Positions 1-64,000 of a stretch of 64,000 bases of DNA are shown in pieces; positions within the stretch are counted from its first letter, which is position 1; the number at the start of each line of letters is the position of its first letter. A program made the position numbers and the translations under genes. The notes beneath the pieces are model-generated. The model did no database searches, was not told the DNA's origin, and was given only the letters and a program-made list of their open reading frames with translations. This stretch comes from Trueperaceae bacterium (GTDB lineage Bacteria; Deinococcota; Deinococci; Deinococcales; Trueperaceae): contig CBDCDZ010000004.1 of the NCBI GenBank assembly GCA_965215565.1, positions 4,128,001 through 4,192,000 of the forward strand. The letters run 5' to 3'.

Positions 1-73
1 TGCTTTATCGTCACGCTCCCTACAGACGAGAATTTAGAGCAGCGCTAGACTTCCTCCGAAAGGTGGAACATTT

Positions 74-961
74 ATGAGTAGCAACGCACGAGCGAGCGGC
101 ACCTTTAAGCTGGGTGGCGACACCGAAATCAACCGTTTAGGCTACGGCGCGATGCGCGTCACGGGTGAGGGCATCTGGGGACCGCCCGACGACAAGGAGG
201 AAGCCCTGCGTGTTTTGAAACGTCTGCCCGAGTTGGGCGTCAACTTCATCGACACGGCGGATTCTTACGGGCCTTTTGTGAGCGAAGATTTGCTCTGCGA
301 GGCGCTGCATCCTTACGACGGGCTCCTCATCGCGACGAAGGGCGGGCTGACGCGGCACGGTCCGAATGCGTGGCCCCCTGTAGGACGTCCCGAATACCTG
401 CGCCAGTGCGTCTTGATGAGTCTGCGCCGCTTGAACGTGGAGCGTATCGACCTCTGGCAACTCCACCGCATCGACCCGAAAGTGCCGCGCGAGGAGCAGT
501 TTGAGGAGATCGCTGCGATGCAAAAAGAGGGTCTCATCCGCCACGTCGGGCTGAGCGAAGTGAACGTAGAGGAGATTAAAGCGGCGCGTGAATACTTCGA
601 AGTGGCGAGCGTGCAAAACCTCTACAACCTCGTGACGCGCCAACACGAAGAGGTTTTAGACTACTGCGAAGGGGAGAACATCGGCTTCATCCCCTGGTTC
701 CCGCTCGCGTCAGGCAGCTTGGCGGAAAAAGGCAGCGTGATGGACGACGTAACGAGCCACTTAGACGCCTCGCCCTCACAAGTGGCGCTCGCCTGGATTT
801 TGAAGCGCAGCCCGGTCATGCTGCCGATTCCTGGGACGAGCAGCGTGTCTCACCTGGAGGAAAACGTCGCGGCGGCGTCTTTGGAGCTTAGCGATGAGGA
901 TTTTCGTGCGTTGGATGAAGCGGGGGCGCAGGAGTCGGAGAAGCAGCAAGAAGCGGCGTAA
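74..961 (+). CDS. Aldo/keto reductase family oxidoreductase
   Basis: Motifs [31 protein letters not shown] and PIPGTSS; RBS-like GGTGGA upstream. Confidence 0.9.
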
Positions 962-976
962 GCGGTTGAACACCAA

Positions 977-1022
977 AAGCAATGAGAGCGAAGGTCGTTC
1001 AACACCTTCGCTCTCATTGCTT
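977..1022. terminator. Bidirectional hairpin terminator between convergent genes
   Basis: Perfect 19-bp inverted repeat AAGCAATGAGAGCGAAGGT (977-995) / ACCTTCGCTCTCATTGCTT (1004-1022). Confidence 0.75.
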
Positions 1023-1027
1023 ACAAA

Positions 1028-1333
1028 CTACGCCTCATCGCTGAGTAGTTTTCCAAATCCTTCTTTATTCCAGTAGAGCTGCGTCCCCGCGCCTTGCAGC
1101 GCCGCGATAAGCAGCGCGTCCGCGACCTCTTGGCGGCTCGCGCCGACCTCTAACGCTTTGCGGATATGCAACTCGGTGCAGTGCTGACAGCGTAGCACCG
1201 ACGAGGTCGCGAGTTTGATGAGTTCGGCGGTCTTCTCGTCTAAAACGCTCTTGCTCGTCACATCGCGGTTGAAGTGTAAAAACGCCTCTCCCGTCTCGGA
1301 CGACGCTTCTTGAAACCAGGGTTTCTCGCTCAT
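1028..1333 (-). CDS. Carboxymuconolactone decarboxylase/AhpD-like protein
   Basis: LDEKTAELI...CQHC..HIRKALEVGAS pattern; start placed at MSEKPW behind an AGGAG RBS. Confidence 0.8.
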   Translation of the reverse strand: MSEKPWFQEASSETGEAFLHFNRDVTSKSVLDEKTAELIKLATSSVLRCQHCTELHIRKALEVGASRQEVADALLIAALQGAGTQLYWNKEGFGKLLSDEA

Positions 1334-1365
1334 GGCTGCTCCTTTTTCTACCGATACCAAGTTGC

Positions 1366-2466
1366 TTAAAACCCGTACACCTCATGCCGCTTCTGCGACA
1401 GTTTCTTGTGGTAGCCCGTCTCCTCCAAGTAGTCGTCGAACGCCTCGAAGTCCACCTGCTGCTTGTTGTCACTGAGCGCTACGGCTGGGTTCGGATGCAC
1501 CTCGATCATGATGCCGTCCGCGCCCGTCGCTAAGCCCGCTTTGGTCAGCGGGACCAAGAGGTCGCGGCGTCCGCCTGAATGGGTCACGTCAACGATGACA
1601 GGGAGGTGGGTCTCGAGCTTGGCCAGCGCCACCGCCGACACGTCGAGCGTGTTGCGCGTGTAGGTCTCGTAGGTGCGGATGCCGCGCTCGCAAAGGATGA
1701 TGTTGCTGTTGCCTTCGCTGAGGAGGTATTCCGCCGCCATGAGCCATTCTTCGATGGTCGCGCTTAAACCACGCTTTAAGAGGACGGGCTTGTTGGAGCG
1801 CCCTACCGCTTTAAGGAGCGTGAAGTTCTGCATGTTGCGCGCGCCTATTTGCATCACGTCGGCGTACTCCTCGAACATGGCGAGGTCACAAGCGTCCATG
1901 ATTTCGGAGATGAACTTGAGCCCGTGCTTGTCCGAGGTTTCGCGCCCAATGCGCAGACCCTCTTCGCCCAAACCTTGGAATGAGTAGGGATTGCTGCGCG
2001 GCTTGAACGCGCCGCCGCGAAAGAGCTGCACGCCGCGCTCCGCGACAAATGCCGCCGTAGCGTCCATCTGCTCTTTCGATTCGATGGAGCACGGACCCGC
2101 GATGAGTACGGGCGAGTGGTCGCTGCCGATGGGGATATCGCCGACGTGCACGACGGTATCGTCGGCTTTCGTTTTACGCGAGGTCAAGAATTTGACCTTG
2201 TCCGCCTCTTGCTCCAACTGCATACTCGCCTGAAAAATGGACTTGAAAAGCCCTTTGACTGTCGCGTCGCGAAAGGGTCCTCGGTTGGCTTGGGTCAAGC
2301 GCTCCAACATCTCTCTTTCACGAACAGGGTCGTAGTGAGATAACCCCTGCTCGGTCTGAACCTCGCCAATGGCTTCAGCGAGTTCGGCTCGTTGAGAGAG
2401 CAGGTCTAAAAGTTGTAAATTGAGCGTGTCAATTTGGTCGCGTAAGTTCTGAATCTTCTCGTTCAC
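1366..2466 (-). CDS. Bifunctional chorismate mutase (AroQ) / DAHP synthase (class I-beta)
   Basis: N-terminal LRDQID...DPVRE mutase domain; IAGPCSIE, RGGAFKPR, QIGARNMQN, LCERGIR and IVDVTH motifs. Confidence 0.93.
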   Translation of the reverse strand: MNEKIQNLRDQIDTLNLQLLDLLSQRAELAEAIGEVQTEQGLSHYDPVREREMLERLTQANRGPFRDATVKGLFKSIFQASMQLEQEADKVKFLTSRKTKADDTVVHVGDIPIGSDHSPVLIAGPCSIESKEQMDATAAFVAERGVQLFRGGAFKPRSNPYSFQGLGEEGLRIGRETSDKHGLKFISEIMDACDLAMFEEYADVMQIGARNMQNFTLLKAVGRSNKPVLLKRGLSATIEEWLMAAEYLLSEGNSNIILCERGIRTYETYTRNTLDVSAVALAKLETHLPVIVDVTHSGGRRDLLVPLTKAGLATGADGIMIEVHPNPAVALSDNKQQVDFEAFDDYLEETGYHKKLSQKRHEVYGF

Positions 2467-3163
2467 TGGGCACCTTCCGCTGTGATAGATGTACGACTAC
2501 AATACTAACCTCATAGAGTAGCACAAGTGGCACAGCGACGAGGGCAAGGTTCAAGGGGTCGGGCGTCGGCGTAATCACGGCCGCAACGATCCAGCAGCCC
2601 ACAAACGTGTAGCGGCGGTATTGCCGCAGCATCGGTGCGTAGAGAAAGCCGAGCCGCGCCAAGAGAAAGCTCAAAACGGGCAGTTCGAAGATAAAGCCAA
2701 AAATCGCCAGATAGAGGATGATTTTAGAAATATAGTCGCCGATACTCAAGATAAGCTGCACTTCGCCTGGCACAAAGCCGATGATGACAGGTAGAGCGAA
2801 GGGCAAGATGGCGTAGTAGGAGAAGAGCACGCCGCCCGCAAAGGCGAGCGCGGTGCCGAGGACGAAGGGAACCGCCCAGCGGCGCTCTTCGGGGTAGAGC
2901 CCCGGCGCGATAAAACCCCAGAGTTGCCCGACGATCACGGGAGCCGCCAAAACGAGCCCGAAAAAGATCGCGATCTGCATACTGATGAGGATGCCCTCGA
3001 GCAGCCGAAACGCATTGAGCGTTACGGTAGGTGGCAAGGGTGCTTTGAGCCACTCGAGCAGGTTATCACGGAAATAGAATGCCGCCCCACCCGCCACAGC
3101 CCAGCTTCCTAGCGCAATAAAGAGCCGGGTGCGCAGCTCCTCAAAATGTTCGATTAAGGTCAC
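2429..3163 (-). CDS. tatC: Twin-arginine translocase subunit TatC
   Basis: MTLIEHFEELRTRL start, FIAPGLYPEE, FELP and ITPTPDP motifs; about six TM helices. Confidence 0.95.
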   Translation of the reverse strand: MTLIEHFEELRTRLFIALGSWAVAGGAAFYFRDNLLEWLKAPLPPTVTLNAFRLLEGILISMQIAIFFGLVLAAPVIVGQLWGFIAPGLYPEERRWAVPFVLGTALAFAGGVLFSYYAILPFALPVIIGFVPGEVQLILSIGDYISKIILYLAIFGFIFELPVLSFLLARLGFLYAPMLRQYRRYTFVGCWIVAAVITPTPDPLNLALVAVPLVLLYEVSIVVVHLSQRKVPSEREDSELTRPN

Positions 3164-3226
3164 GCTGCAAGTCCTTCATAGTTTAGATCAATGCACCAAA
3201 GAGGCGCTTTGAAGAGGTTGGGCGGA

Positions 3227-3508
3227 TTAAGCAGACTTAACTTCGGTCTTCTCGGTGGTATTTGAAGAGGTAGAAGAGGTATCCGCCTCCGCCGCTTCGC
3301 TCTTGGCGGTGCTCACGTTGCTGTCTTTGCTCGGCTTCTTATCCTCATCGTCATTCGTGACTTCATCTTTCATGTCGCGAATGCCTTTACGAAATTCGCG
3401 CACCGATTGACCGATGCCTTTTGCCATTTCGGGCAGGCGGCGCGGACCGAAAACGAGCAACACGATGACCAAGATGATGATGATTTCGGGTAGACCTATG
3501 TTCGGCAT
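3227..3508 (-). CDS. tatA: Twin-arginine translocase subunit TatA
   Basis: IGLPEIIIILVIVLLVFGPRRLPEMAKGIGQSVREFRKG. Confidence 0.93.
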   Translation of the reverse strand: MPNIGLPEIIIILVIVLLVFGPRRLPEMAKGIGQSVREFRKGIRDMKDEVTNDDEDKKPSKDSNVSTAKSEAAEADTSSTSSNTTEKTEVKSA

Positions 3509-3635
3509 GGTGAAACCTCCTGTTTTATTATTTAGTCTAGCACCTTTGACCGGGGACGAACGTCACGGTGCGCTATGAAGGACTTCATGAAGGAAAAGAG
3601 GGTGCGTCAAGCACCCCCTGAACCACAGCTTCTCG

Positions 3636-4589
3636 TTACTTGATGCTGCCGTTTAAGCCGTCCGGGAAGAAACCGCCGGGCGTACCTGCTGCGCCGAGAT
3701 AAACAATCGCTAACACTTCGGCTGTAGTGCGGGCAAAAGCGAGACCGTTCTCGTCCGTAGGAACGATATTTGCGTTGCCGTCTACGACTATGGACTCATC
3801 TTTACCGCCACCAACTGCTGCGCGCAGCCCTGAAATCGCACCGATAACAGCGCTGACCGGTAATTCGGTGACGCCGTCGCCCCCCGGAATGGCAATGGTA
3901 TCGCGCTCCTGGTAGAGCAGCGTACGAACTTCGCTCGCGTGATAAGCTTCGACGGCTAGAATGCTCGCCGCTGCGCCGAGACGCCCTTTGTTGGAGATAA
4001 GCGTTGCGCCGCCGTTATAGGCGGTGACGCCGACGTCTTCAAAGATGAACGCGCCGTGCAAGAAGAACAGCGGATTGGCGTAGGGGTCGAACGCTGAAAG
4101 TGCACCGACAGTCGCATCGTCAAGCCCCGCGTTGGTACCTGCGGCGGCTGCGGCTGCCCCGAACGCGCCGCTTGCGCCGCCTGCAATGTTGATGTTTGGG
4201 CGGGCGACGGCGGCGTCACCTAGTGCTGTGCGCAAGAACTTGACATGGTTCTCTTCGTCTGTAGCGATCTCGTTAGCGTAAGCTTCGAGTGCAGCGTCAT
4301 CACCGAAGTCAACAGCGCTTCCGCCCGTGACCGTCCCTTCGGTGCCTTCACCACTCGTCTCGTAAGTTGGCGTGCGCCCGACAGCAGCTAAGTAGAACTC
4401 CGCCTCGAGGTACTCCAAATTTAGGGCGAAGTTCAGAACGGCGATGTCCATTTCGTCGGCGTTCATATCGTCTTCTTGACCCATCGCGCCGCCACACGCT
4501 GTAATCACCGCGCCCGCGCCCATCATGCCCAAGTTGCCGAGCAAGCGCCGGCGGTTCAGTTTGGCTCCGAGAAGTTTCTGAATATCCAT
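3636..4589 (-). CDS. Ferritin-like desiccation-related lipoprotein (PCC13-62/DR_B0118-like) with Tat signal
   Basis: NRRRLL twin-Arg motif and ITAC lipobox; LNFALNLEYLEAEFY, DEENHV, FEDVGVTAY, VEAYHA and GGFFPDGLNG motifs. Confidence 0.85.
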   Translation of the reverse strand: MDIQKLLGAKLNRRRLLGNLGMMGAGAVITACGGAMGQEDDMNADEMDIAVLNFALNLEYLEAEFYLAAVGRTPTYETSGEGTEGTVTGGSAVDFGDDAALEAYANEIATDEENHVKFLRTALGDAAVARPNINIAGGASGAFGAAAAAAGTNAGLDDATVGALSAFDPYANPLFFLHGAFIFEDVGVTAYNGGATLISNKGRLGAAASILAVEAYHASEVRTLLYQERDTIAIPGGDGVTELPVSAVIGAISGLRAAVGGGKDESIVVDGNANIVPTDENGLAFARTTAEVLAIVYLGAAGTPGGFFPDGLNGSIK

Positions 4590-4994
4590 ATTGCCTCCTG
4601 TAATGATAGGTCTTAGCCGACAACAATCCGCGCCGGGGGAGGTTAGGACAATTGAGGGTTTTATAGACCTTCTCTACTAGATGTAACGCTTTATTCACAT
4701 ATTTGGATGTTAAAATTTTCACTACTCTGGAAAATTCTCATCCGGTATCTGTTCTATTTTATGTCTCCTTAGAAAGCGCAAACGCAATCCTGGTGCTGAA
4801 AAAACTTCATGAAGGTGGTTTTCACGCGGCTTGCTTGTAATTAAATCCACACTCCGCGTATACTAGAGCGGTTCTAAAAGCAGTTATCTCAAGTAGCGAG
4901 GATGTGCTCACGCGCGCGCACCTCTCAGACCGGCTCAAATCAAGCTCGAGCTTTGTTCGGTATCTGCTTGCATAACCTAACTTTGGAGGTAAGG

Positions 4995-6095
4995 ATGAAA
5001 CGTCGTGATTTTCTAAAAAAAGCGGGTGTCGTCGCTGCTAGCACCTCACTCTCGCCCCTCATGTTCGCGAACGCGCAATCGTCATCGTTCAGCTTCGAGA
5101 TGGTCACGTCGTGGCCTACCTCGCTCGATACGATTTACGGGGGCGCAACCAATACGGCGGCATATTTAGAGGAGTTGACCGACGGTGACGTCACCGTCGA
5201 GGTGTACCCGGCGGGCGCACAGGTCGGTGGCTTAGAGGTCTACGACGCGGTCTCGTCGGGCGCATTCGTGATGGGTCACACGGCGTCGTACTACTACGTC
5301 GGTAAGGACCCCACCCACGCCTTTTTTACCGCCGTGCCGTTCGGTCTCAACGCGCAGCAGATGAACGCCTGGTTCTATCAGGGCGGCGCGCTGGACCTGT
5401 TCAACGAACTCAACGCCAGAGACGGGCTCATCGCGTTCCCGGCGGGTAATACGGGCGTGCAGATGGGCGGCTGGTTCAATCAAGAGATCAACACGCCCGC
5501 TGACTTGCAAGGCTTGACGATGCGCATCCCCGGCTTGGGCGGTCAGGTCATGACCCGCGCGGGCGCGAACGTGCAGGTCATCCCTGGTGGCGAAATCTTC
5601 CTAGCGCTCGACACAGGCGTGATTGACGCCGCCGAGTGGATTGGACCCTACGACGATGAGATTTTAGGGCTTAACACCGCTGCGCAGTTCTACTACGCTC
5701 CCGGCTGGCACGAGCCCGGTCCGTCGCTCGCCACCTATATCAACCTGAGCGAGTACGAGAGCTTACCCGCCGACATTCAACAAGCGATTCAGAAAGCCTC
5801 GGCGCGCGCCAACTTGCAGATGCTCGCCGATTACGACGCGAAGAATGGTCCAGCGCTCAACCGCTTAGTCGAGGCGGGCGCACAGCTTCGCGACTTCCCG
5901 GACGAGGTCTTAGTATCTCTGGAAGACGCCATGAACGCCATCCACGAGGAGACCGCCGCCAGCAACGACTTCTACGGACAGGTCTACCAGAACTTCTTGG
6001 GCTTCCGCGACGGCATCCGTGACTGGCACCGGATCAGCGAGTATGCCTACCAGAACTACGTCTACCGCAACGCGGAGGGTAGCAGCGAAGGCTAA
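4995..6095 (+). CDS. TRAP transporter substrate-binding protein (DctP/TakP-like) with Tat signal
   Basis: MKRRDFLKK; MVTSWP, GNTGVQMGGWF, MRIPGLGG, DAAEWIGP and PGWHEPG motifs; GGAGG RBS supports start 4995. Confidence 0.9.
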   Translation: MKRRDFLKKAGVVAASTSLSPLMFANAQSSSFSFEMVTSWPTSLDTIYGGATNTAAYLEELTDGDVTVEVYPAGAQVGGLEVYDAVSSGAFVMGHTASYYYVGKDPTHAFFTAVPFGLNAQQMNAWFYQGGALDLFNELNARDGLIAFPAGNTGVQMGGWFNQEINTPADLQGLTMRIPGLGGQVMTRAGANVQVIPGGEIFLALDTGVIDAAEWIGPYDDEILGLNTAAQFYYAPGWHEPGPSLATYINLSEYESLPADIQQAIQKASARANLQMLADYDAKNGPALNRLVEAGAQLRDFPDEVLVSLEDAMNAIHEETAASNDFYGQVYQNFLGFRDGIRDWHRISEYAYQNYVYRNAEGSSEG

Positions 6096-6109
6096 ACGAA
6101 AGTCTATAG

Positions 6110-6147
6110 TAGGCAGGCTCTCTCTAAGGTTCGGGAGAGCTTGTCTA
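6110..6147 (+). terminator. Probable intrinsic terminator hairpin
   Basis: TAGGCAGGCTCTCT ... GGGAGAGCTTGTCTA imperfect inverted repeat just after the TRAP gene. Confidence 0.55.
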
Positions 6148-6198
6148 ATTTGGATGGAGGCCAACTTCTAAAGCAATTAACATAAGTACTGATTGGAA

Positions 6199-6282
6199 TA
6201 GCGCAAGTATCATTCTCAAATGTGCGTGCTACACGGTGTTCTACATCGTGAGAGCGTCTCAAACCAAATGATACTTGCTATA
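6199..6282. repeat. ~80-bp MITE/REP-like element, copy A
   Basis: GCAAGTATCATT...AATGATACTTGCTATA termini; internal AATGTGCG...GTGAGAGCGTCTCAAACCA shared with four other copies. Confidence 0.8.
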
Positions 6283-6351
6283 GTACTTGAACGCCTCCAA
6301 ACCCTACGCAAACGAACCGCTTTCTCTTCGCGTATGGGCTAGACTAGCATT

Positions 6352-6624
6352 ATGAAAAAAGAGATCAAGCTCGAGGTAGATAAAGAGACCGCCTTAGGAC
6401 GTTACGCCAACGTCGCGATCATCGCCCACACAAAAGACGAATTTATTCTCGACTTCGCGCTCGCCTATCCTGGACAGTCGCCCACGGTGAATTCGCGCAT
6501 CATCACGAGCCCGCAGCACGCCAAAGCGCTCTTGCGGAGCTTAGAGGACAACGTACGTAAATTCGAGGCGCGTCACGGCGCGATTGCGGAGCCCGCGAAG
6601 CGTATAGGCGGCGAGCAAAATTAG
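6352..6624 (+). CDS. DUF3467 family protein
   Basis: GRYANVAIIAHTKDEFILDF...RIITSPQHAKAL; leaderless TAGACT-N6-ATG. Confidence 0.8.
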   Translation: MKKEIKLEVDKETALGRYANVAIIAHTKDEFILDFALAYPGQSPTVNSRIITSPQHAKALLRSLEDNVRKFEARHGAIAEPAKRIGGEQN

Positions 6625-6686
6625 ATACTAGATAGCAGTTCCACTTACTGTTGCTTGAGTGCAACTATGCGAAGCAACACTTTTCC

Positions 6687-6787
6687 ACAGATATCATCCC
6701 CGAAAGTGTGTGCTAGGCGATGTTCTCTTTAGTAAGAGCGTTGCTTCGCATGGCTTCGCCCAAGCTGACCAGATGATACCTGCTATA
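6687..6787. repeat. ~80-bp MITE/REP-like element, copy B (about 20-bp internal insertion)
   Basis: CAGATATCATCC...ACCAGATGATACCTGCTATA. Confidence 0.7.
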
Positions 6788-7051
6788 GAGATAGCAGGAT
6801 GAAGGGGTTCATCCTGTTTCATGTGGTCTCGGGGAGAGGCTCTGCGGATTCCTAAGTTGTGTCCACGAAGAGTGCTGTTGAGGGGATATTAGAGGAGCCG
6901 ATAACGAACCTCTTCTGTCCGCCGCCTTTTTACTCCTGTATTTCTTCAAAACCGCATAAGCGCTAAAAAGTGACGCGAGATTCAGATGCCAGTCACTTTC
7001 CGCTGTTGTTCGGCTTACCCACATCCCCATCTAAGCGAGCTTTAATGAAGT

Positions 7052-7678
7052 ATGTCTGATGTGGTCGTCTACTTCGATTATCTCTGTCCCTTTGCTTGGC
7101 GCGGCGCGGAAGTCGCGCACGTCGTTGAGCGCGAACTCGGTCTCAGCTTCGAGTGGCGGCATTTTAGCCTCTATCAGAGCAACTACAGCAACGATCATGG
7201 TGGTGGCAACGGCTGGCAGCTTTGGAACGACCGCATCGAACCGGAGAGTGACAACGGCAGCAAAGGGCTACTCCCTTTTTTAGCGTCTTGTGCAGCGCGT
7301 CGGCAAGGCCCGGAGCTACATGCCCGCTTCCGCATGGCGCTGATGCGAGCGCGTTACCGTGAGCATAAACCTTATACGCTCACGACGCTTAAAGAGGTAG
7401 CTGGCGCGGTAGGATTACACGTTCCTAAGTTCGAAAGTGACCTCTCTGACCCGGAGTGCCGCACCACCTTAGCGCACGAACACCACCGTGCTGTGGCGCT
7501 AGATGTTTTCGGCACGCCGACTTTTTGTTTTCCGAACGGTCACACGTCGTATTTTCGCATCAACGCGCTACCTCGCAGTGACGAAGAGGCGGTTGACCTC
7601 TTTCAGAGTTACTGGCAGATGTTAGAACGCTATCCCTATTTAGAGACCATTAAGCGCCCGCGCGTCAAAGGGAATTAG
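7052..7678 (+). CDS. DsbA-family (DSBA-like thioredoxin) protein
   Basis: VYFDYLCPFAW and VFGTPTF motifs. Confidence 0.8.
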   Translation: MSDVVVYFDYLCPFAWRGAEVAHVVERELGLSFEWRHFSLYQSNYSNDHGGGNGWQLWNDRIEPESDNGSKGLLPFLASCAARRQGPELHARFRMALMRARYREHKPYTLTTLKEVAGAVGLHVPKFESDLSDPECRTTLAHEHHRAVALDVFGTPTFCFPNGHTSYFRINALPRSDEEAVDLFQSYWQMLERYPYLETIKRPRVKGN

Positions 7679-7697
7679 GCGCGCTTAAATTTTAGCT

Positions 7698-7729
7698 GCG
7701 CCGCTTCGAGGATTTGGAGCGGCGTTTTT
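7698..7729 (+). terminator. Intrinsic terminator
   Basis: GCGCCGCTTC...GGAGCGGCG followed by TTTTT. Confidence 0.7.
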
Positions 7730-7784
7730 CGGAGAGGCTCGAGCCCTCTAGTCCTGATTTTTGTAGCAGGTATCCGTATATTAA

Positions 7785-7925
7785 GAGAAGCGAGGTGATG
7801 CCCAGCAAGTATCAGCTTTAGGGCTAACAGATGAACTGCACACCTCGCTCACTAAGCTACACGGAGCTTGCCTGATACTAAGACGCTTAGTAGCCTCATA
7901 GACGGATAAGCAGCTACCGTGAGCA
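7785..7925 (+). ncRNA. Predicted IS110 bridge RNA (target-binding and donor-binding loops)
   Basis: Stem GCGAGGTG/CACCTCGC encloses AGCAAGTATC and CAGATGA, which match the target; a second stem encloses ATACTAAG and ACGGA, which match the element ends; boundaries approximate. Confidence 0.75.
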
Positions 7926-7943
7926 GCAACCTAAGGAGGTTGT

Positions 7944-8882
7944 ATGGTCATTATAGGGGTTGATCCACATCCGCAGAGCCATACCGCAGCAGCGTTAGAT
8001 AAACAGGGCAAGGTATTAGGTCACTGCACCGTTACGAATACGGCTGAGGGCTTGGCAACTTTGGAGCACTGGATAAAGCGCTATGACGTTCAGCGGTGCG
8101 CTATTGAAGGGGCGAATAACCCCTTTGCTCGGAGGTTGAGTCAAGCGTTGCTCGGGCAGGACCATAAGGTTGTGGACATTAGTCCGAGTCTGACGAGTCA
8201 GTACCGCAGCAAAAGAGGACGCAAGAAGAGTGATGAGGTAGACGCTGAAAACGTAGCTCGGGCTGCTTTGGCTAATCCTGAGCTGACTACGTTTGCACCT
8301 CGGCAAGCGGTTGAAGACCTCAAACATCTGACCCGCACCCGAGAAGCGCTAGCTAAACAGCTTACAGCGCACAAGCTGAGCTTAGCGAGCCTTGAGCTAG
8401 AGGTGGCTCGCCAAGCCGTCGAAGCCGTTATTGCAGTGCTTAAAGAACAACTCAAGACGCTCGAGCAGGCGATGAAAGCCCTCGTTGACGAACTGATGCC
8501 TGAACTCTTAGAGGTCTTTGGCGTCGGCGTCGTTCACGCCGCCACGCTACTTGCTGAAGCAGGTGACATCCGACGCTTTCGTTCACAACACGCCTTTGCC
8601 ATGTATTCAGGTTGTGCGCCTGTCGAGCGCTCTTCTGGTGGTCAGAAGAGAAGGCAACTCAACATCGGCGGCAACCGTCGGCTCAACCGCACCTTTCACA
8701 TGATTGCCCAAGTCAGACTGCGCCACAGCGAACCGACAAGAGCCTATCTCGACAAGAAACAGCAGCAAGGCAAGACCCGCCGGGCTGCTCTAAGAAGTCT
8801 CAAAACCTATCTCGCAAGAGAACTCTTTCGTTTCATGCTGCAAGTCACTCAGCAGCACCCACAGAGGTGGAAGGGGGCTTGA
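7944..8882 (+). CDS. IS110 family transposase (DEDD recombinase)
   Basis: IIGVDPH, AIEG and KSDEVDA (DEDD); C-terminal AMYSGCAPVERSSGG and GNRRLNR; AAGGAGG RBS. Confidence 0.95.
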   Translation: MVIIGVDPHPQSHTAAALDKQGKVLGHCTVTNTAEGLATLEHWIKRYDVQRCAIEGANNPFARRLSQALLGQDHKVVDISPSLTSQYRSKRGRKKSDEVDAENVARAALANPELTTFAPRQAVEDLKHLTRTREALAKQLTAHKLSLASLELEVARQAVEAVIAVLKEQLKTLEQAMKALVDELMPELLEVFGVGVVHAATLLAEAGDIRRFRSQHAFAMYSGCAPVERSSGGQKRRQLNIGGNRRLNRTFHMIAQVRLRHSEPTRAYLDKKQQQGKTRRAALRSLKTYLARELFRFMLQVTQQHPQRWKGA

Positions 8883-8898
8883 CAACTCTATACTAAGT

Positions 8899-8968
8899 TC
8901 ATCTGGTTTGAGACACTCTCACTCTAAAAAGCAGCGTTTAGGACGCACATTGTGAGATGATACCTGCG
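8899..8968 (-). repeat. MITE/REP-like element copy C, main part (its other tip is at 7762-7774)
   Basis: Reverse complement reads CGCAGGTATCATCTCACAATGTGCGTCCTAAACG...GTGAGAGTGTCTCAAACCAGATGA. Confidence 0.85.
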
Positions 8969-9054
8969 GCGTTCTGTCTCAGTATATTTTGGAACTGCTA
9001 TTGAAATTGCGTAACGGGAGCCGTGTTCAACACATCCTCCTAATGAATCAACGG

Positions 9055-9083
9055 TTGACACCTTCTATACTGCTCGGTATACT
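9055..9083 (+). promoter_or_regulatory. Sigma70 promoter of tetR with overlapping operator
   Basis: TTGACA-17-TATACT, 7 nt before the GTG start; palindrome TATACTGCTCGGTATA at 9066-9081. Confidence 0.75.
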
Positions 9084-9090
9084 CGTTGGT

Positions 9091-9678
9091 GTGATAGAGA
9101 CACCGACTACCCTAGAGCCGCGCTCGCGCCTCTTGTGCTGCGCGCTTCACCTCTTCGCTGAGCACGGCTACGACGCAGTTGGGGTGCAGCGCGTGGTCGA
9201 AGCGGCGGGCGTGACGAAGCCGACGCTCTATCATCACTTCGGGAACAAGCTGGGGCTCTTGGAGGCTCTTCTACAAACTCACTTCGACCCCCTCAACGAG
9301 AGACTGCAACGCGCCGCCGCCTATCACCGCGATTTACCGCAAACGCTAGAACAGTTCAGCAGTACCTATATAACGCTGTCACTCAACGAGCCGGACTTCT
9401 CCAGACTGCGCCTCACCCTCTGGTTCGCCCCGCCGGGCAGCGAAGCGTTTCGCGCGGTTGCGCCCTGGTTAGAACGTCAGGAGAAACTCGTCGCTGAGCT
9501 TTTTGAGCAGGCATCGCAAGACCACGGCAACATGCGCTCTCGGCAGCTTACGCTGGCCTCGAGCTTCTTAGGTACGCTCAACACTTACGTTGGCTTATCG
9601 CTCAACGGATACTTGAATCTAAATGATGAGACCCGCCACCAGATGTTGCGTCAATATATGTACGGCATCTTCTCGTGA
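9091..9678 (+). CDS. TetR/AcrR family transcriptional regulator
   Basis: LFAEHGYDAVGVQRVVEAAGVTKPTLYHHFGNK HTH; start placed at a leaderless GTG. Confidence 0.88.
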   Translation: MIETPTTLEPRSRLLCCALHLFAEHGYDAVGVQRVVEAAGVTKPTLYHHFGNKLGLLEALLQTHFDPLNERLQRAAAYHRDLPQTLEQFSSTYITLSLNEPDFSRLRLTLWFAPPGSEAFRAVAPWLERQEKLVAELFEQASQDHGNMRSRQLTLASSFLGTLNTYVGLSLNGYLNLNDETRHQMLRQYMYGIFS

Positions 9679-9721
9679 CCTCTTACAGAATTCTATAGCA
9701 GATAAATTTTTTACCCCTATC

Positions 9722-9737
9722 TATACCGAAAGGTATA
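9722..9737. promoter_or_regulatory. Second putative TetR operator, upstream of the GH13 gene
   Basis: TATACCGAAAGGTATA, matching the 9066-9081 palindrome. Confidence 0.65.
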
Positions 9738-9763
9738 AACGTTCAAATCAAGGAGAAATGCGA

Positions 9764-11116
9764 ATGAATCAACCCTTTCAAGACGCAACCATCTATCACA
9801 TCTACCCACTAGGACTTTTAGGCGCACCGGAGCGCAACGACTTCGCCTCGCCCGCCGCGCCGCGCCTAAAAGAGCTTCACGACTGGCTCCCTCACCTGAA
9901 CGACTTGGGCGTCAACGCGCTCTATCTAGGTCCAGTATTTGAGTCGAGTGCGCACGGCTACGACACGGTGGATTACTTTCACGTGGATAGACGTTTAGGC
10001 AACAATGAGATGCTGCGAGATTTGGCGACGCATCTTCGCGACAATAACATCCGCCTTGTGCTAGACGCAGTCTTTAACCACGTTGGACGAGACTTTTGGG
10101 CGTTTAAGGATGTGTTAGGGAACGGCGAGACCTCTCCCTATAAAGATTGGTTCCACTTAGAGTTCGGCGGCTCGAGCCCCCTCGGAGACCCCTTCACCTA
10201 CGAAGGCTGGAGCGGCAACTACGACCTCGTGAAACTCAACCTCTCGAATCAAGAGGTCAGGGCGCACCTCATGAGCGCGGTGAAATCCTGGGTGCACGAC
10301 TTTGAGATCAGCGGGTTGCGTTTGGACGCAGCGGACGTGATGGACAAGGACTTCTTGCGTGAGCTTACGCGCTTTTGTAAGGACCTGAAGCCGGACTTCT
10401 GGCTCATGGGCGAGGTTGTTCACGGCGATTACAGCGAGTGGGTGGGTCCCGACATGTTGGATTCTGCGACGAACTACGAGCTTTACAAAGGACTGTGGTC
10501 GAGCCACGCCGATAAAAACTACTTCGAGTTGGCGCATTCGCTCAAGCGTCAGTTTGGCGAAGGCGGCGTTTATGCGGGGCTCGACCTCTACACCTTTGCG
10601 GATAACCATGATGTCAATAGGGTGGCGAGCAGCTTAACGGAAAGTGCACACCTCTATCCGCTCTATACGCTTCTCTTCACCGTCCCCGGCATTCCCTCTA
10701 TCTATGCGGGTAGCGAGTGGGGTATCTCAGGCGAGCGCACGAATACGAGCGACGAGGCGCTGAGACCGAGGCTCGAGCTACAAGAAGTCAAAGCCCACGC
10801 CCCTCATCCCGACCTCGCCGACCTCATCGCCAAGCTGAGCCGTTTGCGTCACGCTTCGTCTGCTTTACAAAGAGGTGGCTACCGAGAATTGCTAGTCGAA
10901 CATGAACAGTTGGCTTTTGTACGCGAAAGTGCTGAAGAAAAAATTGTCGTAGTAACCAACGCTTCCGAGGAAAAGGTCATGCTCGAGCTAAACCTACCCT
11001 TTTCAGCCGGAACTGCTGTTGATTTGTTGAATGACAACGAAACCTTCGAAGTGCAGGATGCTCAACTGTCTGTCAACGTTCACCCGAGGTGGGCTCGAGT
11101 CTTGAAACTTTCGTAG
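9764..11116 (+). CDS. GH13 alpha-amylase family protein (cyclomaltodextrinase/neopullulanase-like)
   Basis: HGYDT, LDAVFNH, GLRLDAA, GEVVH and FADNHD motifs; AGGAGA RBS. Confidence 0.9.
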   Translation: MNQPFQDATIYHIYPLGLLGAPERNDFASPAAPRLKELHDWLPHLNDLGVNALYLGPVFESSAHGYDTVDYFHVDRRLGNNEMLRDLATHLRDNNIRLVLDAVFNHVGRDFWAFKDVLGNGETSPYKDWFHLEFGGSSPLGDPFTYEGWSGNYDLVKLNLSNQEVRAHLMSAVKSWVHDFEISGLRLDAADVMDKDFLRELTRFCKDLKPDFWLMGEVVHGDYSEWVGPDMLDSATNYELYKGLWSSHADKNYFELAHSLKRQFGEGGVYAGLDLYTFADNHDVNRVASSLTESAHLYPLYTLLFTVPGIPSIYAGSEWGISGERTNTSDEALRPRLELQEVKAHAPHPDLADLIAKLSRLRHASSALQRGGYRELLVEHEQLAFVRESAEEKIVVVTNASEEKVMLELNLPFSAGTAVDLLNDNETFEVQDAQLSVNVHPRWARVLKLS

Positions 11117-12021
11117 CGTTGTCCGCGTTTTGACTCTGATTGATTTGACTCCGATTGAGTTGCGTGGGCGGGGCCGACGTGCGCGAGGTCAACCCCTTCA
11201 GGATAGGTGCGCGTCGGCGGCAGCGTGTAGGGCGTGCGGCGCGGCGGCAAGGCCAGTTGCGCGTAAGCGCGGTAGCGAAGAAGTTTGAACACGACTTTCT
11301 CTACCCAAGGGCGCGGCGCGGAAAGACCGAGAGCGTCCCGCATAGGCGGGTTCATGAGGCTCGAGGCGGCGTCCCTGCCGATGTCCGCAAGAGGTCGGCG
11401 CAACGTTTTCGGCAGCGTTTCGGGCAGTACCCAACTCAGGAAGAGGTCTAGCGTCGCGTCCGCTAAGAGTTGATTGTTCGGGTCGTAAGCGAAACGCTCG
11501 CGCTCGTAGCGAACGTTGTACGCTTCAAACCCCTCGTAGCTTTCCGGCAAGTCGTGAAGCCCCATTCGCCGCCCGACCTCGCGCCAGAAGTAAAAGCCCG
11601 CCAACCGCTCGTTCTCGTGAAGAGGACGCCAGCCGAAGCGGGCGTTCCACCTTATGGGCTCGTAGATAAAGGTGCTCAGTACATAGAGAAATTCGTCGTT
11701 CGGAATCCGGTAACGCCCGTGAATTTGGTTCATCTGCCGAATCGCCCGCGTCCCCAATGCGCTGCTGTAGCCGTGCAAGCCGATAGTGCTGATAAGGATA
11801 ACGGTGTCGTCGTACCTCTTCTGGGTGCGCTCGGTGAACTCCTTGGTAGCGACTAAGAGGCGAGAGCCGCGCGGCACACAGAAGGTGCGCACCAAAGCGA
11901 GTTCGTAGGCGCGTTGCGTGTCGAAGGGGAAGTCGAAGGCGCTGCTTAAAAAAGCGATGCGCTCGTTGTCCTTTTCGGGGTGGAGGCGTTTGATTTGGTT
12001 GAGGATGGTGTAGCGAGACAT
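11080..12021 (-). CDS. MpaB/DUF2236 family oxygenase-like protein
   Basis: KRYDDT, MNQIHGRYRIPNDEFLYVLSTF and FWREVGRRMG motifs. Confidence 0.8.
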   Translation of the reverse strand: MSRYTILNQIKRLHPEKDNERIAFLSSAFDFPFDTQRAYELALVRTFCVPRGSRLLVATKEFTERTQKRYDDTVILISTIGLHGYSSALGTRAIRQMNQIHGRYRIPNDEFLYVLSTFIYEPIRWNARFGWRPLHENERLAGFYFWREVGRRMGLHDLPESYEGFEAYNVRYERERFAYDPNNQLLADATLDLFLSWVLPETLPKTLRRPLADIGRDAASSLMNPPMRDALGLSAPRPWVEKVVFKLLRYRAYAQLALPPRRTPYTLPPTRTYPEGVDLAHVGPAHATQSESNQSESKRGQRYESFKTRAHLG

Positions 12022-12191
12022 TGGTTTAAGTGTAAGGGGTTTTTGGACGACTCGAGGTGTTCACAGCGATAAGCATTTTAGCCAGTCAGCGAGTCAGCCA
12101 GTCAGGAAAATCTTAAAACCTGAAGTGCTGATGAGCTGAGACGCTGCTTTCTCGCTTGCAGCCGCGCCGCGCAAGCGCGTATCCTAAAGCT

Positions 12192-12446
12192 ATGACCGTC
12201 GAACTCACTCCCGCGCAAGAAGCGCTGATTCAAGAGCAGCTCGAGGCGGGGCGCTATCATTCCCGCACCGAAGCGATTGCCGAAGCGTTAGAGCTGCTGA
12301 GCGACCACCTCCGGCTCGAGCAGATGAAGTTAGAGCGGCTACGCGCCGAGATTCAAAAGGGCTTGGATAGTGGCGAGAGCACGCCGCTCGATATGGACGC
12401 GATTAAAGCAGAAGCGCGGAGACGCTACAACGAACGCAAGCGGTAA
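12192..12446 (+). CDS. ParD-like antitoxin (addiction module antidote)
   Basis: GRYHSRTEAIAEALELL...LRAEIQKGLDSG; leaderless TATCCT-N6-ATG. Confidence 0.85.
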   Translation: MTVELTPAQEALIQEQLEAGRYHSRTEAIAEALELLSDHLRLEQMKLERLRAEIQKGLDSGESTPLDMDAIKAEARRRYNERKR

Positions 12447-12742
12447 TGCCGGTTGTTCTCAGACGCTCCGAAGCCGAGCTTGACCTGTTTTTTATATGGG
12501 AGCGCGTCAGCTTAGAAGACCCTGACGTAGCTGACCGTATTCTGGACCAGCTCGAAGCGCAGTTTAACCTCATCGCAACGCAACCGCTTATGGGGCGAGA
12601 GAGGCCGGAGCTAGCTCCGCAACTACGCAGCTTTACAGGGGCTCGCTACATCATTTTCTACTTACCTCTCGAGGACGGCATCAACGTTGTGAGAGTCTTA
12701 GATGGACGGCAGAATATAAGCCGTGAATTCGGTGAGCGCTAA
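12446..12742 (+). CDS. RelE/ParE family toxin
   Basis: AELDL..IW, PLMGRERPELAPQLRSF, YIIFY and VVRVLDG motifs; TAATG coupling to the antitoxin. Confidence 0.88.
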   Translation: MPVVLRRSEAELDLFFIWERVSLEDPDVADRILDQLEAQFNLIATQPLMGRERPELAPQLRSFTGARYIIFYLPLEDGINVVRVLDGRQNISREFGER

Positions 12743-12768
12743 GAGGTCTAGCCGCAACATACTCGAGC

Positions 12769-13593
12769 CTAATACACCTCCGGCACGAACGTCTGGTCAC
12801 TCACAGGCGGACGCACATAAGAGGTGTTCTCCTGTCGCGGCGGCAGCTTGATCGGCTTAGGCGTGAGGTCTTCGTAGTCAATCACGCTCAAGAGGTGCGA
12901 GATACAGTTGAGCCGCGCCCGCCTTTTAACGTCCGCATCCACCACGAACCAGGGCGCTTGCTTGATATCGGTGTAGGCGAACATGGTGTCTTTGGCTTTG
13001 GAGTATTCCACCCACTTCTCCCGCGATTCCAAGTCCATCGGCGAGAGCTTCCAGCGCTTAGTGGGGTCTTTAATGCGGGCTTGAAAGCGCTTCTCCTGTT
13101 CGTCGGGGCTGACCGAGAACCAATATTTGATGAGGATGACGCCCGAACGCACCAACATCCGCTCGAACTCGGGGCAAGAGCGTAAAAACTCTTGATATTC
13201 CTCTTCGGTGCAAAAGCCCATGACCCGCTCGACGCCTGCGCGGTTGTACCAACTCCTGTCGAACAGCACCATCTCACCCGCTGCCGGGAGTTGCTCGACA
13301 TAGCGCTGGAAGTACCACTGCGTCTTTTGGCGCTCCGTAGGCGTGCCTAGAGCGACCACGCGGCACACCCTAGGATTCAAGCTCTCTGTAATCCGCTTAA
13401 TAGTGCCGCCTTTACCCGCCGCGTCACGCCCTTCAAAGACCACCACGACTTTGAGCCCCTGCGCTTTGATCCACTCTTGCAACTTGACGAGTTCGACTTG
13501 GAGGTTCTCGAGTTCCTTCTCATAAACCTTTTTGTCCAGTTTGGGTTTAGCCTCAGCTACGCCGTTGCTCTTGGACTTCTTGGACTTCGCCAT
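12769..13593 (-). CDS. ppk2: Polyphosphate kinase 2
   Basis: FEGRDAAGKGG, FDRSWYNRAGVERVMGF and RWKLSPMD motifs. Confidence 0.95.
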   Translation of the reverse strand: MAKSKKSKSNGVAEAKPKLDKKVYEKELENLQVELVKLQEWIKAQGLKVVVVFEGRDAAGKGGTIKRITESLNPRVCRVVALGTPTERQKTQWYFQRYVEQLPAAGEMVLFDRSWYNRAGVERVMGFCTEEEYQEFLRSCPEFERMLVRSGVILIKYWFSVSPDEQEKRFQARIKDPTKRWKLSPMDLESREKWVEYSKAKDTMFAYTDIKQAPWFVVDADVKRRARLNCISHLLSVIDYEDLTPKPIKLPPRQENTSYVRPPVSDQTFVPEVY

Positions 13594-13632
13594 CTGTGCC
13601 TCCTTAGAAGAGAGGTTAGTTTAGCATTTCTA

Positions 13633-13778
13633 TCATTCTGAACGAACGTGAAGAATCTCGTTTGGCTACGCCAAAACTTCGTAACTTTCATGCTTAGTTA
13701 GAGGAGAAGGCGAATGCAGAGATTCTTCCCCTTCGTACCAAGACTACGTCCGACTTCGTGAACAGGGTCAGAATGACA
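13633..13778. repeat. REP/REPIN-like repeat, family 2, copy 1
   Basis: TCATTCTGAACG..GAAGAATCT ... AGATTCTT...CAGAATGACA termini; internal AGAGGAGAAGGCGAATGCAGAGATTCTT shared with 34915 and 59351. Confidence 0.7.
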
Positions 13779-13828
13779 TCGGGAAGTAGTTCACTCAATC
13801 GGTTTCCAATTATTCCTTTATAAGTAAT

Positions 13829-13858
13829 CTTGACACAAGCGCACTCAAGTTTTATAAT
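13829..13858 (+). promoter_or_regulatory. clpB promoter with overlapping HAIR (HspR) operator
   Basis: TTGACA(13830)-17-TATAAT(13853); CTTGACA-N7-ACTCAAG versus the HAIR consensus CTTGAGT-N7-ACTCAAG. Confidence 0.85.
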
Positions 13859-13867
13859 ACAACTATT

Positions 13868-16447
13868 ATGAATGCTGAACGACTTACCGAATCAACCTTA
13901 CAAGCTGTGGCGAGCGCCCAGCAGATTGCGCGGACGCGGGGGCATCAAAACATCGTCCCTGCGCACCTCGCGACCTCGTTGCTCGCCGACCCGAACAGCC
14001 CGGCGGCAAGGGTTTTAGAGCGTGCGGGCGGAGACCTCGCCCAAGTTCAGTCTGAACTCGATACTGTACTAGACAAACTTCCTAAAGTGGCAGGTAGCGA
14101 GAGCCAATATATGAGCAGTGAATTGGCCCGGACATTTGACGAAGCCGAGCGTGTCGCCAAAGAATGGGGCGACTCATTTGTCGCGGCGGACGCTCTACTT
14201 GTGGCGCTGCGCAATGTTGGCGGGAACAGTCTTAATTCGCTTCCGAAAGCGAAAGAGCTTAAAGAAGCCGCGCAAGAGATCAGAAAGGGGCGCACGGTGG
14301 ACACGAAATCGGCAGAGATGAGTTTTGAATCGTTAGAGAAATACGGCATTGACCTCACGCAGATGGCAAGGGATGGCAAGTTAGACCCCGTCATTGGACG
14401 CGACGAGGAGATTCGCCGCGCGGTGCAAATCTTGCTGCGCCGCACCAAAAACAACCCCGTCTTGATCGGTGAACCCGGTGTCGGCAAGACCGCCATCGCC
14501 GAAGGTTTAGCCCAGCGCATTATCAACAAAGACGTGCCCGAAGGTTTGCAGGGCAAGCGCATCATTCAACTCGATATGGGTTCTCTGCTCGCAGGTGCAA
14601 AGTATCGCGGTGAGTTCGAGGAACGCCTCAAAGCCGTCATTCAAGAGACGATTCAGAGCAGGGGAGAGGTTGTCCTTTTCGTGGACGAACTCCACACCAT
14701 CGTCGGCGCGGGCAAAGCCGAAGGCGCGGTGGACGCAGGCAACATGCTCAAGCCGCCCCTAGCGAGAGGTGAACTCCGCATGGTGGGTGCGACGACCCTG
14801 AGCGAGTACCGCGCCATCGAGAAGGACGCCGCCTTGGAGCGCCGCTTCCAACCCATCGTCGTGGACGAGCCCGCTGTCGAGGAGACCATCTCCATCTTGC
14901 GCGGCATCAAGGAGAAGTACGAGGTGCACCACGGCGTGCGCATCGCCGACCCCGCCATCATCGCCGCCGCGACGCTCTCGAACCGCTACATCGCCGATAG
15001 ACAACTCCCTGACAAGGCGATTGACCTCATCGACGAGGCTGCCTCGAGAATTCGCGTACAGCTCGACTCGATGCCCGAAGAGATCGACGACTTACGCCGC
15101 CGCAGATTACAACTCGAGATCGAACAAGAAGCCCTCAAGCGCGAAGAGGACACCGAGTCTGCGAATCGCCTCCTCCGCATCGAAGAAGAGTTGCGAGTTA
15201 TCGAAGACGGCATCAACCAAGCGCAGTCCGATTGGGAAGCGGAGCGTCAAATCTTGGACGACCTCCGCGACGTCCAAGCCCAACTCGACAGTGTACGCAC
15301 GCAAATTGAAGCAGCGGAGCGTGACTATGACCTCAACAAAGCGGCGGAACTCCGTTACGGACAGTTGCCTAAGTTGGAGCAGCAACTCCGCGACTATACG
15401 AAGAAGCTCGAGCACGCCAAATACGTCCGCCTAGAAGTTGGGGAAAACGAAGTTGCCGAAGTCGTGAGCCGCTGGACGAACATTCCTCTGTCGCGCCTTA
15501 TGGAGAGCGAGCGGGAGAAGTTGCTGAGGCTCGAGGATGCACTCCACGGGCGCGTCATCGGTCAGGACGAAGCGATCACCGCCGTCAGCGACGCCATCCG
15601 TCGCTCCCGCGCGGGCCTCGCCGACCCAAACCGTCCCATCGGCTCGTTCATCTTCTTAGGTCCGACAGGTGTAGGTAAAACCGAGACCGCCAAAGCCTTA
15701 GCCCAGCAACTCTTCGACTCTGAAGACAATCTGATCCGCCTCGACATGTCCGAATACATGGAGAAGCACACCACCGCCCGCCTCATCGGTGCGCCTCCCG
15801 GCTACATCGGCTACGACGAAGGCGGGCAACTCACCGAAGCGGTGCGACGCCGTCCCTACAGCGTGATTCTCTTCGACGAAATCGAGAAAGCCCACCCCGA
15901 CGTCTTCAACACGCTCCTGCAACTCCTCGACGACGGACGCCTCACCGACTCGCAAGGGCGCACCGTGGATTTCCGCAACACCGTCATCATCATGACCTCG
16001 AACATCGGCTCCCCGCAGATTTTAGACGCGAGCCGGAGCGGTGCCGATTACGACAGCATTAAGGATACGGTCTTCGGACTGCTTCAGCAGAGCTTCCGCC
16101 CCGAGTTCTTGAACCGCGTAGACGACACCATCGTCTTCCACGCGCTTGAGCAAGACCAGATCGCCGCGATTGCTGAGATTCAGCTTTCGCGCTTACGCGA
16201 ACGCCTCCGCGAGCGCCGCATCACGCTCACCTTCTCAGACGCTGCGATGGAGCAGCTCGCTCGCGTCGGCTACGACCCCGTCTTCGGCGCACGCCCCCTA
16301 AAACGCGCCATCCAACAACGCATCGAGACGCCCCTATCGCGCAAGATTATTGCGGGTGAGGTGCAAGATGGGGATGATGTGGTGGTGGAGCCGGGGGCGA
16401 GTGGGTTTAGCTTCCAGGTGAAAGAGGTGGCAGTAGCGCTGAATTAA
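13868..16447 (+). CDS. clpB: ATP-dependent chaperone ClpB
   Basis: Two AAA+ modules (GEPGVGKT and GPTGVGKT), coiled-coil middle domain, 859 aa. Confidence 0.97.
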
Positions 16448-16473
16448 AGTTGGAGTACGTTGTAGTAGAAGAG

Positions 16474-16503
16474 AAGAGGTCATCTGGATAAGGTGACCTC
16501 TTT
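16474..16503. terminator. Bidirectional terminator hairpin after clpB
   Basis: AAGAGGTCA...TGACCTCTT followed by a T-rich tail. Confidence 0.65.
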
Positions 16504-16540
16504 ATCTTTTGGACAAGATTTAGTTAGTGTCGTGTTACGT

Positions 16541-17134
16541 TCATTTCGTAGCGGCAATACCTCGCTGAACACGATTTGGTAAAACAAACAAGAATTGCGC
16601 TAAAGCAGTAACAAAGTCAATTACCCGCTGAGCATCTTTCTCATTGGGAAGGTCTGCATTTTCATCTGCGTGACGCTGGTCATTCGCATCTAACCTTACC
16701 TCGTGAGCCCATTCAGCCATGCTTTGAGTAATCAGATGATCTTCTGCTGCCTTCTCAATACGCTTATAGAGGCTGCCCGAGTTGTAACCCTTCTCTTTCA
16801 ACATCGCATCTACTGCGCTTGCTGAAAGCATGACAGAGCCAGCGGGCGCGTGGATAGAATTGATCGCTTGTTCGAGGAACGTTCGGGCTCTTTCTGGAAT
16901 AGTTTCGTCTACAATTTGTGGTTGTGGGTAAATTTCATATGCTACGTCACCATCACTATACGCTGCTGCAAGAACTACACCACCACAATTTCCACAAACG
17001 TAGCAACGCCATGTTCGTCGGTTACCACCATTGTGACTTTTCGTGTTGAACTCGGTAAGGCTTGAGAGCATTGGTCTATGTACACTACAATGAGGGCAAC
17101 GAAATAGCTCAAACTTATTTTCTAACCGAGGCAT
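16541..17134 (-). CDS. DUF4145 domain protein with N-terminal zinc ribbon
   Basis: CPHC...CGNC; C-terminal SLYKRIE...WAHEVRLDANDQRH (HEPN-like); lower GC than its neighbours. Confidence 0.7.
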   Translation of the reverse strand: MPRLENKFELFRCPHCSVHRPMLSSLTEFNTKSHNGGNRRTWRCYVCGNCGGVVLAAAYSDGDVAYEIYPQPQIVDETIPERARTFLEQAINSIHAPAGSVMLSASAVDAMLKEKGYNSGSLYKRIEKAAEDHLITQSMAEWAHEVRLDANDQRHADENADLPNEKDAQRVIDFVTALAQFLFVLPNRVQRGIAATK

Positions 17135-17203
17135 CAGACTCCATACAGTTTTATTCTAACCTCTTACGAACGCCCTGACCAGTATGGTGAAGAAATGATA
17201 TAA

Positions 17204-17270
17204 CCCCTCTCAAAACGTTCTTTCGGCATTTCAAGCGGCGTTGGAGTCGGGCGGTAGAGCCTCGAGCCTC
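17204..17270 (-). repeat. Array-1 junction repeat S1
   Basis: GGCTCGAGGCTCTACCGCCCGACTCCAACGCCGCTTGA...AACGTTTTGAGA on the minus strand (reads RLEALPPDSNAA*). Confidence 0.85.
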
Positions 17271-17466
17271 AACTCACGCGCTGAGAGTCCGTGTCAGATT
17301 CTTTAACCACAGGCGTAACGCGCTTGGCAGGAAAGGACACGAAAACATCCTCGCTTTGCTCTTCTCGAGCTTGCAAGTCAGCGACAATCGCCTCGAGGTC
17401 ATAGTCAAACTTTTCGGCGTGTTCTTCACGAATACGCCTCACTTCTGCAACGATAGGGTCATCCAT
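17269..17466 (-). CDS. Small putative antitoxin downstream of a PIN toxin
   Basis: DPIVAEVRRIREEHA..FDYDL; overlaps the PIN gene stop. Confidence 0.6.
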   Translation of the reverse strand: MDDPIVAEVRRIREEHAEKFDYDLEAIVADLQAREEQSEDVFVSFPAKRVTPVVKESDTDSQRVS

Positions 17467-17941
17467 CCTCTACCTCCTTGAGTTCTTCGGGTGTGCAAAT
17501 AACGGACGGTTCGTAGCCTTCAGCGCGGCAGAGCGCTTCAATTTTGGCCCTGATTGTCGCATTCGCAATATGTTTGAGGTTCCAGGTCATGAGATAGTCT
17601 ATTCCGTTGGTCGTAGCGAGGGCGATGTGTAGGGCATCTTCGGACGCTTTTGGAGGAATCAGCGCTTGACTCATGATGGCTTTGGCTAACTCGAGTGCGT
17701 CTTGCTTCGTTGGTAAAAGGGGTAGTCCGTTCAGTGCTTGTAACCGTTTCTGAGCAGCACTTTTGTCACCACCGCCCGCCTCGTCTTTGACAAGCTGAGA
17801 GATGAAGAGGTCAAAGTGGGGTCTGCTGTCGAGCCACCAGTCTTGCGTCACTTGTTGATAGGCAGCCGTAACCAAATCTCTGCTAGGTCTGGCTGTTAAA
17901 TAGCTGATGACCGTAGTTTCGATGTAGACCTTCGGCTTCAC
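17459..17941 (-). CDS. PIN-domain (VapC-like) toxin
   Basis: VYIETTVISYL, SQLVKDE, DALHIALA and LMTWNLKHI motifs. Confidence 0.85.
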   Translation of the reverse strand: MKPKVYIETTVISYLTARPSRDLVTAAYQQVTQDWWLDSRPHFDLFISQLVKDEAGGGDKSAAQKRLQALNGLPLLPTKQDALELAKAIMSQALIPPKASEDALHIALATTNGIDYLMTWNLKHIANATIRAKIEALCRAEGYEPSVICTPEELKEVEDG

Positions 17942-17967
17942 GCCTTTATTTTACTCTATAGTTTCAA

Positions 17968-18032
17968 TCCCATCTCAAAACGTTCTTCCAGCGTTTCAGG
18001 TGGCGTCGGAATCGGGCGGTAGAGCCTCGAGC
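17968..18032 (-). repeat. Array-1 junction repeat S2
   Basis: GCTCGAGGCTCTACCGCCCGATTCCGACGCCACCTGA...AACGTTTTGAGA (reads LEALPPDSDAT*). Confidence 0.85.
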
Positions 18033-18062
18033 AACGCCCCTAGCGCTTTTGACCTTTCCCAG

Positions 18063-18533
18063 TTATGACAAGAGGTTCCGCTGCCGCAGATGATTGAAGT
18101 TTTGCGCTGAGTATCCCAAATTGCTCGCCTCGAGGTAAAGGTTGAGGTCATCCGTAAGCAAGGAAGAAGGTTTTGCACTGAGATGCTCGAGCATCGCGCA
18201 ATCTGTGACACCTAAACGCACAAACGCTCTGTGCCGAGAAGCCACCTTCGATTCGATATGTTCTTCATCAATCGCTTGAATGGTTAGAGCAAGTTGCCGC
18301 ATCAACTCTGAGCGGACAGGCTCCCCGATCTGCGCAACGAGGTTCGACGTTTCTGCTAAAACTTGTGACGTGGTTGAGACCTTTGGAGCGTTGCGTACGA
18401 TCTCAATAAGTAAGTCGAGATCATCTTTTGTGAACGTTTTTGTACGTTTGTGACGTTCGATGAGACTTCTGTCTAAGCTCCCGACGACGAATAGGACCAA
18501 GAGGTTTGTGTCAAGAAGAATCGCACTCGTCAC
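18063..18533 (-). CDS. PIN-domain protein
   Basis: ILLDTNLLVL, VLAETSNL, LGVTD and LLTDDLNL motifs. Confidence 0.78.
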   Translation of the reverse strand: MTSAILLDTNLLVLFVVGSLDRSLIERHKRTKTFTKDDLDLLIEIVRNAPKVSTTSQVLAETSNLVAQIGEPVRSELMRQLALTIQAIDEEHIESKVASRHRAFVRLGVTDCAMLEHLSAKPSSLLTDDLNLYLEASNLGYSAQNFNHLRQRNLLS

Positions 18534-18817
18534 GCCGCAGCTAGACTAACATCTCTATTCTTGACCGCCTTGACGACTCCCGTTTCGTCGTCAATATGTA
18601 CGACTTTGAAAGACCGTTTCGGCACGTTCGCGCCTGCTAGTTCCGCGATTCTATTTTGAGGGTAATCCCAAGGTCTGGAAAATCCGACGGTAACGAGCCA
18701 TCTTCCTGACTCATCATCAAATTCGACCTCTTCTAAACCAATATGGGAAAGCGATTCTGATTCGTATAGACTTTTGATATACTCGAGGGCAGTTTGTACA
18801 GCAGCTTTGACTTGCAT
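18530..18817 (-). CDS. Hypothetical protein translationally coupled to the PIN gene
   Basis: GTGA overlap with the PIN gene; AAGGAG RBS; LEEVEFD..WLVTVGF motif. Confidence 0.65.
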   Translation of the reverse strand: MQVKAAVQTALEYIKSLYESESLSHIGLEEVEFDDESGRWLVTVGFSRPWDYPQNRIAELAGANVPKRSFKVVHIDDETGVVKAVKNRDVSLAAA

Positions 18818-18878
18818 GAGTCGTTCTCCTTCCTGGTCTAAAGGCGTTAGCGCAGTAGGTTAATTATAGACCAATCAC

Positions 18879-18971
18879 TCAACCAACCTCCCGCGCCCCC
18901 AACTCCCTCTTAAAGCTCAACGCTTCAGGCGGCGTTGGCGTCGGGCGGCAGAGCCTCGAGCCTCTCAAAAC
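18879..18971 (-). repeat. Array-1 junction repeat S3
   Basis: Reads FERLEALPPDANAA* and then SFKRELGAREVG*, the C-terminus of the DUF2442 pseudogene. Confidence 0.85.
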
Positions 18972-18976
18972 AGACT

Positions 18977-19354
18977 TTATTCAAGAGGTTCCAAATGCTG
19001 TCCCAACCACCCTATCAGTTCACCACGCGAAATCTCAGACGACGCGACACCCAAAATAAGCTGCTCTTGCTCATCCACGCCAGCTTGAATTTCAAAGCCG
19101 TTGAGGAGAAGCGTCACTTCCATTGCGGCGTGACCGATGCGTTTGTTACCGTCCACGAAAGGGTGATTTTGAATGAGCAAGAAAGCGAGAGCCGCTGCTT
19201 TTTCCGTGAGGCTAGGGTAAAGTTCGGTATCGCCGAAGGTCATGGCGGGTTGAATAACTGCCGATTCCAAAGCGCCTAAATCTCTTACGCCTTCAGCGCC
19301 TCCCGATTGTTGGAGTAAGAGCTTATGCAGTTCCAAGGTCAGATAGCGCGTCAA
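18977..19354 (-). CDS. Death-on-curing (Fic/Doc) family toxin
   Basis: GVRDLGALESA and HPFVDGNKRIG Fic motif. Confidence 0.92.
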   Translation of the reverse strand: MTRYLTLELHKLLLQQSGGAEGVRDLGALESAVIQPAMTFGDTELYPSLTEKAAALAFLLIQNHPFVDGNKRIGHAAMEVTLLLNGFEIQAGVDEQEQLILGVASSEISRGELIGWLGQHLEPLE

Positions 19355-19545
19355 GCGAGTCGCTTGTACAACTCCGCGTTCTTCTCCAAGACGCGCTTCG
19401 CCGCATTTTGAAAGTTCGTGTGGCGCTCGAGTGTCTCTACCAAACTGTTCGCGGCAAATTCTTCAGGGCTGAGGTTGAGTTTGGACGCCGCTTGCTCGAG
19501 CTGCTTGGCTACATCATCGGAAAAAGTGATTTCGAGTTTTTGCAT
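19351..19545 (-). CDS. Antitoxin partner of Doc (RHH-like)
   Basis: 64 aa, overlaps the doc start, ends VLEKNAELYKRLA; leaderless TAAAAT-N6-ATG. Confidence 0.75.
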   Translation of the reverse strand: MQKLEITFSDDVAKQLEQAASKLNLSPEEFAANSLVETLERHTNFQNAAKRVLEKNAELYKRLA

Positions 19546-19596
19546 AGGACTATTTTAGACTATTATGCTGGGCAACCTGTCGTGCAATTTGCTACC

Positions 19597-19681
19597 TCAA
19601 CCAACCTCTCGCGCTCCAACTACCTCTCAGACGACACCCGGTCCTAATTCTTGCGCCTCACTAAAAGCCCCTCAATCCCAA
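19597..19681 (-). repeat. Array-1 junction repeat S4 (decayed DUF2442 3' end)
   Basis: Reads VGIEGLLVRRKN*...REVG* versus IGIEGLLAGRKS...AREVG* at 19829-19920. Confidence 0.75.
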
Positions 19682-19813
19682 CTAAGCCGCGTTCTTGTCG
19701 GTAAGCTCGAGCTTCTCCTCGAGCCAAGTCTGGATGAGCACTTCGGGTAACACATCCCTAAAGTCGGTGAGGTCTTCTAAAGAATCAAACTCGAGTTGTT
19801 TACTTTCTGGCAT
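19682..19813 (-). pseudogene. Internally deleted CopG/BrnA-like antitoxin remnant
   Basis: 43-aa ORF MPESKQLEFDSLEDLTDF|RDVLPEVLIQTWLEEKLELTDKNAA with AGGAGG RBS; looks like the N- and C-termini joined. Confidence 0.5.
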
Positions 19814-19828
19814 ACTGCCTCCTTTCTC

Positions 19829-20102
19829 TTACCCAACCTCTCGAGCCCCCAACCACCTCTCAAACAATTTCCGACTCTCCTGGCTCTTCCGCCCCGCCAA
19901 AAGCCCTTCAATCCCGATGTGCTCGTCCAAATCAGCCCAAGCGATAGCGTAGCCCTCCCCCAAAAGCTCCCAGTTCTCGCGCTCGGCTGCGCTGCCTGCG
20001 TCTAAGCGGGGGGATACCAGGCGAGTGGGACGCGAAGTTGTCTACCGTCCTCTAGGGTCACGGTGAGGGTGTTGGCGTCGATTTGTACGTCAGTTCCTAC
20101 GG
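19829..20102 (-). pseudogene. DUF2442 family protein, 5'-truncated and frameshifted
   Basis: LTVTLEDGRQLRVPLAWYP / frameshift in a C-run near 20010 / RLDAGSAAERENWELLGEGYAIAWADLDEHIGIEGLL. Confidence 0.8.
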
Positions 20103-20327
20103 CTACACGCTCTCCAACATCGTCTTTTCATCCACCTTGTCGCCGTAGAGATGCGCCGCGTAGTCACCGCCACCCGTGAGGTGCTGAACCCCTCGGATGA
20201 GATAGTAGTCGGTCTCTAAAGTTACGAACTCGCCCACGCACGGCACGCGGGTAAGCTCTACGTCTCCAAGCGTTTTGTCCTCTGCCGCGTGACCTCTAAA
20301 CCTTGTATGTAAGACCATTTTGAGCAT
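20103..20327 (-). CDS. Hypothetical protein
   Basis: 74 aa, RVPCVGEFV motif; leaderless TAGGAT-N6-ATG. Confidence 0.55.
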   Translation of the reverse strand: MLKMVLHTRFRGHAAEDKTLGDVELTRVPCVGEFVTLETDYYLIRGVQHLTGGGDYAAHLYGDKVDEKTMLESV

Positions 20328-20404
20328 GTCATCATCCTACCCGGTTTGGTGCAATCTAGCTAGCGCGACCTCACGCCCCATCCTACGGACGGTATACTGA
20401 GCCT

Positions 20405-20956
20405 ATGCCCCATTCCGCCGAACCTCTTAGGCTCATGTCGCCACGAGCTTACCTAGAGTTTGAGGAAACCGCAACAGAACGCCACGAGTATGTGGACGGC
20501 GTGATTCACGCGCTACCGGGCGAGACTTTGCGGCACAATAGAATCGCTGGCAGGCTCTACGCAACGCTGCTTTCATATGCGGATGAAAGAGGTTGCCGAA
20601 TTGCCTTTGAGGGCGTCAAGCTCTGGATTCCCAGTCTGAACCGCTACTACTACCCTGATGTGATGGTCCTCTGTGACCCGCGCGATACGGATGACAGAAT
20701 TTTTCAGTACCCCTGCTTTATTGCAGAAGTTTTTTCCCCAAGTACCGAGGCGACGGACAGGCGCGAGAAGTTGCAGGCGTATAGGACCATCGAAACTTTA
20801 CAGGGCTACCTCATGGTTGATCCTCGACGCAACGCCGCTGAGTATGTCAAGCGCACGCCGCAGGGGTGGCGGACGTATGCACTAGAAGAGGGTCATTTTG
20901 AGGTGGACTGCTTAGCGGCTTCGGTAGAGGTCCAGGCGCTTTTTGAAGGTGTATAG
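20405..20956 (+). CDS. Uma2 family (DUF820) endonuclease-like protein
   Basis: YLEFE..RHEYVDG, YYPDVMV and EVFSPSTEATDRREK motifs. Confidence 0.88.
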   Translation: MPHSAEPLRLMSPRAYLEFEETATERHEYVDGVIHALPGETLRHNRIAGRLYATLLSYADERGCRIAFEGVKLWIPSLNRYYYPDVMVLCDPRDTDDRIFQYPCFIAEVFSPSTEATDRREKLQAYRTIETLQGYLMVDPRRNAAEYVKRTPQGWRTYALEEGHFEVDCLAASVEVQALFEGV

Positions 20957-20980
20957 AGGAGGGCCCGTTGGATCATTCCA

Positions 20981-21997
20981 CTACTCAAACGTCTCCTCTA
21001 ACAGCTCGGAGAGGCGCGACAAGCAGCGGTAGTGCTTCTTGGCGTACGCGCCTGAGCGGTAGTCGGGGCTGAAGAGGTCCTCTAGCGCCACCTCGCCCGC
21101 GCCGCGAAAGCCTATCTTGAGGTCGTAGAGCTTGTCGATGAAGTGCACGAATCTGAGCGCGTCGTTCTGCTCGCTCAGGGTGCGCATCCCACTCAGGTAG
21201 AGCGTGCCCATCTGTCTCAAGAGCGCGCTGTAGCGAATCGGGTGATGCTCGCTCAAGAAGGTCAAAAGGTCGCGCCACCCAAGGTGAACTTGAGGGCCGG
21301 GGGCGGTTTCGGTCTCGAGCCGTTCTTGAAGTTTCTCCTCGCTCAGCAGCGTCGCTAGATAGTCGCGCTGGCGGTAGTCTGGACCCTCTAAAAGCACTGC
21401 GTCAAAGCGCTCGGCGATGCTCTGAATCTCGCGCTTAAAGTCTGAGGCGTTGAAGCGCCCCTGCCCTTGCGCCTCAGGCGGCGTGTTCGAGGTGGTCATG
21501 ACAAAGCTGCCGCGCTCAAAAGCGTGCGACAAAAAGGTCTTGACGATGAGCGTGTTGCCAGGGTCGTCGAGTTCGAACTCGTCGATGCAGAAGAGCTTGT
21601 AAGTGAGGTTCTCTTTCGCCTGCGCCATCCCCTGCGCGCCGATGACGTAGACAAGCTCCTGAAACGACATGTACGCCTTATCCTCTTCGGGCGCGTCGCA
21701 GGCGTGATACGCCGCTGCCAAGAGGTGAGTTTTACCCGTGCCGAAGCCGCCGTCTAAGTAGAGGCCGCGTCCTTGCGCGGCGGGCGCGTCTTGCCAGAAC
21801 CAGCGAAAAGGGGTCGGTTTACTCTGCGTGACCTCTTGCGCGAACGCCTGAGAGGTCATAGACGCCTCCTTTTGGCTCGGATGCTGCGGCTTGTAGCCCG
21901 CAAAGCTCGTCTCGCCGAAGCGCGGCGGCGGGCTGAACTGAGGCAGAGCGCGCGCTTTAGGGAGGGTCAGGTCTTGGGCGCTAAGAACGTCAGGCAC
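20981..21997 (-). CDS. zapE: AFG1/ZapE family ATPase
   Basis: GLYLDGGFGTGKTHL, CIDEFELDDPG, TTSNT, DYR and RFVHFIDKLYD motifs. Confidence 0.85.
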   Translation of the reverse strand: MPDVLSAQDLTLPKARALPQFSPPPRFGETSFAGYKPQHPSQKEASMTSQAFAQEVTQSKPTPFRWFWQDAPAAQGRGLYLDGGFGTGKTHLLAAAYHACDAPEEDKAYMSFQELVYVIGAQGMAQAKENLTYKLFCIDEFELDDPGNTLIVKTFLSHAFERGSFVMTTSNTPPEAQGQGRFNASDFKREIQSIAERFDAVLLEGPDYRQRDYLATLLSEEKLQERLETETAPGPQVHLGWRDLLTFLSEHHPIRYSALLRQMGTLYLSGMRTLSEQNDALRFVHFIDKLYDLKIGFRGAGEVALEDLFSPDYRSGAYAKKHYRCLSRLSELLEETFE

Positions 21998-22098
21998 AAG
22001 CTTGAGCTTAACACGGAAAGAGGGCTTGCCTTCCGCTGTACGAGATACGCTGAAAAGTCGGTTGAGGGAGGTGTTGTGTAGGGGGAATTAGAGAATAC

Positions 22099-22152
22099 AG
22101 AAGGAGGAATACAAAATGGGAGCCTATATTCTCCATTTTGTATTCCTCCTTC
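22099..22152. repeat. Long inverted repeat, probably acting as a terminator
   Basis: GAAGGAGGAATACAAAATGG ... CCATTTTGTATTCCTCCTTC 20-bp stem. Confidence 0.7.
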
Positions 22153-22230
22153 ATTGAGCCGGTCAAATGACTTTTCGTTCAGTCCCCGCTATATGTTGAG
22201 ATTGACAACTGTGACACTCTCTCAGTAAGG

Positions 22231-22737
22231 TCAGTCCTCTTCGGACTCACTGAGAGACCCCTTGCGCGCTCCTCGGCTCGACTTGTACCACGGCTTATCC
22301 CCCGTGCTAGGCGCGCTAAGTAGCCCCTCGTCCTCCATTTTGTTGATCGTGTCGATGTCGCGGACGTTTTTCTGAATCGTCGTCGCGGCGAACAAGCTGA
22401 GCGTGAACGCCATGCCGTAGAACCCCTTTTCACTGAGCCCGAACGAGGCGTTCCAGAGCCCGATAACCATGAGCGCGAGCGCGCTGAGAACGGCGGTCCA
22501 AGCGATGCCGTAATAGATGCCGGTCACGGGAATGTCCTGCTGACGGTCCCTGACCGCCTTTTGCAGCGAGATGACCGAAAAGAGCCCGAAGAGCATGAGG
22601 ATGAAGTAAAACCCCTTTTCGCCGAGCCCGAAAGAAGCGTTCCAGAGCCCGACGAAGTAGGCGGTGGTGCCGACGAAGAGCGCGGACCAAGACGCGCCGA
22701 CAAAGGCGTTGGTGGGTTTGGGAAGCGTATGTGCCAT
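22231..22737 (-). CDS. Inner membrane protein YiaA family
   Basis: Two repeats of GLWNA...EKGFY...QKxVRD; start MAHTL after an AGGAG RBS. Confidence 0.85.
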   Translation of the reverse strand: MAHTLPKPTNAFVGASWSALFVGTTAYFVGLWNASFGLGEKGFYFILMLFGLFSVISLQKAVRDRQQDIPVTGIYYGIAWTAVLSALALMVIGLWNASFGLSEKGFYGMAFTLSLFAATTIQKNVRDIDTINKMEDEGLLSAPSTGDKPWYKSSRGARKGSLSESEED

Positions 22738-23396
22738 GAGGTTGCTCCTAAGTTGAGGTGTCGCCGTTCTAATATCGCTTAGAACGGGGCTCGAGGTCAC
22801 ACTACCGGGAACGAGATGGACTGTCTCGACTTGTGTCACGACCTCATCAAGCCAGCATACTCGGGCGCGTTTCGCCAGATTTCGAAAAGGTCACAGAAGG
22901 GCATGTAGATTTTTTCCGAAAGCCAGAGGCATTGTTGAAGTGCGGAAGGGTCACTCATGTGTTCGCGAAGCAGCTCCAACCTTCGCTTTTCCTCATCGCC
23001 GTAAGCGTAGCCAGAACTAAAGTGATGGTTCTCTACAAAGACGGCAGGGTGATATTCGCCAAGGAATAGGAAAAAGCCTTTGGGGATAGCTCGAGCACGC
23101 GGGTGTCAGCCGTGAGATTCATCTTGCCAGTTTATCATCTCGGCGTATTTCCTCTCCGTCAACGCCGCTAGCTACCGCTGAGTAAAAGGGAATATCTTCC
23201 GCTATAGAGGGCTTTGCCAGGTTGCTGCTCGCAGCGCGGAGAAGTTGCCGTCGTGAAATTTACGGGTAAAGCGCCCCTATAGACTGCTCGCTTGCTCAGG
23301 AATTTCTTTAGGCTAACAATAGTCGCATCTCGGTTAAACGTGTTAGCCACGGTCTCCCCGCTAAGTAAATGATGAAGTGCGGCAGAAAGGATATAT

Positions 23397-24188
23397 ATGA
23401 AGCGTAGTAGAATCTACCAGGTTTTATCCCTTTTGCTCTTCGCAGGTCTTTTGGCAAGCTGTAGCGATGTGTCGCAGCAAGAGGTGGTCGAGGAGCAGAG
23501 CACAGATACCTATGCGTTTAGCGCGCAGACCAGTAGCGGTTTGCTCTCGGGCGAGCTGACGCTAATTGAAGATGGCAGATGGGACGACTATGGAGGGGAC
23601 CGCGATTTTAGCTTCCAGTCATTTGATGCCCAGCTGAGGTTAGAAGACGGAACTCAGGTTAGCGGTCCTGCTTTCTTGCGAAACGGGGACGTTAGTCTAT
23701 ATCTCAGTAACAGAAGCGGTCAGTATATTAGAGGTGGTGGTCAAGCCAATGTTGACGGTTCGCTGAGTGGAGGGCTTAATGGACGAGTGAGCAACCAGCT
23801 TGTTACAGGTTCATGGACAGCGACCCCGATGAGTGGCTCAGGCAATACGCCCGACCCGACTCCTCCAGATGATGGTGATGATGGCAACCCACCCCCTTCC
23901 AATCCCGGTGACTCTGGGCAAGGCAACTTAACTGTCAACATCTTATCCAGCCCGAGTAACGTAAGTGTTGCGGTGACAGCTGAACTGGTCGGCGGAGGGG
24001 ACAATAGCTCTGTCAGTCTAAGCGGTTCCTCCAGTAGTAGCAGCGGCGGAGACCTGCTAGGAGTAATTGACGCTCCAGCCTCTGCGGGCGAATACCTGAT
24101 CAAAGTTAGCGGTGAAGGTGTTGTGGTACAAGACCGCTCCATCACGGTTGACCCTGGCGAAGATAAAGTGGTAAATATCACGCTCTAA
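23397..24188 (+). CDS. Hypothetical lipoprotein
   Basis: Signal peptide with LLASC lipobox, Pro/Asp-rich linker and beta-rich C-terminal domain. Confidence 0.65.
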   Translation: MKRSRIYQVLSLLLFAGLLASCSDVSQQEVVEEQSTDTYAFSAQTSSGLLSGELTLIEDGRWDDYGGDRDFSFQSFDAQLRLEDGTQVSGPAFLRNGDVSLYLSNRSGQYIRGGGQANVDGSLSGGLNGRVSNQLVTGSWTATPMSGSGNTPDPTPPDDGDDGNPPPSNPGDSGQGNLTVNILSSPSNVSVAVTAELVGGGDNSSVSLSGSSSSSSGGDLLGVIDAPASAGEYLIKVSGEGVVVQDRSITVDPGEDKVVNITL

Positions 24189-24204
24189 GTTATGTCCGAA
24201 TACA

Positions 24205-24232
24205 AGAGAGGCTCGAGTGCTCGAGCCTCTCT
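24205..24232. terminator. Bidirectional terminator hairpin built from two CTCGAG sites
   Basis: AGAGAGGCTCGAG-TG-CTCGAGCCTCTCT between convergent genes. Confidence 0.7.
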
Positions 24233-24241
24233 TTCAGTGGG

Positions 24242-25447
24242 CTAGAGCGTCTTCTCCGTCTCTGTAGGGACCTTATGGTTTGCATCCGCAGGGCTCGAGT
24301 CACCTTTCCCAGCACGCGCTAGCTGCGCGAACACCGTCACCAGCCCGAGCGCTACTGCCACGAGCCCAAGCGCCCCCGCGAGCGTCACGAGTTCGGCGGC
24401 AAACCCGATTAAAGGCGGACCCGCCAACCACCCTAAATAACCGAGCGTCGCTACCGCCGCAATTCCTGTACCCGGCGCAATCCCTGGCGTGCGCCCTGCG
24501 GCGCTAAAGAAGACGGGCACGAGGTTGGCAAGTCCGAGCCCGACGCAGCCGAAGCCGATGATGGCGGCGAGAGGTTGTCCGGTGAGGAGTGACAAGCCGA
24601 GCCCAGCGCCCGCCACCAAACTACCAAAGCGCACCGTCCTAGCTGAGCCGAGCCGCCCCACCACCACGTCACCCGTCAAGCGCCCCACCGCCATCATCAG
24701 TGAGAAGGAGGCGAAACCGGCAGCGGCGAGCCCGGTGCTCGTTCCTAAAACGTTGCGCAAGTAAACCGCGCTCCAGTCCGCCATCGCCCCTTCACCGACG
24801 AAAACGACGAAAGCCAAGAGTCCGAGCCCGAGCAGCGAGCCTGTGGGCAGCACAAAGGCGGGACCATCCGAAGAGGTTGAACCTTCCGCGCTTTTAGGCA
24901 AGAGGTGGCGAAGCACGAATACGCCCGCGCTCAGAAAAACGAGCGACGCGCTCGTCATGTGCAGAATCGGGCTCACGCCGCTCTCCAAAACCAATCCGCC
25001 AAGACCCGCCCCGAAGAGCCCACCTAAGCTAAAGAAGCCGTGAAACGACGACATGATGGGCTTGTCGTAACGCTGTTCCACGGCGACGGCTTGCGTGTTC
25101 ATCGCCACGTCCATCGCGCCGTTGCAGAGTCCGAAAAAGATGAGCGAGAGGACGAGGGGCGCGAAAGATGGCGCGAGCACGAGCGGCGGTAGCGACAAGC
25201 AAAAGGCAACCGTAGATACGCTCGTCACCGCGCGGCTGCCGAAGTGGGCGATAAGCCAGCCCGAGAGCGTCAGCGAAAAGACTGCGCCCAGGGCGACGCC
25301 TAAAAGTGCCAGCCCGAGCAGTCCCTCGGATAAGCTCAGCTTTTCTTGCACGAGCGGGATGTGCGGCACCCAACTGGCGATGGTTGCGCCGTTGACGAAG
25401 AAGATGGTGAGGACCGCGAGTCGGGCGACTTTGGGACGTGAGGTCAT
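24242..25447 (-). CDS. MFS transporter
   Basis: About 12 hydrophobic helices; GAMDVAMN, MSSFHGFFSLG and EGAMADWS motifs. Confidence 0.88.
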   Translation of the reverse strand: MTSRPKVARLAVLTIFFVNGATIASWVPHIPLVQEKLSLSEGLLGLALLGVALGAVFSLTLSGWLIAHFGSRAVTSVSTVAFCLSLPPLVLAPSFAPLVLSLIFFGLCNGAMDVAMNTQAVAVEQRYDKPIMSSFHGFFSLGGLFGAGLGGLVLESGVSPILHMTSASLVFLSAGVFVLRHLLPKSAEGSTSSDGPAFVLPTGSLLGLGLLAFVVFVGEGAMADWSAVYLRNVLGTSTGLAAAGFASFSLMMAVGRLTGDVVVGRLGSARTVRFGSLVAGAGLGLSLLTGQPLAAIIGFGCVGLGLANLVPVFFSAAGRTPGIAPGTGIAAVATLGYLGWLAGPPLIGFAAELVTLAGALGLVAVALGLVTVFAQLARAGKGDSSPADANHKVPTETEKTL

Positions 25448-25469
25448 GAGGTCTCCGTTATTTTATCCG

Positions 25470-27059
25470 TTAGTTGGATTGCAGAATCACACCTTCGAAG
25501 GGGCGCAGTTTGAGCGGTTGTTCGGCTTGACCTCTTCTGCCGAGTTCTGTTGAGAGCGTCACGCACCAGTCCGCTTCATCAGGTGGCGTGACCTCTCGAG
25601 CCTCTGCTGAAAAGTTGAGTAGTACCAGGGCTTTCGACGCTTCAACCTCTCGCCGGTAGCCGAATACGTCGTTCGGTGTGTCATCTAAAGGTTCGTAGCT
25701 GCCGATATTCAAAGCGGGCGTGTTGCGGCGCAGTTCCAACAACCTCTTGTAAAGCCACAGCATAGAGGTCTCGTCTTGCTTCTCAACCTCGACATTGACG
25801 CGCTCATAGTTCTCCGCAACGGGTAGCCAAGGCTCAGCTTCCGAAAAACCCGCGTACGTCTCCGCGTTCCACTGCATCGGCGTGCGCACGCCGTCTCTGG
25901 TCGTGCCCGTTTGGTAGACGGTGAAGGGGTCTTGCTGCTTTTCGGGTGGTACGTCTACGTTCGTCATATTCAACTCGTCGCCGTAGTACAGAAAGGGCGT
26001 GCCGCGTAAGCTCAAGAGGAGCATGGCGGCGAGCCGCGCCGCCTCCCCATGACGACTCAAGCGGGGCATATCGTGGTTGGCGAGGTTATAATTGGGTTGG
26101 TTATCGCCTAGCGCCGCGTCGTAAGCGTCTATCTTGGCCCGGAGCGTGTCCGCCTCCAGCGGCAAGAACATCAGCCCGAAGTAGAAAGGTAGGTCGAGCC
26201 CATTGCCGTTGCCATAATAGGCGTTAATCTGCTCCGGCTCTAAGTAATACAAAATCTCCCCTACAAGCACGCGCTCGGGGTAGGCGTGAATCGTGCGGGC
26301 CATCTCGAGGATGTAGTCGTGCGTCTCCGGCTGGTTGAGGTGGTATTTGGCGGCGGCGAGGTAGTCCTCAGCCTGCGCCGTATAGGGCGGTTCGTCTCGG
26401 AATTCGGCGTCTTTGCCTAAAAAGTCGAGCATATCGACGCGAAAGCCGTCCGCGCCGCGCTCTAACCAGAAGCGCAAGGCGTCCATCATCGCCTCTTTCA
26501 CCTCTTCATTGCGCCAGTTGAGTTCGGGCTGATAGGGGGAAAAGGACGCTAGGTAATACTGCGCCGTAGCTTCGTCCCAGACCCAAGCCGAACCGGGCGT
26601 ATCCAAACCGTTGACGCTCCGCCAGTTGTTCGGGGGGGAGCCGTCTGGCTTCGCGTCGCGCCAGGTGTACCAGTCGCGTTTGGGGTTGTCCTTGGAACTG
26701 CGCGATTCTACAAACCAGGGGTGCTCGTCTGAGGAGTGGTTCGGTACGAAGTCGAGGATGATCTTGAGGTTGCGCCCGTGCGCTTCACGAATGAGGTCAT
26801 CGAAATCTTCTAGGGTGCCGAAAAGCGGGTCAACGCCCGTATAGTCCGACACGTCGTAGCCGAAGTCTCGGTTGGGCGAGGGGTAGATAGGGGAGAGCCA
26901 CACCGCGTCTACGCCTAGCCACTCGAGATACTCCAACTTCTCCGTAATCCCTCTGAGGTCGCCGACGCCATTTCCTGTGGTGTCCTTAAAGCTGCGCGGA
27001 TAGATTTGGTAGATGACGCCCTTTTTCCACCACGTATGCTCTTTTGTAAGTTGAGTCAT
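25470..27059 (-). CDS. GH13 alpha-glucosidase/oligo-1,6-glucosidase
   Basis: YQIYPRSF, DFGYDVSDY, DFVPNH, DGFRVD, NHD and RDGVRTPMQW motifs. Confidence 0.92.
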   Translation of the reverse strand: MTQLTKEHTWWKKGVIYQIYPRSFKDTTGNGVGDLRGITEKLEYLEWLGVDAVWLSPIYPSPNRDFGYDVSDYTGVDPLFGTLEDFDDLIREAHGRNLKIILDFVPNHSSDEHPWFVESRSSKDNPKRDWYTWRDAKPDGSPPNNWRSVNGLDTPGSAWVWDEATAQYYLASFSPYQPELNWRNEEVKEAMMDALRFWLERGADGFRVDMLDFLGKDAEFRDEPPYTAQAEDYLAAAKYHLNQPETHDYILEMARTIHAYPERVLVGEILYYLEPEQINAYYGNGNGLDLPFYFGLMFLPLEADTLRAKIDAYDAALGDNQPNYNLANHDMPRLSRHGEAARLAAMLLLSLRGTPFLYYGDELNMTNVDVPPEKQQDPFTVYQTGTTRDGVRTPMQWNAETYAGFSEAEPWLPVAENYERVNVEVEKQDETSMLWLYKRLLELRRNTPALNIGSYEPLDDTPNDVFGYRREVEASKALVLLNFSAEAREVTPPDEADWCVTLSTELGRRGQAEQPLKLRPFEGVILQSN

Positions 27060-27121
27060 GGGTTTTCCTTTCGGTTTTTATGTTCGGTTCAAGTTGAACA
27101 GATGAAGAGGTGAGGGTTTGT

Positions 27122-27703
27122 TTAGCTCGAGTGCAGTTCACCCTCGGGCGGACCGATGTGAAAGTCGCGAAAGGTCGCCCGCAAGCCCGAACGCTCGGGG
27201 GTGCAGCACATGACGCCGACTTTGATAGGGTCAGAAGCAGGAAAGTCAGCGAGGCGCAAGAGGTAAGCGGAACCCTCCCGCAGAACTTGAACTAAGAGCG
27301 CCCCACCCCGGCGCGTGAGGCGGAGCGTCACCTCTGAGGCGTCTGTATTCAAATTCGTATTCAAAGAGGTCACGGACCAGTCGCTACGCTCCCGCGTGAC
27401 CACTGTGCTGAGTAGCTGTTTGCCGTCACTGTACTCAACCCCCGCTTTGACCCAATACCGCTCGTCTAAGCGCAGCATCAGCCCCGCTTGGTCGTAGAGG
27501 TGCGCGTACTGAGCGCTGAACGTCACCTCGGCGGTGAAGTCGCCCTCGGTTTCGGTATAGAAAAAGTGTCCGTTGTCGCGCACAAAGCCGTAGTGCGTCT
27601 CGCGCCAGAAGTCGGTGCGCTCGCCTGTGGTGACGCTCAAGCGGTTGTTTTCGACGTTCCAGTCGGGCGGCTCGCCTAGCCAGTACATGTCGGTGAACTT
27701 CAT
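27122..27703 (-). CDS. DUF1349 domain protein
   Basis: TDFWRETHYGF, YDQAGLM, WVKAGVE and GVMCCTPER motifs; start MKFTD after an AAGGAG RBS. Confidence 0.85.
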   Translation of the reverse strand: MKFTDMYWLGEPPDWNVENNRLSVTTGERTDFWRETHYGFVRDNGHFFYTETEGDFTAEVTFSAQYAHLYDQAGLMLRLDERYWVKAGVEYSDGKQLLSTVVTRERSDWSVTSLNTNLNTDASEVTLRLTRRGGALLVQVLREGSAYLLRLADFPASDPIKVGVMCCTPERSGLRATFRDFHIGPPEGELHSS

Positions 27704-27750
27704 AGTGTTCGCTCCTTGTTTTAAGAGTGCGGGTTGACTCGAGTCTTCGG

Positions 27751-27999
27751 TTACATGCGGCATACAAAAGAAAACATCGAGATAACGCCCAACCACATCG
27801 GGATAGCGATAAAAACCTTGCCGAGCGTGAAGATACTTGTTACGTCTGCGCCAAAAAGTTGCGCGACGCCCCCGACAATCAGCGTGATGAGACCGAGCGC
27901 GGTCAAGAGAACGAGCGCGAGGAGAAGCGCCGTGCGTTTTGCGCCGAAGAGGGTTCGGCTTTCGCGAGTCATGATGCGAATCGTACGTTTCATGAGCAT
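27751..27999 (-). CDS. Small hypothetical membrane protein
   Basis: Two hydrophobic helices; GGAGG RBS right after the upstream stop. Confidence 0.45.
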   Translation of the reverse strand: MLMKRTIRIMTRESRTLFGAKRTALLLALVLLTALGLITLIVGGVAQLFGADVTSIFTLGKVFIAIPMWLGVISMFSFVCRM

Positions 28000-28009
28000 C
28001 CTCCACGTT

Positions 28010-28804
28010 TTAACGGTGTTGCTCCATATAGGCGGCTGCGAAATCCACGAGCGCACGCTGCGCAATGAGCTTCGTTTCTGCTTGACCGACGTAGCACGCG
28101 CTCACCTCATGCACCTCTTCGAACGCTGCGCCAATCGCCACAAAATCATCTGAAATGGGCTCCAATACCTCATAGCTGACCCACTGCCGCTCACCGTCCA
28201 CGAATACCGCGCTGCTCTCCGTAATGAGCGACTTATTTGCGTAGTCAGCCCGCGCTTCTGCCAGATGCAAGGACGTGTTTTTATCGTGACTGACGCCGAG
28301 CAGTAAGACGTGAGCGCCTAAGTCGTAGAGTTTCGCGAGCGGTGAACCTTCTCCGGTTGGGCTCTCTAAGGGATGCTCCGCTGTAAGGTCAGCCGCGTTT
28401 GCGCCGAGCGCCGCGAACGAACGAGCCGGGTGCGTGCTGCGCGTTGCACCGGGCCACAACCGAATCGTTTCGGCGAGGACGCCCATGTTTAAGGACGGTG
28501 TGAGGACGGCGTCGTAGGCGGGCCAGTGTTCACGTATTGCTGGATACCAGGATTTAGGAATGTCACCGTGTACACCTCTTGTCGGGTCTAAGTTCTTCCA
28601 GGTTTGCGTCGGGACGACGAGCGTGCCCTCGTCGCCCACGGCTGCTAAGAGCGCACGTACTACCGTCTCCGCGCCGCCAATCACAAATCCAATTTGGCTC
28701 AGTGAACCGTGAACGATGAGGGTGTGACCTCTTTGAACGCCGCAGGCGCGAAGGTCGGTGAGGAGGCTATGGGGGGTAAGAGGTTCGGCGCTACGCTCAG
28801 CCAT
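28010..28804 (-). CDS. AAC(3)/YokD family N-acetyltransferase
   Basis: LIVHGSLS.IG.VIGG, GTLVVPT, RSTHP.RSFAA.G, SPLAKLY and NTSLHLAE motifs. Confidence 0.88.
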   Translation of the reverse strand: MAERSAEPLTPHSLLTDLRACGVQRGHTLIVHGSLSQIGFVIGGAETVVRALLAAVGDEGTLVVPTQTWKNLDPTRGVHGDIPKSWYPAIREHWPAYDAVLTPSLNMGVLAETIRLWPGATRSTHPARSFAALGANAADLTAEHPLESPTGEGSPLAKLYDLGAHVLLLGVSHDKNTSLHLAEARADYANKSLITESSAVFVDGERQWVSYEVLEPISDDFVAIGAAFEEVHEVSACYVGQAETKLIAQRALVDFAAAYMEQHR

Positions 28805-29654
28805 GACTGCCTCCTTGAAGGACGTACTGCACCTCAGTGCGAAAGCGGCTGGTGTCATTCGTTTCTCCATGTCCAACGAAATAGACCTCTCGCTTCTGTC
28901 CTAGCCCTCGCCCCGCCTCCAGCGCCCAAGCGCGAACGGTGCGAGACGCTAAGTGCAGCGGCTCATACGGGCCGATATGGAGGGTATAGGCGAGCGTGGC
29001 GGCGGGTAGGAGGGCGGCGGCGAACGGTGCGGGCGGCTCCAAGAGGTCTTCCGTCGGCACGCAGAAGTCTACTGTGAAGCGCCACGGTGAGGCGTCCGAC
29101 CAGTCCAGGTGGCGCTCACAGTCTCCCCCGAGGGGTAAGAGGAAGGGCGGCACGGCGAGCCCTAACCCGCGTTCGCGCAGCACCTCTTCTATCTTCTCAA
29201 ACGCCCGTTTCCGCGCTCCGCCAATCTTGGCGAGTGAGGTCTCTTCGCGCAGATAGATGTAGGGCTGCGCCGAGACCTCTTTCGCCTTGACTTGATAAGG
29301 GAAAATCTCGCAAGTTTGAAGCGCGTCTAAGGTCACGAGGGCTTCTCGGTACTTAGCGATGCGCTCCTCAACTGAGCGGCGTTGACGCGCGATGAGGTCA
29401 TGCAAGGTGGCGGGGCTTTCGGCGTCAAAAACGCACTGGATATCGTTTAAGGGAACCTCTAGCGCCCTCAACAACCGTATCTGCTCGGCTTGAACGGTTT
29501 GCTCGCGTCGGTAGTAGCGGTAGCCCGTCTCCGGGTCTACCTGCGCAGGGCGCAAGAGCCCGACCTCATCGTAAAAGCGGAGGGTGCTTCTAGTCAGTCC
29601 CGTGGTCTTGGCGAAGTGTCCTATGGGGACGAGGGTGTTCGCGCTTTTGCTCAT
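28797..29654 (-). CDS. MerR family regulator with C-terminal GyrI-like effector domain
   Basis: IGHFAKTTGLTRSTLRFYDEVGLLRPAQVDPETGYRYY; HIGPYE and REVY..G motifs. Confidence 0.88.
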   Translation of the reverse strand: MSKSANTLVPIGHFAKTTGLTRSTLRFYDEVGLLRPAQVDPETGYRYYRREQTVQAEQIRLLRALEVPLNDIQCVFDAESPATLHDLIARQRRSVEERIAKYREALVTLDALQTCEIFPYQVKAKEVSAQPYIYLREETSLAKIGGARKRAFEKIEEVLRERGLGLAVPPFLLPLGGDCERHLDWSDASPWRFTVDFCVPTEDLLEPPAPFAAALLPAATLAYTLHIGPYEPLHLASRTVRAWALEAGRGLGQKREVYFVGHGETNDTSRFRTEVQYVLQGGSHG

Positions 29655-29662
29655 TAACTTAT

Positions 29663-29693
29663 AGTCTAAAGTCTCAGGTGGCTTGAAGGTCAA
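29663..29693 (-). promoter_or_regulatory. MerR-type promoter with 19-bp spacer
   Basis: TTGACC-19-TAGACT on the minus strand, with a partial dyad CTTCAAG-CCAC-CTGAG in the spacer. Confidence 0.7.
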
Positions 29694-29777
29694 GCCCGCG
29701 AAACGAGGTGAAGGTGATGCCATAGCACTTCCACAACATACTGAGACAGATGAGCGCAGATCTCTGTCCGTAAGGAC

Positions 29778-29860
29778 TAGCGGGATTTCATCTCAGAATG
29801 TGCGTTCTAAACGATGTTCTCTACAGTGGGAGTGTCTCCAACCAGATGATACCTGCTATA
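29778..29860. repeat. ~80-bp MITE/REP-like element, copy D
   Basis: TCATCTCAGAATGTGCGTTCTAAACG...GAGTGTCTCCAACCAGATGATACCTGCTATA. Confidence 0.8.
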
Positions 29861-30049
29861 AACTTCCTCATAGCGCTGCTCGTGCGCCAAGCGGACGAAC
29901 TCTTTTTAGCTCGTCGCGCGTAGGTTGTCAGCGACGGTCATCGGAGATGCCTGCGCCAATCGTGCCCTCGAGACCGGGATGCAGGGCGTACCCGAGATAG
30001 TCGGCAATGTGGACTCAAACTTGGACTCAAATCAGGGACATTCGTCTCG

Positions 30050-30078
30050 TTGACACTCTTTAGCGGGGTTGTTATGCT
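30050..30078 (+). promoter_or_regulatory. Promoter of the V/A-ATPase operon
   Basis: TTGACA-17-TATGCT with an extended TG. Confidence 0.65.
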
Positions 30079-30299
30079 TATCGCTGCAAAGCGCGGTTGG
30101 TTAGGTGCACGTAACTGTAACCTCGCGTTTTTTTATGCCCCATTCGGTACCTGTGTACGCACTGTTTACTCTACCTGGGCAGTCTGCGCATTCGGCTCGT
30201 CACTTTCGTGTAGAGTTGGGGGCGTGTCTGCACATGTTTGTACAGGCTAAGCTATCCGGGGTAAATCAGTTGGTTTTAGTGTAGAGGGAGGAGGACCGG

Positions 30300-30620
30300 T
30301 TGGAAGCCCAGGGCGAAAAACTTTTGCAGGACTTGGTTTCGCAAGAGCAAACCCTAATTGGCAAGGTCGAGGACGCGAAGCGGCAAGCGGAGCAAATCGT
30401 CCAGGAGGCCCAGGAGAAAGCCTCACAGATCAAAGCCGAAGCGCGGCAAGAGGCGGATAAAAAGGCCGAAGAGCAGCGCGAGGCAGCCCGCGCTGAGAGC
30501 GAAGAGGCGCGGCAAGAGGTCTTAAAAGAGGCGCGGCGAGGTGTAGAAACTACCGAGTCGCAAGCGGAAAAGAATAGAGGCGAAGCGGTGAAGCGCGTCA
30601 AAGAGCAGGTGCTGCCATGA
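30300..30620 (+). CDS. V/A-type ATP synthase subunit G/H
   Basis: Ala/Glu-rich coiled coil; first gene of the operon; GGAGG RBS and TTG start. Confidence 0.8.
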   Translation: MEAQGEKLLQDLVSQEQTLIGKVEDAKRQAEQIVQEAQEKASQIKAEARQEADKKAEEQREAARAESEEARQEVLKEARRGVETTESQAEKNRGEAVKRVKEQVLP

Positions 30621-32611
30621 TCGCGACGATGGACCGGCTACTGATCGTTGGGCGTAAAAGCATCGCCAAAGACCTCTTGACGAGCTTGCAGAGCCTGGGC
30701 GTCGTGCAGGTGGTGCCTCTGGAGGGCGAGGAGTTGAGCCGCTTCGAACTCAAAGAGGGCGACCAAAAAGCGAAGGACAACTGGGACGGCGTGGTCTCGA
30801 GGAGCGAGTCTCTCATCGACACGCTCTCTATTGAGCGTGAGGCGAGCAGCAAGGGTGAAGTTCCGAATAGCCTCACCGAGATTCAGTCGTATCTGAGTGA
30901 CTTGGGCGGCCAGACGGACACCCTCGTCGCTGAGCGCGGCGAGATTCGCGACGAACTCGACCTCATCAACACGTACTTGCCGCTCTTTAGAGAACTCGCG
31001 CCGGAGTTAGCGCAGCTCGAGGGCAGCCGCTACCTCTACGGCAGCGCGTTTTTAGCGCCGGACGAGGACACGCTTAAAGAGGCGCGCGACTCCCTCAACG
31101 AGTCCTTAGAGGACCGCTTCGAGATGTCGAGCAAGTCCTTCCGCAGCGAGCGCCTAGCGGTGGTTGCCGTGCTCAAAGACGACAAGAACGAACTTGCGGC
31201 GGCGCTCAACCGCGTCGGCTTAGCCGAGCTTAAACTGCCTGAGCGCTACGAGGGGCACGGCTTCGCCAAGGCTGTTCACGTGATGGAAGAGCGCTCACAG
31301 ACGCTGCCCAAGCGCCTCAAGACCATCCAGAGCGATTTGGGGCATCTCGCGAAAGTTCACGGCGCGAAGCTTAAAGCGCTCCACCAGGTCGCCATCAACT
31401 ACCAGAGCCGCTATCACACATTGGGCGACTTAGCGGGCGGACGTTACAGCTTCGCGCTGCAAGGCTGGGTCCCTTCCGAGGACCGCCGCCGCGTGGTGAG
31501 CGCGTTGGAGAAGCAGTTCGGCGAGGACATCGTCGCCGAGTCGCGCAAGGCGGACGAGCATCACGACAAGAGCATCCCGGTTAAGCTCGAGAACCCCGGC
31601 TGGATCAGCCCCTTCGAGGGGTTGTTGTCGCTCTTCAGCCCGCCCAAGTACGGCTACTTCGATCCGAGTTGGACCCTGGCCGTCTTCTTCCCGCTCTTTT
31701 TCGGGTTGGTCGTTGGCGACATCGGTTTCGGCTTGGCCTTTTTAGCGCTCGGACTGTGGTTCCGCTCGAGGGGTAAAAAGGGCAACGCGCTCAGTTTAGG
31801 ACCTTTAGGCATCACCATCTCACCGAGTGCGCTGCCGCCGATCGGCACGGTCATCAATTGGTGCGCGGCGTGGAGCATCGCCTTCGGCTTTATCTACGGT
31901 GAGTTTTTCGGCAACGCCTTGGAGCGAATCTACATCTTTGGCGGCAAGCCGATTTTCTACACACCCTTGCACCACGAAGAGGGGTACGGTTGGATTCCCA
32001 TTCTGCTCTTCCGCGTGGAGCAAACCACACCGCTGCTATTAGCGTCTATCGGCTTCGGCGTCTTCCAGGTGCTGCTCGGTTGGGGACTGCGTACCTACTA
32101 CGGCGTCAAGCATGGCGACTCGCATCACACGTGGGAAGGCATCGGCATGTTCTTCGGTTTGGCGGCGACGGTTGTTTTTTCCTACGCCTTTCTCACCGAC
32201 AATTTGCAGGGCAACGCCTTCGTACTCTTTTTCGTGGCGCTAGGCTTCGCAATCTTTTTGCTAGGCGTCGTGATGGCGCGAATGCCGCTGATGCTCGTGG
32301 AACTGATTTCCAACTCGGGCAATATCCTCTCTTACCTGCGACTTTTTGCGGTGGGTTTATCTGCTGCGCTCGTTGCCAACCTCGCAACCGATGTAGGTTT
32401 CGCCTTGAACGGCGTCGCGCCCATCATCGGACCGATTCTGGGCATTATCGCGGCGCTCTTTGTGCATACTGTCGCGATTGCGCTTACGATCATCGGTCAC
32501 ACGCTGCAACCCTTACGTCTTCACTACGTCGAATTCTTTACCAAATTCGGCTTTTACGAAGAAAACGGACGTCCGTACAATCCATTTAGACTCTTTGGAG
32601 GAAAAGCATGA
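30617..32611 (+). CDS. atpI: V/A-type ATP synthase subunit I (a)
   Basis: LQGWVP, GDIGFG, YGEFFG, LSYLRLFAVGL and LRLHYVEFF motifs. Confidence 0.93.
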   Translation: MIATMDRLLIVGRKSIAKDLLTSLQSLGVVQVVPLEGEELSRFELKEGDQKAKDNWDGVVSRSESLIDTLSIEREASSKGEVPNSLTEIQSYLSDLGGQTDTLVAERGEIRDELDLINTYLPLFRELAPELAQLEGSRYLYGSAFLAPDEDTLKEARDSLNESLEDRFEMSSKSFRSERLAVVAVLKDDKNELAAALNRVGLAELKLPERYEGHGFAKAVHVMEERSQTLPKRLKTIQSDLGHLAKVHGAKLKALHQVAINYQSRYHTLGDLAGGRYSFALQGWVPSEDRRRVVSALEKQFGEDIVAESRKADEHHDKSIPVKLENPGWISPFEGLLSLFSPPKYGYFDPSWTLAVFFPLFFGLVVGDIGFGLAFLALGLWFRSRGKKGNALSLGPLGITISPSALPPIGTVINWCAAWSIAFGFIYGEFFGNALERIYIFGGKPIFYTPLHHEEGYGWIPILLFRVEQTTPLLLASIGFGVFQVLLGWGLRTYYGVKHGDSHHTWEGIGMFFGLAATVVFSYAFLTDNLQGNAFVLFFVALGFAIFLLGVVMARMPLMLVELISNSGNILSYLRLFAVGLSAALVANLATDVGFALNGVAPIIGPILGIIAALFVHTVAIALTIIGHTLQPLRLHYVEFFTKFGFYEENGRPYNPFRLFGGKA

Positions 32612-32922
32612 TTAAGAAACTTTTATCCGTACTCGCCTTTATGCTCGTTGCAGGACTCGTCTTCGCCCAAGAAGGGGGCGGTGGTGGCGGCGGTGCCAGC
32701 ATCGGTGACGGTCTTTTAGCCATCGGCGCGTCGCTCGCCATCGGTCTCGGAGCCATCGGCGTCGGTATCGCACAAGCCTCAATCGGTAGCGCAGGCGCAG
32801 GCACGCTCGCGGAGCGCCCCGAAGCATTCGGTCAGATTCTCATCTACTTGGTTATTCCTGAAACCATCATCATTTTCGCCTTCGTCATCGCCTTCTTCTT
32901 GCAGGGTAACCTAGGGGGTTAA
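32608..32922 (+). CDS. atpK: V/A-type ATP synthase proteolipid subunit K (c)
   Basis: Signal-like N-terminus, GxxxG-rich helix and IPET ion-binding Glu. Confidence 0.92.
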   Translation: MIKKLLSVLAFMLVAGLVFAQEGGGGGGGASIGDGLLAIGASLAIGLGAIGVGIAQASIGSAGAGTLAERPEAFGQILIYLVIPETIIIFAFVIAFFLQGNLGG

Positions 32923-32924
32923 GT

Positions 32925-33548
32925 GTGGCGAATCTTTCTGCTCTGCTCGAGAAAGAAGCAGGCGCGGAGATCGAGTCCATTCTCTCCGAGGCGCGTGAAC
33001 GTGCCTCGGAGATTGTCTCTCAGGCTGAGGACGAAGCCGAGTCGATTCGGGCGCAAAAAGAGCGCGCCGCGTCGTCGCAGAGTGAAGCTGTCAAGGTGCG
33101 CGGGCGCAGCTCGGCGCAGTTAGAGGCTTCCTCCATGCGGCTCAAGGCGCAGCACCGCGCCGTCGAGTCGGTCTTCGATCAGGTTGAGCAGGACCTCCGC
33201 GACCTCACTCAAGATGACAAGCGCTACAAACCTGTGTTGACCTCTTTGCTTGAAGAGGTGGTTGAGTCCTTAGGTGGTAGTGACAACATCTCCAAGCTTT
33301 ACGTCAACCCAAACGACCAAAAACACATTAGTGATGCGGCGAAAAAGCATGGCTTAGCCGACAAGATAGAAACCGACGAGTCCGTCGAGGGCGGCGTCAA
33401 AGTTCGCTCGACTAAAGCGAGTGCGACGGTGGAGAATAGCCTCTTCGATAGGTTGGAAGCTGCTAAAGACGACCTCGCCTCGGAAGTCTCCAAGGTTCTC
33501 TTCTTTGACGGAAATAGCAATAGTAGCGATGATACCGAGGGGCAATAA
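32925..33548 (+). CDS. atpE: V/A-type ATP synthase subunit E
   Basis: N-terminal coiled coil, GGV..VENSLFDRL motif and operon position. Confidence 0.88.
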   Translation: MANLSALLEKEAGAEIESILSEARERASEIVSQAEDEAESIRAQKERAASSQSEAVKVRGRSSAQLEASSMRLKAQHRAVESVFDQVEQDLRDLTQDDKRYKPVLTSLLEEVVESLGGSDNISKLYVNPNDQKHISDAAKKHGLADKIETDESVEGGVKVRSTKASATVENSLFDRLEAAKDDLASEVSKVLFFDGNSNSSDDTEGQ

Positions 33549-34570
33549 TGCCCTCGGATTACGGCTACATCAACGCGCGGGTGCGCGGGCTCAAGGCGAA
33601 GCTCTTGGGTGACGACTTCTACGCGGACGCCCTCAACGCTTCGGGGTTTGACGCCTTTATGAGTTCGCTCGGTCAGTCGCCCTACAGCAGCGAGGTGGAG
33701 GAGGCGCAGTCGCAATACAGTGGGCTGCGCGTGGTAGATACGGCTTTAGCTCGCAACTTCCGCAACATCACCCGCACCATCCTCAACTTCTCGGACGGCG
33801 CTCCCGAGCGGCTTATCGCGACCTTTTTGCTGCGCTACGACCTGCAAAACCTCAAAGCGATCGCGCGGGCGAAGCATTCGGGGCGCGAGGCGGAGGACAT
33901 CAAGTCGGCGCTCGTCCCGGCGGGCGAACTCAAACCGGCGGTCCTGAACAACATCGCCGAAGCTGCGGACTTGCCCGCGGCGGCGCAAGCGTTGGCGATT
34001 ACGGGGCACCCGCTCTCCAAGGCGTTCACCAAAGCCGTTGGGCAATACAGCTCAGACGGCGACCTCTTCGAATTCGAACTCGCCCTAGACCGCGCCTACT
34101 ACGCTGCACTCTTCGAGGCGCTAGACGAGAACCCGCATTCAGACATGCTGACGCGGCACATCCAGCGCGAGGTGGACGCGGCGAACATCCGCACCGCCCT
34201 CAAGATGCAGAGCGCAGTGGGCGACGCCGACGCGGATAAGCTCTACCTCTCGGACGGCAAAGAGGTCAGCCGAGGGATGTTCGACACGCTCCTCTCCGGC
34301 GACATGCAGCCTCTCTCTAACACGAGTTTCAGCGACGTTGCCGAGACGGATAACCTCAGCAAAGCCGAAGAGGTCGTGCGGGGCAGTCTGGACAAGAGCG
34401 CCCGCAAGCTCTACTTGAGCAACCCCTTGGGTATCGGCGTGGTGCTCTACTACCTGCGGCTCAAAGAGCAGGAGACCTCGAGACTCCGTCTCGTCGCTAG
34501 GGGCAAGTACTACAACGTGCCGCGCGAATCGCTCGAGCGCGAACTCGGCAAGGAGGTAGGCCGTGGCTAA
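33548..34570 (+). CDS. atpC: V/A-type ATP synthase subunit C (d)
   Basis: YGYINARVRG, RYDLQNLK and LRLVARG motifs. Confidence 0.9.
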   Translation: MPSDYGYINARVRGLKAKLLGDDFYADALNASGFDAFMSSLGQSPYSSEVEEAQSQYSGLRVVDTALARNFRNITRTILNFSDGAPERLIATFLLRYDLQNLKAIARAKHSGREAEDIKSALVPAGELKPAVLNNIAEAADLPAAAQALAITGHPLSKAFTKAVGQYSSDGDLFEFELALDRAYYAALFEALDENPHSDMLTRHIQREVDAANIRTALKMQSAVGDADADKLYLSDGKEVSRGMFDTLLSGDMQPLSNTSFSDVAETDNLSKAEEVVRGSLDKSARKLYLSNPLGIGVVLYYLRLKEQETSRLRLVARGKYYNVPRESLERELGKEVGRG

Positions 34571-34889
34571 GATGCTCATCTTAACCGACAGCGAGACCGC
34601 CACCGGCTTCCGTTTGGCGGGTGTTGAAGTGCTCGAGGCGGACCAAGAGGGCGCGCAAGAGGCGCTAGAAAGTGCCATCGAGTCCGAAGACTACGGTCTC
34701 GTCGCGGTGGACCAGGGGCTCATCCCCGAGCCGAATAAAGCCGCGTCACGTGTCATGCGCGGGCGCGAGTTGCCTGTCTTGCTCTCCATGCCCAGCTTAG
34801 GTGCAGCCTTCGACGAGGACGAAGACCCGAAAGACTACATGAAGTCGCTCGTGCGGAGTGCGATTGGGTTTGATATTAAGTTGGAGTGA
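34563..34889 (+). CDS. atpF: V/A-type ATP synthase subunit F
   Basis: DSETATGFRLAGV...VRSAIGFDIKL. Confidence 0.92.
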   Translation: MAKMLILTDSETATGFRLAGVEVLEADQEGAQEALESAIESEDYGLVAVDQGLIPEPNKAASRVMRGRELPVLLSMPSLGAAFDEDEDPKDYMKSLVRSAIGFDIKLE

Positions 34890-34914
34890 TAAGGAAAGAG
34901 TCGTTAAGTATGTG

Positions 34915-34996
34915 CGTAGCGAGAGAATCCCCGCATTCGCTTCTCCCCTCGCCGAGTTTGCGAGGCGAGACCCTTCACCTAAAGGTTCAGGGTGAC
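34915..34996. repeat. REP/REPIN-like repeat, family 2, copy 2 (partial)
   Basis: GCGAGAGAATCCCCGCATTCGCTTCTCC...CGAGACCCTT...CAGGGTGACA. Confidence 0.65.
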
Positions 34997-35128
34997 ACGG
35001 CGGTTTACATATACTTCATGACATACGACTACGATTATCACGCGCTAAAAGAGGTAGGCTAAGGGTCAAGCAACGCGCCCTTAGCCGTCCATCTAAATTC
35101 TAGTTACACCTCTACAGAGGAGGCAACA

Positions 35129-36868
35129 ATGGCCATCGAAGGAACAGTTCAGCGCATCTCGGGTCCGGCGGTTATCGCCAAGGGGATGATGGGCGCACGC
35201 ATGTTCGACATCGTGCGCGTCGGCGAGGAGCAGCTCGTCGGGGAGATCATCCGCTTGGACGGCAACACCGCCTTTGTGCAGGTTTACGAGGACACGGGCG
35301 GGCTCCAGGTCGGCGAAGCCGTCGTCTCGACGGGGCTACCGCTCGCCGTCGAACTCGGACCGGGGATGCTCAACGGCATCTTCGACGGGATTCAGCGCCC
35401 GTTAGATAAAATTAACGAGCAGTCGGGCACGTACATCGAGCGCGGTATCGTGGTGAATTCGCTCTCGAGGGAGAACAAATGGGAGTTCACCCCTGAAGTC
35501 TCCGAAGGTGACGAAGTCGAAGCGGGTCAGATTTTAGGCACTGTCCCTGAGTTCTCCTTTACGCACAAGATCATGGTTCCGCCCGATAAGAAGGGCAAGA
35601 TCAAGTCCATCGCTAAAAAAGGCGAGTACACCGTCGATGAGGTCATTGCGACCTTAGAAGACGGCACCGAACTCATGCTCTACCACCCCTGGCCCGTACG
35701 CCAAGCGCGTCCGGTCGCCAAGAAGCTCGACCCTGTCACGCCCTTCTTGACCGGGATGCGCATCTTAGACGTGCTCTTCCCCTTAACGATGGGCGGCACG
35801 GCGGCGATTCCGGGACCGTTCGGCTCGGGTAAAACCGTCACGCAGCAGTCGATTGCGAAGTTCGGCAACGCGGACATCGTCGTGTATGTGGGCTGCGGCG
35901 AGCGCGGCAACGAGATGACGGACGTGCTTGTGGAGTTCCCTGAGTTGGAGGACCCCACCTCGGGCAACCCGCTCATGGAGCGCACCGTCCTTATCGCGAA
36001 CACCTCGAACATGCCGGTGGCAGCGCGTGAAGCCTCAATTTACACGGGTATCACCCTAGCCGAATACTTCCGCGACCAGGGCTACCGCGTCTCGGTCATG
36101 GCGGACTCGACCTCCCGCTGGGCTGAGGCACTCCGCGAAATTTCCTCACGCTTGGAAGAGATGCCCGCCGAAGAGGGCTACCCGCCCTACCTCTCCTCAC
36201 GTCTCTCCGCCTTCTACGAGCGCGGCGGACGTGTCACGACCTTGGCCGACGAGCAGGGCGCAGTTTCCATCATCGGCGCGGTTTCGCCCGCTGGCGGTGA
36301 CTTCTCGGAGCCCGTCACGCAGTCTACCTTGCGCATTACGGGCTGCTTCTGGGCGCTCGATGCGTCCTTAGCGCGCCGCCGTCACTTCCCCGCCATCAAC
36401 TGGAACCGCTCGTACTCGCTCTTTACAGACATATTGGAGGATTGGTACCGCGAGAACGTCGCCGAGGACTTCCCCGAGCTAAGGGATCGCGCCGTCAACC
36501 TCTTGCAGCGCGAATCCGACCTACAAGAAGTCGTGCAGCTCGTCGGTCCCGATGCGCTCCAAGACCAAGAGCGCCTCATCGTCGAGGTAGGCCGCATCAT
36601 TCGCCAAGACTTCTTGCAGCAGAACGGCTTCGACGAGGTCGACGCCTCGTGCTCGCTCGGCAAGGCGCACGGGATGTTGGAAATGATGATCAAGTTCAAC
36701 GACACCGCCCGCAAAGCCATCGAAGAGGGCGCAACCGTAGACGACATCTTGAACGCTGACGTGATCGAGAAACTCAACCGCGCACGCTACGTGCCAGAAG
36801 ACGAGTTCGACGCTTATAAGGAAGAGACCTTAGAGCAACTCGATAACGCCTTTGCGGTGGCAGCCTAA
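35129..36868 (+). CDS. atpA: V/A-type ATP synthase subunit A
   Basis: [14 protein letters not shown] and [12 protein letters not shown] motifs. Confidence 0.97.
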
Positions 36869-36882
36869 TAGAGGTAAATGCA

Positions 36883-36911
36883 GTAGGGGTGGGTTTGAAA
36901 CCCACCCCTAC
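36883..36911. repeat. GTAG-type REP palindrome
   Basis: GTAGGGGTGGGTTT-G-AAACCCACCCCTAC perfect inverted repeat. Confidence 0.75.
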
Positions 36912-36965
36912 GCCGCACACTCCCGCTAAGTGGAGCAACATAGATTCTAGGCTGAGGTTGAATCA

Positions 36966-37046
36966 CGCAAGTATCATCCTTCAACGTGCGAGCTAAAAAG
37001 TGCTTTATCTACTGAGAGCGTTCGTGACCAGATAATACCTGCTATA
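36966..37046. repeat. ~80-bp MITE/REP-like element, copy E
   Basis: CGCAAGTATCATCC...TGAGAGCG...ACCAGATAATACCTGCTATA. Confidence 0.75.
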
Positions 37047-37060
37047 CAAGGAGGATTGTA

Positions 37061-38518
37061 GTGGCTGTTTCAGACAAAACCACAGGCAACAACGGCGACA
37101 GCAAGCCGAAGAAGAAGCAATTCAAAAAGGAATACAGCGAAGTTTCGTATATCTCCGGACCGCTGATGTTCTTAGAAAACGCACCTGACCTCGCGTACAA
37201 CGCGATTGTCAACATCAAGGACGCCAATGGGCGCATCCGCGGCGGGCAAGTCATCGACGTATCTGAGAAGGTCACGACGCTTCAGGTCTTCGAAGACCCG
37301 CGCGGACTCGACCTGTCGTCGACCACCGTGACCCTCGTCGAGGACGTGGCGCGTTTAGGCGTCTCCAGAGAGATGATCGGACGCCGCTTCAACGGTATCG
37401 GCGAGCCGATTGACGGTCTGCCCGAAGTTGTCGCGGACAAGCGCGTGCCGATTGGCGGCGCACCGATTAACCCCGTCGCCCGCCAAAAGCCCGAGGAGTT
37501 CATCCAGACGGGCGTTTCGACCATCGACACGATGATTACCCTCGTGCGCGGTCAGAAGCTCCCTATCTTTTCCGGCTCGGGTCTCCCCGCGAACGAACTC
37601 GCCGCGCAAATTGCACGTCAGGCGAAGGTCATCGGGGAGGGCGAAGCGTCCGACTTCGCCGTTGTCTTCGCCGCGATGGGCGTGACGCAGCGCGAGATCA
37701 CCTTCTTCACGCAGGAGTTCGAGCGCACAGGCGCGTTGGCGCGTTCGGTCTTGTTCCTTAACAAAGCCGACGACCCCGCCGTCGAGCGCATCCTCACGCC
37801 GCGCATGGCGCTGACCGCTGCCGAATACCTCGCCTTCGAGCACGACTATCACGTCTTGGTCATCATGACCGATATGACGAACTACTGCGAGGCGCTCCGC
37901 GAAATCGGCGGTGCCCGTGAAGAGATTCCGGGACGTCGCGGCTACCCTGGCTACACCTACACCGACTTGGCGTCACTCTACGAGCGTGCAGGCGTTGTGG
38001 AAGGCAAAAAGGGCTCGGTCACGCAAATCCCGATCCTCTCCATGCCCGATGACGACGTGACGCACCCTATCCCCGACTTGACGGGCTACATCACCGAGGG
38101 TCAAATTTACTTAGGGCGCGACCTGCACACGCAGGGCTACTATCCTCCCATCAACCCCGGTCCCAGCCTGTCACGCCTGATGAACAACGGCATCGGCGAG
38201 GGCAAGACTCGCAAAGACCACAAAAACATCGCCGACCAACTCCAAGCCGCCTACGCGAACGCGCTCGACTTGCGCCGCCTGGTTGCGATTACAGGTGAGG
38301 ACGCGCTGTCCGAGAACGACAAGAAGTACTTGGAGTTCGGCGACAACTTCGAGGAGAAGTTCATCAGCCAGGGCTCCGAGGACAGAAGCATCGAAGAGTC
38401 GTTGAACATCGCTTGGACGACGCTTTCTGTACTCCCTCAGAGCGAGCTGACCCGCTTGAGCCGTGACCAAATTGATAAATATTACGGCGCGAAGATGGAT
38501 GAGTTGTGGGGGAGCTGA
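37061..38518 (+). CDS. atpB: V/A-type ATP synthase subunit B
   Basis: [20 protein letters not shown] and [14 protein letters not shown] motifs. Confidence 0.97.
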
Positions 38519-38599
38519 GCGATTAGCTATTAGCCGTTAGGGTTTAGCTAAGCGCTAAAAGCTAACAGCTAACAGCTAGTTGCTCCGAAAGGAGCTGCT

Positions 38600-39319
38600 A
38601 TGGCTGAAAACATCGCCCCAACCCGCTCGAACCTGCTCCAGCAGCGCGACCAGCTCGACCTGGCGAACAAGGGTGCTGACCTCTTGAAGCGCAAGCGCGA
38701 CGCGCTCATCTCTGAGTTCTTTGACCTCGTCAAAGAGTCTTTGGAGGCGCGGCGCTCTTTAAGTGAAACGAGCAAAGAGGCGTACTTTAGCCTCTTTCTC
38801 GCCAAAGCCTGGGACGGTCCCGAGGCGGTTGAGGGACTTAGCTTAGCGAAGCAGTCAGGCTTAGAGGTGGATATCAAGATTGAAAATATCTTCGGCGTCA
38901 AGGTGCCCCAGGTTCAACCGCCCGACTTCGACCGCGAATTGCCCTTTTCGCCCATCGGCGCGGGCGCACGCACGCTAGACAGCGCAGCGCAGTTTCGCGA
39001 ACTCACCGAAGCGCTCGTCAAGGTTGCCTCGACGGAGACGAGGCTTAGACGCATCGGCGAAGAGATCAAAAAGACCTCGCGCCGCGTGAACGCTTTGGAG
39101 CAGATCGTGGTGCCGCGCATCAAGCAGCGCATCAAGAATATTCAGAGCGTCTTAGACCAGCGTGCTTTAGAAGAGATTACCGTCTTGAAACGCATCAAGG
39201 CGAAGCTCGAGGCCCGCGAAGAAGAGGATGAAGACGAAGACAAGCAAGATAGCGAACAGCAGAGCAAAAGCGAAGTCAAGCGTTCAGAGAAGGAAACGAC
39301 GCAAAGCGCCTCTGCCTAA
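38600..39319 (+). CDS. atpD: V/A-type ATP synthase subunit D
   Basis: PTRSNL, LLKRKRDAL and KTSRRVNALE motifs. Confidence 0.95.
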   Translation: MAENIAPTRSNLLQQRDQLDLANKGADLLKRKRDALISEFFDLVKESLEARRSLSETSKEAYFSLFLAKAWDGPEAVEGLSLAKQSGLEVDIKIENIFGVKVPQVQPPDFDRELPFSPIGAGARTLDSAAQFRELTEALVKVASTETRLRRIGEEIKKTSRRVNALEQIVVPRIKQRIKNIQSVLDQRALEEITVLKRIKAKLEAREEEDEDEDKQDSEQQSKSEVKRSEKETTQSASA

Positions 39320-39338
39320 ACTGTACACCGCTCACACG

Positions 39339-39368
39339 TCCCCACATTCCGCAACGAGGATGTGGGGA
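39339..39368 (+). terminator. Probable terminator after the ATPase operon
   Basis: TCCCCACATTC...GGATGTGGGGA followed by TTCTT. Confidence 0.6.
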
Positions 39369-39411
39369 TTCTTATGTCGTGCGGGGTTCAGGGCGACTTA
39401 TACTCACAGAG

Positions 39412-40194
39412 ATGCGAATAGTGGCTCCTCTCCTCCTCATTCTTTTGGTAAGCTGCGCACCTAGCCAGAATATCGAACTAGCGACGAAGACGGTAGCCCG
39501 AGCTGCCGCGCTCGCTGATCTAGACGGTTTAGAGCCGTTTGAGGCGAGCGCTAGACCTTTTGCCGAGCGCCCTATCGTCGCGGCTCCTAACTTTACAGTG
39601 CGCTCGAATAACCTCAAGCTCAAAGGACAAGAACTCAAAGGCAAAGACGACAGCTACTTCGTCGAACTCGGCTCGGGCGTCGCTGATATTTTGATCAGCG
39701 AACTCTACCGCAGCGAACAGTTTCGCATCACCGAACGGATGCAGCTCGCGCAGATTTTGTTCGAGCAGGATTTGGGGCAGTCGGGGCGGGTGGATAAAGA
39801 GACGGCGGCGGAGGTTGGGCGCATCACCGGGGCGGAACTGCTCATCTTCGGGAGCGTGACGGAGTTTAGCGTCTCGACAACGGGCGGTGGTGGACGATTT
39901 TTTGGACTTTTAGGCGGCTCGGCTGAAATCGTGACCGCTAGAGTCACCGTGGATTTGCGCTTCGTGGACGCAGCGACGGCTGAAATCGTCGCAATCGGCA
40001 GTTCGACAGCCGAAGCTTCACAGGGCAATGTACAAGTGGACGTTTTGAACGTGATTCGCGGCTTACAAGCGGGGCGCACCGGCACGACGATCGTAGACCT
40101 CGCAGTGCGCAACGCGATTATCGGCGCGGTCAACGAGGGAGCGGACGACTTTTTCGGCTCGGTGCAGTACTCGAGCAAAAGTTCGAGCGATTGA
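39412..40194 (+). CDS. CsgG/HfaB family lipoprotein
   Basis: LVSC lipobox; FRITER, EQDL, GAELLIFGSVTEF and VDLRFVD motifs; leaderless TATACT-N7-ATG. Confidence 0.8.
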   Translation: MRIVAPLLLILLVSCAPSQNIELATKTVARAAALADLDGLEPFEASARPFAERPIVAAPNFTVRSNNLKLKGQELKGKDDSYFVELGSGVADILISELYRSEQFRITERMQLAQILFEQDLGQSGRVDKETAAEVGRITGAELLIFGSVTEFSVSTTGGGGRFFGLLGGSAEIVTARVTVDLRFVDAATAEIVAIGSSTAEASQGNVQVDVLNVIRGLQAGRTGTTIVDLAVRNAIIGAVNEGADDFFGSVQYSSKSSSD

Positions 40195-40238
40195 AGCTTG
40201 CGCCGTACTGAAGTGAAAATGGTGTAATTTTCGTTATA

Positions 40239-41474
40239 CTACGCACGCTTTTCGGTTTCCGCCTCGACGGGTTTTGCAACGGGGACGCTCGCCGTTATCT
40301 GGGTTCCGGCTTGCGGTGCGGCGCGTATCTCGAGCGTGCCCCCGACCGACGCGATATGCTCCTCTAAACCGATCAGCCCGAAGTGGTTGTCATGGGCTAG
40401 GGCGCTGAGTTGCTCGGGTGGGGTAAAGCCCTGTCCGTCGTCGCGTACCTTTAGTACGGCGGCACCCTCCCTCAATTGTAGTGACACCTCCGCGCGACGC
40501 GCCCTGGCATGTTTGAAGACGTTGCGGAGCGCTTCTTGGGCGGTGCGAAAGAGGCAGAGAGCGACGGGGGCGGAGACCGTGCGTCCGTCCGTCTGAATGT
40601 CGGCGTCGATATCGACGCCGTGCTTCTCTCCTCGAAGCTGGGTCAGGTAGTTTCTGAGCGTGACCTCAAGTCCAAGTTCCTCCAGCCCCGAGGGGCGCAA
40701 GCCGCCGATGAGGTGGCGCAGTTCTTTGGAAACCCCTAAAACTGCCTTGCGGTGCGCGCCGAGTGTTTCATACTCGGGATGTGCACTCCCTAGACCTTTT
40801 TGGCTTTCGGCGAGACCGTACGAGATGCCGATGAGCTGTTGTACCGCGCCGTCGTGGAGTTCGCGAGCTAAGTGGCGGCGTTCGCGCTCACGGATGTCGG
40901 CGAGTTTGATGCGGAGCGCGTTGAGTTCTCCCTCGGCACGTCTGCGGTTGGCGTTCTCGTGCTCGAGTTGCTCATTGGCTCCCTGAAGCTCTGCGGTGCG
41001 CGCCTCGACTCTCGCCTCCAATTCGTCGTTCGCACGCTTGAGCGCCGCTTCCGCCTTGAGACGGGCACGCTGCGTGGCAGTTTCGCGAAGCGCCCGGTCC
41101 ACTGCGGGTCCCAAGCGGTGAAGCTGACTCTTGTTGATGAGGTCAGACGCGCCCAGTTGCATGAGGTGAACCGCCGCCTCTTCACCCACCGCGCCCGAGA
41201 CAACGATGCAAGGGATAGGCGTCTCGCGCTCTTCCAACAGCTCCAACACATCGTGCGAGCTTAGCTGCGGCATGGCGTGGTCCGAAAGGACGATGTTCCA
41301 GTCAAAAAAACCGAGATTTTCCTCAATTTCGGCGCGAGTCTGGGCAAACTCCGCGGTGACGGCGAACCCGTAGCGGCGCAGCTCTAAAACGGCGAGTTCG
41401 GCGTCTTGAGTGGAGTCGTCCACCACGAGAACGCGCAGCGGGATGCCGCCAAGGGCTTGGCTTATGTGGTTCAC
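40239..41474 (-). CDS. Hybrid receiver / HisKA_3 (NarX-type) histidine kinase
   Basis: VLVVDD..SDHAMP receiver; ERRHLARELHD, QEALRNVFKHA and VRDDGQGF motifs. Confidence 0.88.
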   Translation of the reverse strand: MNHISQALGGIPLRVLVVDDSTQDAELAVLELRRYGFAVTAEFAQTRAEIEENLGFFDWNIVLSDHAMPQLSSHDVLELLEERETPIPCIVVSGAVGEEAAVHLMQLGASDLINKSQLHRLGPAVDRALRETATQRARLKAEAALKRANDELEARVEARTAELQGANEQLEHENANRRRAEGELNALRIKLADIRERERRHLARELHDGAVQQLIGISYGLAESQKGLGSAHPEYETLGAHRKAVLGVSKELRHLIGGLRPSGLEELGLEVTLRNYLTQLRGEKHGVDIDADIQTDGRTVSAPVALCLFRTAQEALRNVFKHARARRAEVSLQLREGAAVLKVRDDGQGFTPPEQLSALAHDNHFGLIGLEEHIASVGGTLEIRAAPQAGTQITASVPVAKPVEAETEKRA

Positions 41475-41496
41475 GAATAACCTTTGTAAGGTCTAC

Positions 41497-41946
41497 TCAC
41501 GCTACCGGATGCCAAGGGTTTTCGTTCAGTACGAGCCAGTACACGCCGAGCTGCCGAATCGCTTCAGAGAACGCCTCGAAGTCGACGGGTTTGCGCACGT
41601 AGGAATTCGCGCCTTTCGAATAGCTCTGCACCACGTCGCGCTCTTCTTGAGAGGTCGTGAGCATAATTACGGGCAAGAGCTTGGTGTCGTCGTGTCGGCG
41701 CAGTTCGGCGAGCACGTCTAAGCCGCTCATCTTGGGTAGGTTGATATCCAAAAGGACGAACTGCGGCATGGTGTCCACGCGCTCAGCGTATTCGCCGCGC
41801 CGCAACAAGAAGTCGAGCGCCGCCGCGCCGTCTTGCAGCACGACGATCTCGTTGATGAGGTTGTGGCGGCGCAGCGCGCGAATCGTTAAGTCGATATCGT
41901 CCTGATTGTCCTCGACCAAAAGAAGGTAGGTGTTGTCTTGCATCAT
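41497..41946 (-). CDS. Single-domain response regulator (Rcp-like)
   Basis: LLVEDN..D, LLDINLP, LTTS and GANSYVRKP motifs; start MMQDN. Confidence 0.88.
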   Translation of the reverse strand: MMQDNTYLLLVEDNQDDIDLTIRALRRHNLINEIVVLQDGAAALDFLLRRGEYAERVDTMPQFVLLDINLPKMSGLDVLAELRRHDDTKLLPVIMLTTSQEERDVVQSYSKGANSYVRKPVDFEAFSEAIRQLGVYWLVLNENPWHPVA

Positions 41947-41974
41947 AGTGTCCCTATTATGACCTATTCTAAAG

Positions 41975-44900
41975 CTATGTGAGGCTTTCTGATGCGGTAG
42001 GTTCGGCGGGAGGGAGCGTGAAGTAAAAGGTTGCGCCCTCACCCACCGCCGCCTCCGCCCAGATCGCGCCGCCGTGCCGATGCATCACGCGCTGCACCGT
42101 CGCTAAACCGATGCCCGTACCCTCGAACTGGCCGGGCGAATGAAGCCGCTGAAACGCGCCGAAGAGCTTGTGCGCGTACGCCATGTCGAAGCCCGCGCCG
42201 TTGTCGCGCACGAAAAACGCCCCTTCCTCGTTCACGCCAAAGGTGATGTGCGCGCTTTTTTCATGTCGGGTGAACTTCCAGGCGTTTTCGAAGAGGTTGG
42301 TCAGCGCGATGCGAAGGAGCCGCTTATCGCCCTGAGCACATAGCCCACCCTGAATCTCGAGCGAAACCTCACGTTCCGGTTCGCGTTCTTTTAATTCTGC
42401 GACGATAGACGCCGCTTTAGCGCTTAAATTGACCTCTTCATGCTTCATCTCGCTGCGCGAGAGCCTCGAGAACGCCAGCATATCGTCGATGAGCGTGCCC
42501 ATGCGCTGCGCCCCCGAACGTACCCGCCTCAGGTAATGAACCGCAGTCTCGTCCAAGGTGTCGCCCGTGTTGTAGTCCTCTAAAAGCGCTTGTGAAAACC
42601 CGTCGATGCCGCGCAGTGGGGCGCGTAAGTCGTGGGAGACGCTGTAGGAAAACGCCTCGAGTTCCTTGTTCGCCGCTTCTAGCCCAGCCGTACGCTCTGC
42701 CACGCGCTCCTCTAGCTCTTGGTTGAGTTTAAGCACCTCGGCTTCCGCCTCTTTCCGCGCAGTGACCTCTTCCACGACGGAGATGCAGTAGAGAGGTTCG
42801 CCGCTTTCACCACGTTGCAGCGCGGTGGTGAGGTCGATCCAGACGGTGTGACCGTCCTTGTGGAAGTAGCGCTTCTCCATCGTGTAGGAGTTGATGTCAC
42901 CCCTCATGAGCTGCTCGAACTGCTCGACATCCGCGCCGACGTCGTCTGGATGTGTGATGTCTTGAAAGGTCCGCGCCAAGAGTTCCGCTTCGCTGTACCC
43001 CGAGATGTTGCACAGTTTCGCATTGACCTTGAGCCACTGCCCGCCTATGCCGACGTGTCCGATGCCCACGGCGGCATTTTCAAACGTGCCGCGGAAGTTG
43101 CGCTCGCTCTCCAAAAGCGCCTCTTGCGCCTCTTTGCGAACGGTGATGTCGTCGAAAAGTGAGTAGACCTGAAAGGGTTCCGTCTCGCCCGGTCCAAACT
43201 GCGGCACGGCGTCCACCGAGAGCCAGCGGTAGCGTTCATCGTTAGGGTTATAGACCGCCATCACGACGTTTTCGACTACCTTACCCGCGCGGAGCGCCCG
43301 CATCGGCGGGTGCTCTTCGCCCGGAAAGTCGCTGCCGTCTTCGCGCAAGGCTCGCCAGCGCAGGTCCGCCGAATAGCGCCCCGTTATCTCGTCGTTTGTA
43401 AGACCTAAAATCCGCTCGGCAGCGGGGTTGGCGGATATGATTTCACCTTTAGCGTCCTGATAGACCACCGCTTGCGTCATCGTTTCGAAGAGCGTGCGGT
43501 ACTCCGCCTCGGATTTGCGCAGCGCTTCTTCCGTCTCTCTTTGCTCTGTGGTCTCCGTCAATACTCCGACAAAGCGCACGGCACGTCGCTCTGCCCCTGC
43601 CCCTTCAAAGAGCGCTTGTCCGGTCGCCCGAATCCAGCGAACGCCGCCTTCGGGTTTAAGGACGCGGTACTCGAGGTCGTAGTCTCCCGTCTCACTTGAG
43701 CGCGTCACCTCTTCCACCTTTTGGGCGACGTCATCACGTTCGTCTGGGTGAATGTGAGAAATCGCTCCCTCTAGGCTTAGCAAGCCCTCGGAGGGCAAGT
43801 CGAATCTCACGACCACGTTTGTCCATACTAAACGTACCGTTGACGTCGATGTCCCACGTCCCCATCGCCGCTGCTTCCAGCGCGACGCGCCGCTGCTCCT
43901 CGCTCTCGCGCAGCATCTCTTCGGCGAGCTTTTGCTCCGTACCATCGCGAAAGACCTTGGCGAAGCCGCGCAGCTCACCCGCGTCGTTGCGCAACGCGGT
44001 CACCGTCCCGTCGGCAAAGAAGCGCGTCCCGTCCCTGCGCAGATGCCAGCGCACGTCTTTGGCCGAACTACGGGCGATGCGCATCTCCGTTTCGTATGCT
44101 CCTGGGTGTCGTGAGGGGTGAAGATGAGGTCGTGACGGCCCACCTCCGCTTCGCGCTGCCCCATGACCCGCTCGGCTCCGGCGTTCCATTCGCCCGCCGG
44201 ATCGGTGATGACAACCGCGTAGTCTCGCGCCTCTGAAACGAGCAGTTGCAAGCGTTCGGTAGTCTCTTGCAGGGCTTCTCGAGCCCTTTCGCGCTCGGTG
44301 ACGTCTTGCACCACGCCGAACAGTTCAGCGGGCACACGCTCGCCGTTTTCCTCCATAAAGCGGCACTGCCCGCGCACCGCCATCCAGCGCACTTCACCGT
44401 CCACGCCGTAAAAGCGGTGCTCGGCCATATAACGGTTTTCGGGTTCCTGCGGATTCGTCGCGTGAAGGATGGCGCGTTCCAACGCGGGGAGGTCGTCGGG
44501 GTGGACGAGGTCTAACATCGCGCCCGCTTCGGCTTCAGCCGGGACGCCGAAGAGGTCTTGACAGCGCGCGTCAAACCACATTCGCCCGCTCTGTAAGTTG
44601 CGGCTCCAGATGCCGAGTTCTGCGCCGTCGAGCGCGAGCCTGAGCCGCTGCTCGTTTTGCTGCAAAGTTCCTTTGGTCTCTTCGCGCTCGGTCACGTTCG
44701 CTGCCGACGCGACGAGGCTCGAGACGTTACCTCGAGCGTCGCGAACAGGTGCGAGCATGAAATCTACGGTGAGAAAGCGGTCCTTGCTCATCCGCACCTG
44801 CGTATCAAAGCGTTGCGTTTCGCCCCGAGCAACCTTGCGAATCGCCTCTCGCAACCTCCTCTGCACCGCCGCATCGTGTCGCCACCAAGGCGTTTCGGCA

Positions 44901-45658
44901 AAAGGTAAGCCGATGACGGCGGCGAGCGCCACGTCCGAAGCGTCCAGCGCGGCGCGGTTGACATATTGGAGCGTGCCGTCCGGGTCCAGCACAGCCACAA
45001 AGGTGAGCAAATGGTCCAGCACGTCCAAGAGGCGGCTTTCCGAAGCGCGGACTTCACGTTCGGCGCGTTCTCTCGCTTGGACCTCGAGCCGCAACGCCTG
45101 GTTCGACTCGTCAAGCGCACGGGTGCGCTCGCGGATACGCTCTTCTAAAGTATCGCGTGCCCGTCTGACCTCTTCGGTGGCTTCTTTGCGCGCCATCGCG
45201 TCGTTCTGTACGCCTAAAAAGAGCACCAACTTGCCCTCTTCGTCGTAGACCGGCGAGAGGTAGAGGTGATTCCAGAACATCGTCCCGTCTTGGCGGTAGT
45301 TGCGCAGCTCTACATCCGTGCTCTCGCCCAACTGAACCGCCGCGCGAAGCTGCCTGACACCTTCTTGGTCGCGGTCCTCGCCCTGCAAAAAGCGGCAGTT
45401 CTGACCGATGACCTCATCTGGACCGTAGCCCGTGAGCTTCTCGAAGCCGCCGTTGACGTAGATGATGGGGTTATCGGCTTGGTTGGGGTCGGTGACGACG
45501 ATGGTGTTGTCGAAGGCGTCTAAAATTGCGCCGAGAAGCTCCAAGCGGTCCGACGAGGTGACGAGCGCGGTGAGTCGGTGCTCCAAATCTTGAATGCGGC
45601 TTCTGTCGTTTGCCCGCATCCGTTCGGCGTCGTGTTCGCTGTTGCGTTGACTCGTCAT
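41975..45658 (-). pseudogene. LOV + multi-PAS sensor histidine kinase interrupted by two frameshifts (pseudogene or assembly error)
   Basis: GQNCRFLQ LOV motif; PAS homology moves into ORF 43734-44189 between about 44100 and 43810; SHDLRAPL HisKA and HATPase at the C-terminus. Confidence 0.8.
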
Positions 45659-46112
45659 TTATAGAGGTGCACCCATGACGAAGAGAAAGGCGAAGAGAAA
45701 AAGGTGTGTTCTGAGGTGTTGCGCGGTGTTCATGCGCATAATGTACCCCGAAGTAGACGGGAAAATCGTCGGCAGTACGAACCTTTTTGCAGTGTGTCAA
45801 AAATCTCATAGCGCGCGTTTACGGGCGTACTATCACGTTGAAAAGTGGGCGAAACCTCCTCTGTAGAATGAGCGTATTTCAAGAGGTTGTTCAAGAGGTA
45901 GAAGTGCGTGACAGGGGCGCAAACACTCTCCGACGAAAAACCCCGAATAAGGCGCGCTCACGCCATCATTAAGGGCGCGCTTGACCCAAAGCGCTTTACA
46001 AATCTCCACCGCAAAAGGTAGCATAGTGTAGCGAGGGGAAAACTTCACATGACCCAGAGATGCGGTCGCTACGATTCAATCTCTAAACCTGGGTCACTCT
46101 AAAGGAGAAAAT

Positions 46113-47126
46113 ATGCAAAGACGTTTATTTTTAATCATTGTGCTCTGTGCTGCGTTTAGTGTGGCTTCAGCGCAGAACCTGCTCGAGGAGATTCAAGACC
46201 GGGGCACCTTGGTGTGCGGCGTCAACGAAAGGCTGCCCGGTTTCGGCAGCGTGGATGACCAGGGCGAGTTTGAGGGCTTCGACGTGGACTTCTGCCGCGC
46301 CTTTGCCGCGGCCATCGTCGGCGACGCTAACGCCGTCGAGTTCCGCCCGCTCAGCGCCCAAGACCGCTTTACGGCGGTGCAGACGGGCGAGGTGGACGTC
46401 CTAGCCCGCAACTCCACCTGGACGAGCAGCCGTGACACCACCGTCGGGATGCAGTTTGCGCCCGTCAACTTCTACGACGGTCAAGGCTTCATGGTGCGCC
46501 GCGACTCGGGCATCGAGTCCATCGAAGACCTAGAGGGCCGCCGCATCGGGGTGCAGTCGGGTACTACTACCGAACTCAACCTCGCCGATACGATGGAAGC
46601 TTTGGGCATCCAGTACACGCCCGTTATCTTCGAGAACTCGGACCAGCTCGCGAGCGCCTACGACGACGGTCAGATGGACGCCTGGACGACGGACAAGTCG
46701 GGTCTCGCCAGCACGCTCATCACGCTCCGCGATCCGTCTGCGCACCGCATCATGGACGTCACGATCTCCAAAGAGCCGCTCGCGCCCGCCGTCTTGCAGG
46801 GCAACACCGCGCTTTTCGACGCCGTTAAATGGATTATGTTCGGCCTCTTCGAAGCGGAAGAGTACGGCATCACGATGGAGAACGTGGACGAGTTGGCGGA
46901 AACCACCGAGAACCCTAACATCCAGCGCATCTTGGGCGTCGAGCCTGAGAACGTTGAGGGTATCGGTCTCCCCGCTGAGGGCATCCGCAACGCGATTGCA
47001 GCGGTCGGCAACTACGGCGAAATCTACAATCGCAACTTGGGTCCAGATACGCCCTTCGATATTCCGCGCGGCTTAAACGCGCAGTACTACGACGGAGGTC
47101 TCATCTACGGGATGCCCTTTCGTTAA
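46113..47126 (+). CDS. Amino-acid ABC transporter substrate-binding protein (AapJ/BztA-like)
   Basis: Signal peptide; GFDVDFCRA, FYDGQGFMV, ISKEPL and VGNYGEIY motifs. Confidence 0.92.
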   Translation: MQRRLFLIIVLCAAFSVASAQNLLEEIQDRGTLVCGVNERLPGFGSVDDQGEFEGFDVDFCRAFAAAIVGDANAVEFRPLSAQDRFTAVQTGEVDVLARNSTWTSSRDTTVGMQFAPVNFYDGQGFMVRRDSGIESIEDLEGRRIGVQSGTTTELNLADTMEALGIQYTPVIFENSDQLASAYDDGQMDAWTTDKSGLASTLITLRDPSAHRIMDVTISKEPLAPAVLQGNTALFDAVKWIMFGLFEAEEYGITMENVDELAETTENPNIQRILGVEPENVEGIGLPAEGIRNAIAAVGNYGEIYNRNLGPDTPFDIPRGLNAQYYDGGLIYGMPFR

Positions 47127-47143
47127 GCCGAAAGAGTAATATG

Positions 47144-47173
47144 CGGGGTGATGGTTTGAGCCATCACCCCTTT
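47144..47173 (+). terminator. Hairpin after the SBP gene (terminator or mRNA stabiliser)
   Basis: GGGGTGATGG-TTTGAG-CCATCACCCC-TTT. Confidence 0.65.
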
Positions 47174-47361
47174 CGCTATAAAGACGCTTGGACTCGAGCC
47201 GTTCGCTATATCTCAATTTAAGCTAGAACGTTCGGTTACGAAGCAAAACTTGGATTTTACCAGCAGAAAATTTATCACATTTTATTAACCGCGATCAGCC
47301 GCGAAGTTAGAGGTGACGAGGTGCGTGTCAACCACACATTCTGGCATTTTGGAACGCTCTG

Positions 47362-49191
47362 ATGGCGTCACGTTCATTTCAGGAGAATAAAAGAGGTGAG
47401 GGCGAGCGAATCCCCTTCTACCGCAACGTCAAGCTCATCGGCGTTATCGCGCAAGTTGTCTTTGTGCTCCTGCTTATCGCTGCGGGATACATCCTCTACA
47501 ACAACGTGACCACCGCGCTCGACCGCTCGAACTTGCCCGCGGACTTCGGCTTTTTAGACGCGAGGGCGGGCGTGCCCATCGCGGAGACGCCGATTCAGTA
47601 TGAGCCGAGCGATTCTTATGGGCGGGCGCTCATCGTGGGCGTTTTGAACACCTTGCGCGTGGCGCTCGTCGGCGTGGTGCTGACGACGCTTTTAGGAATT
47701 TTAGTCGGGGTGATGCGGCTCTCGAGTAACTGGCTCATGCGCCAAATTGCCACCGTCTATATTGAGGCGATTCGCAACACGCCCCTAGCGGTCCAGCTCG
47801 TCTTCTGGTTCACCGCCGTGCTCGTGCCGATCCCGCCGCGCATTTCCAATCCGGTGGACTTGCCGGGAGGGATTTACTTTAGTCAGGTCGGTCTAGCCCT
47901 GCCCTGGCTCTATCCGTCGTACAGCTTCTCGAGTTGGCTCCCTTGGCTCGTCGCGGCGCTCGTCGTGCTCGCCGCGTTCTACCTCTTTCGGCGCAGACAG
48001 ATCGAGCGCTCGGAGCGTCCCGGCAACGCCTGGCTCTGGCCGCTCCTCTCGGCGGCCGGCATCGCTGTGGTCGGCTACGTCGTCGTGACCTTCACGACGG
48101 GGTTGCCTGAAAACCTCGCCACCGACTTCCAAGCCAACCGGGGACGCGGCGTCGTATTTGCTGACAGTAACGACAACGGCTTACGCGACGCGGGCGAGCC
48201 GGTCGTCCCTTACGCCGTAGCCCGCGTCAACGTCGAGGAAGGCACGCTGACCACCAACACCCAGAACTTCGTCGAGTCGCGCAGCTTTGTCAATAGCACC
48301 TTCCGCTTCCCCGCGATCGAAAATATCGAGGTGGGCGAGGCTGAACTCTCCTTTACCAACCCCGAGCAGGCTGAAGGGCTCGCCATTCACACGCTCAACT
48401 ACCCGAGCACGGGCGTCGTTTATGAGGATAGAAACGGCAACGGCGAGTACGACGAGGGTGAAGAGGTGGGCGCTGAGGGTGCGGGCTTCGGGAACGTCGG
48501 CGTCACCTTGCAAGTCGAGGAGTTCAGCCGCCGCATCGTCGCGGATAGAGGCGGGCAAATTCGCATCCCCATCTTCGAGGGGGCGCAAGCCGAAGGCGAA
48601 GGCGGGGAAGAAAGCGCTAGCAGCTCACAGGGCGGCGGAGGCGGACTCGGCTCGCTCTTCAACCGCTCGAGCGGCGGCAGCTCGAACGCCGTAGACGCGA
48701 GCGTAGAACTCCAAGCCGCCGCGCCACTCGTCCTGAGCTTCCCGAGCGTTCCGCGCGGCAACTACGTCGGCGGCATCAGCCTCTCGGCGGCGTACTTAGC
48801 GCTCCTCATCGGTCTCGTCGTCTACACGGCGAGCTTCATCGCGGAAATTGTGCGCGGCGGCATCCAAGCGGTCCCTAAAGGTCAGCGCGAAGCGGCGAAA
48901 GCGGTGGGTCTCAGCAACTTTCAGACCTTCCGGCTCGTCGTCTTTCCGCAAGCATTGCGCATCATCTTACCGCCCATGATCAGCCAATACCTCAACCTGA
49001 CTAAAAACTCGTCGCTAGCGATTCTCGTGACCTTTCAGGACTTCTTCTCGATCAGCAACATCGTTGCGAACCAAACCGGCGCGGCGATCCCTGTGATTCT
49101 CATTGTGATTGGTGGGTACCTCATTATCAGCTTGACGTTTGCGTTTATCCTCAACATCGTCAACGAGCGCATGGCGCTGGTGGAGCGCTAA
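47362..49191 (+). CDS. Amino-acid ABC permease (AapQ/BztB-like) with a large inserted soluble domain
   Basis: IRNTPL, AEIVRGGIQAVPKGQREAA and LTKNSSLA motifs; 609 aa. Confidence 0.88.
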   Translation: MASRSFQENKRGEGERIPFYRNVKLIGVIAQVVFVLLLIAAGYILYNNVTTALDRSNLPADFGFLDARAGVPIAETPIQYEPSDSYGRALIVGVLNTLRVALVGVVLTTLLGILVGVMRLSSNWLMRQIATVYIEAIRNTPLAVQLVFWFTAVLVPIPPRISNPVDLPGGIYFSQVGLALPWLYPSYSFSSWLPWLVAALVVLAAFYLFRRRQIERSERPGNAWLWPLLSAAGIAVVGYVVVTFTTGLPENLATDFQANRGRGVVFADSNDNGLRDAGEPVVPYAVARVNVEEGTLTTNTQNFVESRSFVNSTFRFPAIENIEVGEAELSFTNPEQAEGLAIHTLNYPSTGVVYEDRNGNGEYDEGEEVGAEGAGFGNVGVTLQVEEFSRRIVADRGGQIRIPIFEGAQAEGEGGEESASSSQGGGGGLGSLFNRSSGGSSNAVDASVELQAAAPLVLSFPSVPRGNYVGGISLSAAYLALLIGLVVYTASFIAEIVRGGIQAVPKGQREAAKAVGLSNFQTFRLVVFPQALRIILPPMISQYLNLTKNSSLAILVTFQDFFSISNIVANQTGAAIPVILIVIGGYLIISLTFAFILNIVNERMALVER

Positions 49192-49192
49192 G

Positions 49193-50410
49193 ATGGCGAC
49201 CTCACGTAAGCCCCCTACCGGAACAACAGGCGTCGCAGGTTGGTTGCGCGGTAACCTCTTCAATTCGGTGGTCGATTCCATTCTTACGGTGGTCATGGGT
49301 GTGCTCATCGTTTGGACGATGTATAACTTTCTAACCTGGGCGTTCTACGCCGCGTCATGGCAGCAAGTTTGGAACAACCTCAAGCTCTTCTCCATCTACC
49401 GCTACCCCTTCGACCTCCTGTGGCGTCCGATTCTCGTGATCGGTCTGCTCATGGGTCTTTTAGGGTTTTCGGCAACAGCTATTCAAGAAAGTGTCAGTAA
49501 AATCTTGAAGGGCGCGTTCTGGCAGTTTTTCGCGCTGCTCGCGCTCATTACGGTGGTTGCGTTCATCATGGGCTGGGGTGTGCAGGGGTGGTGGCTCGCG
49601 GCGAGCGCTCTAGCCCTTGCTGGGTATTTCGGCGGGCGCGCCGCGCCTTCACTTGCCGGAACGGTGCCCTGGCTCTGGCTCGGCGCGTTAGTCATCAGCT
49701 TTTTTCTTCTTTTCGGTATACCGGGCGTGCGCTCTGGTGCGCTGCACGTTGTGCCTGTGCGTGAATGGGGCGGCATCGTCCTCACGTTTATCCTCACGAC
49801 GGGCGTCATCGTGAGCTTTCCGCTGGGCGTCGCCTTGGCGCTCGGGCGGCGCAGCAAGCTGCCCGCCATCAAGTACTTCTGCATCGGCTTCATCGAGCTG
49901 ATACGCGGCGCACCGCTCATCTCCTGGCTCTTTATCGCCGCGCTTTTGGTGCCGCTCATTCTCAACATCGACACAGCCAGCATCAGCGGCCTCGTGAAAG
50001 CGTACGTTGCCGTAACACTCTTCTCGGCGGCGTACATGGCGGAAAACGTGCGCGGCGGCTTACAGTCGGTCCCGAAAGGTCAGCCGGAAGCGGCGAGGGC
50101 GCTCGGACTCTCCGCGTGGCAAACAACGCGCCTCATCGTTCTGCCGCAAGCCCTTAAAGCGGTGATTCCCGCCATCGTCGGACAAGCCATCGGACTTTTT
50201 AAGGACACCTCGCTCGTCTTTATCGTCGCGCTCTTCGATGTATTTAACGTGCACAACATCGTTGCAAACCAAGTCGCCTCGAGAGAGATCACAGGCGGCA
50301 TTCGCCTCGAGCTTAGCCTCTTTTTAGCCATCTTCTACTTCTTCTTCGCCTTCCGCATGAGCTTGGCGAGCCGGCAGTTAGAGGAGCAGTTGGGAGTGGG
50401 AACGAGGTAG
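49193..50410 (+). CDS. Amino-acid ABC permease (AapM/BztC-like)
   Basis: IELIRGAPL, AENVRGGLQSVPKGQPEAA and FKDTSL motifs. Confidence 0.9.
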   Translation: MATSRKPPTGTTGVAGWLRGNLFNSVVDSILTVVMGVLIVWTMYNFLTWAFYAASWQQVWNNLKLFSIYRYPFDLLWRPILVIGLLMGLLGFSATAIQESVSKILKGAFWQFFALLALITVVAFIMGWGVQGWWLAASALALAGYFGGRAAPSLAGTVPWLWLGALVISFFLLFGIPGVRSGALHVVPVREWGGIVLTFILTTGVIVSFPLGVALALGRRSKLPAIKYFCIGFIELIRGAPLISWLFIAALLVPLILNIDTASISGLVKAYVAVTLFSAAYMAENVRGGLQSVPKGQPEAARALGLSAWQTTRLIVLPQALKAVIPAIVGQAIGLFKDTSLVFIVALFDVFNVHNIVANQVASREITGGIRLELSLFLAIFYFFFAFRMSLASRQLEEQLGVGTR

Positions 50411-50506
50411 AAGGATTAAGAGAAAAGAACCGAGAGAAAAGGGAAAAGAAGAAAACCTTTCACCTTTTCTCTTTTACCTTTTAACTTCTTTTTGAAAGGA
50501 CTATCT

Positions 50507-51292
50507 ATGGCAACCGCTTACAGTTCTCTAGCTAAAAACGCCGCTCACGCCCCCGAAGATGGGGAGCGCATCATCGAAGTTGAAGGGCTCAACAAGTGGT
50601 TCGGCGACTTTCACGTGCTGAAAGACATCGAGCTTTCCGTCAATAGGGGAGAGGTCGTCGTAGTCATCGGTCCGTCGGGCTCGGGAAAGTCTACACTGAT
50701 TCGCTGTATCAATAGGCTCGAGGAGCACCAAGAGGGTAAGATTTTCGTCGATAAGGTTGAACTCACCGACGACGTGAAAAAAATCGACCAAATCCGCCGT
50801 GAGACGGGCATGGTCTTTCAGCAGTTCAACCTCTTTCCGCACCTGACCGTTATGGAGAACATCACCTTAGCGCCCATCCGCGTACGCGGATGGAAGAAGT
50901 CGAAGGCGGAGGAGCGGGCGCAGTACTTTTTAGGCAAGGTCGGCATCCCTGAACAGGCGAACAAGTACCCCGGTCAACTTTCGGGCGGTCAGCAGCAGCG
51001 CGTGGCGATTGCGCGGGCACTGACGATGGAGCCCAAAGTCATGCTCTTCGACGAACCCACCTCTGCGCTCGACCCCGAGGTCATCGGTGAGGTCTTAGAA
51101 GTCATGGTCAACCTGGCGCAAGAGGGGATGACGATGGTGGTGGTAACGCACGAGATGGGGTTTGCTCGCGAAGTGGGCAACCGCGTGATCTTCATGGACG
51201 CAGGGCAAATTGTAGAGGTGGGGAGCCCGGAGCACTTCTTCACGAATCCGCAAGAGGAGCGCACCAAGTCGTTTTTATCGAAGATTCTTTAG
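50507..51292 (+). CDS. Amino-acid ABC transporter ATP-binding protein (AapP/GlnQ-like)
   Basis: [16 protein letters not shown] and DEPTSALD motifs. Confidence 0.95.
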
Positions 51293-51422
51293 ATTTTGCG
51301 TCCGACGCCGATGGACACCGGTGTTGTTGGTTTGAGACCGAATCGGGTCCGTAAGTTTTTCGTTCTGGGTACTCGAGCGTAGGGGTAGAAACAATTCTTT
51401 CTCTCGTTGAGCAGCACCCGCT

Positions 51423-51638
51423 TCACGCGGCTAAAAGTGCGTCCTTTGCCAGCTCGAGAAAAGAAATTGCCTGCTCACGGCTCACACCGGGAAAGCCGTC
51501 TAAAAACTCATCTAAGGTGTCGCCGCCCTCGAGATAATCCAATAAGTTTTGAACAGGCACACGTGTATCCGTAAGGACAGGCGTGCCGCCTAGAATCTCA
51601 GGGTCAGTGTGGTAGACCTCTTCGCGCGTCATCGGCAT
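51423..51638 (-). CDS. DUF433 domain antitoxin-like protein
   Basis: DPEILGGTPV..TRVPV...FPGV; followed by a truncated DUF5615-like start (GTG KRVLLNE). Confidence 0.85.
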   Translation of the reverse strand: MPMTREEVYHTDPEILGGTPVLTDTRVPVQNLLDYLEGGDTLDEFLDGFPGVSREQAISFLELAKDALLAA

Positions 51639-51958
51639 TAGGACGCCTTATCCAGTCGTTCGGCAATCCACTGATTCAGGCTTTTGCCCTCTTTTTTAGA
51701 AGAGGTGTACACCTTGCGGTGCAGTTCAGGCGATAAGCGGAGCATGAGCTTACCGGAAAAAGGCTTATCGGGCTCTTCTCCGCGTTCTTCGCAGAACTCG
51801 AGGTAGTCATCTACGGAACCCCTAAACGCTTGAGAAAGTTCGTCCACACTTTTACCTTGAAACGTCACTACATCGCGCAGGTCGAGCACTTCACCGCGAA
51901 AGATGCCCGCTTCGTCGTTAAATTCGACATGTCCCGTATATCCTTTGTAGTTCAACAT
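51638..51958 (-). CDS. HicB family antitoxin (no hicA adjacent)
   Basis: YKGYTG, VTFQG, SVDDYLEFC...PDKPFSGKLMLRLSPELH and SLNQW motifs. Confidence 0.88.
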   Translation of the reverse strand: MLNYKGYTGHVEFNDEAGIFRGEVLDLRDVVTFQGKSVDELSQAFRGSVDDYLEFCEERGEEPDKPFSGKLMLRLSPELHRKVYTSSKKEGKSLNQWIAERLDKAS

Positions 51959-51980
51959 TAGTGCACCTCAAAAACTAGGA

Positions 51981-52008
51981 TTGGCTCGAGTCGTGATAAC
52001 GCAACGCC
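51981..52008 (-). repeat. Array-2 junction repeat R1 (yoeB 3' end)
   Basis: TTGGCTCGAGTCGTGATAACGCAACGCC; minus strand reads ALRYHDSS. Confidence 0.75.
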
Positions 52009-52017
52009 GCACCATCT

Positions 52018-52311
52018 TTACTCGAGCCGTTCTCGCCAATAATTTGGCTTGCGATGACCGTGCGCTACAGCAGCGACGATGACACGCTCTTCGCGGATGA
52101 AATAAGCAACGTAGAAGGGGAAAACAGGACAGTTGACTCGTCTATAGCTGCCTTCACGTTCGCGCTAGAGCAGCGGGTCTGCGAGGATGCTCGTACAGAC
52201 CCTAAGCACCTCATCTCGAAACCGGACGCCGAGCCCCGCTTCTCTACTCTCGTAATAGGTTGCAGCCTCTAAAAATTCATCTCGAGCTTCGGGTAGGAAC
52301 TCTAGCGTCAC
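52018..52311 (-). pseudogene. RelE/ParE family toxin with an in-frame TAG
   Basis: MTLEFLPEARDEF...DPLL*REREG...FPFYVAY...VAHGHRKPNYWRERLE; stop at 52165-52167. Confidence 0.8.
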
Positions 52312-52543
52312 TTCGCTAAACGCTTATCAATCTCTTGGAAGACCTGAGAGGCGGAAAGACTCTGTACATCTCCTCCGTCGTAAGCTTGAATGCGACGCTG
52401 AATTTCAGCATCCCAAGCCGCTTCAACCTCTTTAGCTTCTTGTGGCTCGAGGCTACTCAGTAAGCGGTGCGCAAGCGTGAGGCGCTGGTCTTCTGGAAGG
52501 GTCAGTGCGTCACTCGTAAGGGTATCAATCGTCTTTTGCATAG
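52308..52543 (-). CDS. Addiction-module antitoxin
   Basis: ALTLPEDQRLTLA..LL.SL...AWDAEIQRR; leaderless TACAAT-N6-ATG sets the start at MQKTI. Confidence 0.82.
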
Positions 52544-52572
52544 AGACATTGTAGCACTGAGGGTTGGAGAGG

Positions 52573-52712
52573 TTAGCTCGAGCCGTAATACCGCAACGCC
52601 ACGATATGCAGCTCATTTCCCTGTACGCGGTAAACCAGCCTGTGTCCATCCGTAATGCGCTGTAACCACCAGCCGGAGAGGTTGTATTTTAGCGCTCTGG
52701 GTTTGCCTAGCC
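52573..52712 (-). pseudogene. Txe/YoeB toxin C-terminal remnant (junction repeat R2)
   Basis: Reads LGKPRALKYNLSGWWLQRITDGHRLVYRVQGNELHIVALRYYGSS*. Confidence 0.85.
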
Positions 52713-52713
52713 A

Positions 52714-54411
52714 TCAAGTATTGAAAGGGGCTTTCCAAACTGTCGTAGCTAAATCGGCTAATTTTTCTTGTCGTTTTTTAAGCGTTAGTGGTGTCCACTC
52801 GTTATATATACTTCTCTCACTCGTTAGCTTGTAAACGCTTTCTCTGTAAATAGGAAGCTTCTGCTCATAAGGCTTGTTGGCACACACCTTATTTTTCTGC
52901 GGTTCAAGTAAGGTTAGGTTGCCTATTCTTTGCGTCGCTTTATCTTGCTCTTCCGGTGAAAAGAAAACGCCCCAGGCTTCCGAAGCATTTTCAGGTAATA
53001 TGTGCTCTATTGTAGCTTTCATGTTGTCACTGTAATCATACGCCGTAGAAGCCAGTTGGTTTTCAAGCTCAAAGAGAATATAGCGTATTAAATTATTGTT
53101 ACGCTGGAGTGTTTTTAGAGCAAAGTTAGCTTTGAACCGCTCGTCATCTATGTAGATAGATTTTAGCTCTGTAAAAATATTGCTAGCATTTGCTAAACGT
53201 CCCGAAGTCACCTTGACGGCTGCTCTATGGTAAACATCCTCGAGAAGGTTGGGGTTCAGTCCGCTAATGACATTGTAGCGAAAAGAGATAGCAACGCAGA
53301 GCCTTAACAACTTAGTAAACTCTTGAGAGTCGAGCTTTCGGTAGGCGGCGAGGAGAAGAGGATAGCACTGCCTAACTCTAAAAAGGTCAAGTGCATCTAT
53401 CCACTTGACCTGCTCTTTCTCCCAAAGGTCATCAGCAGGTTTCGATAGCGCGACAAATACTTCAACGAGGTCTTCTAAATCTTCTAGGAGACTAAAGACG
53501 CTCTCTCTAGTCGTGATAGTTGATTTTATTGCCTTAAACAGTGTTTGCTTGCGCTGAAAAGAATATTTTGAATTCCAGTAATAGCGTAGAAAAGAAGGAA
53601 AGTCCTTATTGCTCAAACTGTCGTTGATGCTCTGCCACTGTCTTTCCGCCTCTTCAAGGTCCGCCTCACCTCCTCTAGCAGCAACGGAGAAGAGGAAATT
53701 TTTAAGTAGGTCTGTCGTTGAGAGACGCACGCCTCGAGCGTTGAGCGTCTCAAAAACCTTATAAGCATTGAGGTCATCTGCCACTGTTATTGTTGTAAAA
53801 ACTAGTTTATCGGCTACCGTCTTCTCTAGGAACTCTGTAAGCATAGCGCCATCTCGTTCATCCTCGAACCGCTCTTTAAGTCGCTCGTAAAGATATTCGA
53901 GAGCTTCCCAAAGTAGCCTTTGAGACGGTTTCAATTTGCGTCTATTCGTGGGAGGACGCAAACGCAGTAAGCGACTTTGATAAAAGTCATCATTGTTGCG
54001 ATTCAGAAAAAGCTTGCTTCTCAACATTAGTGAAGAGACATCTGTTTGACTGATAAACCTGCTCGTTAAGAGTTCTTGACGTTGCTGATTCTGATCTGAC
54101 GAAATTCCTTCATCTGCCCAATCTCCTAATAGCTTGATGACAGCAAGTACTAAAATACTGAGTGTTGTGATTCGCTGCTGCCCATCAATAATAATGAAAT
54201 TGCGGTTGTCATCGCTCTGCAAAACTACGTAGCCCATGTAGTGAAAGGTTTCTTCTCCCCTGGAGACCTCTAAAATATCCAGCCACAGGTCTTCCCACTG
54301 TTCCTCTGCCCATGAGTAATCACGCTGATAAGGAGGAACCCTAAAAACCCGCCCATTACTTATGAGATCATTGAAAGTGGCTGTGCCTGTAGGTAAAAGA
54401 ACCGTTGCCAT
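52714..54411 (-). CDS. DUF262-DUF1524 (GmrSD-like) HNH nuclease
   Basis: VPPYQRDYSW, IDGQQR, FETLNARG, IEHILP and IGNLTLL..N motifs; low GC. Confidence 0.88.
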   Translation of the reverse strand: MATVLLPTGTATFNDLISNGRVFRVPPYQRDYSWAEEQWEDLWLDILEVSRGEETFHYMGYVVLQSDDNRNFIIIDGQQRITTLSILVLAVIKLLGDWADEGISSDQNQQRQELLTSRFISQTDVSSLMLRSKLFLNRNNDDFYQSRLLRLRPPTNRRKLKPSQRLLWEALEYLYERLKERFEDERDGAMLTEFLEKTVADKLVFTTITVADDLNAYKVFETLNARGVRLSTTDLLKNFLFSVAARGGEADLEEAERQWQSINDSLSNKDFPSFLRYYWNSKYSFQRKQTLFKAIKSTITTRESVFSLLEDLEDLVEVFVALSKPADDLWEKEQVKWIDALDLFRVRQCYPLLLAAYRKLDSQEFTKLLRLCVAISFRYNVISGLNPNLLEDVYHRAAVKVTSGRLANASNIFTELKSIYIDDERFKANFALKTLQRNNNLIRYILFELENQLASTAYDYSDNMKATIEHILPENASEAWGVFFSPEEQDKATQRIGNLTLLEPQKNKVCANKPYEQKLPIYRESVYKLTSERSIYNEWTPLTLKKRQEKLADLATTVWKAPFNT

Positions 54412-54518
54412 CTATATGTTGATTCTACAAAAGTATTGTGTATTCTGTCTGCAAGTCAGCGTCATACGCTTTTGGTAGATGCTCGAGCATCGTTTCCTCA
54501 CCTCTTTACTTCCGAGCG

Positions 54519-54633
54519 TTGGCTCGAGCCGTGATACCGCAACGCCACGATATGCAGCTCAGTTAGATTTTCTCTTTTCAAAGTCTCGAGTCGCTTCTAA
54601 GAGGCGTTCGGCGTTGGCGGGGCTGCGCAGCAA
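54519..54633 (-). repeat. Array-2 junction repeat R3 (yefM 3' end fused to yoeB 3' end)
   Basis: Nearly identical to 55699-55813; reads LLRSPANAERLLEATRDFEKRKSN* and then ELHIVALRYHGSS. Confidence 0.9.
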
Positions 54634-54649
54634 ATGGTATGTCTAAAGT

Positions 54650-54931
54650 GTGCCGTTCGAACTGACGATTGCGCCAAGTATCGAAGAGAAGATTTGGACG
54701 AAGCACCGCGTTTTACCTGACGAGGTTCGCGAAACGCTAGACGACCCTACCCTGCGGCGCTTTCTCGTTAAGCGCAACCGTAAAGCGAGGGAGATAACCT
54801 ACCTGTATGTAGGATTGACCTATACGGATAGGCTCTTGAGGTCTATCATCATCCACAAGCCGGACGGGTCAGCCTACCTAAAGACCTCACTTGATGCGTT
54901 CAAGCAAGACCGAATCGGCTATAATAGGTAA
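54650..54931 (+). CDS. BrnT-like toxin (putative)
   Basis: EKIWTKH.V...EVRE, YLYVGLT...RLL pattern; paired with a small acidic protein. Confidence 0.6.
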   Translation: MPFELTIAPSIEEKIWTKHRVLPDEVRETLDDPTLRRFLVKRNRKAREITYLYVGLTYTDRLLRSIIIHKPDGSAYLKTSLDAFKQDRIGYNR

Positions 54932-54933
54932 AG

Positions 54934-55116
54934 ATGAGTGACGTTCTAAATCGCCGCGATACTGAGCACAGAGTCATCACCGACCCCGAGGACTTGCCCA
55001 ACTTCGACCTCATGTCGGATGATGAGGTTATGGCATGGTGGGAGCGTCATGAGGTCAGCGCGGAGATTCTAGCCTCTTTGGAAGACACGGGCGAAGAGAT
55101 AGACTTCGACTTTTAG
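54934..55116 (+). CDS. Short acidic antitoxin-like protein (CopG/BrnA N-terminal-like)
   Basis: LPNF..MSDDE..AWWERHEV pattern; lacks a C-terminal RHH. Confidence 0.5.
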   Translation: MSDVLNRRDTEHRVITDPEDLPNFDLMSDDEVMAWWERHEVSAEILASLEDTGEEIDFDF

Positions 55117-55168
55117 GGCGAATAGGGCTGAAAACTTTTGAAGTGTGGGCTCGAGCCAGGTTTGAGGG

Positions 55169-55211
55169 TTAGCTCGAGCCTCAATACCGCAACGCCACCG
55201 TATGAGACTCA
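55169..55211 (-). repeat. Array-2 junction repeat R4 (yoeB 3' end)
   Basis: TTAGCTCGAGCCTCAATACCGCAACGCCAC, identical to the start of R5. Confidence 0.85.
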
Positions 55212-55460
55212 ACTTATCAGCCTGTCATACTCAGCGTGGCTACCAATCCAGACCCAGATGAAATCGTCGCCGTCTTTCACGGCTAAAGCTCGGTAGCTGA
55301 GACCAACGCGCACCGACCAATAACCACCCACTTCCTTGAAATGCAGCGACGGATGCCTAGGGTTCTCTTTAAGCAGCTCGAAGTTCTTACGGGCAAGTCT
55401 TTGAACGTTTTCACTCAGCGCATCAAAACGCTTCCAAAACTGCGGCGTAGTGCGGTGCAC
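55209..55460 (-). CDS. RelE-superfamily toxin
   Basis: FWKRFDAL, NPRHPSLHFK, WSVRVGLSYRAL and WIGSHAEYD motifs. Confidence 0.82.
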   Translation of the reverse strand: MHRTTPQFWKRFDALSENVQRLARKNFELLKENPRHPSLHFKEVGGYWSVRVGLSYRALAVKDGDDFIWVWIGSHAEYDRLIS

Positions 55461-55661
55461 CTACAAGTCCCGCAGTTCACCCTTGGCTTTAGCCGCCTTC
55501 GCCTCTTCCCGCAGAAACTCGAGTTTGCCCGCCGCCGCATCCTTCTCTATCTGCTCATCCCACTGTCGCCAATCTCTTTCGGCGAACCATTCGCGCAGAT
55601 GGATAAAGTCTTCGGCTGGTAAGGCTTCAATTTCGGCTTTGAGATGATCAACTTGAGACAT
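55461..55661 (-). CDS. Putative antitoxin
   Basis: 66 aa, WDEQIEKDAAAGKL; directly upstream of the toxin; leaderless TATAAT-N5-ATG. Confidence 0.72.
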   Translation of the reverse strand: MSQVDHLKAEIEALPAEDFIHLREWFAERDWRQWDEQIEKDAAAGKLEFLREEAKAAKAKGELRDL

Positions 55662-55698
55662 AGGTGATTATACGCGAAGTTAGAGAAGAGGTCAGGTT

Positions 55699-55971
55699 TT
55701 AGCTCGAGCCTCAATACCGCAACGCCACGACATGCAGCTCAGTTAGATTTTCTCTTTTCAAAGTCTCGAGTCGCTTCTAAGAGGCGTTCGGCGTTAGCGG
55801 GGCTACGCAGTAAGACCATTGTCTCCTGCCGAGCGTTCCAATCGTCCAAGCTCATCATGACCACAGCCTTGTCGCTGCCTTTGGTGATGATGAGGGGGTG
55901 TGGTCGTCCACAACCTCATCTACTGCGTTGGCTAGGTTCTTGCGGGCTGTGGTGTAACCGAGGATTTTCGT
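55699..55971 (-). pseudogene. YefM/Phd antitoxin pseudogene plus yoeB 3' end (junction repeat R5)
   Basis: ACG in place of ATG; YTTARKNLANAVDEVVDDHTP / -1 frameshift / IITKGSDKAVVMMSLDDWNARQETMVLLRSPANAERL. Confidence 0.85.
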
Positions 55972-55975
55972 AGAA

Positions 55976-57394
55976 TTAACTGCTTTTCACCTTTTTAGTC
56001 GAAGGAAGCTTCGGAAACTCAACAACCTGCCCTGCCCCCGTCTTAATTGCTCCTCGACACTGCTTCGCGAAATCCTTATCGTCATTCTCTTTCAAATACT
56101 TAGCTGGACCGAACAAGTCGATAGTGCGGATCAAAGCAATTTTAGAACGCTGTGCCCCGCTCAAACACTTTGTCGTGAAAAATTCTTTCCTCGTATTTGG
56201 TTTATCGAAGCGATAGGCGTTGCCGAAAAGAACGCCGTTTGCGTACTCGTCAACTTCTTCTCTTGCAAAATCCTCCTGTAATTCTCTCTCAAGTTGGCTC
56301 AACTTATCTATATTGATAGCTTTGTTATCCCTTCCTTCAGCTTCACCTATGAATCTACCTTCCTCACTTACAAATACTGCATCGAACTCGGACTCATCGT
56401 TTTGATAATTCTCAGCCTCAAAACCAAAGAGCTTCAGCGCTTCGATAATGGCTGACTCTAGCGGTTTTCCTTTTTCGAACAGTACATCACGAAGAGAACC
56501 CTCTTTTCGAAGTTCTTCTTGAAGGATAGTACGCTCAGTATTTAGATTTTCAATTTTATTCGTTATGTTTATTATCTCTTCTTGAAGAGCCACTTCACTC
56601 TCGAGATTGAACTTGGAGTCTTGAGTCCAATCTGGTGGCGGAGTGACCTCACTTCTCGTTTTCAACGCTTTATCTACTTGTACAAGGGCTGTAACTAATC
56701 TTTTAGTAAATGCTTTACCCTTCTCATTCTCAATGTACTCATCTGTTTCTTCGTCGTAGTCGGATAGCTCTTCAATATCGTAGTCAAGTGAAGGCAACAG
56801 CACTAAGTGCCCTTTACCTACTGACAATATAGAACCTACAGTTTTGCCACCAGATTTAGTTGCAAGAATAGGAAGTCCAACTGGTTTATCTAAATATGCT
56901 TTGTATTCGGAATGCTCGCCGAAATCTTTCCAGTAAGTTGTGAGCGGTCCCAACTCTGCTAATGCCTTAATCTTCTCTCCACTACGAGAGATGAGATGAT
57001 CAAGCTTAATAGGTAGAATCTCGTAATTATTGTGGGGCTCAACATGCTGAGTTGTCACTCTGTTTTTTCCCGTTCCAGAGAATGATTTATTCCCTGTATA
57101 TGCGTAAAACGTATTCCTAGCTCCTAAGAAGAAAAAAACTGTTTTACCCCCTTCTAATGCGTTCTTTATCTCTATACGCCAGTGCGATAGAGCTTCAACG
57201 GTTCGAAAAGATAAAGATTGACTTAGGAGGGGTTTACCGCCGTATTGCTCGCTTGAATAAAGTATAAGGTCTATTTCTGGACTAGCTAGGATAATGTCAG
57301 CGTCCAAAAGAGATCGACTAGAGAAAAAGCCAATTTGCTCGTCTCCATCCGAAAGAATTTCTACGTTAAGCGAGAAAATGGCTCGTTTTGCCAT
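55976..57394 (-). CDS. Low-GC hypothetical protein with a coiled coil and a C-terminal PD-(D/E)xK-like region
   Basis: LESAIIEALKLFGF...EFDAVF....RFIGEAEG pattern resembles Mrr-like nucleases; 472 aa. Confidence 0.6.
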   Translation of the reverse strand: MAKRAIFSLNVEILSDGDEQIGFFSSRSLLDADIILASPEIDLILYSSEQYGGKPLLSQSLSFRTVEALSHWRIEIKNALEGGKTVFFFLGARNTFYAYTGNKSFSGTGKNRVTTQHVEPHNNYEILPIKLDHLISRSGEKIKALAELGPLTTYWKDFGEHSEYKAYLDKPVGLPILATKSGGKTVGSILSVGKGHLVLLPSLDYDIEELSDYDEETDEYIENEKGKAFTKRLVTALVQVDKALKTRSEVTPPPDWTQDSKFNLESEVALQEEIINITNKIENLNTERTILQEELRKEGSLRDVLFEKGKPLESAIIEALKLFGFEAENYQNDESEFDAVFVSEEGRFIGEAEGRDNKAINIDKLSQLERELQEDFAREEVDEYANGVLFGNAYRFDKPNTRKEFFTTKCLSGAQRSKIALIRTIDLFGPAKYLKENDDKDFAKQCRGAIKTGAGQVVEFPKLPSTKKVKSS

Positions 57395-57459
57395 TCCATA
57401 ACCCCCTTATAAACATCAGGTGTTAGATGGCGCTACACATAAAGCAACGCACCTCTACT

Positions 57460-59322
57460 TCACCCCAATACATCCAACGCCTCCTCATCCCCCACCTCCT
57501 CCAACACCTCTTTCCGCCGCGTCGCCCACGCCGGAAAAGGAAAACTCAGCATCAAGGGGCTCGGCACGTCGGGCTGGTGCACCACCATCGTACCGGGGGC
57601 GAGGATGGTGGCGCGGGAGCGGAAGGTGGCGGGCATGAAGCGGTATTCACTGCGTTCGGACTCGGCGGCGTCTAAGCGTCCGACGATGCGCACGGCGGCG
57701 TTGGCGACGATGCGGCGCTCCACTTCGGAGGCGGTCTGCTGCGCCCCGATGAGGACGATGCCCATGCTGCGCCCGCGCTCAGCGATGTCTAGGAGCACGT
57801 CTTTGATGGGGCTGTCCCCCTCGGCGGGCGCGTACTTGTTCAGCTCGTCTAAGACGACAAAGACTTGACCCTTGCTATTGCGCGACTCCTGCACGCCGAA
57901 GACCTGTTTTAAGAGGACGCCGACAACGAACATCTGCGCTAAGGGCGCGAGGTTGTGGATGTCCACGACGTGAACTTGTTTTTCACTGTTCAAGATGTCG
58001 AGGCGGCTGCGGCTGACCTCTTTTTGGGACAAGTCGCCGCGAATGAGGTGGCGCAGGTGCTTAGACGCGCCGCGCAGACGGCGGATGAAGGCTTCGCGGG
58101 TGGCTTTGGCTTGGTTGGCGGTCCAGGCACGGTTGCCGCCTTTGCTGCTCTCTTCGTCTTCGGCTCCCTCGAGCAGCAGCTTGTACTCGATGTAGTCCAC
58201 CAGCTCTAAAAAGGTCGTGAGGCGCGGCTTATGCGAAGAGGTCATGAAGTCTTCTGCGCCGAGCGCGTCCGTTTCGCTGATGCGTCCGACTTGTTCTTGA
58301 CCGGGGCGGTAGCCGGTGTCTTCGTCGGCGACCTCGAGGTAAGGTCCGCGCTGCTTTTCGGCGAGCTTGGCGAGCTTTTCCTCCAAGTGGCTGACCAAAA
58401 AGCCCAAGTTCGTCATCGCGTCGCGGTCGGTCAGGACGAAAGGCAGCATCCGCTCGGCGGCGAAGTCGCGCAGGGTCCAGAGGTACGGCGAGACGCCCTC
58501 GCGGGTCTCCACATCGGCGCGAAGGGTGCTTCCCTCTCGAGCAGGTGCGTGCAGGGCGACGCTCGGAAACGGACCTACCGGCAAATCACAGATTTGAAAA
58601 CGGGTCTCCGCGCTCTTGCGCTTCTCCTGCCACTTTCGCTCGGTCTCGACGAAGTCCTTGTTCTCCTTGTCCAAAAAGAGCAGGTCTTCGCCCTTGACGT
58701 TGAAGATGATGGCTTTGGTGGCGTTCGGGTTGGTGAGGAGGCTGCCGCCCCGCTCGCGGTGCTGGGCGTTGAAGATGCTGTAGAGCAGAAAGAGCGCGTA
58801 AGAGGTCTTCGTGGCGATGCCCGAGATACCCGAGATGTTGATGTGTGCGCCCTTTTGCCCGCTGATGAAGTCGTAGTTGAGGTAGCCGGGCTCGCCGTTG
58901 CGCAGGACGCCTGCGGGGAGGGGCGCGTCCATATTGTCGAGGTAGAGGGCTTTTTCTAACGCCGTATCCGTCGCCATGTAGACCAAATCGCCAGGACCGG
59001 GCGGGATGAAGTCTTCGGGTTCGACCCTGGTCACCAAGATGTGCGCGGCATATGCGATATTCGCGGGCATCAACCCTTGCGTCACGAGCGCCGTGTCCCC
59101 GTCGAACTGCACGCCTTCAAAGCGGCGGCGCACCTCGTCCACGACACCGTAAAAGGTCACGGCTTCGTCCTCGTCCGAGGGGTCTTGCACCTTGACGGTC
59201 AAGATGTCGTCGAGCTGGATTTTGACGCCGTCCTCGACGGCGATCCAGAATTGGAGAGGTGTCGCATCTTCAGTTCCGAGTACCATTCCAATGGGAGTTT
59301 CGCTGTTCAATTTAGAGGTCAT
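57460..59322 (-). CDS. herA: HerA-family ATPase/helicase
   Basis: N-terminal HAS-barrel-like region; HINISGISGIATKT, LDELNKYAP, RGRSMG and GAQQ motifs; downstream of nurA. Confidence 0.85.
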   Translation of the reverse strand: MTSKLNSETPIGMVLGTEDATPLQFWIAVEDGVKIQLDDILTVKVQDPSDEDEAVTFYGVVDEVRRRFEGVQFDGDTALVTQGLMPANIAYAAHILVTRVEPEDFIPPGPGDLVYMATDTALEKALYLDNMDAPLPAGVLRNGEPGYLNYDFISGQKGAHINISGISGIATKTSYALFLLYSIFNAQHRERGGSLLTNPNATKAIIFNVKGEDLLFLDKENKDFVETERKWQEKRKSAETRFQICDLPVGPFPSVALHAPAREGSTLRADVETREGVSPYLWTLRDFAAERMLPFVLTDRDAMTNLGFLVSHLEEKLAKLAEKQRGPYLEVADEDTGYRPGQEQVGRISETDALGAEDFMTSSHKPRLTTFLELVDYIEYKLLLEGAEDEESSKGGNRAWTANQAKATREAFIRRLRGASKHLRHLIRGDLSQKEVSRSRLDILNSEKQVHVVDIHNLAPLAQMFVVGVLLKQVFGVQESRNSKGQVFVVLDELNKYAPAEGDSPIKDVLLDIAERGRSMGIVLIGAQQTASEVERRIVANAAVRIVGRLDAAESERSEYRFMPATFRSRATILAPGTMVVHQPDVPSPLMLSFPFPAWATRRKEVLEEVGDEEALDVLG

Positions 59323-59350
59323 GCGGTCTCCAGAAGATTGCAATAGACTA

Positions 59351-59455
59351 TGTCATTCTGAGCGGAACGTAGTGGAGCGTAAGAATCTCTGCATTTGCCT
59401 TCTCCTCTGTGAGAGATTACAAGACGAGACCCTTACGCATTCGCTCAGGGTGACA
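59351..59455. repeat. REP/REPIN-like repeat, family 2, copy 3
   Basis: TGTCATTCTGAGCG...AAGAATCTCTGCATTTGCCTTCTCC...CGCTCAGGGTGACA with inverted termini. Confidence 0.75.
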
Positions 59456-59481
59456 AATAATTACGTTGACTAACAGTATAT

Positions 59482-60501
59482 TCATTGCTGTTGACTGATG
59501 TACTGCGCAATCCTCCTACGAATAATCTGCGCATTCCCCATCCTCCGCCCGAGTTCAGCCTCGAGCGCCCTTACAGGAAGTAGCTGCTGCGGCGCACGCG
59601 GGTCTTGGTGTTGGCGGGTGGCGAAGCGGGGCAAGAGGGTGCTGAGCCAGTCGGCGAGGTGGCAGACGCGCTCTAGGGTTTCTTCGGGGCGTGAGCCTGC
59701 ATAGGCTTGGAGGCGCACCACACCTGCGAACGAGTAGAGCCAGGGGCGCGGGTCGCGGAGGCGCAGAAACCACTCGAAGACCTTTTGGCTCTTGTCACCA
59801 TCGCTGACAACGTAGAGAGGTGAACGTTGTCCCTCTTCCAAATTGCGGACGACCTCGAGATGCTCGTTCTCCAGCGGCAGCGTGTGGTGCGTTTTGATGT
59901 AGCCCACCACATTCGGCACGTTGCCGATGCGCGGTCTTGGTCCGTCCGTGAGGATAAGCCCATTAGGAAAGCAGTCGGTGAGGCTCGAGGCTAACCCCCG
60001 CTCCGCGTTCAACATCTCGAACTGGATACGTCGCACCACCGCGTCCGCGTCGCGTTCTTCGGTGGAAACGATGGTGTAGTTAAGCTGCCCGAGCTGACCT
60101 TTGAGCGCTGAAACCACATCAAAGCTCGCCAAGTTGTGCCCACCACTCAGCGTGCAAATACGCCGCACGCCGCGCACATTGACCTCTCGCTCCAAATCCA
60201 CGAAACATGCTTTACGCGAACCTTTCGAGCAACAACTCACCACACCGATGCCGAAGGTTCCGATGGCTCCAAAGGCGACCTGTTTGCGTTCGTCCTCCAA
60301 GAGAACTCTCGCCTCCACCCGGCGGCTCCCGTCCGTGAAGAAGAGGTCTCCGTAGAGGCTTTCAGAGGATTTCGGCGAGACCGGACGCCACGTGTCCACT
60401 TCGACATGGGGGTCTACATGCGTCGTCTCGTCGGGCGTCATTTCTTCGGCGAAATACGCGGTGTTGTATTCGGCGGCCCAGGGATCGAGTCTTAGTTGCA
60501 T
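59482..60501 (-). CDS. nurA: NurA-like nuclease
   Basis: LRLDPW, FTDGSRR, LTDGP, VGYIKT and DPRAPQQL.P..ALE motifs; paired with herA. Confidence 0.8.
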   Translation of the reverse strand: MQLRLDPWAAEYNTAYFAEEMTPDETTHVDPHVEVDTWRPVSPKSSESLYGDLFFTDGSRRVEARVLLEDERKQVAFGAIGTFGIGVVSCCSKGSRKACFVDLEREVNVRGVRRICTLSGGHNLASFDVVSALKGQLGQLNYTIVSTEERDADAVVRRIQFEMLNAERGLASSLTDCFPNGLILTDGPRPRIGNVPNVVGYIKTHHTLPLENEHLEVVRNLEEGQRSPLYVVSDGDKSQKVFEWFLRLRDPRPWLYSFAGVVRLQAYAGSRPEETLERVCHLADWLSTLLPRFATRQHQDPRAPQQLLPVRALEAELGRRMGNAQIIRRRIAQYISQQQ

Positions 60502-60667
60502 CTTCGGCACAGCATAACCCGTGAACGTGCAGAGGTAGAAGAGAGGTATCTGACCTCACACCATTCCCTTCGGATGCTCTTCCCGAGCGAACTGCGCTAA
60601 GCACCTCTTTTTACGGAGAGCCCTGGCGTTAGGCTAGAGTTATCTATTCTCTCAGGAGGCGTAAATT

Positions 60668-60994
60668 ATGGCGATGGAAACCTTGCAGACTAAAGATGAC
60701 TTGGAGAAGATGCTGGCGCGTTCGGAAGAGGAGACCGTCGTGCTCTATAAGCACAGCGCGACGTGCCCGGTCAGCGCCCGCGCTCAGGAGCAAGTCGTCC
60801 CGCTTAAACATGAGATGAGCGTCTACTCAGTTGTGGTGCAGTACGCCCGCGACGTGTCCGAGGCGGCGGCGGAGGCGTTGGGTGTCACGCATCACACGCC
60901 ACAAGCCATCATCGTTCGTAACCGCGAGGCGCAGAAACACTACTCGCACGAGGGTATTACGACTGAGGTTGTGCGCGAGGCGGCGACGGGCTGA
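60668..60994 (+). CDS. YtxJ/BrxC-like monothiol bacilliredoxin
   Basis: YKHSATCPVS, V.HHTPQAI and SHEGIT motifs; AGGAGG RBS. Confidence 0.8.
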   Translation: MAMETLQTKDDLEKMLARSEEETVVLYKHSATCPVSARAQEQVVPLKHEMSVYSVVVQYARDVSEAAAEALGVTHHTPQAIIVRNREAQKHYSHEGITTEVVREAATG

Positions 60995-61365
60995 GGGTTA
61001 GGAGGGCCTTTCGCCTCCTCCTCGCACTTGCTTTCATTCTGGCGGGGGCGAACCATTTCGTCAGCCCTGAGCTTTACCTCAGCATCGTATCGCCCTACTT
61101 GAGCGCACCTCTTGTGCTCGTCTATCTGAGTGGATTTTTCGAGGTACTAGGCGGCGTCGGCGTGCTCGTACCGCGTTTCAGAAAGGCGGCGGGCTGGGGG
61201 CTTATCGCGCTCCTCGTCGCGGTATTTCCAGCGAACCTCTACATGATCACAGCGAGCGAGCAGTTCACGCAACAGGGCGTTCCGCTCTGGGCGCTCTACC
61301 TGCGGCTTCCTCTTCAACTCGTCCTCATCGCTTGGGTCTATTGGGTCACGCAGGCTGACACTTAA
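60991..61365 (+). CDS. DoxX-like membrane protein (start uncertain, possibly CTG)
   Basis: FILAGANHF, LVYLSGFFEVLGG, AVFPANLYM and LRLPLQ motifs; homology extends upstream of the TTG at 61099. Confidence 0.75.
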   Translation: MRVRRAFRLLLALAFILAGANHFVSPELYLSIVSPYLSAPLVLVYLSGFFEVLGGVGVLVPRFRKAAGWGLIALLVAVFPANLYMITASEQFTQQGVPLWALYLRLPLQLVLIAWVYWVTQADT

Positions 61366-62354
61366 AGAGGTGGCAGCGTCGTCGTGTAGCTCCTTACGCG
61401 GTTTCTGCCCGCGCGCTTCGCTTCGTAGAGGGCGCGGTCCGCTCGGTTGATGAACGTTTCCAGGTCATCTTTCCGGCGCGGTGTAAGCGACGCAACGCCT
61501 AGACTGAGCGTGACGTTGGGACCGTACGGCGAGCAGTCGTGCGGCAGTTGCAGCGCCTCGACGCCCGTACGAAGCTTCTCCGCCACCACCTCCGCGCCGC
61601 GAATATCGGTGTTGGGTAAGATGACGGCGAACTCTTCACCGCCGTAGCGAGCCACTAAGTCACCCGCGCGGTGCGGGTGTTGGGCGAGGGTCTGCGCGAC
61701 CGTCCTCAGACATTCGTCGCCCTGCTGGTGTCCGTAGCCGTCGTTATAGGGCTTAAAGGCGTCGATGTCGCAGAGGATGAGCGAGAGCGAGGTTTGCTGC
61801 CGCACGGCGCGTCGCCACTCTAAGGCTAGTGCGTCGTCGAAGCGCCGCCGGTTGGCGATGCCCGTAAGACCGTCCAAAAAGGAGAGGGACTCGAGCCGCC
61901 GGTTCGCCTCTTTGAGTTCCGCCATCAGCCGCTCCAACTCCCGCTCACGCGCCTTACGCGCGTCCGTTTCGTGCTTGAGCTGCAGCGCGGCGCGGACCCG
62001 CGCGGTTAGTTCGGCTTTGCTGGGCGGCTTGATGATGTAGTCGTTGACGCCTGCAGAAAACGCCTCTTGGAGCGTGCTTAAATCGTGGCTCGCCGTCACG
62101 ATGATGACTGAAATATCCCTTAGGTGCGCCTCGCGTTTCATGATGGCGCAGGCTTCGGTGCCGCTCAGTCCCGGCATGTTCTTGTCCAACAAGATGAGGT
62201 CCACTTCGTCGGCGACGTTCGGACCCTTCGTTCTCAAAAAGTCGAAGAGTTGATGGGCACTCTCGAAGGTGCCCACGTCCGCGTAGCCGACCTCTTGCAA
62301 GACGGTGCTCAGCACGCGGCGCTGTGAAGCGGAGTCGTCAACGATGAGAATCAT
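61362..62354 (-). CDS. Response-regulator diguanylate cyclase (REC-GGDEF)
   Basis: ILIVDD..LLDKNMP receiver; DGLTGIANRR, RAGD I-site and RYGGEEF motifs. Confidence 0.92.
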   Translation of the reverse strand: MILIVDDSASQRRVLSTVLQEVGYADVGTFESAHQLFDFLRTKGPNVADEVDLILLDKNMPGLSGTEACAIMKREAHLRDISVIIVTASHDLSTLQEAFSAGVNDYIIKPPSKAELTARVRAALQLKHETDARKARERELERLMAELKEANRRLESLSFLDGLTGIANRRRFDDALALEWRRAVRQQTSLSLILCDIDAFKPYNDGYGHQQGDECLRTVAQTLAQHPHRAGDLVARYGGEEFAVILPNTDIRGAEVVAEKLRTGVEALQLPHDCSPYGPNVTLSLGVASLTPRRKDDLETFINRADRALYEAKRAGRNRVRSYTTTLPPL

Positions 62355-62467
62355 AGGCTCGCGGTAAGGCTCGAGAATAACGGCAAGAACGGTGTAACAT
62401 ACAGTCACTCAATCTACCCAAATTTATACCTCTTGCACCGTCAGGTAATTCACGTCCGCGCGAGCTG

Positions 62468-63583
62468 TTAAGTTTGAACGTGCCGCGCTGCAACCTCTCC
62501 CCACACGCCTCTCGGCAGCGGATGAACGCCCGCTCGCCAGGTTGCGCCCTCAGAGACCATGAATTCGAGCCCCGCTACCATCACTGCCAAGGTCAAGTCA
62601 AAGGCGTTCAAGCTGTCACCGTGACCTGCCGTGAGGTTCGCCATCGAGCCGCCCGCGAAGAGGTACACCGTCTTGCCGTCTATCTCGCACGCTTCAACGA
62701 AGGGGATGACCTCTCGCCGCGTTCCCAGCTTTGAGAGGTTGATCTCATTGGCGACGTGACCGACGTTGAGCAAGAAACACCCTGGCTTGAGGTGGCGGAT
62801 GACCTCTTCGCCGATCACGTCTGGGACGCCTGTCGCTGTAACGACGACGTCGGCGCGTTCGGCGAGGTCCGTTAGCTCGCTGGTATGCCAGCCCGCGTAA
62901 GTTGCGCTCAACCTTCTCGCGGCGTCCCTTTCGGTTATGCTCACCGCGCCGCCGAACGCTCTAGCCGCCTCCGCCACGCCTTGCCCCACGAGACCGTACC
63001 CGACCACGACGACGCGCTTGCCGTGGAGTGAGAGCTGCGTGCGCTCGCAAAAGGTCTGCCAGGTGGAAAGCCCAACGAGATAACGGTTGTGGAGCCCCTC
63101 TTTGATGGGCAAGTCGTCCCAGTTGAAGACCGGATAGCGCAGCGCCACCTTCTCTTGTAAGCGTTGTAAGCGGCTGATGCCTGAGCCTGTCGCCTCGAGC
63201 CCCGCACGGACGGAGGTCTCGCCGCGCTCATGCGCTGCGACGCTCAAGTCTGCGCCCATCTCGCAGGTGTGCGTAGGCTGCCACTCGAGCCCCCGCCGCA
63301 CCCCCTCTTTGGTGTCCGCATTCCTCATTCCCTGCCACGCATGGACCGTTGCGCCTCTTTGCTCGAGATACGCCGCCACCTCACCTCGTACCGTTGTTCT
63401 ATTACACGTCGTTAAGAAGAGGTCGGCACCTCTTTCTAAACATGCCTCCAACGCCGGGACCATCTTGAGGTCTAAATGTACCGAGCAGGCGAGGCGCACG
63501 CCGCGCAAGTCGGGCAGACGTTCGCAAAGAGCGCGCGTCAGCGGCATGTTGAGCCGCGCCCACGCGAGCGACCGCTCGAACAT
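62468..63583 (-). CDS. Adenosylhomocysteinase-like protein (divergent)
   Basis: MPLT..., CSVHL, GYGLVGQG NAD site, VTATG and NVGH motifs; TGATG coupling to yjbQ. Confidence 0.8.
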   Translation of the reverse strand: MFERSLAWARLNMPLTRALCERLPDLRGVRLACSVHLDLKMVPALEACLERGADLFLTTCNRTTVRGEVAAYLEQRGATVHAWQGMRNADTKEGVRRGLEWQPTHTCEMGADLSVAAHERGETSVRAGLEATGSGISRLQRLQEKVALRYPVFNWDDLPIKEGLHNRYLVGLSTWQTFCERTQLSLHGKRVVVVGYGLVGQGVAEAARAFGGAVSITERDAARRLSATYAGWHTSELTDLAERADVVVTATGVPDVIGEEVIRHLKPGCFLLNVGHVANEINLSKLGTRREVIPFVEACEIDGKTVYLFAGGSMANLTAGHGDSLNAFDLTLAVMVAGLEFMVSEGATWRAGVHPLPRGVWGEVAARHVQT

Positions 63584-64000
63584 CACTCGTCGCCGTGAAT
63601 GGTGACGGTGATTTTCCTGGACCCCCCTCGCTCGCGGTGCTCGCACAGGTAAATCCCCTGCCACGTGCCGAGCATAGGTCTGCCGTCCTTGATGGGGATG
63701 GAGAGCGAGAAGCCTAGCAGCGACGCTTTGATGTGCGCGGGCATGTCGTCTGGACCTTCTAACGTGTGCCGAAAATAGTCCGCGCCGTCCGGCACCATCC
63801 GCCGGAAGTGCCGCTCGAAGTCGCCGCGCACGTCACGAGAAGCGTTCTCGTTGAGGGTCAAGCTCGCGGAGGTGTGCTGGATAAAGAGGTGCATGAGACC
63901 GACGCGGACGTTCGTCTCCACCTGAGACATGACCTCATCGGTGACGAGGTGAAAGCCGCGCGCTTTCGGGCTGAGTTGAACGGTTTGCTGAAACCAAGAC
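63583..64000 (-). CDS. yjbQ: YjbQ (UPF0047) family protein, start cut off by the window edge
   Basis: HTSASLTLNENA, EGPDDMPAHIK and LGTWQGIYLCEHR motifs; the frame stays open to the window end. Confidence 0.88.
   Translation of the reverse strand, partial: SWFQQTVQLSPKARGFHLVTDEVMSQVETNVRVGLMHLFIQHTSASLTLNENASRDVRGDFERHFRRMVPDGADYFRHTLEGPDDMPAHIKASLLGFSLSIPIKDGRPMLGTWQGIYLCEHRERGGSRKITVTIHGDE

Follow-up and report, generated by a model that had tools for sequence, protein, structure and literature searches.

A TC-core IS110 element with a predicted left-end bridge RNA occupies a dispersed MITE-like repeat in a Trueperaceae genome

The window analysed here, a stretch of 64,000 nucleotides of Trueperaceae DNA, carries an IS110 element inserted 9 bases inside the left end of a dispersed repeat, within the site GCAGGTA-TC-ATCTG. 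The repeat is about 111 bp long (7764-7774 plus 8901-9000), runs from TAGCAG to CTGCTA, contains an inner inverted arm, formed by positions 3-15 and 66-78, and may hold optional internal modules. The original prediction had described an 80-bp repeat; that unit corresponds to the inner palindrome of the longer one. The four further copies that it had reported in the window were recovered, and all of the motifs that it quoted, including AGCAAGTATC (7804-7813), CAGATGA (7828-7834), ACGGA (7902-7906) and CTTAGTA (7886-7892), lie where it had placed them. The element, its recombinase and the repeat copies are arranged as follows.

7761..7763, + strand: left 3-bp duplication TTG flanking the host repeat (3-bp duplications are common genome-wide)
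7764..7772, + strand: left end of the 111-bp repeat, with the left target GCAGGTA at 7766-7772
7773..7774, + strand: left copy of the TC core (9/9 left junctions; 56/58 distinct homolog left ends)
7775-8900, + strand: IS110 element, 1,126 bp, whose excision restores the repeat
7944..8882, + strand: IS110 recombinase, 312 aa, with D7, E55, D97, D100 and S231-G232 (Pfam PF01548 and PF02371)
8901..9000, + strand: remainder of the repeat, with the right target ATCTG (8901-8905), the inner inverted arm and the right end ...GAACTGCTA
9001..9003, + strand: right 3-bp duplication TTG
6170..6280, - strand: unoccupied repeat copy, A/T variant
6634..6785, - strand: unoccupied repeat copy with internal insert, G variant
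29723..29858, - strand: unoccupied repeat copy with internal insert, G variant
36950..37044, - strand: unoccupied repeat copy, more diverged

Two of the window copies had been assigned to the A variant. The assignment holds for the copy at 6280, in which ATTTG is a further departure from the right guide; at 37044 the left end reads G, and the A of that copy is located in the inner arm. Just past the occupied repeat, 9055-9083 contains a near-consensus promoter (TTGACA-17-TATACT) upstream of a TetR-family gene. Adjacent ORFs of 96 aa and 98 aa at 12156-12742 resemble a ParD/ParE-type antitoxin-toxin pair. Two other dispersed repeat families, unrelated to the target repeat, are present at 17204-18976 (79 nt, 3 copies) and 52572-55813 (47-115 nt, 4 copies).

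Removal of 7775-8900 from the window sequence rejoins TAGCAGGTA-TC-ATCTGG, as originally proposed, and the rejoined repeat is identical to a copy at G000:C4:1601194 over the 92 bases compared. The genome (G000) holds seven full copies of 1,126 bp, six of them identical and one with a single base change, and each is flanked by TAGCAGGTA-TC and ATCTGG. When all copies were mapped genome-wide, a check that the original prediction had suggested, TAGCAGGTA preceded TC at 9/9 left junctions and TC preceded ATCTGG at 8/8 right junctions, counts that take in two left-end remnants and one damaged copy besides the full copies; unrelated sites were not encountered. A 92%-identical ortholog in a second genome (G002) occupies the same repeat site, and a further genome (G001) shares with the window site the upstream gene only. 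One contig of run X1 passes from the unique left flank into the repeat, omitting exactly 1,126 bases, with 2 ambiguous. Because its short side comprises 20 letters and X1 may be the assembly's own source, we regard this contig as a hint of an empty allele, not as independent proof. A joint between the right and left ends, as in a circle, was absent from the contigs of four runs, which drop rare forms. Overall, the element is an intact and recently spread IS110-group insertion sequence.

Several related loci show irregularities of their own. The 92% ortholog (L002, G002:C2:567375) contains about 80 extra bases just past its start codon and is probably interrupted as a result. An eighth copy in G000 (L272, C4:3452692-3453285) has many small deletions, with a stretch of the repeat duplicated on both sides; since contigs of runs X1 and X2 carry its missing letters, it is probably a mis-assembled intact copy. 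At C4:3341785 and C4:160174, copies of the repeat contain the first 20-27 bases of the left end of the element and then the repeat again, and these remnants are likely to be deletion scars. A second IS110 element of the clade (L273, C4:421041-421970; 56% identity) has an in-frame stop and its own readable guides. It is adjoined downstream by a broken transposase-like frame, presumably IS630-like to judge from its motif.

The recombinase has an N-terminal DEDD RuvC domain (PF01548) and a C-terminal PF02371 domain with the catalytic serine, the combination that identifies an IS110 recombinase, and scores 171 bits against NCBIfam NF033542 (cut-off 140). D7, E55, D97, D100 and S231-G232 align with D11, E60, D102, D105 and S241-G242 of IS621; among 74 homologs D7, E55, D100 and G232 are invariant, and D97 and S231 are at least 90% conserved. 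The predicted model (pLDDT 91.9) has its best structure match in IS621 (8WT6; TM 0.72, 25% identity), and the only two sequence matches in the PDB are IS621 and ISCro4. Its closest named homologs are from Trueperaceae and Deinococcus. A single-protein search of the genome contigs returned no relative, although an alignment-based search did. Its 312 aa, originally judged compact, fall at the low end of the published range of 300-460 aa (PMC11208160; here and below, papers are cited for the accessible parts of their text) and are not unusually few. As expected of the IS110 family, the element is without terminal inverted repeats, has a short core at both ends and uses one specific target. The predicted RNA in the left end (169 nt), the right end of 16 nt plus core and the 3-bp ATA/TAT subterminal repeat place it in the IS110 group and not in the IS1111 group, as these are defined in PMC11208160.

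The left end likely encodes a two-loop bridge RNA, as judged from its predicted fold. Folding gave z = -3.6, none of 200 shuffles being as stable, and a search of 5900-9200 against Rfam up to E = 1 gave 0 matches. The predicted guides and the donor sequences that they would read are as follows.

7790..7848, + strand: predicted loop holding the target guides, closed by the stem GCGAGGTG (7790-7797) / CACCTCGC (7841-7848); fold, compensatory changes
7805..7813, + strand: predicted left target guide GCAAGUAUC, 9 nt (7 target bases plus core); best register -7, mean 7.56/9
7828..7836, + strand: predicted right target guide CAGAUGA (7828-7834) with handshake AC (7835-7836); guide-target and handshake covariation
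7862..7919, + strand: predicted donor-binding loop; fold, compensatory changes
7875..7882, + strand: predicted left donor guide AUACUAAG; agrees with donor -9 to -2, ending 1 nt before the core
7898..7908, + strand: predicted right donor guide AU (7898-7899), AG looped out, ACGGA (7902-7906), with handshake UA (7907-7908)
7775..7782, + strand: right donor CGTAT (7775-7779) and predicted -10 box TATATT (7777-7782); function by analogy with IS621
8879..8884, + strand: predicted -35 box TTGACA, which joins the -10 box only at the end junction, with an 18-nt spacer
8890..8900, + strand: left donor ATACTAAGT (8890-8898), followed by the TC core in its right copy (8899-8900)

The left target guide had been drawn at 7804-7813; the guide itself stands but comprises the 9 nt at 7805-7813, as position 7804 matches in only 6/32 guides. 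It is mismatched at position 4 against every occupied site. The motif ATACTAAG is present at both 7875-7882 and 8890-8897. Most homologs do not retain the pairing with CTTAGTA that had been raised as an alternative for the donor guide. The right donor guide is likely to be discontinuous, as in the IS621 layout (PMC11208158). Handshake AC is complementary to donor bases -1 and -2, and handshake UA to target bases -1 and -2. Joining of the two ends gives TTGACA-18-TATATT, and 43/44 reconstructed junctions have at least 9/12 consensus matches.

To compare guides with targets we used 198 loci plus the window, 131 of them with a match of at least 41% identity; after removal of duplicates and of loci without a recognizable left end, 69 rows remained, representing 58 distinct left ends. 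The consensus fold of 29 of the 58 (the longest were left out) contains two stem-enclosed loops, each split by a hairpin. In the stems 94.5% of cells are paired, as against 27-45% in slid controls, and 19/22 pairs show compensatory change, including 13/13 pairs in the outer stem of 7790..7848 (29 homologs). The core reads TC at 56/58 left and 43/43 right junctions of distinct homologs, the motif used to find left ends leaving the core free, and this agrees with the TC core originally proposed.

Guides also covary with targets, as the original prediction had required. The left target guide matches its own flank at 5.28/7 non-core bases compared with 2.58 after permutation (32 distinct guides), and the right target guide matches its own target at 4.22/5 compared with 1.70 (18 distinct guides); in each case 0/10,000 permutations did as well, although such counts are not true probabilities and overstate independence because the homologs are kin. 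The left guide fits its own site poorly in four homologs (L032, L035, L091 and L113; 2-6/10), with L032 offset by one base. Natural retargeting is seen most clearly in a 75% ortholog (G273), of which 3/3 copies occupy the same repeat 3 nt further right, and both guides, AGGUAGCAUC and GACCAGA, are shifted. The nucleotide that follows the right target guide complements donor base -1 in 43/43 cases, with A-T, T-A and G-C pairs all present, and the one that follows the right donor guide complements target base -1 in 53/56. Against the pre-exchange partner this complementarity is found in only 2/56 and 1/43, respectively. The handshake mechanism is as described in PMC11208158, and since the handshake bases pair with base 7 of the partner, TC occupies positions 8-9.

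The donor loop differs from this picture in one respect. Whereas the left target guide holds the IS621 register across the homologs, the left donor guide matches at 7.74/8 in register -9 compared with 1.12/8 in register -7, that of IS621 (42 left ends). Among 20 distinct pairs, base -1 matches in 4/20, the core T in 14/20 (not in the window element) and the core C in 0/20. Because related motifs served to locate both the ends and the donor guides, conserved columns are inflated; the guide segment is also apparent in an unguided alignment. That the donor guide misses the core had been listed as a caveat; it is real, and a conserved property of the clade rather than a flaw. An EGANN loop is conserved in the clade where IS621 has EATG, and we infer that it sets the TC preference.

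The target repeat is abundant, with 547 hits in a profile search of the genome, 399 of which extend to the left end. Identical 3-bp flanks were found in 146/284 left-right pairs no more than 400 bp apart, as against a shuffled mean of 8.3 and a maximum of 19. The left-end motif is present in 21/128 genomes of the family (a tally that includes the unpublished G329), and 3 of 12 G001/G002 repeat copies examined are clearly absent from the orthologous G000 site. Short, non-coding, high in copy number, duplication-flanked and polymorphic in presence, the repeat has the characteristics of a MITE. The original prediction had treated the target as a dispersed repeat of the host; on account of the 3-bp duplications and the presence or absence at orthologous sites, we consider it mobile and MITE-like. 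It is a candidate MITE rather than an established one, because a mobilizer was not found and the ends are unequally conserved.

Neither the multi-copy regions of G000 nor the duplication-flanked end pairs contained an autonomous partner. As a candidate mobilizer we discarded PF07592 (presumably ISAzo13), which is present in 9/128 genomes of the family and not in G000, and whose ends differ. PF01797 was likewise discarded, since its sole match is located in a methylase gene and the surrounding 7 kb on either side are free of repeat copies. That match, a Y1 transposase domain at 3786234-3786551 (G000:C4:3788276, minus strand), is in frame in a protein of 1,189 aa resembling a restriction-modification methylase. 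REP/REPIN sequences have a GTAG-type tag and a flanking Y1 (RAYT) transposase gene. Such an identity was rejected here, as the base before TAG is A in 43, T in 22, G in 17 and C in 6 of 88 cases and there is no Y1 neighbour. A pseudoknot or ribozyme reading was also set aside, since column coupling tracks subfamilies and the only helix of more than 5 pairs is 3-15/66-78. The search for a plasmid match was negative, and 8 viral hits were dismissed as 17-mer matches without the rest of the repeat.

Searching with the 14-mer defined by the guides, at no more than one mismatch, yields 295 sites (234 of the G variant, 52 of the A/T variant, 2 perfect and 7 other). All insertions lie in the G variant, which is mismatched at left-guide position 4; in IS621 a mismatch at that guide position is tolerated (PMC11208160). 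A preference for this variant need not be invoked, as abundance alone suffices (P = 0.24). It is likely that the G-variant sites, about 240 in all and at a non-coding repeat, provide a large supply of harmless landing sites. In G000 the left end of the repeat also occurs in head-to-tail duplications, with units of 19-27 bp that each contain the IS110 target word (C4:179865-179946, 1994338-1994430, 2634254-2634301 and others); similar duplications are found in G265 and G005.

From the evidence presented thus far, it is very probable that a bridge RNA encoded in the left end would direct the DEDD/serine recombinase to insert a circular form of the element at GCAGGTA-TC-ATCTG. Sequence comparison provides its boundaries, its single site, the two-loop fold with its compensatory changes and the covariation of guides and handshake bases, and the mechanistic steps are modelled on IS621. 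Besides the poorly fitting homologs, two points weigh on the other side. The natural site is mismatched at left-guide position 4 in every copy, with only two perfect sites in existence, and the left donor guide lacks core pairing, unlike IS621, in which the core takes part in all four pairings (PMC11208160). The first of these fits a view, which we consider unlikely, that RNA pairing alone is insufficient and that the repeat end must in addition offer a structure or a feature read by the protein, as reported for ISPpu10, which uses a target stem-loop (10.64898/2026.03.19.712850). In keeping with such a requirement, the target lies in the arm that pairs with the inner inverted copy, with covariation at two positions. 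However, use of the mismatched variant is expected from its abundance, the one repeat copy tested as DNA folds no better than shuffles (z = -0.13), and homologs with changed guides use unrelated targets. The second point could mean that target choice is RNA-guided but that 7875-7882 is not a working guide, the left donor being read by protein through the ATA subterminal repeat so that only the right donor guide pairs. Conservation is far higher in the donor than in the target, and the matched columns of 7875-7882 are accordingly mostly invariant, and missing the core sets this segment apart from IS621. We nevertheless regard this as improbable, because two variable columns covary in the -9 register (T/T 4 and C/C 14 of 20; A/A 5 and G/G 14 of 20) and because the segment occupies the slot of the left target guide, between the GCYNN linker and the GC hairpin.

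A separate question concerns the repeat. It is possible, although we lean away from it, that the repeat is an asymmetric element moved by a nuclease or single-strand mechanism and not a DDE-moved MITE. Its terminal inversion comprises only 6-7 bases; in comparisons across genera conservation extends over the left 20 nt, whereas little beyond GCTA is retained at the right end, the left end forms the tandem units described above, and a transposase-bearing version was not found in G000. Against this, the 3-bp direct duplications are far above chance, and presence or absence at orthologous sites of congeneric genomes is the pattern of a transposon. The bridge-RNA reading of the IS110 element is supported, and it came through the computational attempts at refutation.

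In the mechanism that we propose for bridge-RNA-directed insertion, rare excision or copy-out would join the ends and complete TTGACA-18-TATATT, leading to more bridge RNA and recombinase. For IS621, the literature disagrees on excision versus copy-out of the donor (10.64898/2026.08.31.748434; 10.1101/2025.10.25.684509). In the target loop, 9 nt would pair with the bottom strand, an rA:dC mismatch at position 4 being tolerated, and 7 nt with the top strand. In the donor loop, the left guide would pair with donor bases -9 to -2, so that on that strand base -1 and the core would lack a pairing partner and may be held by protein, and the right guide would pair with TCCGT plus AT. The top strands would be cut after the TC core and then exchanged. 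All four handshake bases (AC and UA) would mismatch before the exchange and pair after it, favouring insertion over excision.

Homologs of the recombinase also occur at the ends of IS6 elements. Among the 66 rows with a full left flank, 24 start like IS6 inverted repeats, a pattern chosen after they had been viewed, and in 7 rows an IS6-like reading frame is directly downstream. The homologs L004, L044, L045, L049, L060, L061 and L100 are inserted in IS6-family elements, 7 bases into the terminal inverted repeat. For L004 the IS6 identity was confirmed, the inverse repeat being present at the far end, and for L049 it was partly confirmed. On balance we favour the view that the clade (homologs in Deinococcota, Acidobacteriota and Chloroflexota, 41-100% identity) uses a TC core and a 9+2+5 donor window, with a left donor guide that stays clear of the crossover bases, that it is specialized on the ends of mobile elements (IS6 inverted repeats and the undescribed 111-bp repeat) with guides sliding along the same repeat, and that its core and donor geometry is orthogonal to that of IS621 and ISCro4.

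The general mechanism of bridge recombination is already known, as are repeat targeting and natural retargeting (PMC11187229). According to a survey covering 32,190 bridge RNAs, deviant structures are numerous (10.64898/2026.10.21.760802), and the clade may therefore already sit in such sets. In our literature search we found no text on the window element, on bridge systems with a TC core, on displacement of the left donor guide, on the target repeat or on IS6-end targeting; such registers may appear in figures (Extended Data Fig. 10c of PMC11208160 and Fig. S12 in 10.64898/2026.10.21.760802) or in bioRxiv supplements. The readable part of the PMC11208160 supplements contains no match for two donor motifs, Truepera or Deinococcus. 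IS621 and ISCro4, whose structures are solved, prefer T at the second core position, which limits programmable sites. An ortholog that has a TC core, a natural right target guide of 7 nt and handshake bases predicted to favour insertion is thus a candidate to widen the programming range, and its displaced donor guide bears on whether strand exchange needs donor pairing through the core. In biological terms, this would be an RNA-guided element parasitizing the end of another mobile element.

The closest known systems are IS621 of E. coli and ISCro4/IS622 (10.1101/2025.05.14.653916), which the element resembles in domains, catalytic residues, fold (TM 0.72) and, by prediction, a left-end two-loop RNA. 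The likeness extends to the 9-nt and 7-nt target guides, the position-4 mismatch, the discontinuous right donor guide, the ATA...TAT spacing around the donor core, the handshake bases, the junction promoter sequence (predicted here) and the use of a repeat as target. Protein identity with IS621 is nevertheless about 25%. The core is TC here, whereas that of IS621 is CT with a near-invariant second T read by G63 (PMC11208158), and the left donor guide, which omits the core, begins at base -9 and not, as in IS621, at base -7. The window element would form four handshake pairs after exchange and none before, compared with three and one in IS621 (PMC13626964), and its target is a duplication-flanked mobile repeat where that of IS621 is a REP. 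It agrees with the IS110 group in every feature open to testing; since it departs from IS621 in core sequence and in the presence of the core in all four pairings, we consider it a variant rather than an IS621-type member.

Insertion into the end of another mobile element, seen here and in the IS6-targeting homologs, recalls IS4321 and IS5075 of the IS1111 group, which reportedly have Tn21's terminal inverted repeats as their target. These have their RNA in the right end and long subterminal repeats, in contrast to the left-end RNA and 3-bp subterminal repeat found here. Correia, RUP and ERIC are MITEs of 100-200 bp, non-coding and present in hundreds of copies, with terminal inverted bases, a flanking duplication and internal modules. 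The target repeat is like them, as generally described, in size, copy number, terminal inversion, duplication and modules; they are TA-flanked, however, while its 3-bp duplications vary in sequence and its two ends differ greatly in conservation. Finally, ISPpu9 and ISPpu10 of Pseudomonas putida likewise have several copies that all lie in one intergenic palindromic repeat, ISPpu10 combining a CT core with a 5' stem-loop target where the window element has a TC core.

Follow-up and report, generated by a model that had tools for sequence, protein, structure and literature searches.

How does a chromosome come to hold a row of unrelated toxin-antitoxin (TA) and defence genes, set apart by copies of one and the same gene end, when no recombinase lies nearby? 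The question is raised by a locus downstream of herA in the window, a 64,000-nt stretch of the genome of a Trueperaceae bacterium (G000). The answer that we favour, with modest confidence and from sequence comparison, is that repeated insertion with long target duplication likely built the array, that homologous recombination likely rearranged it afterwards, and that CTCGAG, a palindrome, probably promotes one joint.

The anatomy of the array can be read directly. Five 28-nt repeats in the same orientation (R1 to R5, at 51981, 52573, 54519, 55169 and 55699; 79 to 93% identical to the first copy) divide the stretch downstream of herA into five modules (a to e), all of them where the first-pass annotation had placed them, and a whole-genome search found only these five copies at ≤6 mismatches in 4.49 Mb. 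Read on the minus strand they are, as had been proposed, the C-terminal codons of YoeB; the R2 tail, which matches PF06769 (E 1.7e-13) and TIGR02116, has 75% identity with an intact yoeB gene at G000:C4:775344-775583. Their 5' extents do vary as first described, from about 40 to 45 nt in R1 and R4 through 115 nt in R3 and 141 nt in R2 to a whole yefM pseudogene in R5. CTCGAG is found in all 12 herA-array copies of three genomes, which are not independent of each other, but it is not, as had been claimed, exactly where the repeats end: in 11 of the 12 they run on into C-Y-A-A, which contains the yoeB stop. Modules begin beyond the stop of the anchor gene and have -10 boxes of their own; b is inverted.

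At the distal flank lies an amino-acid ABC ATPase gene (GlnQ-like; 50492..51292, plus strand), followed on the minus strand by a DUF433 antitoxin-type gene (51423..51638) and the orphan HicB of module e (51638..51958); the partners missing here, a DUF5615-like gene and HicA, are found in G002, which together with G001 makes up the other genomes of the genus. R1 (51981..52026, minus; CTCGAG at 51985) has a tail that starts at a second CTCGAG (52021), which also ends the ParE frame of module d (52018..52541, minus). This module, with TACAAT 6 nt upstream of its ATG, had been read as a ParE module; its antitoxin (52308-52541) matches TIGR02574/PF09720, while the ParE-type toxin frame (52018-52311) carries an in-frame stop. 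R2 (52572..52713, minus; CTCGAG at 52577) is a 3' half-copy of yoeB that finishes with the repeat core, and borders module c, a 565-aa GmrSD-family nuclease (52714..54411, minus; PADLOC HEC-06, E 1e-215) whose G001 copy is only 74% identical. R3 (54519..54633, minus; CTCGAG at 54523) joins a yefM tail to the yoeB end. Module b (54650..55116, plus) is an inverted pair of genes (93 and 60 aa) with no Pfam or NCBIfam match, a probable TA pair for which the BrnT-like identity, found in 25% of one Atlas cluster, is a weak lead; the other cargo names (HicB, DUF433, TIGR02574 antitoxin, GmrSD, ParE_like toxin) held. After R4, a short yoeB end (55169..55213, minus; CTCGAG at 55173), module a (55209..55661, minus) codes for a ParE_like (RelE-type) toxin and a 66-aa partner, with TATAAT 5 nt upstream of the ATG. 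R5 and the anchor (55699..55971, minus; CTCGAG at 55703) are a frameshifted yefM pseudogene that runs into the final ~45 nt of yoeB. The variable slot between yefM and herA, which the repeat does not bound, holds a 472-aa low-GC gene (55976..57394, minus) that had been called nuclease-like and gave no known-family match in family and profile searches. The herA gene itself (57460..59322, minus) is the conserved upstream flank, its protein being 99% identical in G001 and G002.

Comparison with these two relatives directly reveals variable content and order, with breakpoints at the repeats, as had been expected of cassettes; identical gene order was to have spoken against the idea, and the three genomes hold three different arrays. 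Modules run a, b, c, d, e in our genome, f, c, b, d in G001, and HicAB, DUF433 pair, f, b and part of d in G002, so that b and c are exchanged between our genome and G001 and module a is, among arrays, present only in ours and missing from the other two. The distal flank differs as well (a ribosomal-protein-S1-like gene in G001, GNAT- and truB-like genes in G002, named from ORF reading), and so does the occupant of the herA-yefM slot (by reading, an HsdR_N-like gene in G001 and an AAA-ATPase-like gene split by an IS in G002). Run X6, an unrelated metagenome from another study, contains a joint, called at 90% likeness, that puts d upstream of c with the break inside a repeat, and herA-yefM alleles and alleles with intact yefM-yoeB may exist, to judge by joints in X2 and X6; a fully empty allele of the herA array was not among the assemblies compared. 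The repeats are not an assembly artefact, a doubt raised in the first-pass annotation: unitigs of run X1, probably the source sample, span R1, R2, R4 and the core of R5 without a single difference, and the same junctions recur in two other assemblies, although no X1 unitig bridges the whole 115-nt stretch common to R3 and R5.

The change-over between modules is directly visible inside the repeats. To the right of +4 the sequence tracks the downstream module (identity 0.85 vs 0.33), to the left of -30 it goes with the upstream module (0.59 vs 0.29), and between these limits, in the core, with neither (5 to 6 pairs per class in each case); alignment of the copies from the three genomes gave no single crossover point. 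The joint had been put exactly at CTCGAG, whereas we place it 0 to 4 nt beyond, with later exchanges anywhere in -30 to +4. Tails move with their modules, the yefM tail with b in 3/3 genomes and the half yoeB with c in 2/2. Because a module with a later-type tail sits distal to one with an earlier-type tail in G001, the order of the array is not purely chronological.

That each acquisition appears to re-duplicate the 3' end of an anchor is clearest at a second array in the window, downstream of a clpB-like gene (17204..18964, plus). Here three copies of an unrelated 41- to 64-nt repeat ending AGAGCCTCGAGC surround two small-gene pairs (one PIN-like) in our genome, while G001 and G002 have one 65-nt copy and neither module; this one-copy versus three-copy contrast is observed directly. 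Other TA modules of the genome are also bracketed by locally copied gene ends, among them those of pilin, antitoxin and urease-accessory-like genes, and yoeB is therefore not special, contrary to the earlier view of a dead yefM-yoeB locus as the reusable anchor. Fresh single insertions have duplications of 31, 76 and 83 nt at 90 to 97% identity, and G044 has one of 115 nt at 99%; three fresh insertions lack CTCGAG. The pilin-side array of the genus is built of terminator and -10 box repeats, and CTCGAG is missing from it in our genome and G001. Another genus carries unrelated arrays of the same build, whose unrelated repeat families end at CTCGAG in 6/6, 3/3, 4/4 and 3/3 copies; two of these four families were found via module homology and one via the PIN list, none of the three via the motif.

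The first-pass annotation knew of no named system like this, but insertion with long and variable target duplication, which Nobusato et al. 2000 (as cited in PMC2853133) described for restriction-modification genes by comparing genomes, is one. In the available text of Furuta et al. 2010 (PMC2853133), the direct repeats exceed 30 nt, vary in length and in many cases include a start or stop codon, which leaves the target gene whole; relatives have empty sites, the hosts are mostly naturally competent, Thermus included, and the mechanism had not been established by 2010. Our arrays share with this Kobayashi-type process defence cargo without other mobility genes (none was found in the inserts besides the cargo), variable direct repeats (tails of ~40 to 270 nt in the herA array; 31 to 115 nt at other loci, within the published length range) and empty sites in relatives, as at clpB. 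They work like it but outside its published cargo class: apart from one GmrSD/HEC-06 nuclease, the herA array holds TA-type pairs, mostly type II, which cannot cut DNA, so a cargo nuclease cannot explain the break. They also differ in serial insertion at one anchor, in later reordering and in the bias of one joint to a genome-wide palindrome; the available text of PMC2853133 makes no mention of TA cargo (0 occurrences of the term), serial arrays or a motif.

The steps could be as follows. Incoming DNA, probably from relatives, would join the chromosome 0 to 4 nt past a CTCGAG that the incoming module often also carries. A repair-type joint would then connect the other end of the module to a site 30 to 270 nt upstream and so duplicate that stretch behind the module, giving a fixed 3' end, a variable 5' end and an upstream gene left whole. 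The next insertion would tend to take the anchor-side copy, so that the array would grow next to the anchor, and host recombination in the ~35-nt common core would delete, swap and reorder modules and exchange them between strains. No dedicated recombinase would be needed, and any gene end could serve as anchor. What would keep the modules in place is that most have a leaderless promoter of their own, and that type II TA pairs resist loss.

A part played by CTCGAG in this has moderate support. With 6990 sites, or one per 640 bp, it is the most over-represented palindromic hexamer in the genome (2.6x) and evenly spread (352 to 417 per 250 kb); counts across 31 genomes include 23,000 to 28,000 sites in family f5. 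Its enrichment at repeat ends is a direct observation: CTCGAG stands at one end of both copies in 7/29 locus-specific repeat loci against 2/107 dispersed or in-ORF loci (6/28, p=0.001, with the herA array left out), and it ranks first of 4096 hexamers at repeat-locus ends, where common hexamers average 0.63 loci. Random 6-nt microhomologies would share CTCGAG by chance in 0.6 to 0.8%. CTCGAG is not required for bracketing, as it is missing from about half of the bracketed modules: by reading, only 5/10 TA-bracketing loci of our genome have it, and in a blind test of 40 PIN loci, 34 had no locus-specific repeat and CTCGAG ended only 2 of the remaining 6.

These absences leave some room, at rather less than even probability, for the same insertion and homologous shuffling with CTCGAG as a bystander, in which upkeep of the palindrome preserves or creates it within repeats and decayed repeats merely seem to end there. 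CTCGAG is indeed conserved above its own permutations genome-wide (53/80, 66%, vs 46%), so that alignment ends can be drawn towards it; it occurs in 23% of random 106-nt intergenic windows (G005/G044), and it shows no enrichment at ordinary TA operon ends, either downstream (16/45 vs 26/114, p=0.11) or upstream (10/43 vs 19/114, p=0.36). Against a bystander, recent near-identical duplications stop sharply at CTCGAG (the 115 nt of G044; 30 nt at 100% between R4 and R5), and shared CTCGAG belongs to repeat ends and not interiors (7 in 636 end positions vs 3 in 1509 interior positions, p=0.01). Module a also keeps it in register in two genera, a homolog at a non-array site in G005 having CTCGAG 41 nt upstream of the ATG as in our array, and the 12/12 herA-array copies, not independent as they are, exceed what 66% per site would give.

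Integrons, CALINs and the composite SCC islands of staphylococci at the 3' end of rlmH are also direct-repeat-bounded TA and defence cassettes of variable content and order, and SCC repeats duplicate the last codons of a gene. An origin of this kind, in which a distant site-specific recombinase recognises the ~28-nt yoeB end, circles modules out and re-inserts them with tails as fixed cassette parts, we consider improbable. It would suit the tails that travel with modules, order changes located at the repeats, the six tyrosine-recombinase (PF00589, domain-level) matches of the genome, and the core itself, in which a 15-nt block left of CTCGAG (93% conserved) is separated from it by 5 variable nt (63%), which looks like a candidate protein-binding site. 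However, the core blocks are not inverted repeats, neither a matching inverted attC core nor a conserved bottom-strand hairpin appears in 10/10 folds over both strands (z -1.6 to +1.9), and Rfam gave one chance match at the locus. As first annotated, no recombinase lies near: none of the matches (the six above, one resolvase, one Y1-transposase) falls within 390 kb on the chromosome, IntI, attI and Ccr-type genes are lacking nearby, the one match of the serine-recombinase search, which covered the resolvase domain, is on a small contig, and the recombinase searches linked no enzyme to the joints. The repeats are of different lengths and do not form a single family; five or more further families have only CTCGAG in common with the yoeB-end repeat; the copies showed no single crossover point; and the pattern is limited to 3/128 family genomes and one genome-collection record, with none in the metagenome collection searched. 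That the yefM-yoeB operon was duplicated in tandem and then replaced or decayed, or that larger integrated elements left trimmed scars, is very unlikely: the tails do include diverged, coding-like yefM/yoeB alleles (G001 module b, G002 module f), and in three genomes of another family a TA pair, yefM-yoeB or a different one, comes after herA, which makes the slot an old one, but yefM 5' or promoter remnants are not repeated and integrase remnants are not found within the array, and there are cases of a single module that has one clean duplication and a corresponding empty site.

Further systems can be set beside the array. In the available text of Poole et al. 2011 (PMC3150448), orphan cdiA-CT/cdiI and Rhs modules run from motif to motif (VENN), keep varying amounts of the anchor upstream of VENN and differ in order from strain to strain, with no recombinase known. 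Layout with one fixed and one variable end, downstream of an anchor gene, is common to both, but those modules are toxin tips, made to be fused in frame with a live gene, and their motif is protein-coding, while the herA array has a pseudogene as anchor, self-contained modules with promoters past its stop, many alternative anchors and a DNA palindrome at the end. PeSL cassettes of T4-type phages (Arbiol et al. 2010, PMC2839356, in the part available) shuffle small genes by short-repeat recombination and can release mini-circles; the pilin-side array is very similar, although PeSLs form a single dispersed family and are functional promoters, and each array here has its locally copied repeat, a dead coding fragment in the herA case. 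HIP1 (GCGATCGC), the hyper-abundant palindrome of cyanobacteria, has been linked to site-specific or illegitimate recombination and SDR5 repeat insertion, and to better methylation-dependent transformation, possibly Chi-like (PMC4390886, PMC5861425, 10.1101/2024.09.10.611283 and PMC13756078, in the parts available). CTCGAG is likewise over-represented, evenly spread and conserved above background, but differs in sequence, phylum and its only 2.6-fold enrichment; we found no literature in which HIP sites mark the limits of gene modules in a natural array.

The new element is the CTCGAG end bias, and the locus ties a known insertion process, here acting repeatedly on mostly non-DNA-cutting cargo to give integron-like defence arrays without an integrase, to the long-standing question of what highly iterated palindromes do. 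Tentatively, CTCGAG may act across the genome in Deinococcota as an attachment site that needs no integrase, or as a Chi-like signal, with a host factor producing or resolving DNA ends a few bases beyond. Any gene end near CTCGAG might then seed an integron-like array in which TA and anti-phage modules are captured, stacked and reordered, and arrays would be a natural record of HIP1-type palindrome action. The six-base signal indicated at one joint makes palindrome function directly testable in Thermus- or Meiothermus-type strains, and such arrays are places to seek new anti-phage genes, such as module b and the 472-aa gene. PF07669 and motif searches for a CTCGAG methylase in our genome gave 8 and 4 matches, respectively, none assignable to CTCGAG. 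A ComEC-family gene is present in 5/5 genomes, its open frame being shorter in ours (580 vs 737-789 aa).

The array downstream of herA is real and is not an integron. Its five repeats lie where the first-pass annotation had placed them (window positions 51981, 52573, 54519, 55169 and 55699), and both family matches and comparison with an intact yoeB agree that they are yoeB 3' ends, with tails of differing length as had been described. No further copy of the 28-nt repeat was found in the whole genome (G000) with up to 6 mismatches, and the intact yefM-yoeB pair (G000:C4:775.3-775.8 kb, 75-78% identical) has no array behind it. The proposed common end at CTCGAG holds in part, as all copies carry the hexamer but homology extends 4 nt beyond it in 11 of 12 copies. 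Likewise, the module named as ParE does contain a ParE toxin frame, but this toxin is interrupted, and family searches leave the names "BrnT-like" and "nuclease-like" as leads only. The absence of attC and of a nearby recombinase was confirmed, and no RNA family was found at the array; with no attC fold, recombinase or RNA family there, the integron reading is rejected. The repeat is not the tail of an opposite-strand integrase, as its reading frame is that of YoeB, and an Xer/dif-like 11-6-11 site drawn from the conservation profile was not adopted, since its arms are not inverted repeats. Nor is the array an assembly artefact, as unitigs of the probable source sample match it, running through four repeats without change, and the same junctions occur in the assemblies of relatives.

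The other two genomes of the genus (G001 and G002) both have an array behind herA, which is 99% identical. Reading away from herA, G000 has a frameshifted yefM pseudogene (the anchor, at the fifth repeat), modules a (ParE_like toxin pair), b (inverted pair), c (GmrSD/HEC-06) and d (TIGR02574 antitoxin and ParE), HicB, and DUF433; G001 has the pseudogene, f (DUF4160/DUF2442), c, b, d, and DUF433; and G002 has the pseudogene, HicA-HicB, a DUF433 pair, f, b, part of d, and part of HicB. The distal flank is different in each of the three genomes. In a marine metagenome run from another study (X6), we found a joint with d upstream of c and a break inside the repeat (90% likeness, short side of 61 letters). 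The variable cassette content with breakpoints at the repeats, which the first-pass annotation had named as support, is present among the three genomes and in X6, and the order varies as well. In an alignment of 12 repeats, the bases past +4 (counted from CTCGAG) go with the downstream module and those left of -30 with the upstream module, while the core goes with neither, so exchange takes place inside the repeat but not at a single base. The idea that bases -8 to -1 also move with the downstream module found no support (0.71 versus 0.65). Over 112 nt, the tail of module b differs from the G001 anchor by 3 and from its own by 7 (the anchors differ by 8), too weak a contrast to indicate derivation from a relative.

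Between herA and the yefM pseudogene, each of the three genomes has its own defence-like gene without flanking repeats: an unknown 472-aa gene in G000 (window 55976-57394), an HsdR_N-like gene in G001 (L033 2867-3748), and an AAA-ATPase-like gene split by an IS in G002 (L034, reverse complement, 2736-5824). A MITE-like dispersed element of ~115 nt is present in dozens of copies, at many sites in G000, G001, G002, and G005 (from another genus), and one copy splits the G002 pseudogene (L034, G002:C2 about 1794800-1794920), near the start of the module b tail.

The yoeB repeat pattern appeared in 3 of 128 family genomes, which is this genus alone, and the single matching record in the genome collection is also from Trueperaceae. 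One scan of metagenome_contigs returned none, nor did the pattern occur beside intact yoeB genes (8/8 examined). Outside the genus, 10/10 genomes, some of them on short contigs, showed no repeat array within 7.5 kb downstream of herA. In another family, herA is directly followed by yefM-yoeB in G030 (L084, G030:C1:36989-37509), while G022 has a yefM-like gene in this place and G026 a different TA-like pair (loci L085 and L086). As three genomes from outside the family hold TA-type genes there, the herA 3' flank is a recurrent TA slot.

The idea that a dead yefM-yoeB locus is a special anchor was not borne out, as other gene ends bracket TA modules in the same genome. A second TA array in the window (17204-18964; G000:C4:4145204-4146964), behind a clpB-like gene, has three copies of an unrelated repeat with a CTCGAG end. 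G001 and G002 have one repeat copy at this locus and G000 has three plus two extra modules, so it is an empty site in the former and a filled site in the latter. Single TA pairs in G000 also sit between duplications of 31-83 nt that are 90-97% identical. In a blind scan of G000, local direct repeats came to 223 pairs, which fell into 123 clusters. By class there were 62 dispersed, 45 in-ORF, and 29 locus-specific loci, clusters of mixed pairs entering more than one class; the 29 include the clpB array, these single TA pairs, and a large pilin-side array.

Another TA array runs from PilA4 pilin genes to tRNA genes (L093, G000:C4:1138951-1142400; also L105, L112, L113, and L114). Its PeSL-like repeat, in 5-8 copies, comprises the pilin 3' end, a terminator, a -10 box, and the first codons, and its content varies among genomes, G001 and G002 included. 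G005 and G044, both of the other genus, also have a pilin array, with an unrelated CTCGAG-rich repeat. In these two genomes we found a further TA array (L116/L124, G044:C2:4731800-4737206; L122, G005:C1:3407988-3409792), built on repeats of the 5' portion of an antitoxin-like gene (78 aa, no Pfam family); an intact homolog in G002 (L123) is paired with a PemK-like toxin. A second repeat-delimited TA array of G044 lies at C2:1995.0-1997.4 kb (L129), and a third of that genus, from the blind list, contains an HNH pair and a PIN pair (L139, G005:C1:644.9-648.1 kb). At L134 (G000:C4:3968914-3971391), a promoter-like repeat of 39-101 nt is present in three copies, two of which start at CTCGAG; they surround a gene for a Uma2 protein and one of 326 aa.

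CTCGAG is the most over-represented palindromic hexamer of G000 (6990 sites, 2.6x), and the number of sites runs from 128-457 in family f2 up to 23,000-28,000 in family f5. In G000, 7/29 locus-specific loci have CTCGAG no more than 10 nt from one end of both copies, versus 2/107 others (6/28 with the herA array left out, p=0.001), and it ranks first of 4096 hexamers at repeat ends (mean of 233 common hexamers, 0.63), with the 10-nt window and the class thresholds picked after examples had been seen. Shared CTCGAG sites occupy 7/636 end positions versus 3/1509 interior positions (p=0.01), and by chance the hexamer would make up less than 1% of random 6-nt microhomologies. The antitoxin-like-gene array ends at CTCGAG in 6/6 copies in G044 and 3/3 in G005, and the intact G002 homolog lacks it. 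The same end is found in 4/4 copies of L129, which includes a 115-nt duplication (99% identity) with CTCGAG at its start as well, and in 3/3 copies of L139. A CTCGAG lies 41 nt before the ATG of module a in the G000 array, and likewise at a G005 site that is not part of an array, with a one-mismatch form in G044. For modules d and f, the tail starts at CTCGAG in one genome, the other genome having a one-mismatch form there.

Against this enrichment stands the reading of CTCGAG as a bystander, which we consider improbable. The hexamer is conserved above background at any position (53/80 versus 46%), so alignment ends may be biased to it. Neither the pilin array in G000 and G001 nor three fresh insertions contain CTCGAG, our own reading of the loci found it at 5/10 TA-bracketing loci in G000, and ordinary TA operon ends showed no enrichment. 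Among 40 PIN-centred loci (the 20 best-scoring new regions each, of 41 matches in G005 and 36 in G044), 34 lacked a locus-specific repeat; of the 6 that had one, 2 end at CTCGAG (control hexamers, 0.1). The CTCGAG-poor genome G027 was unsuitable as a control, since it had no match to PIN, ParE, or DUF433. An active role of CTCGAG as a capture signal is conceivable, if doubtful. A dedicated recombinase acting in trans is less probable still. Neither a methylase nor a recombinase could be assigned to CTCGAG. Duplication followed by decay is very improbable beside the empty and filled clpB sites.

Insertion just past CTCGAG with upstream duplication is the most likely account, and we hold it with moderate confidence. 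A module would be joined just beyond a CTCGAG, and its far end would connect through a repair-type joint to a point 30-270 nt upstream, duplicating that stretch; the anchor-side copy would be reused by later insertions, and host recombination in the repeat core, probably of RecA type, would delete and reorder modules. Growth at the anchor side fits module a, which is found only in G000 and is flanked by 30 identical nt, and the clpB site is alike, but the c-b order of G001 does not fit unless reshuffled. Polarity is not set by strand direction, since the clpB and herA arrays, 35 kb apart, point opposite ways. The modules may come from DNA uptake; a ComEC-family gene is present in 5/5 genomes, with an open frame shorter in G000 (C4:3713749-3714525) than in the four relatives.

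The bracketed TA pairs and the empty and filled clpB sites give the footprint of an insertion with long and variable target duplication, repeated at one place. This is a known insertion type, here serial at one spot and with mostly TA cargo. It has been described for restriction-modification genes (PMC2853133), and the herA array works in the manner of this Kobayashi-type insertion, sharing three of its four features and differing in cargo class. The layout also resembles CDI/Rhs orphan arrays (PMC3150448) and phage PeSL shuffling (PMC2839356). HIP1 has been tied to site-specific recombination, to the insertion of SDR5, and to transformation that depends on methylation (PMC4390886, PMC5861425, bioRxiv 2024.09.10.611283, PMC13756078); the searched parts of PMC4390886 mention neither CTCGAG nor Thermus nor Deinococcus. 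In literature mostly outside subscription journals, and in sections 15 and 18 of PMC2853133, we found nothing on TA arrays that have duplicated gene ends as boundaries, serial TA arrays, or CTCGAG joints.

G000 also has CRISPR-like short repeat arrays at C4:4338588-4340279 and 4350074-4350465. A second iterated motif, the non-palindromic AGAGGT/ACCTCT, with 8-mers such as GACCTCTT at about 10x over a second-order model, occurs in G000 and lies just past several module starts as well.
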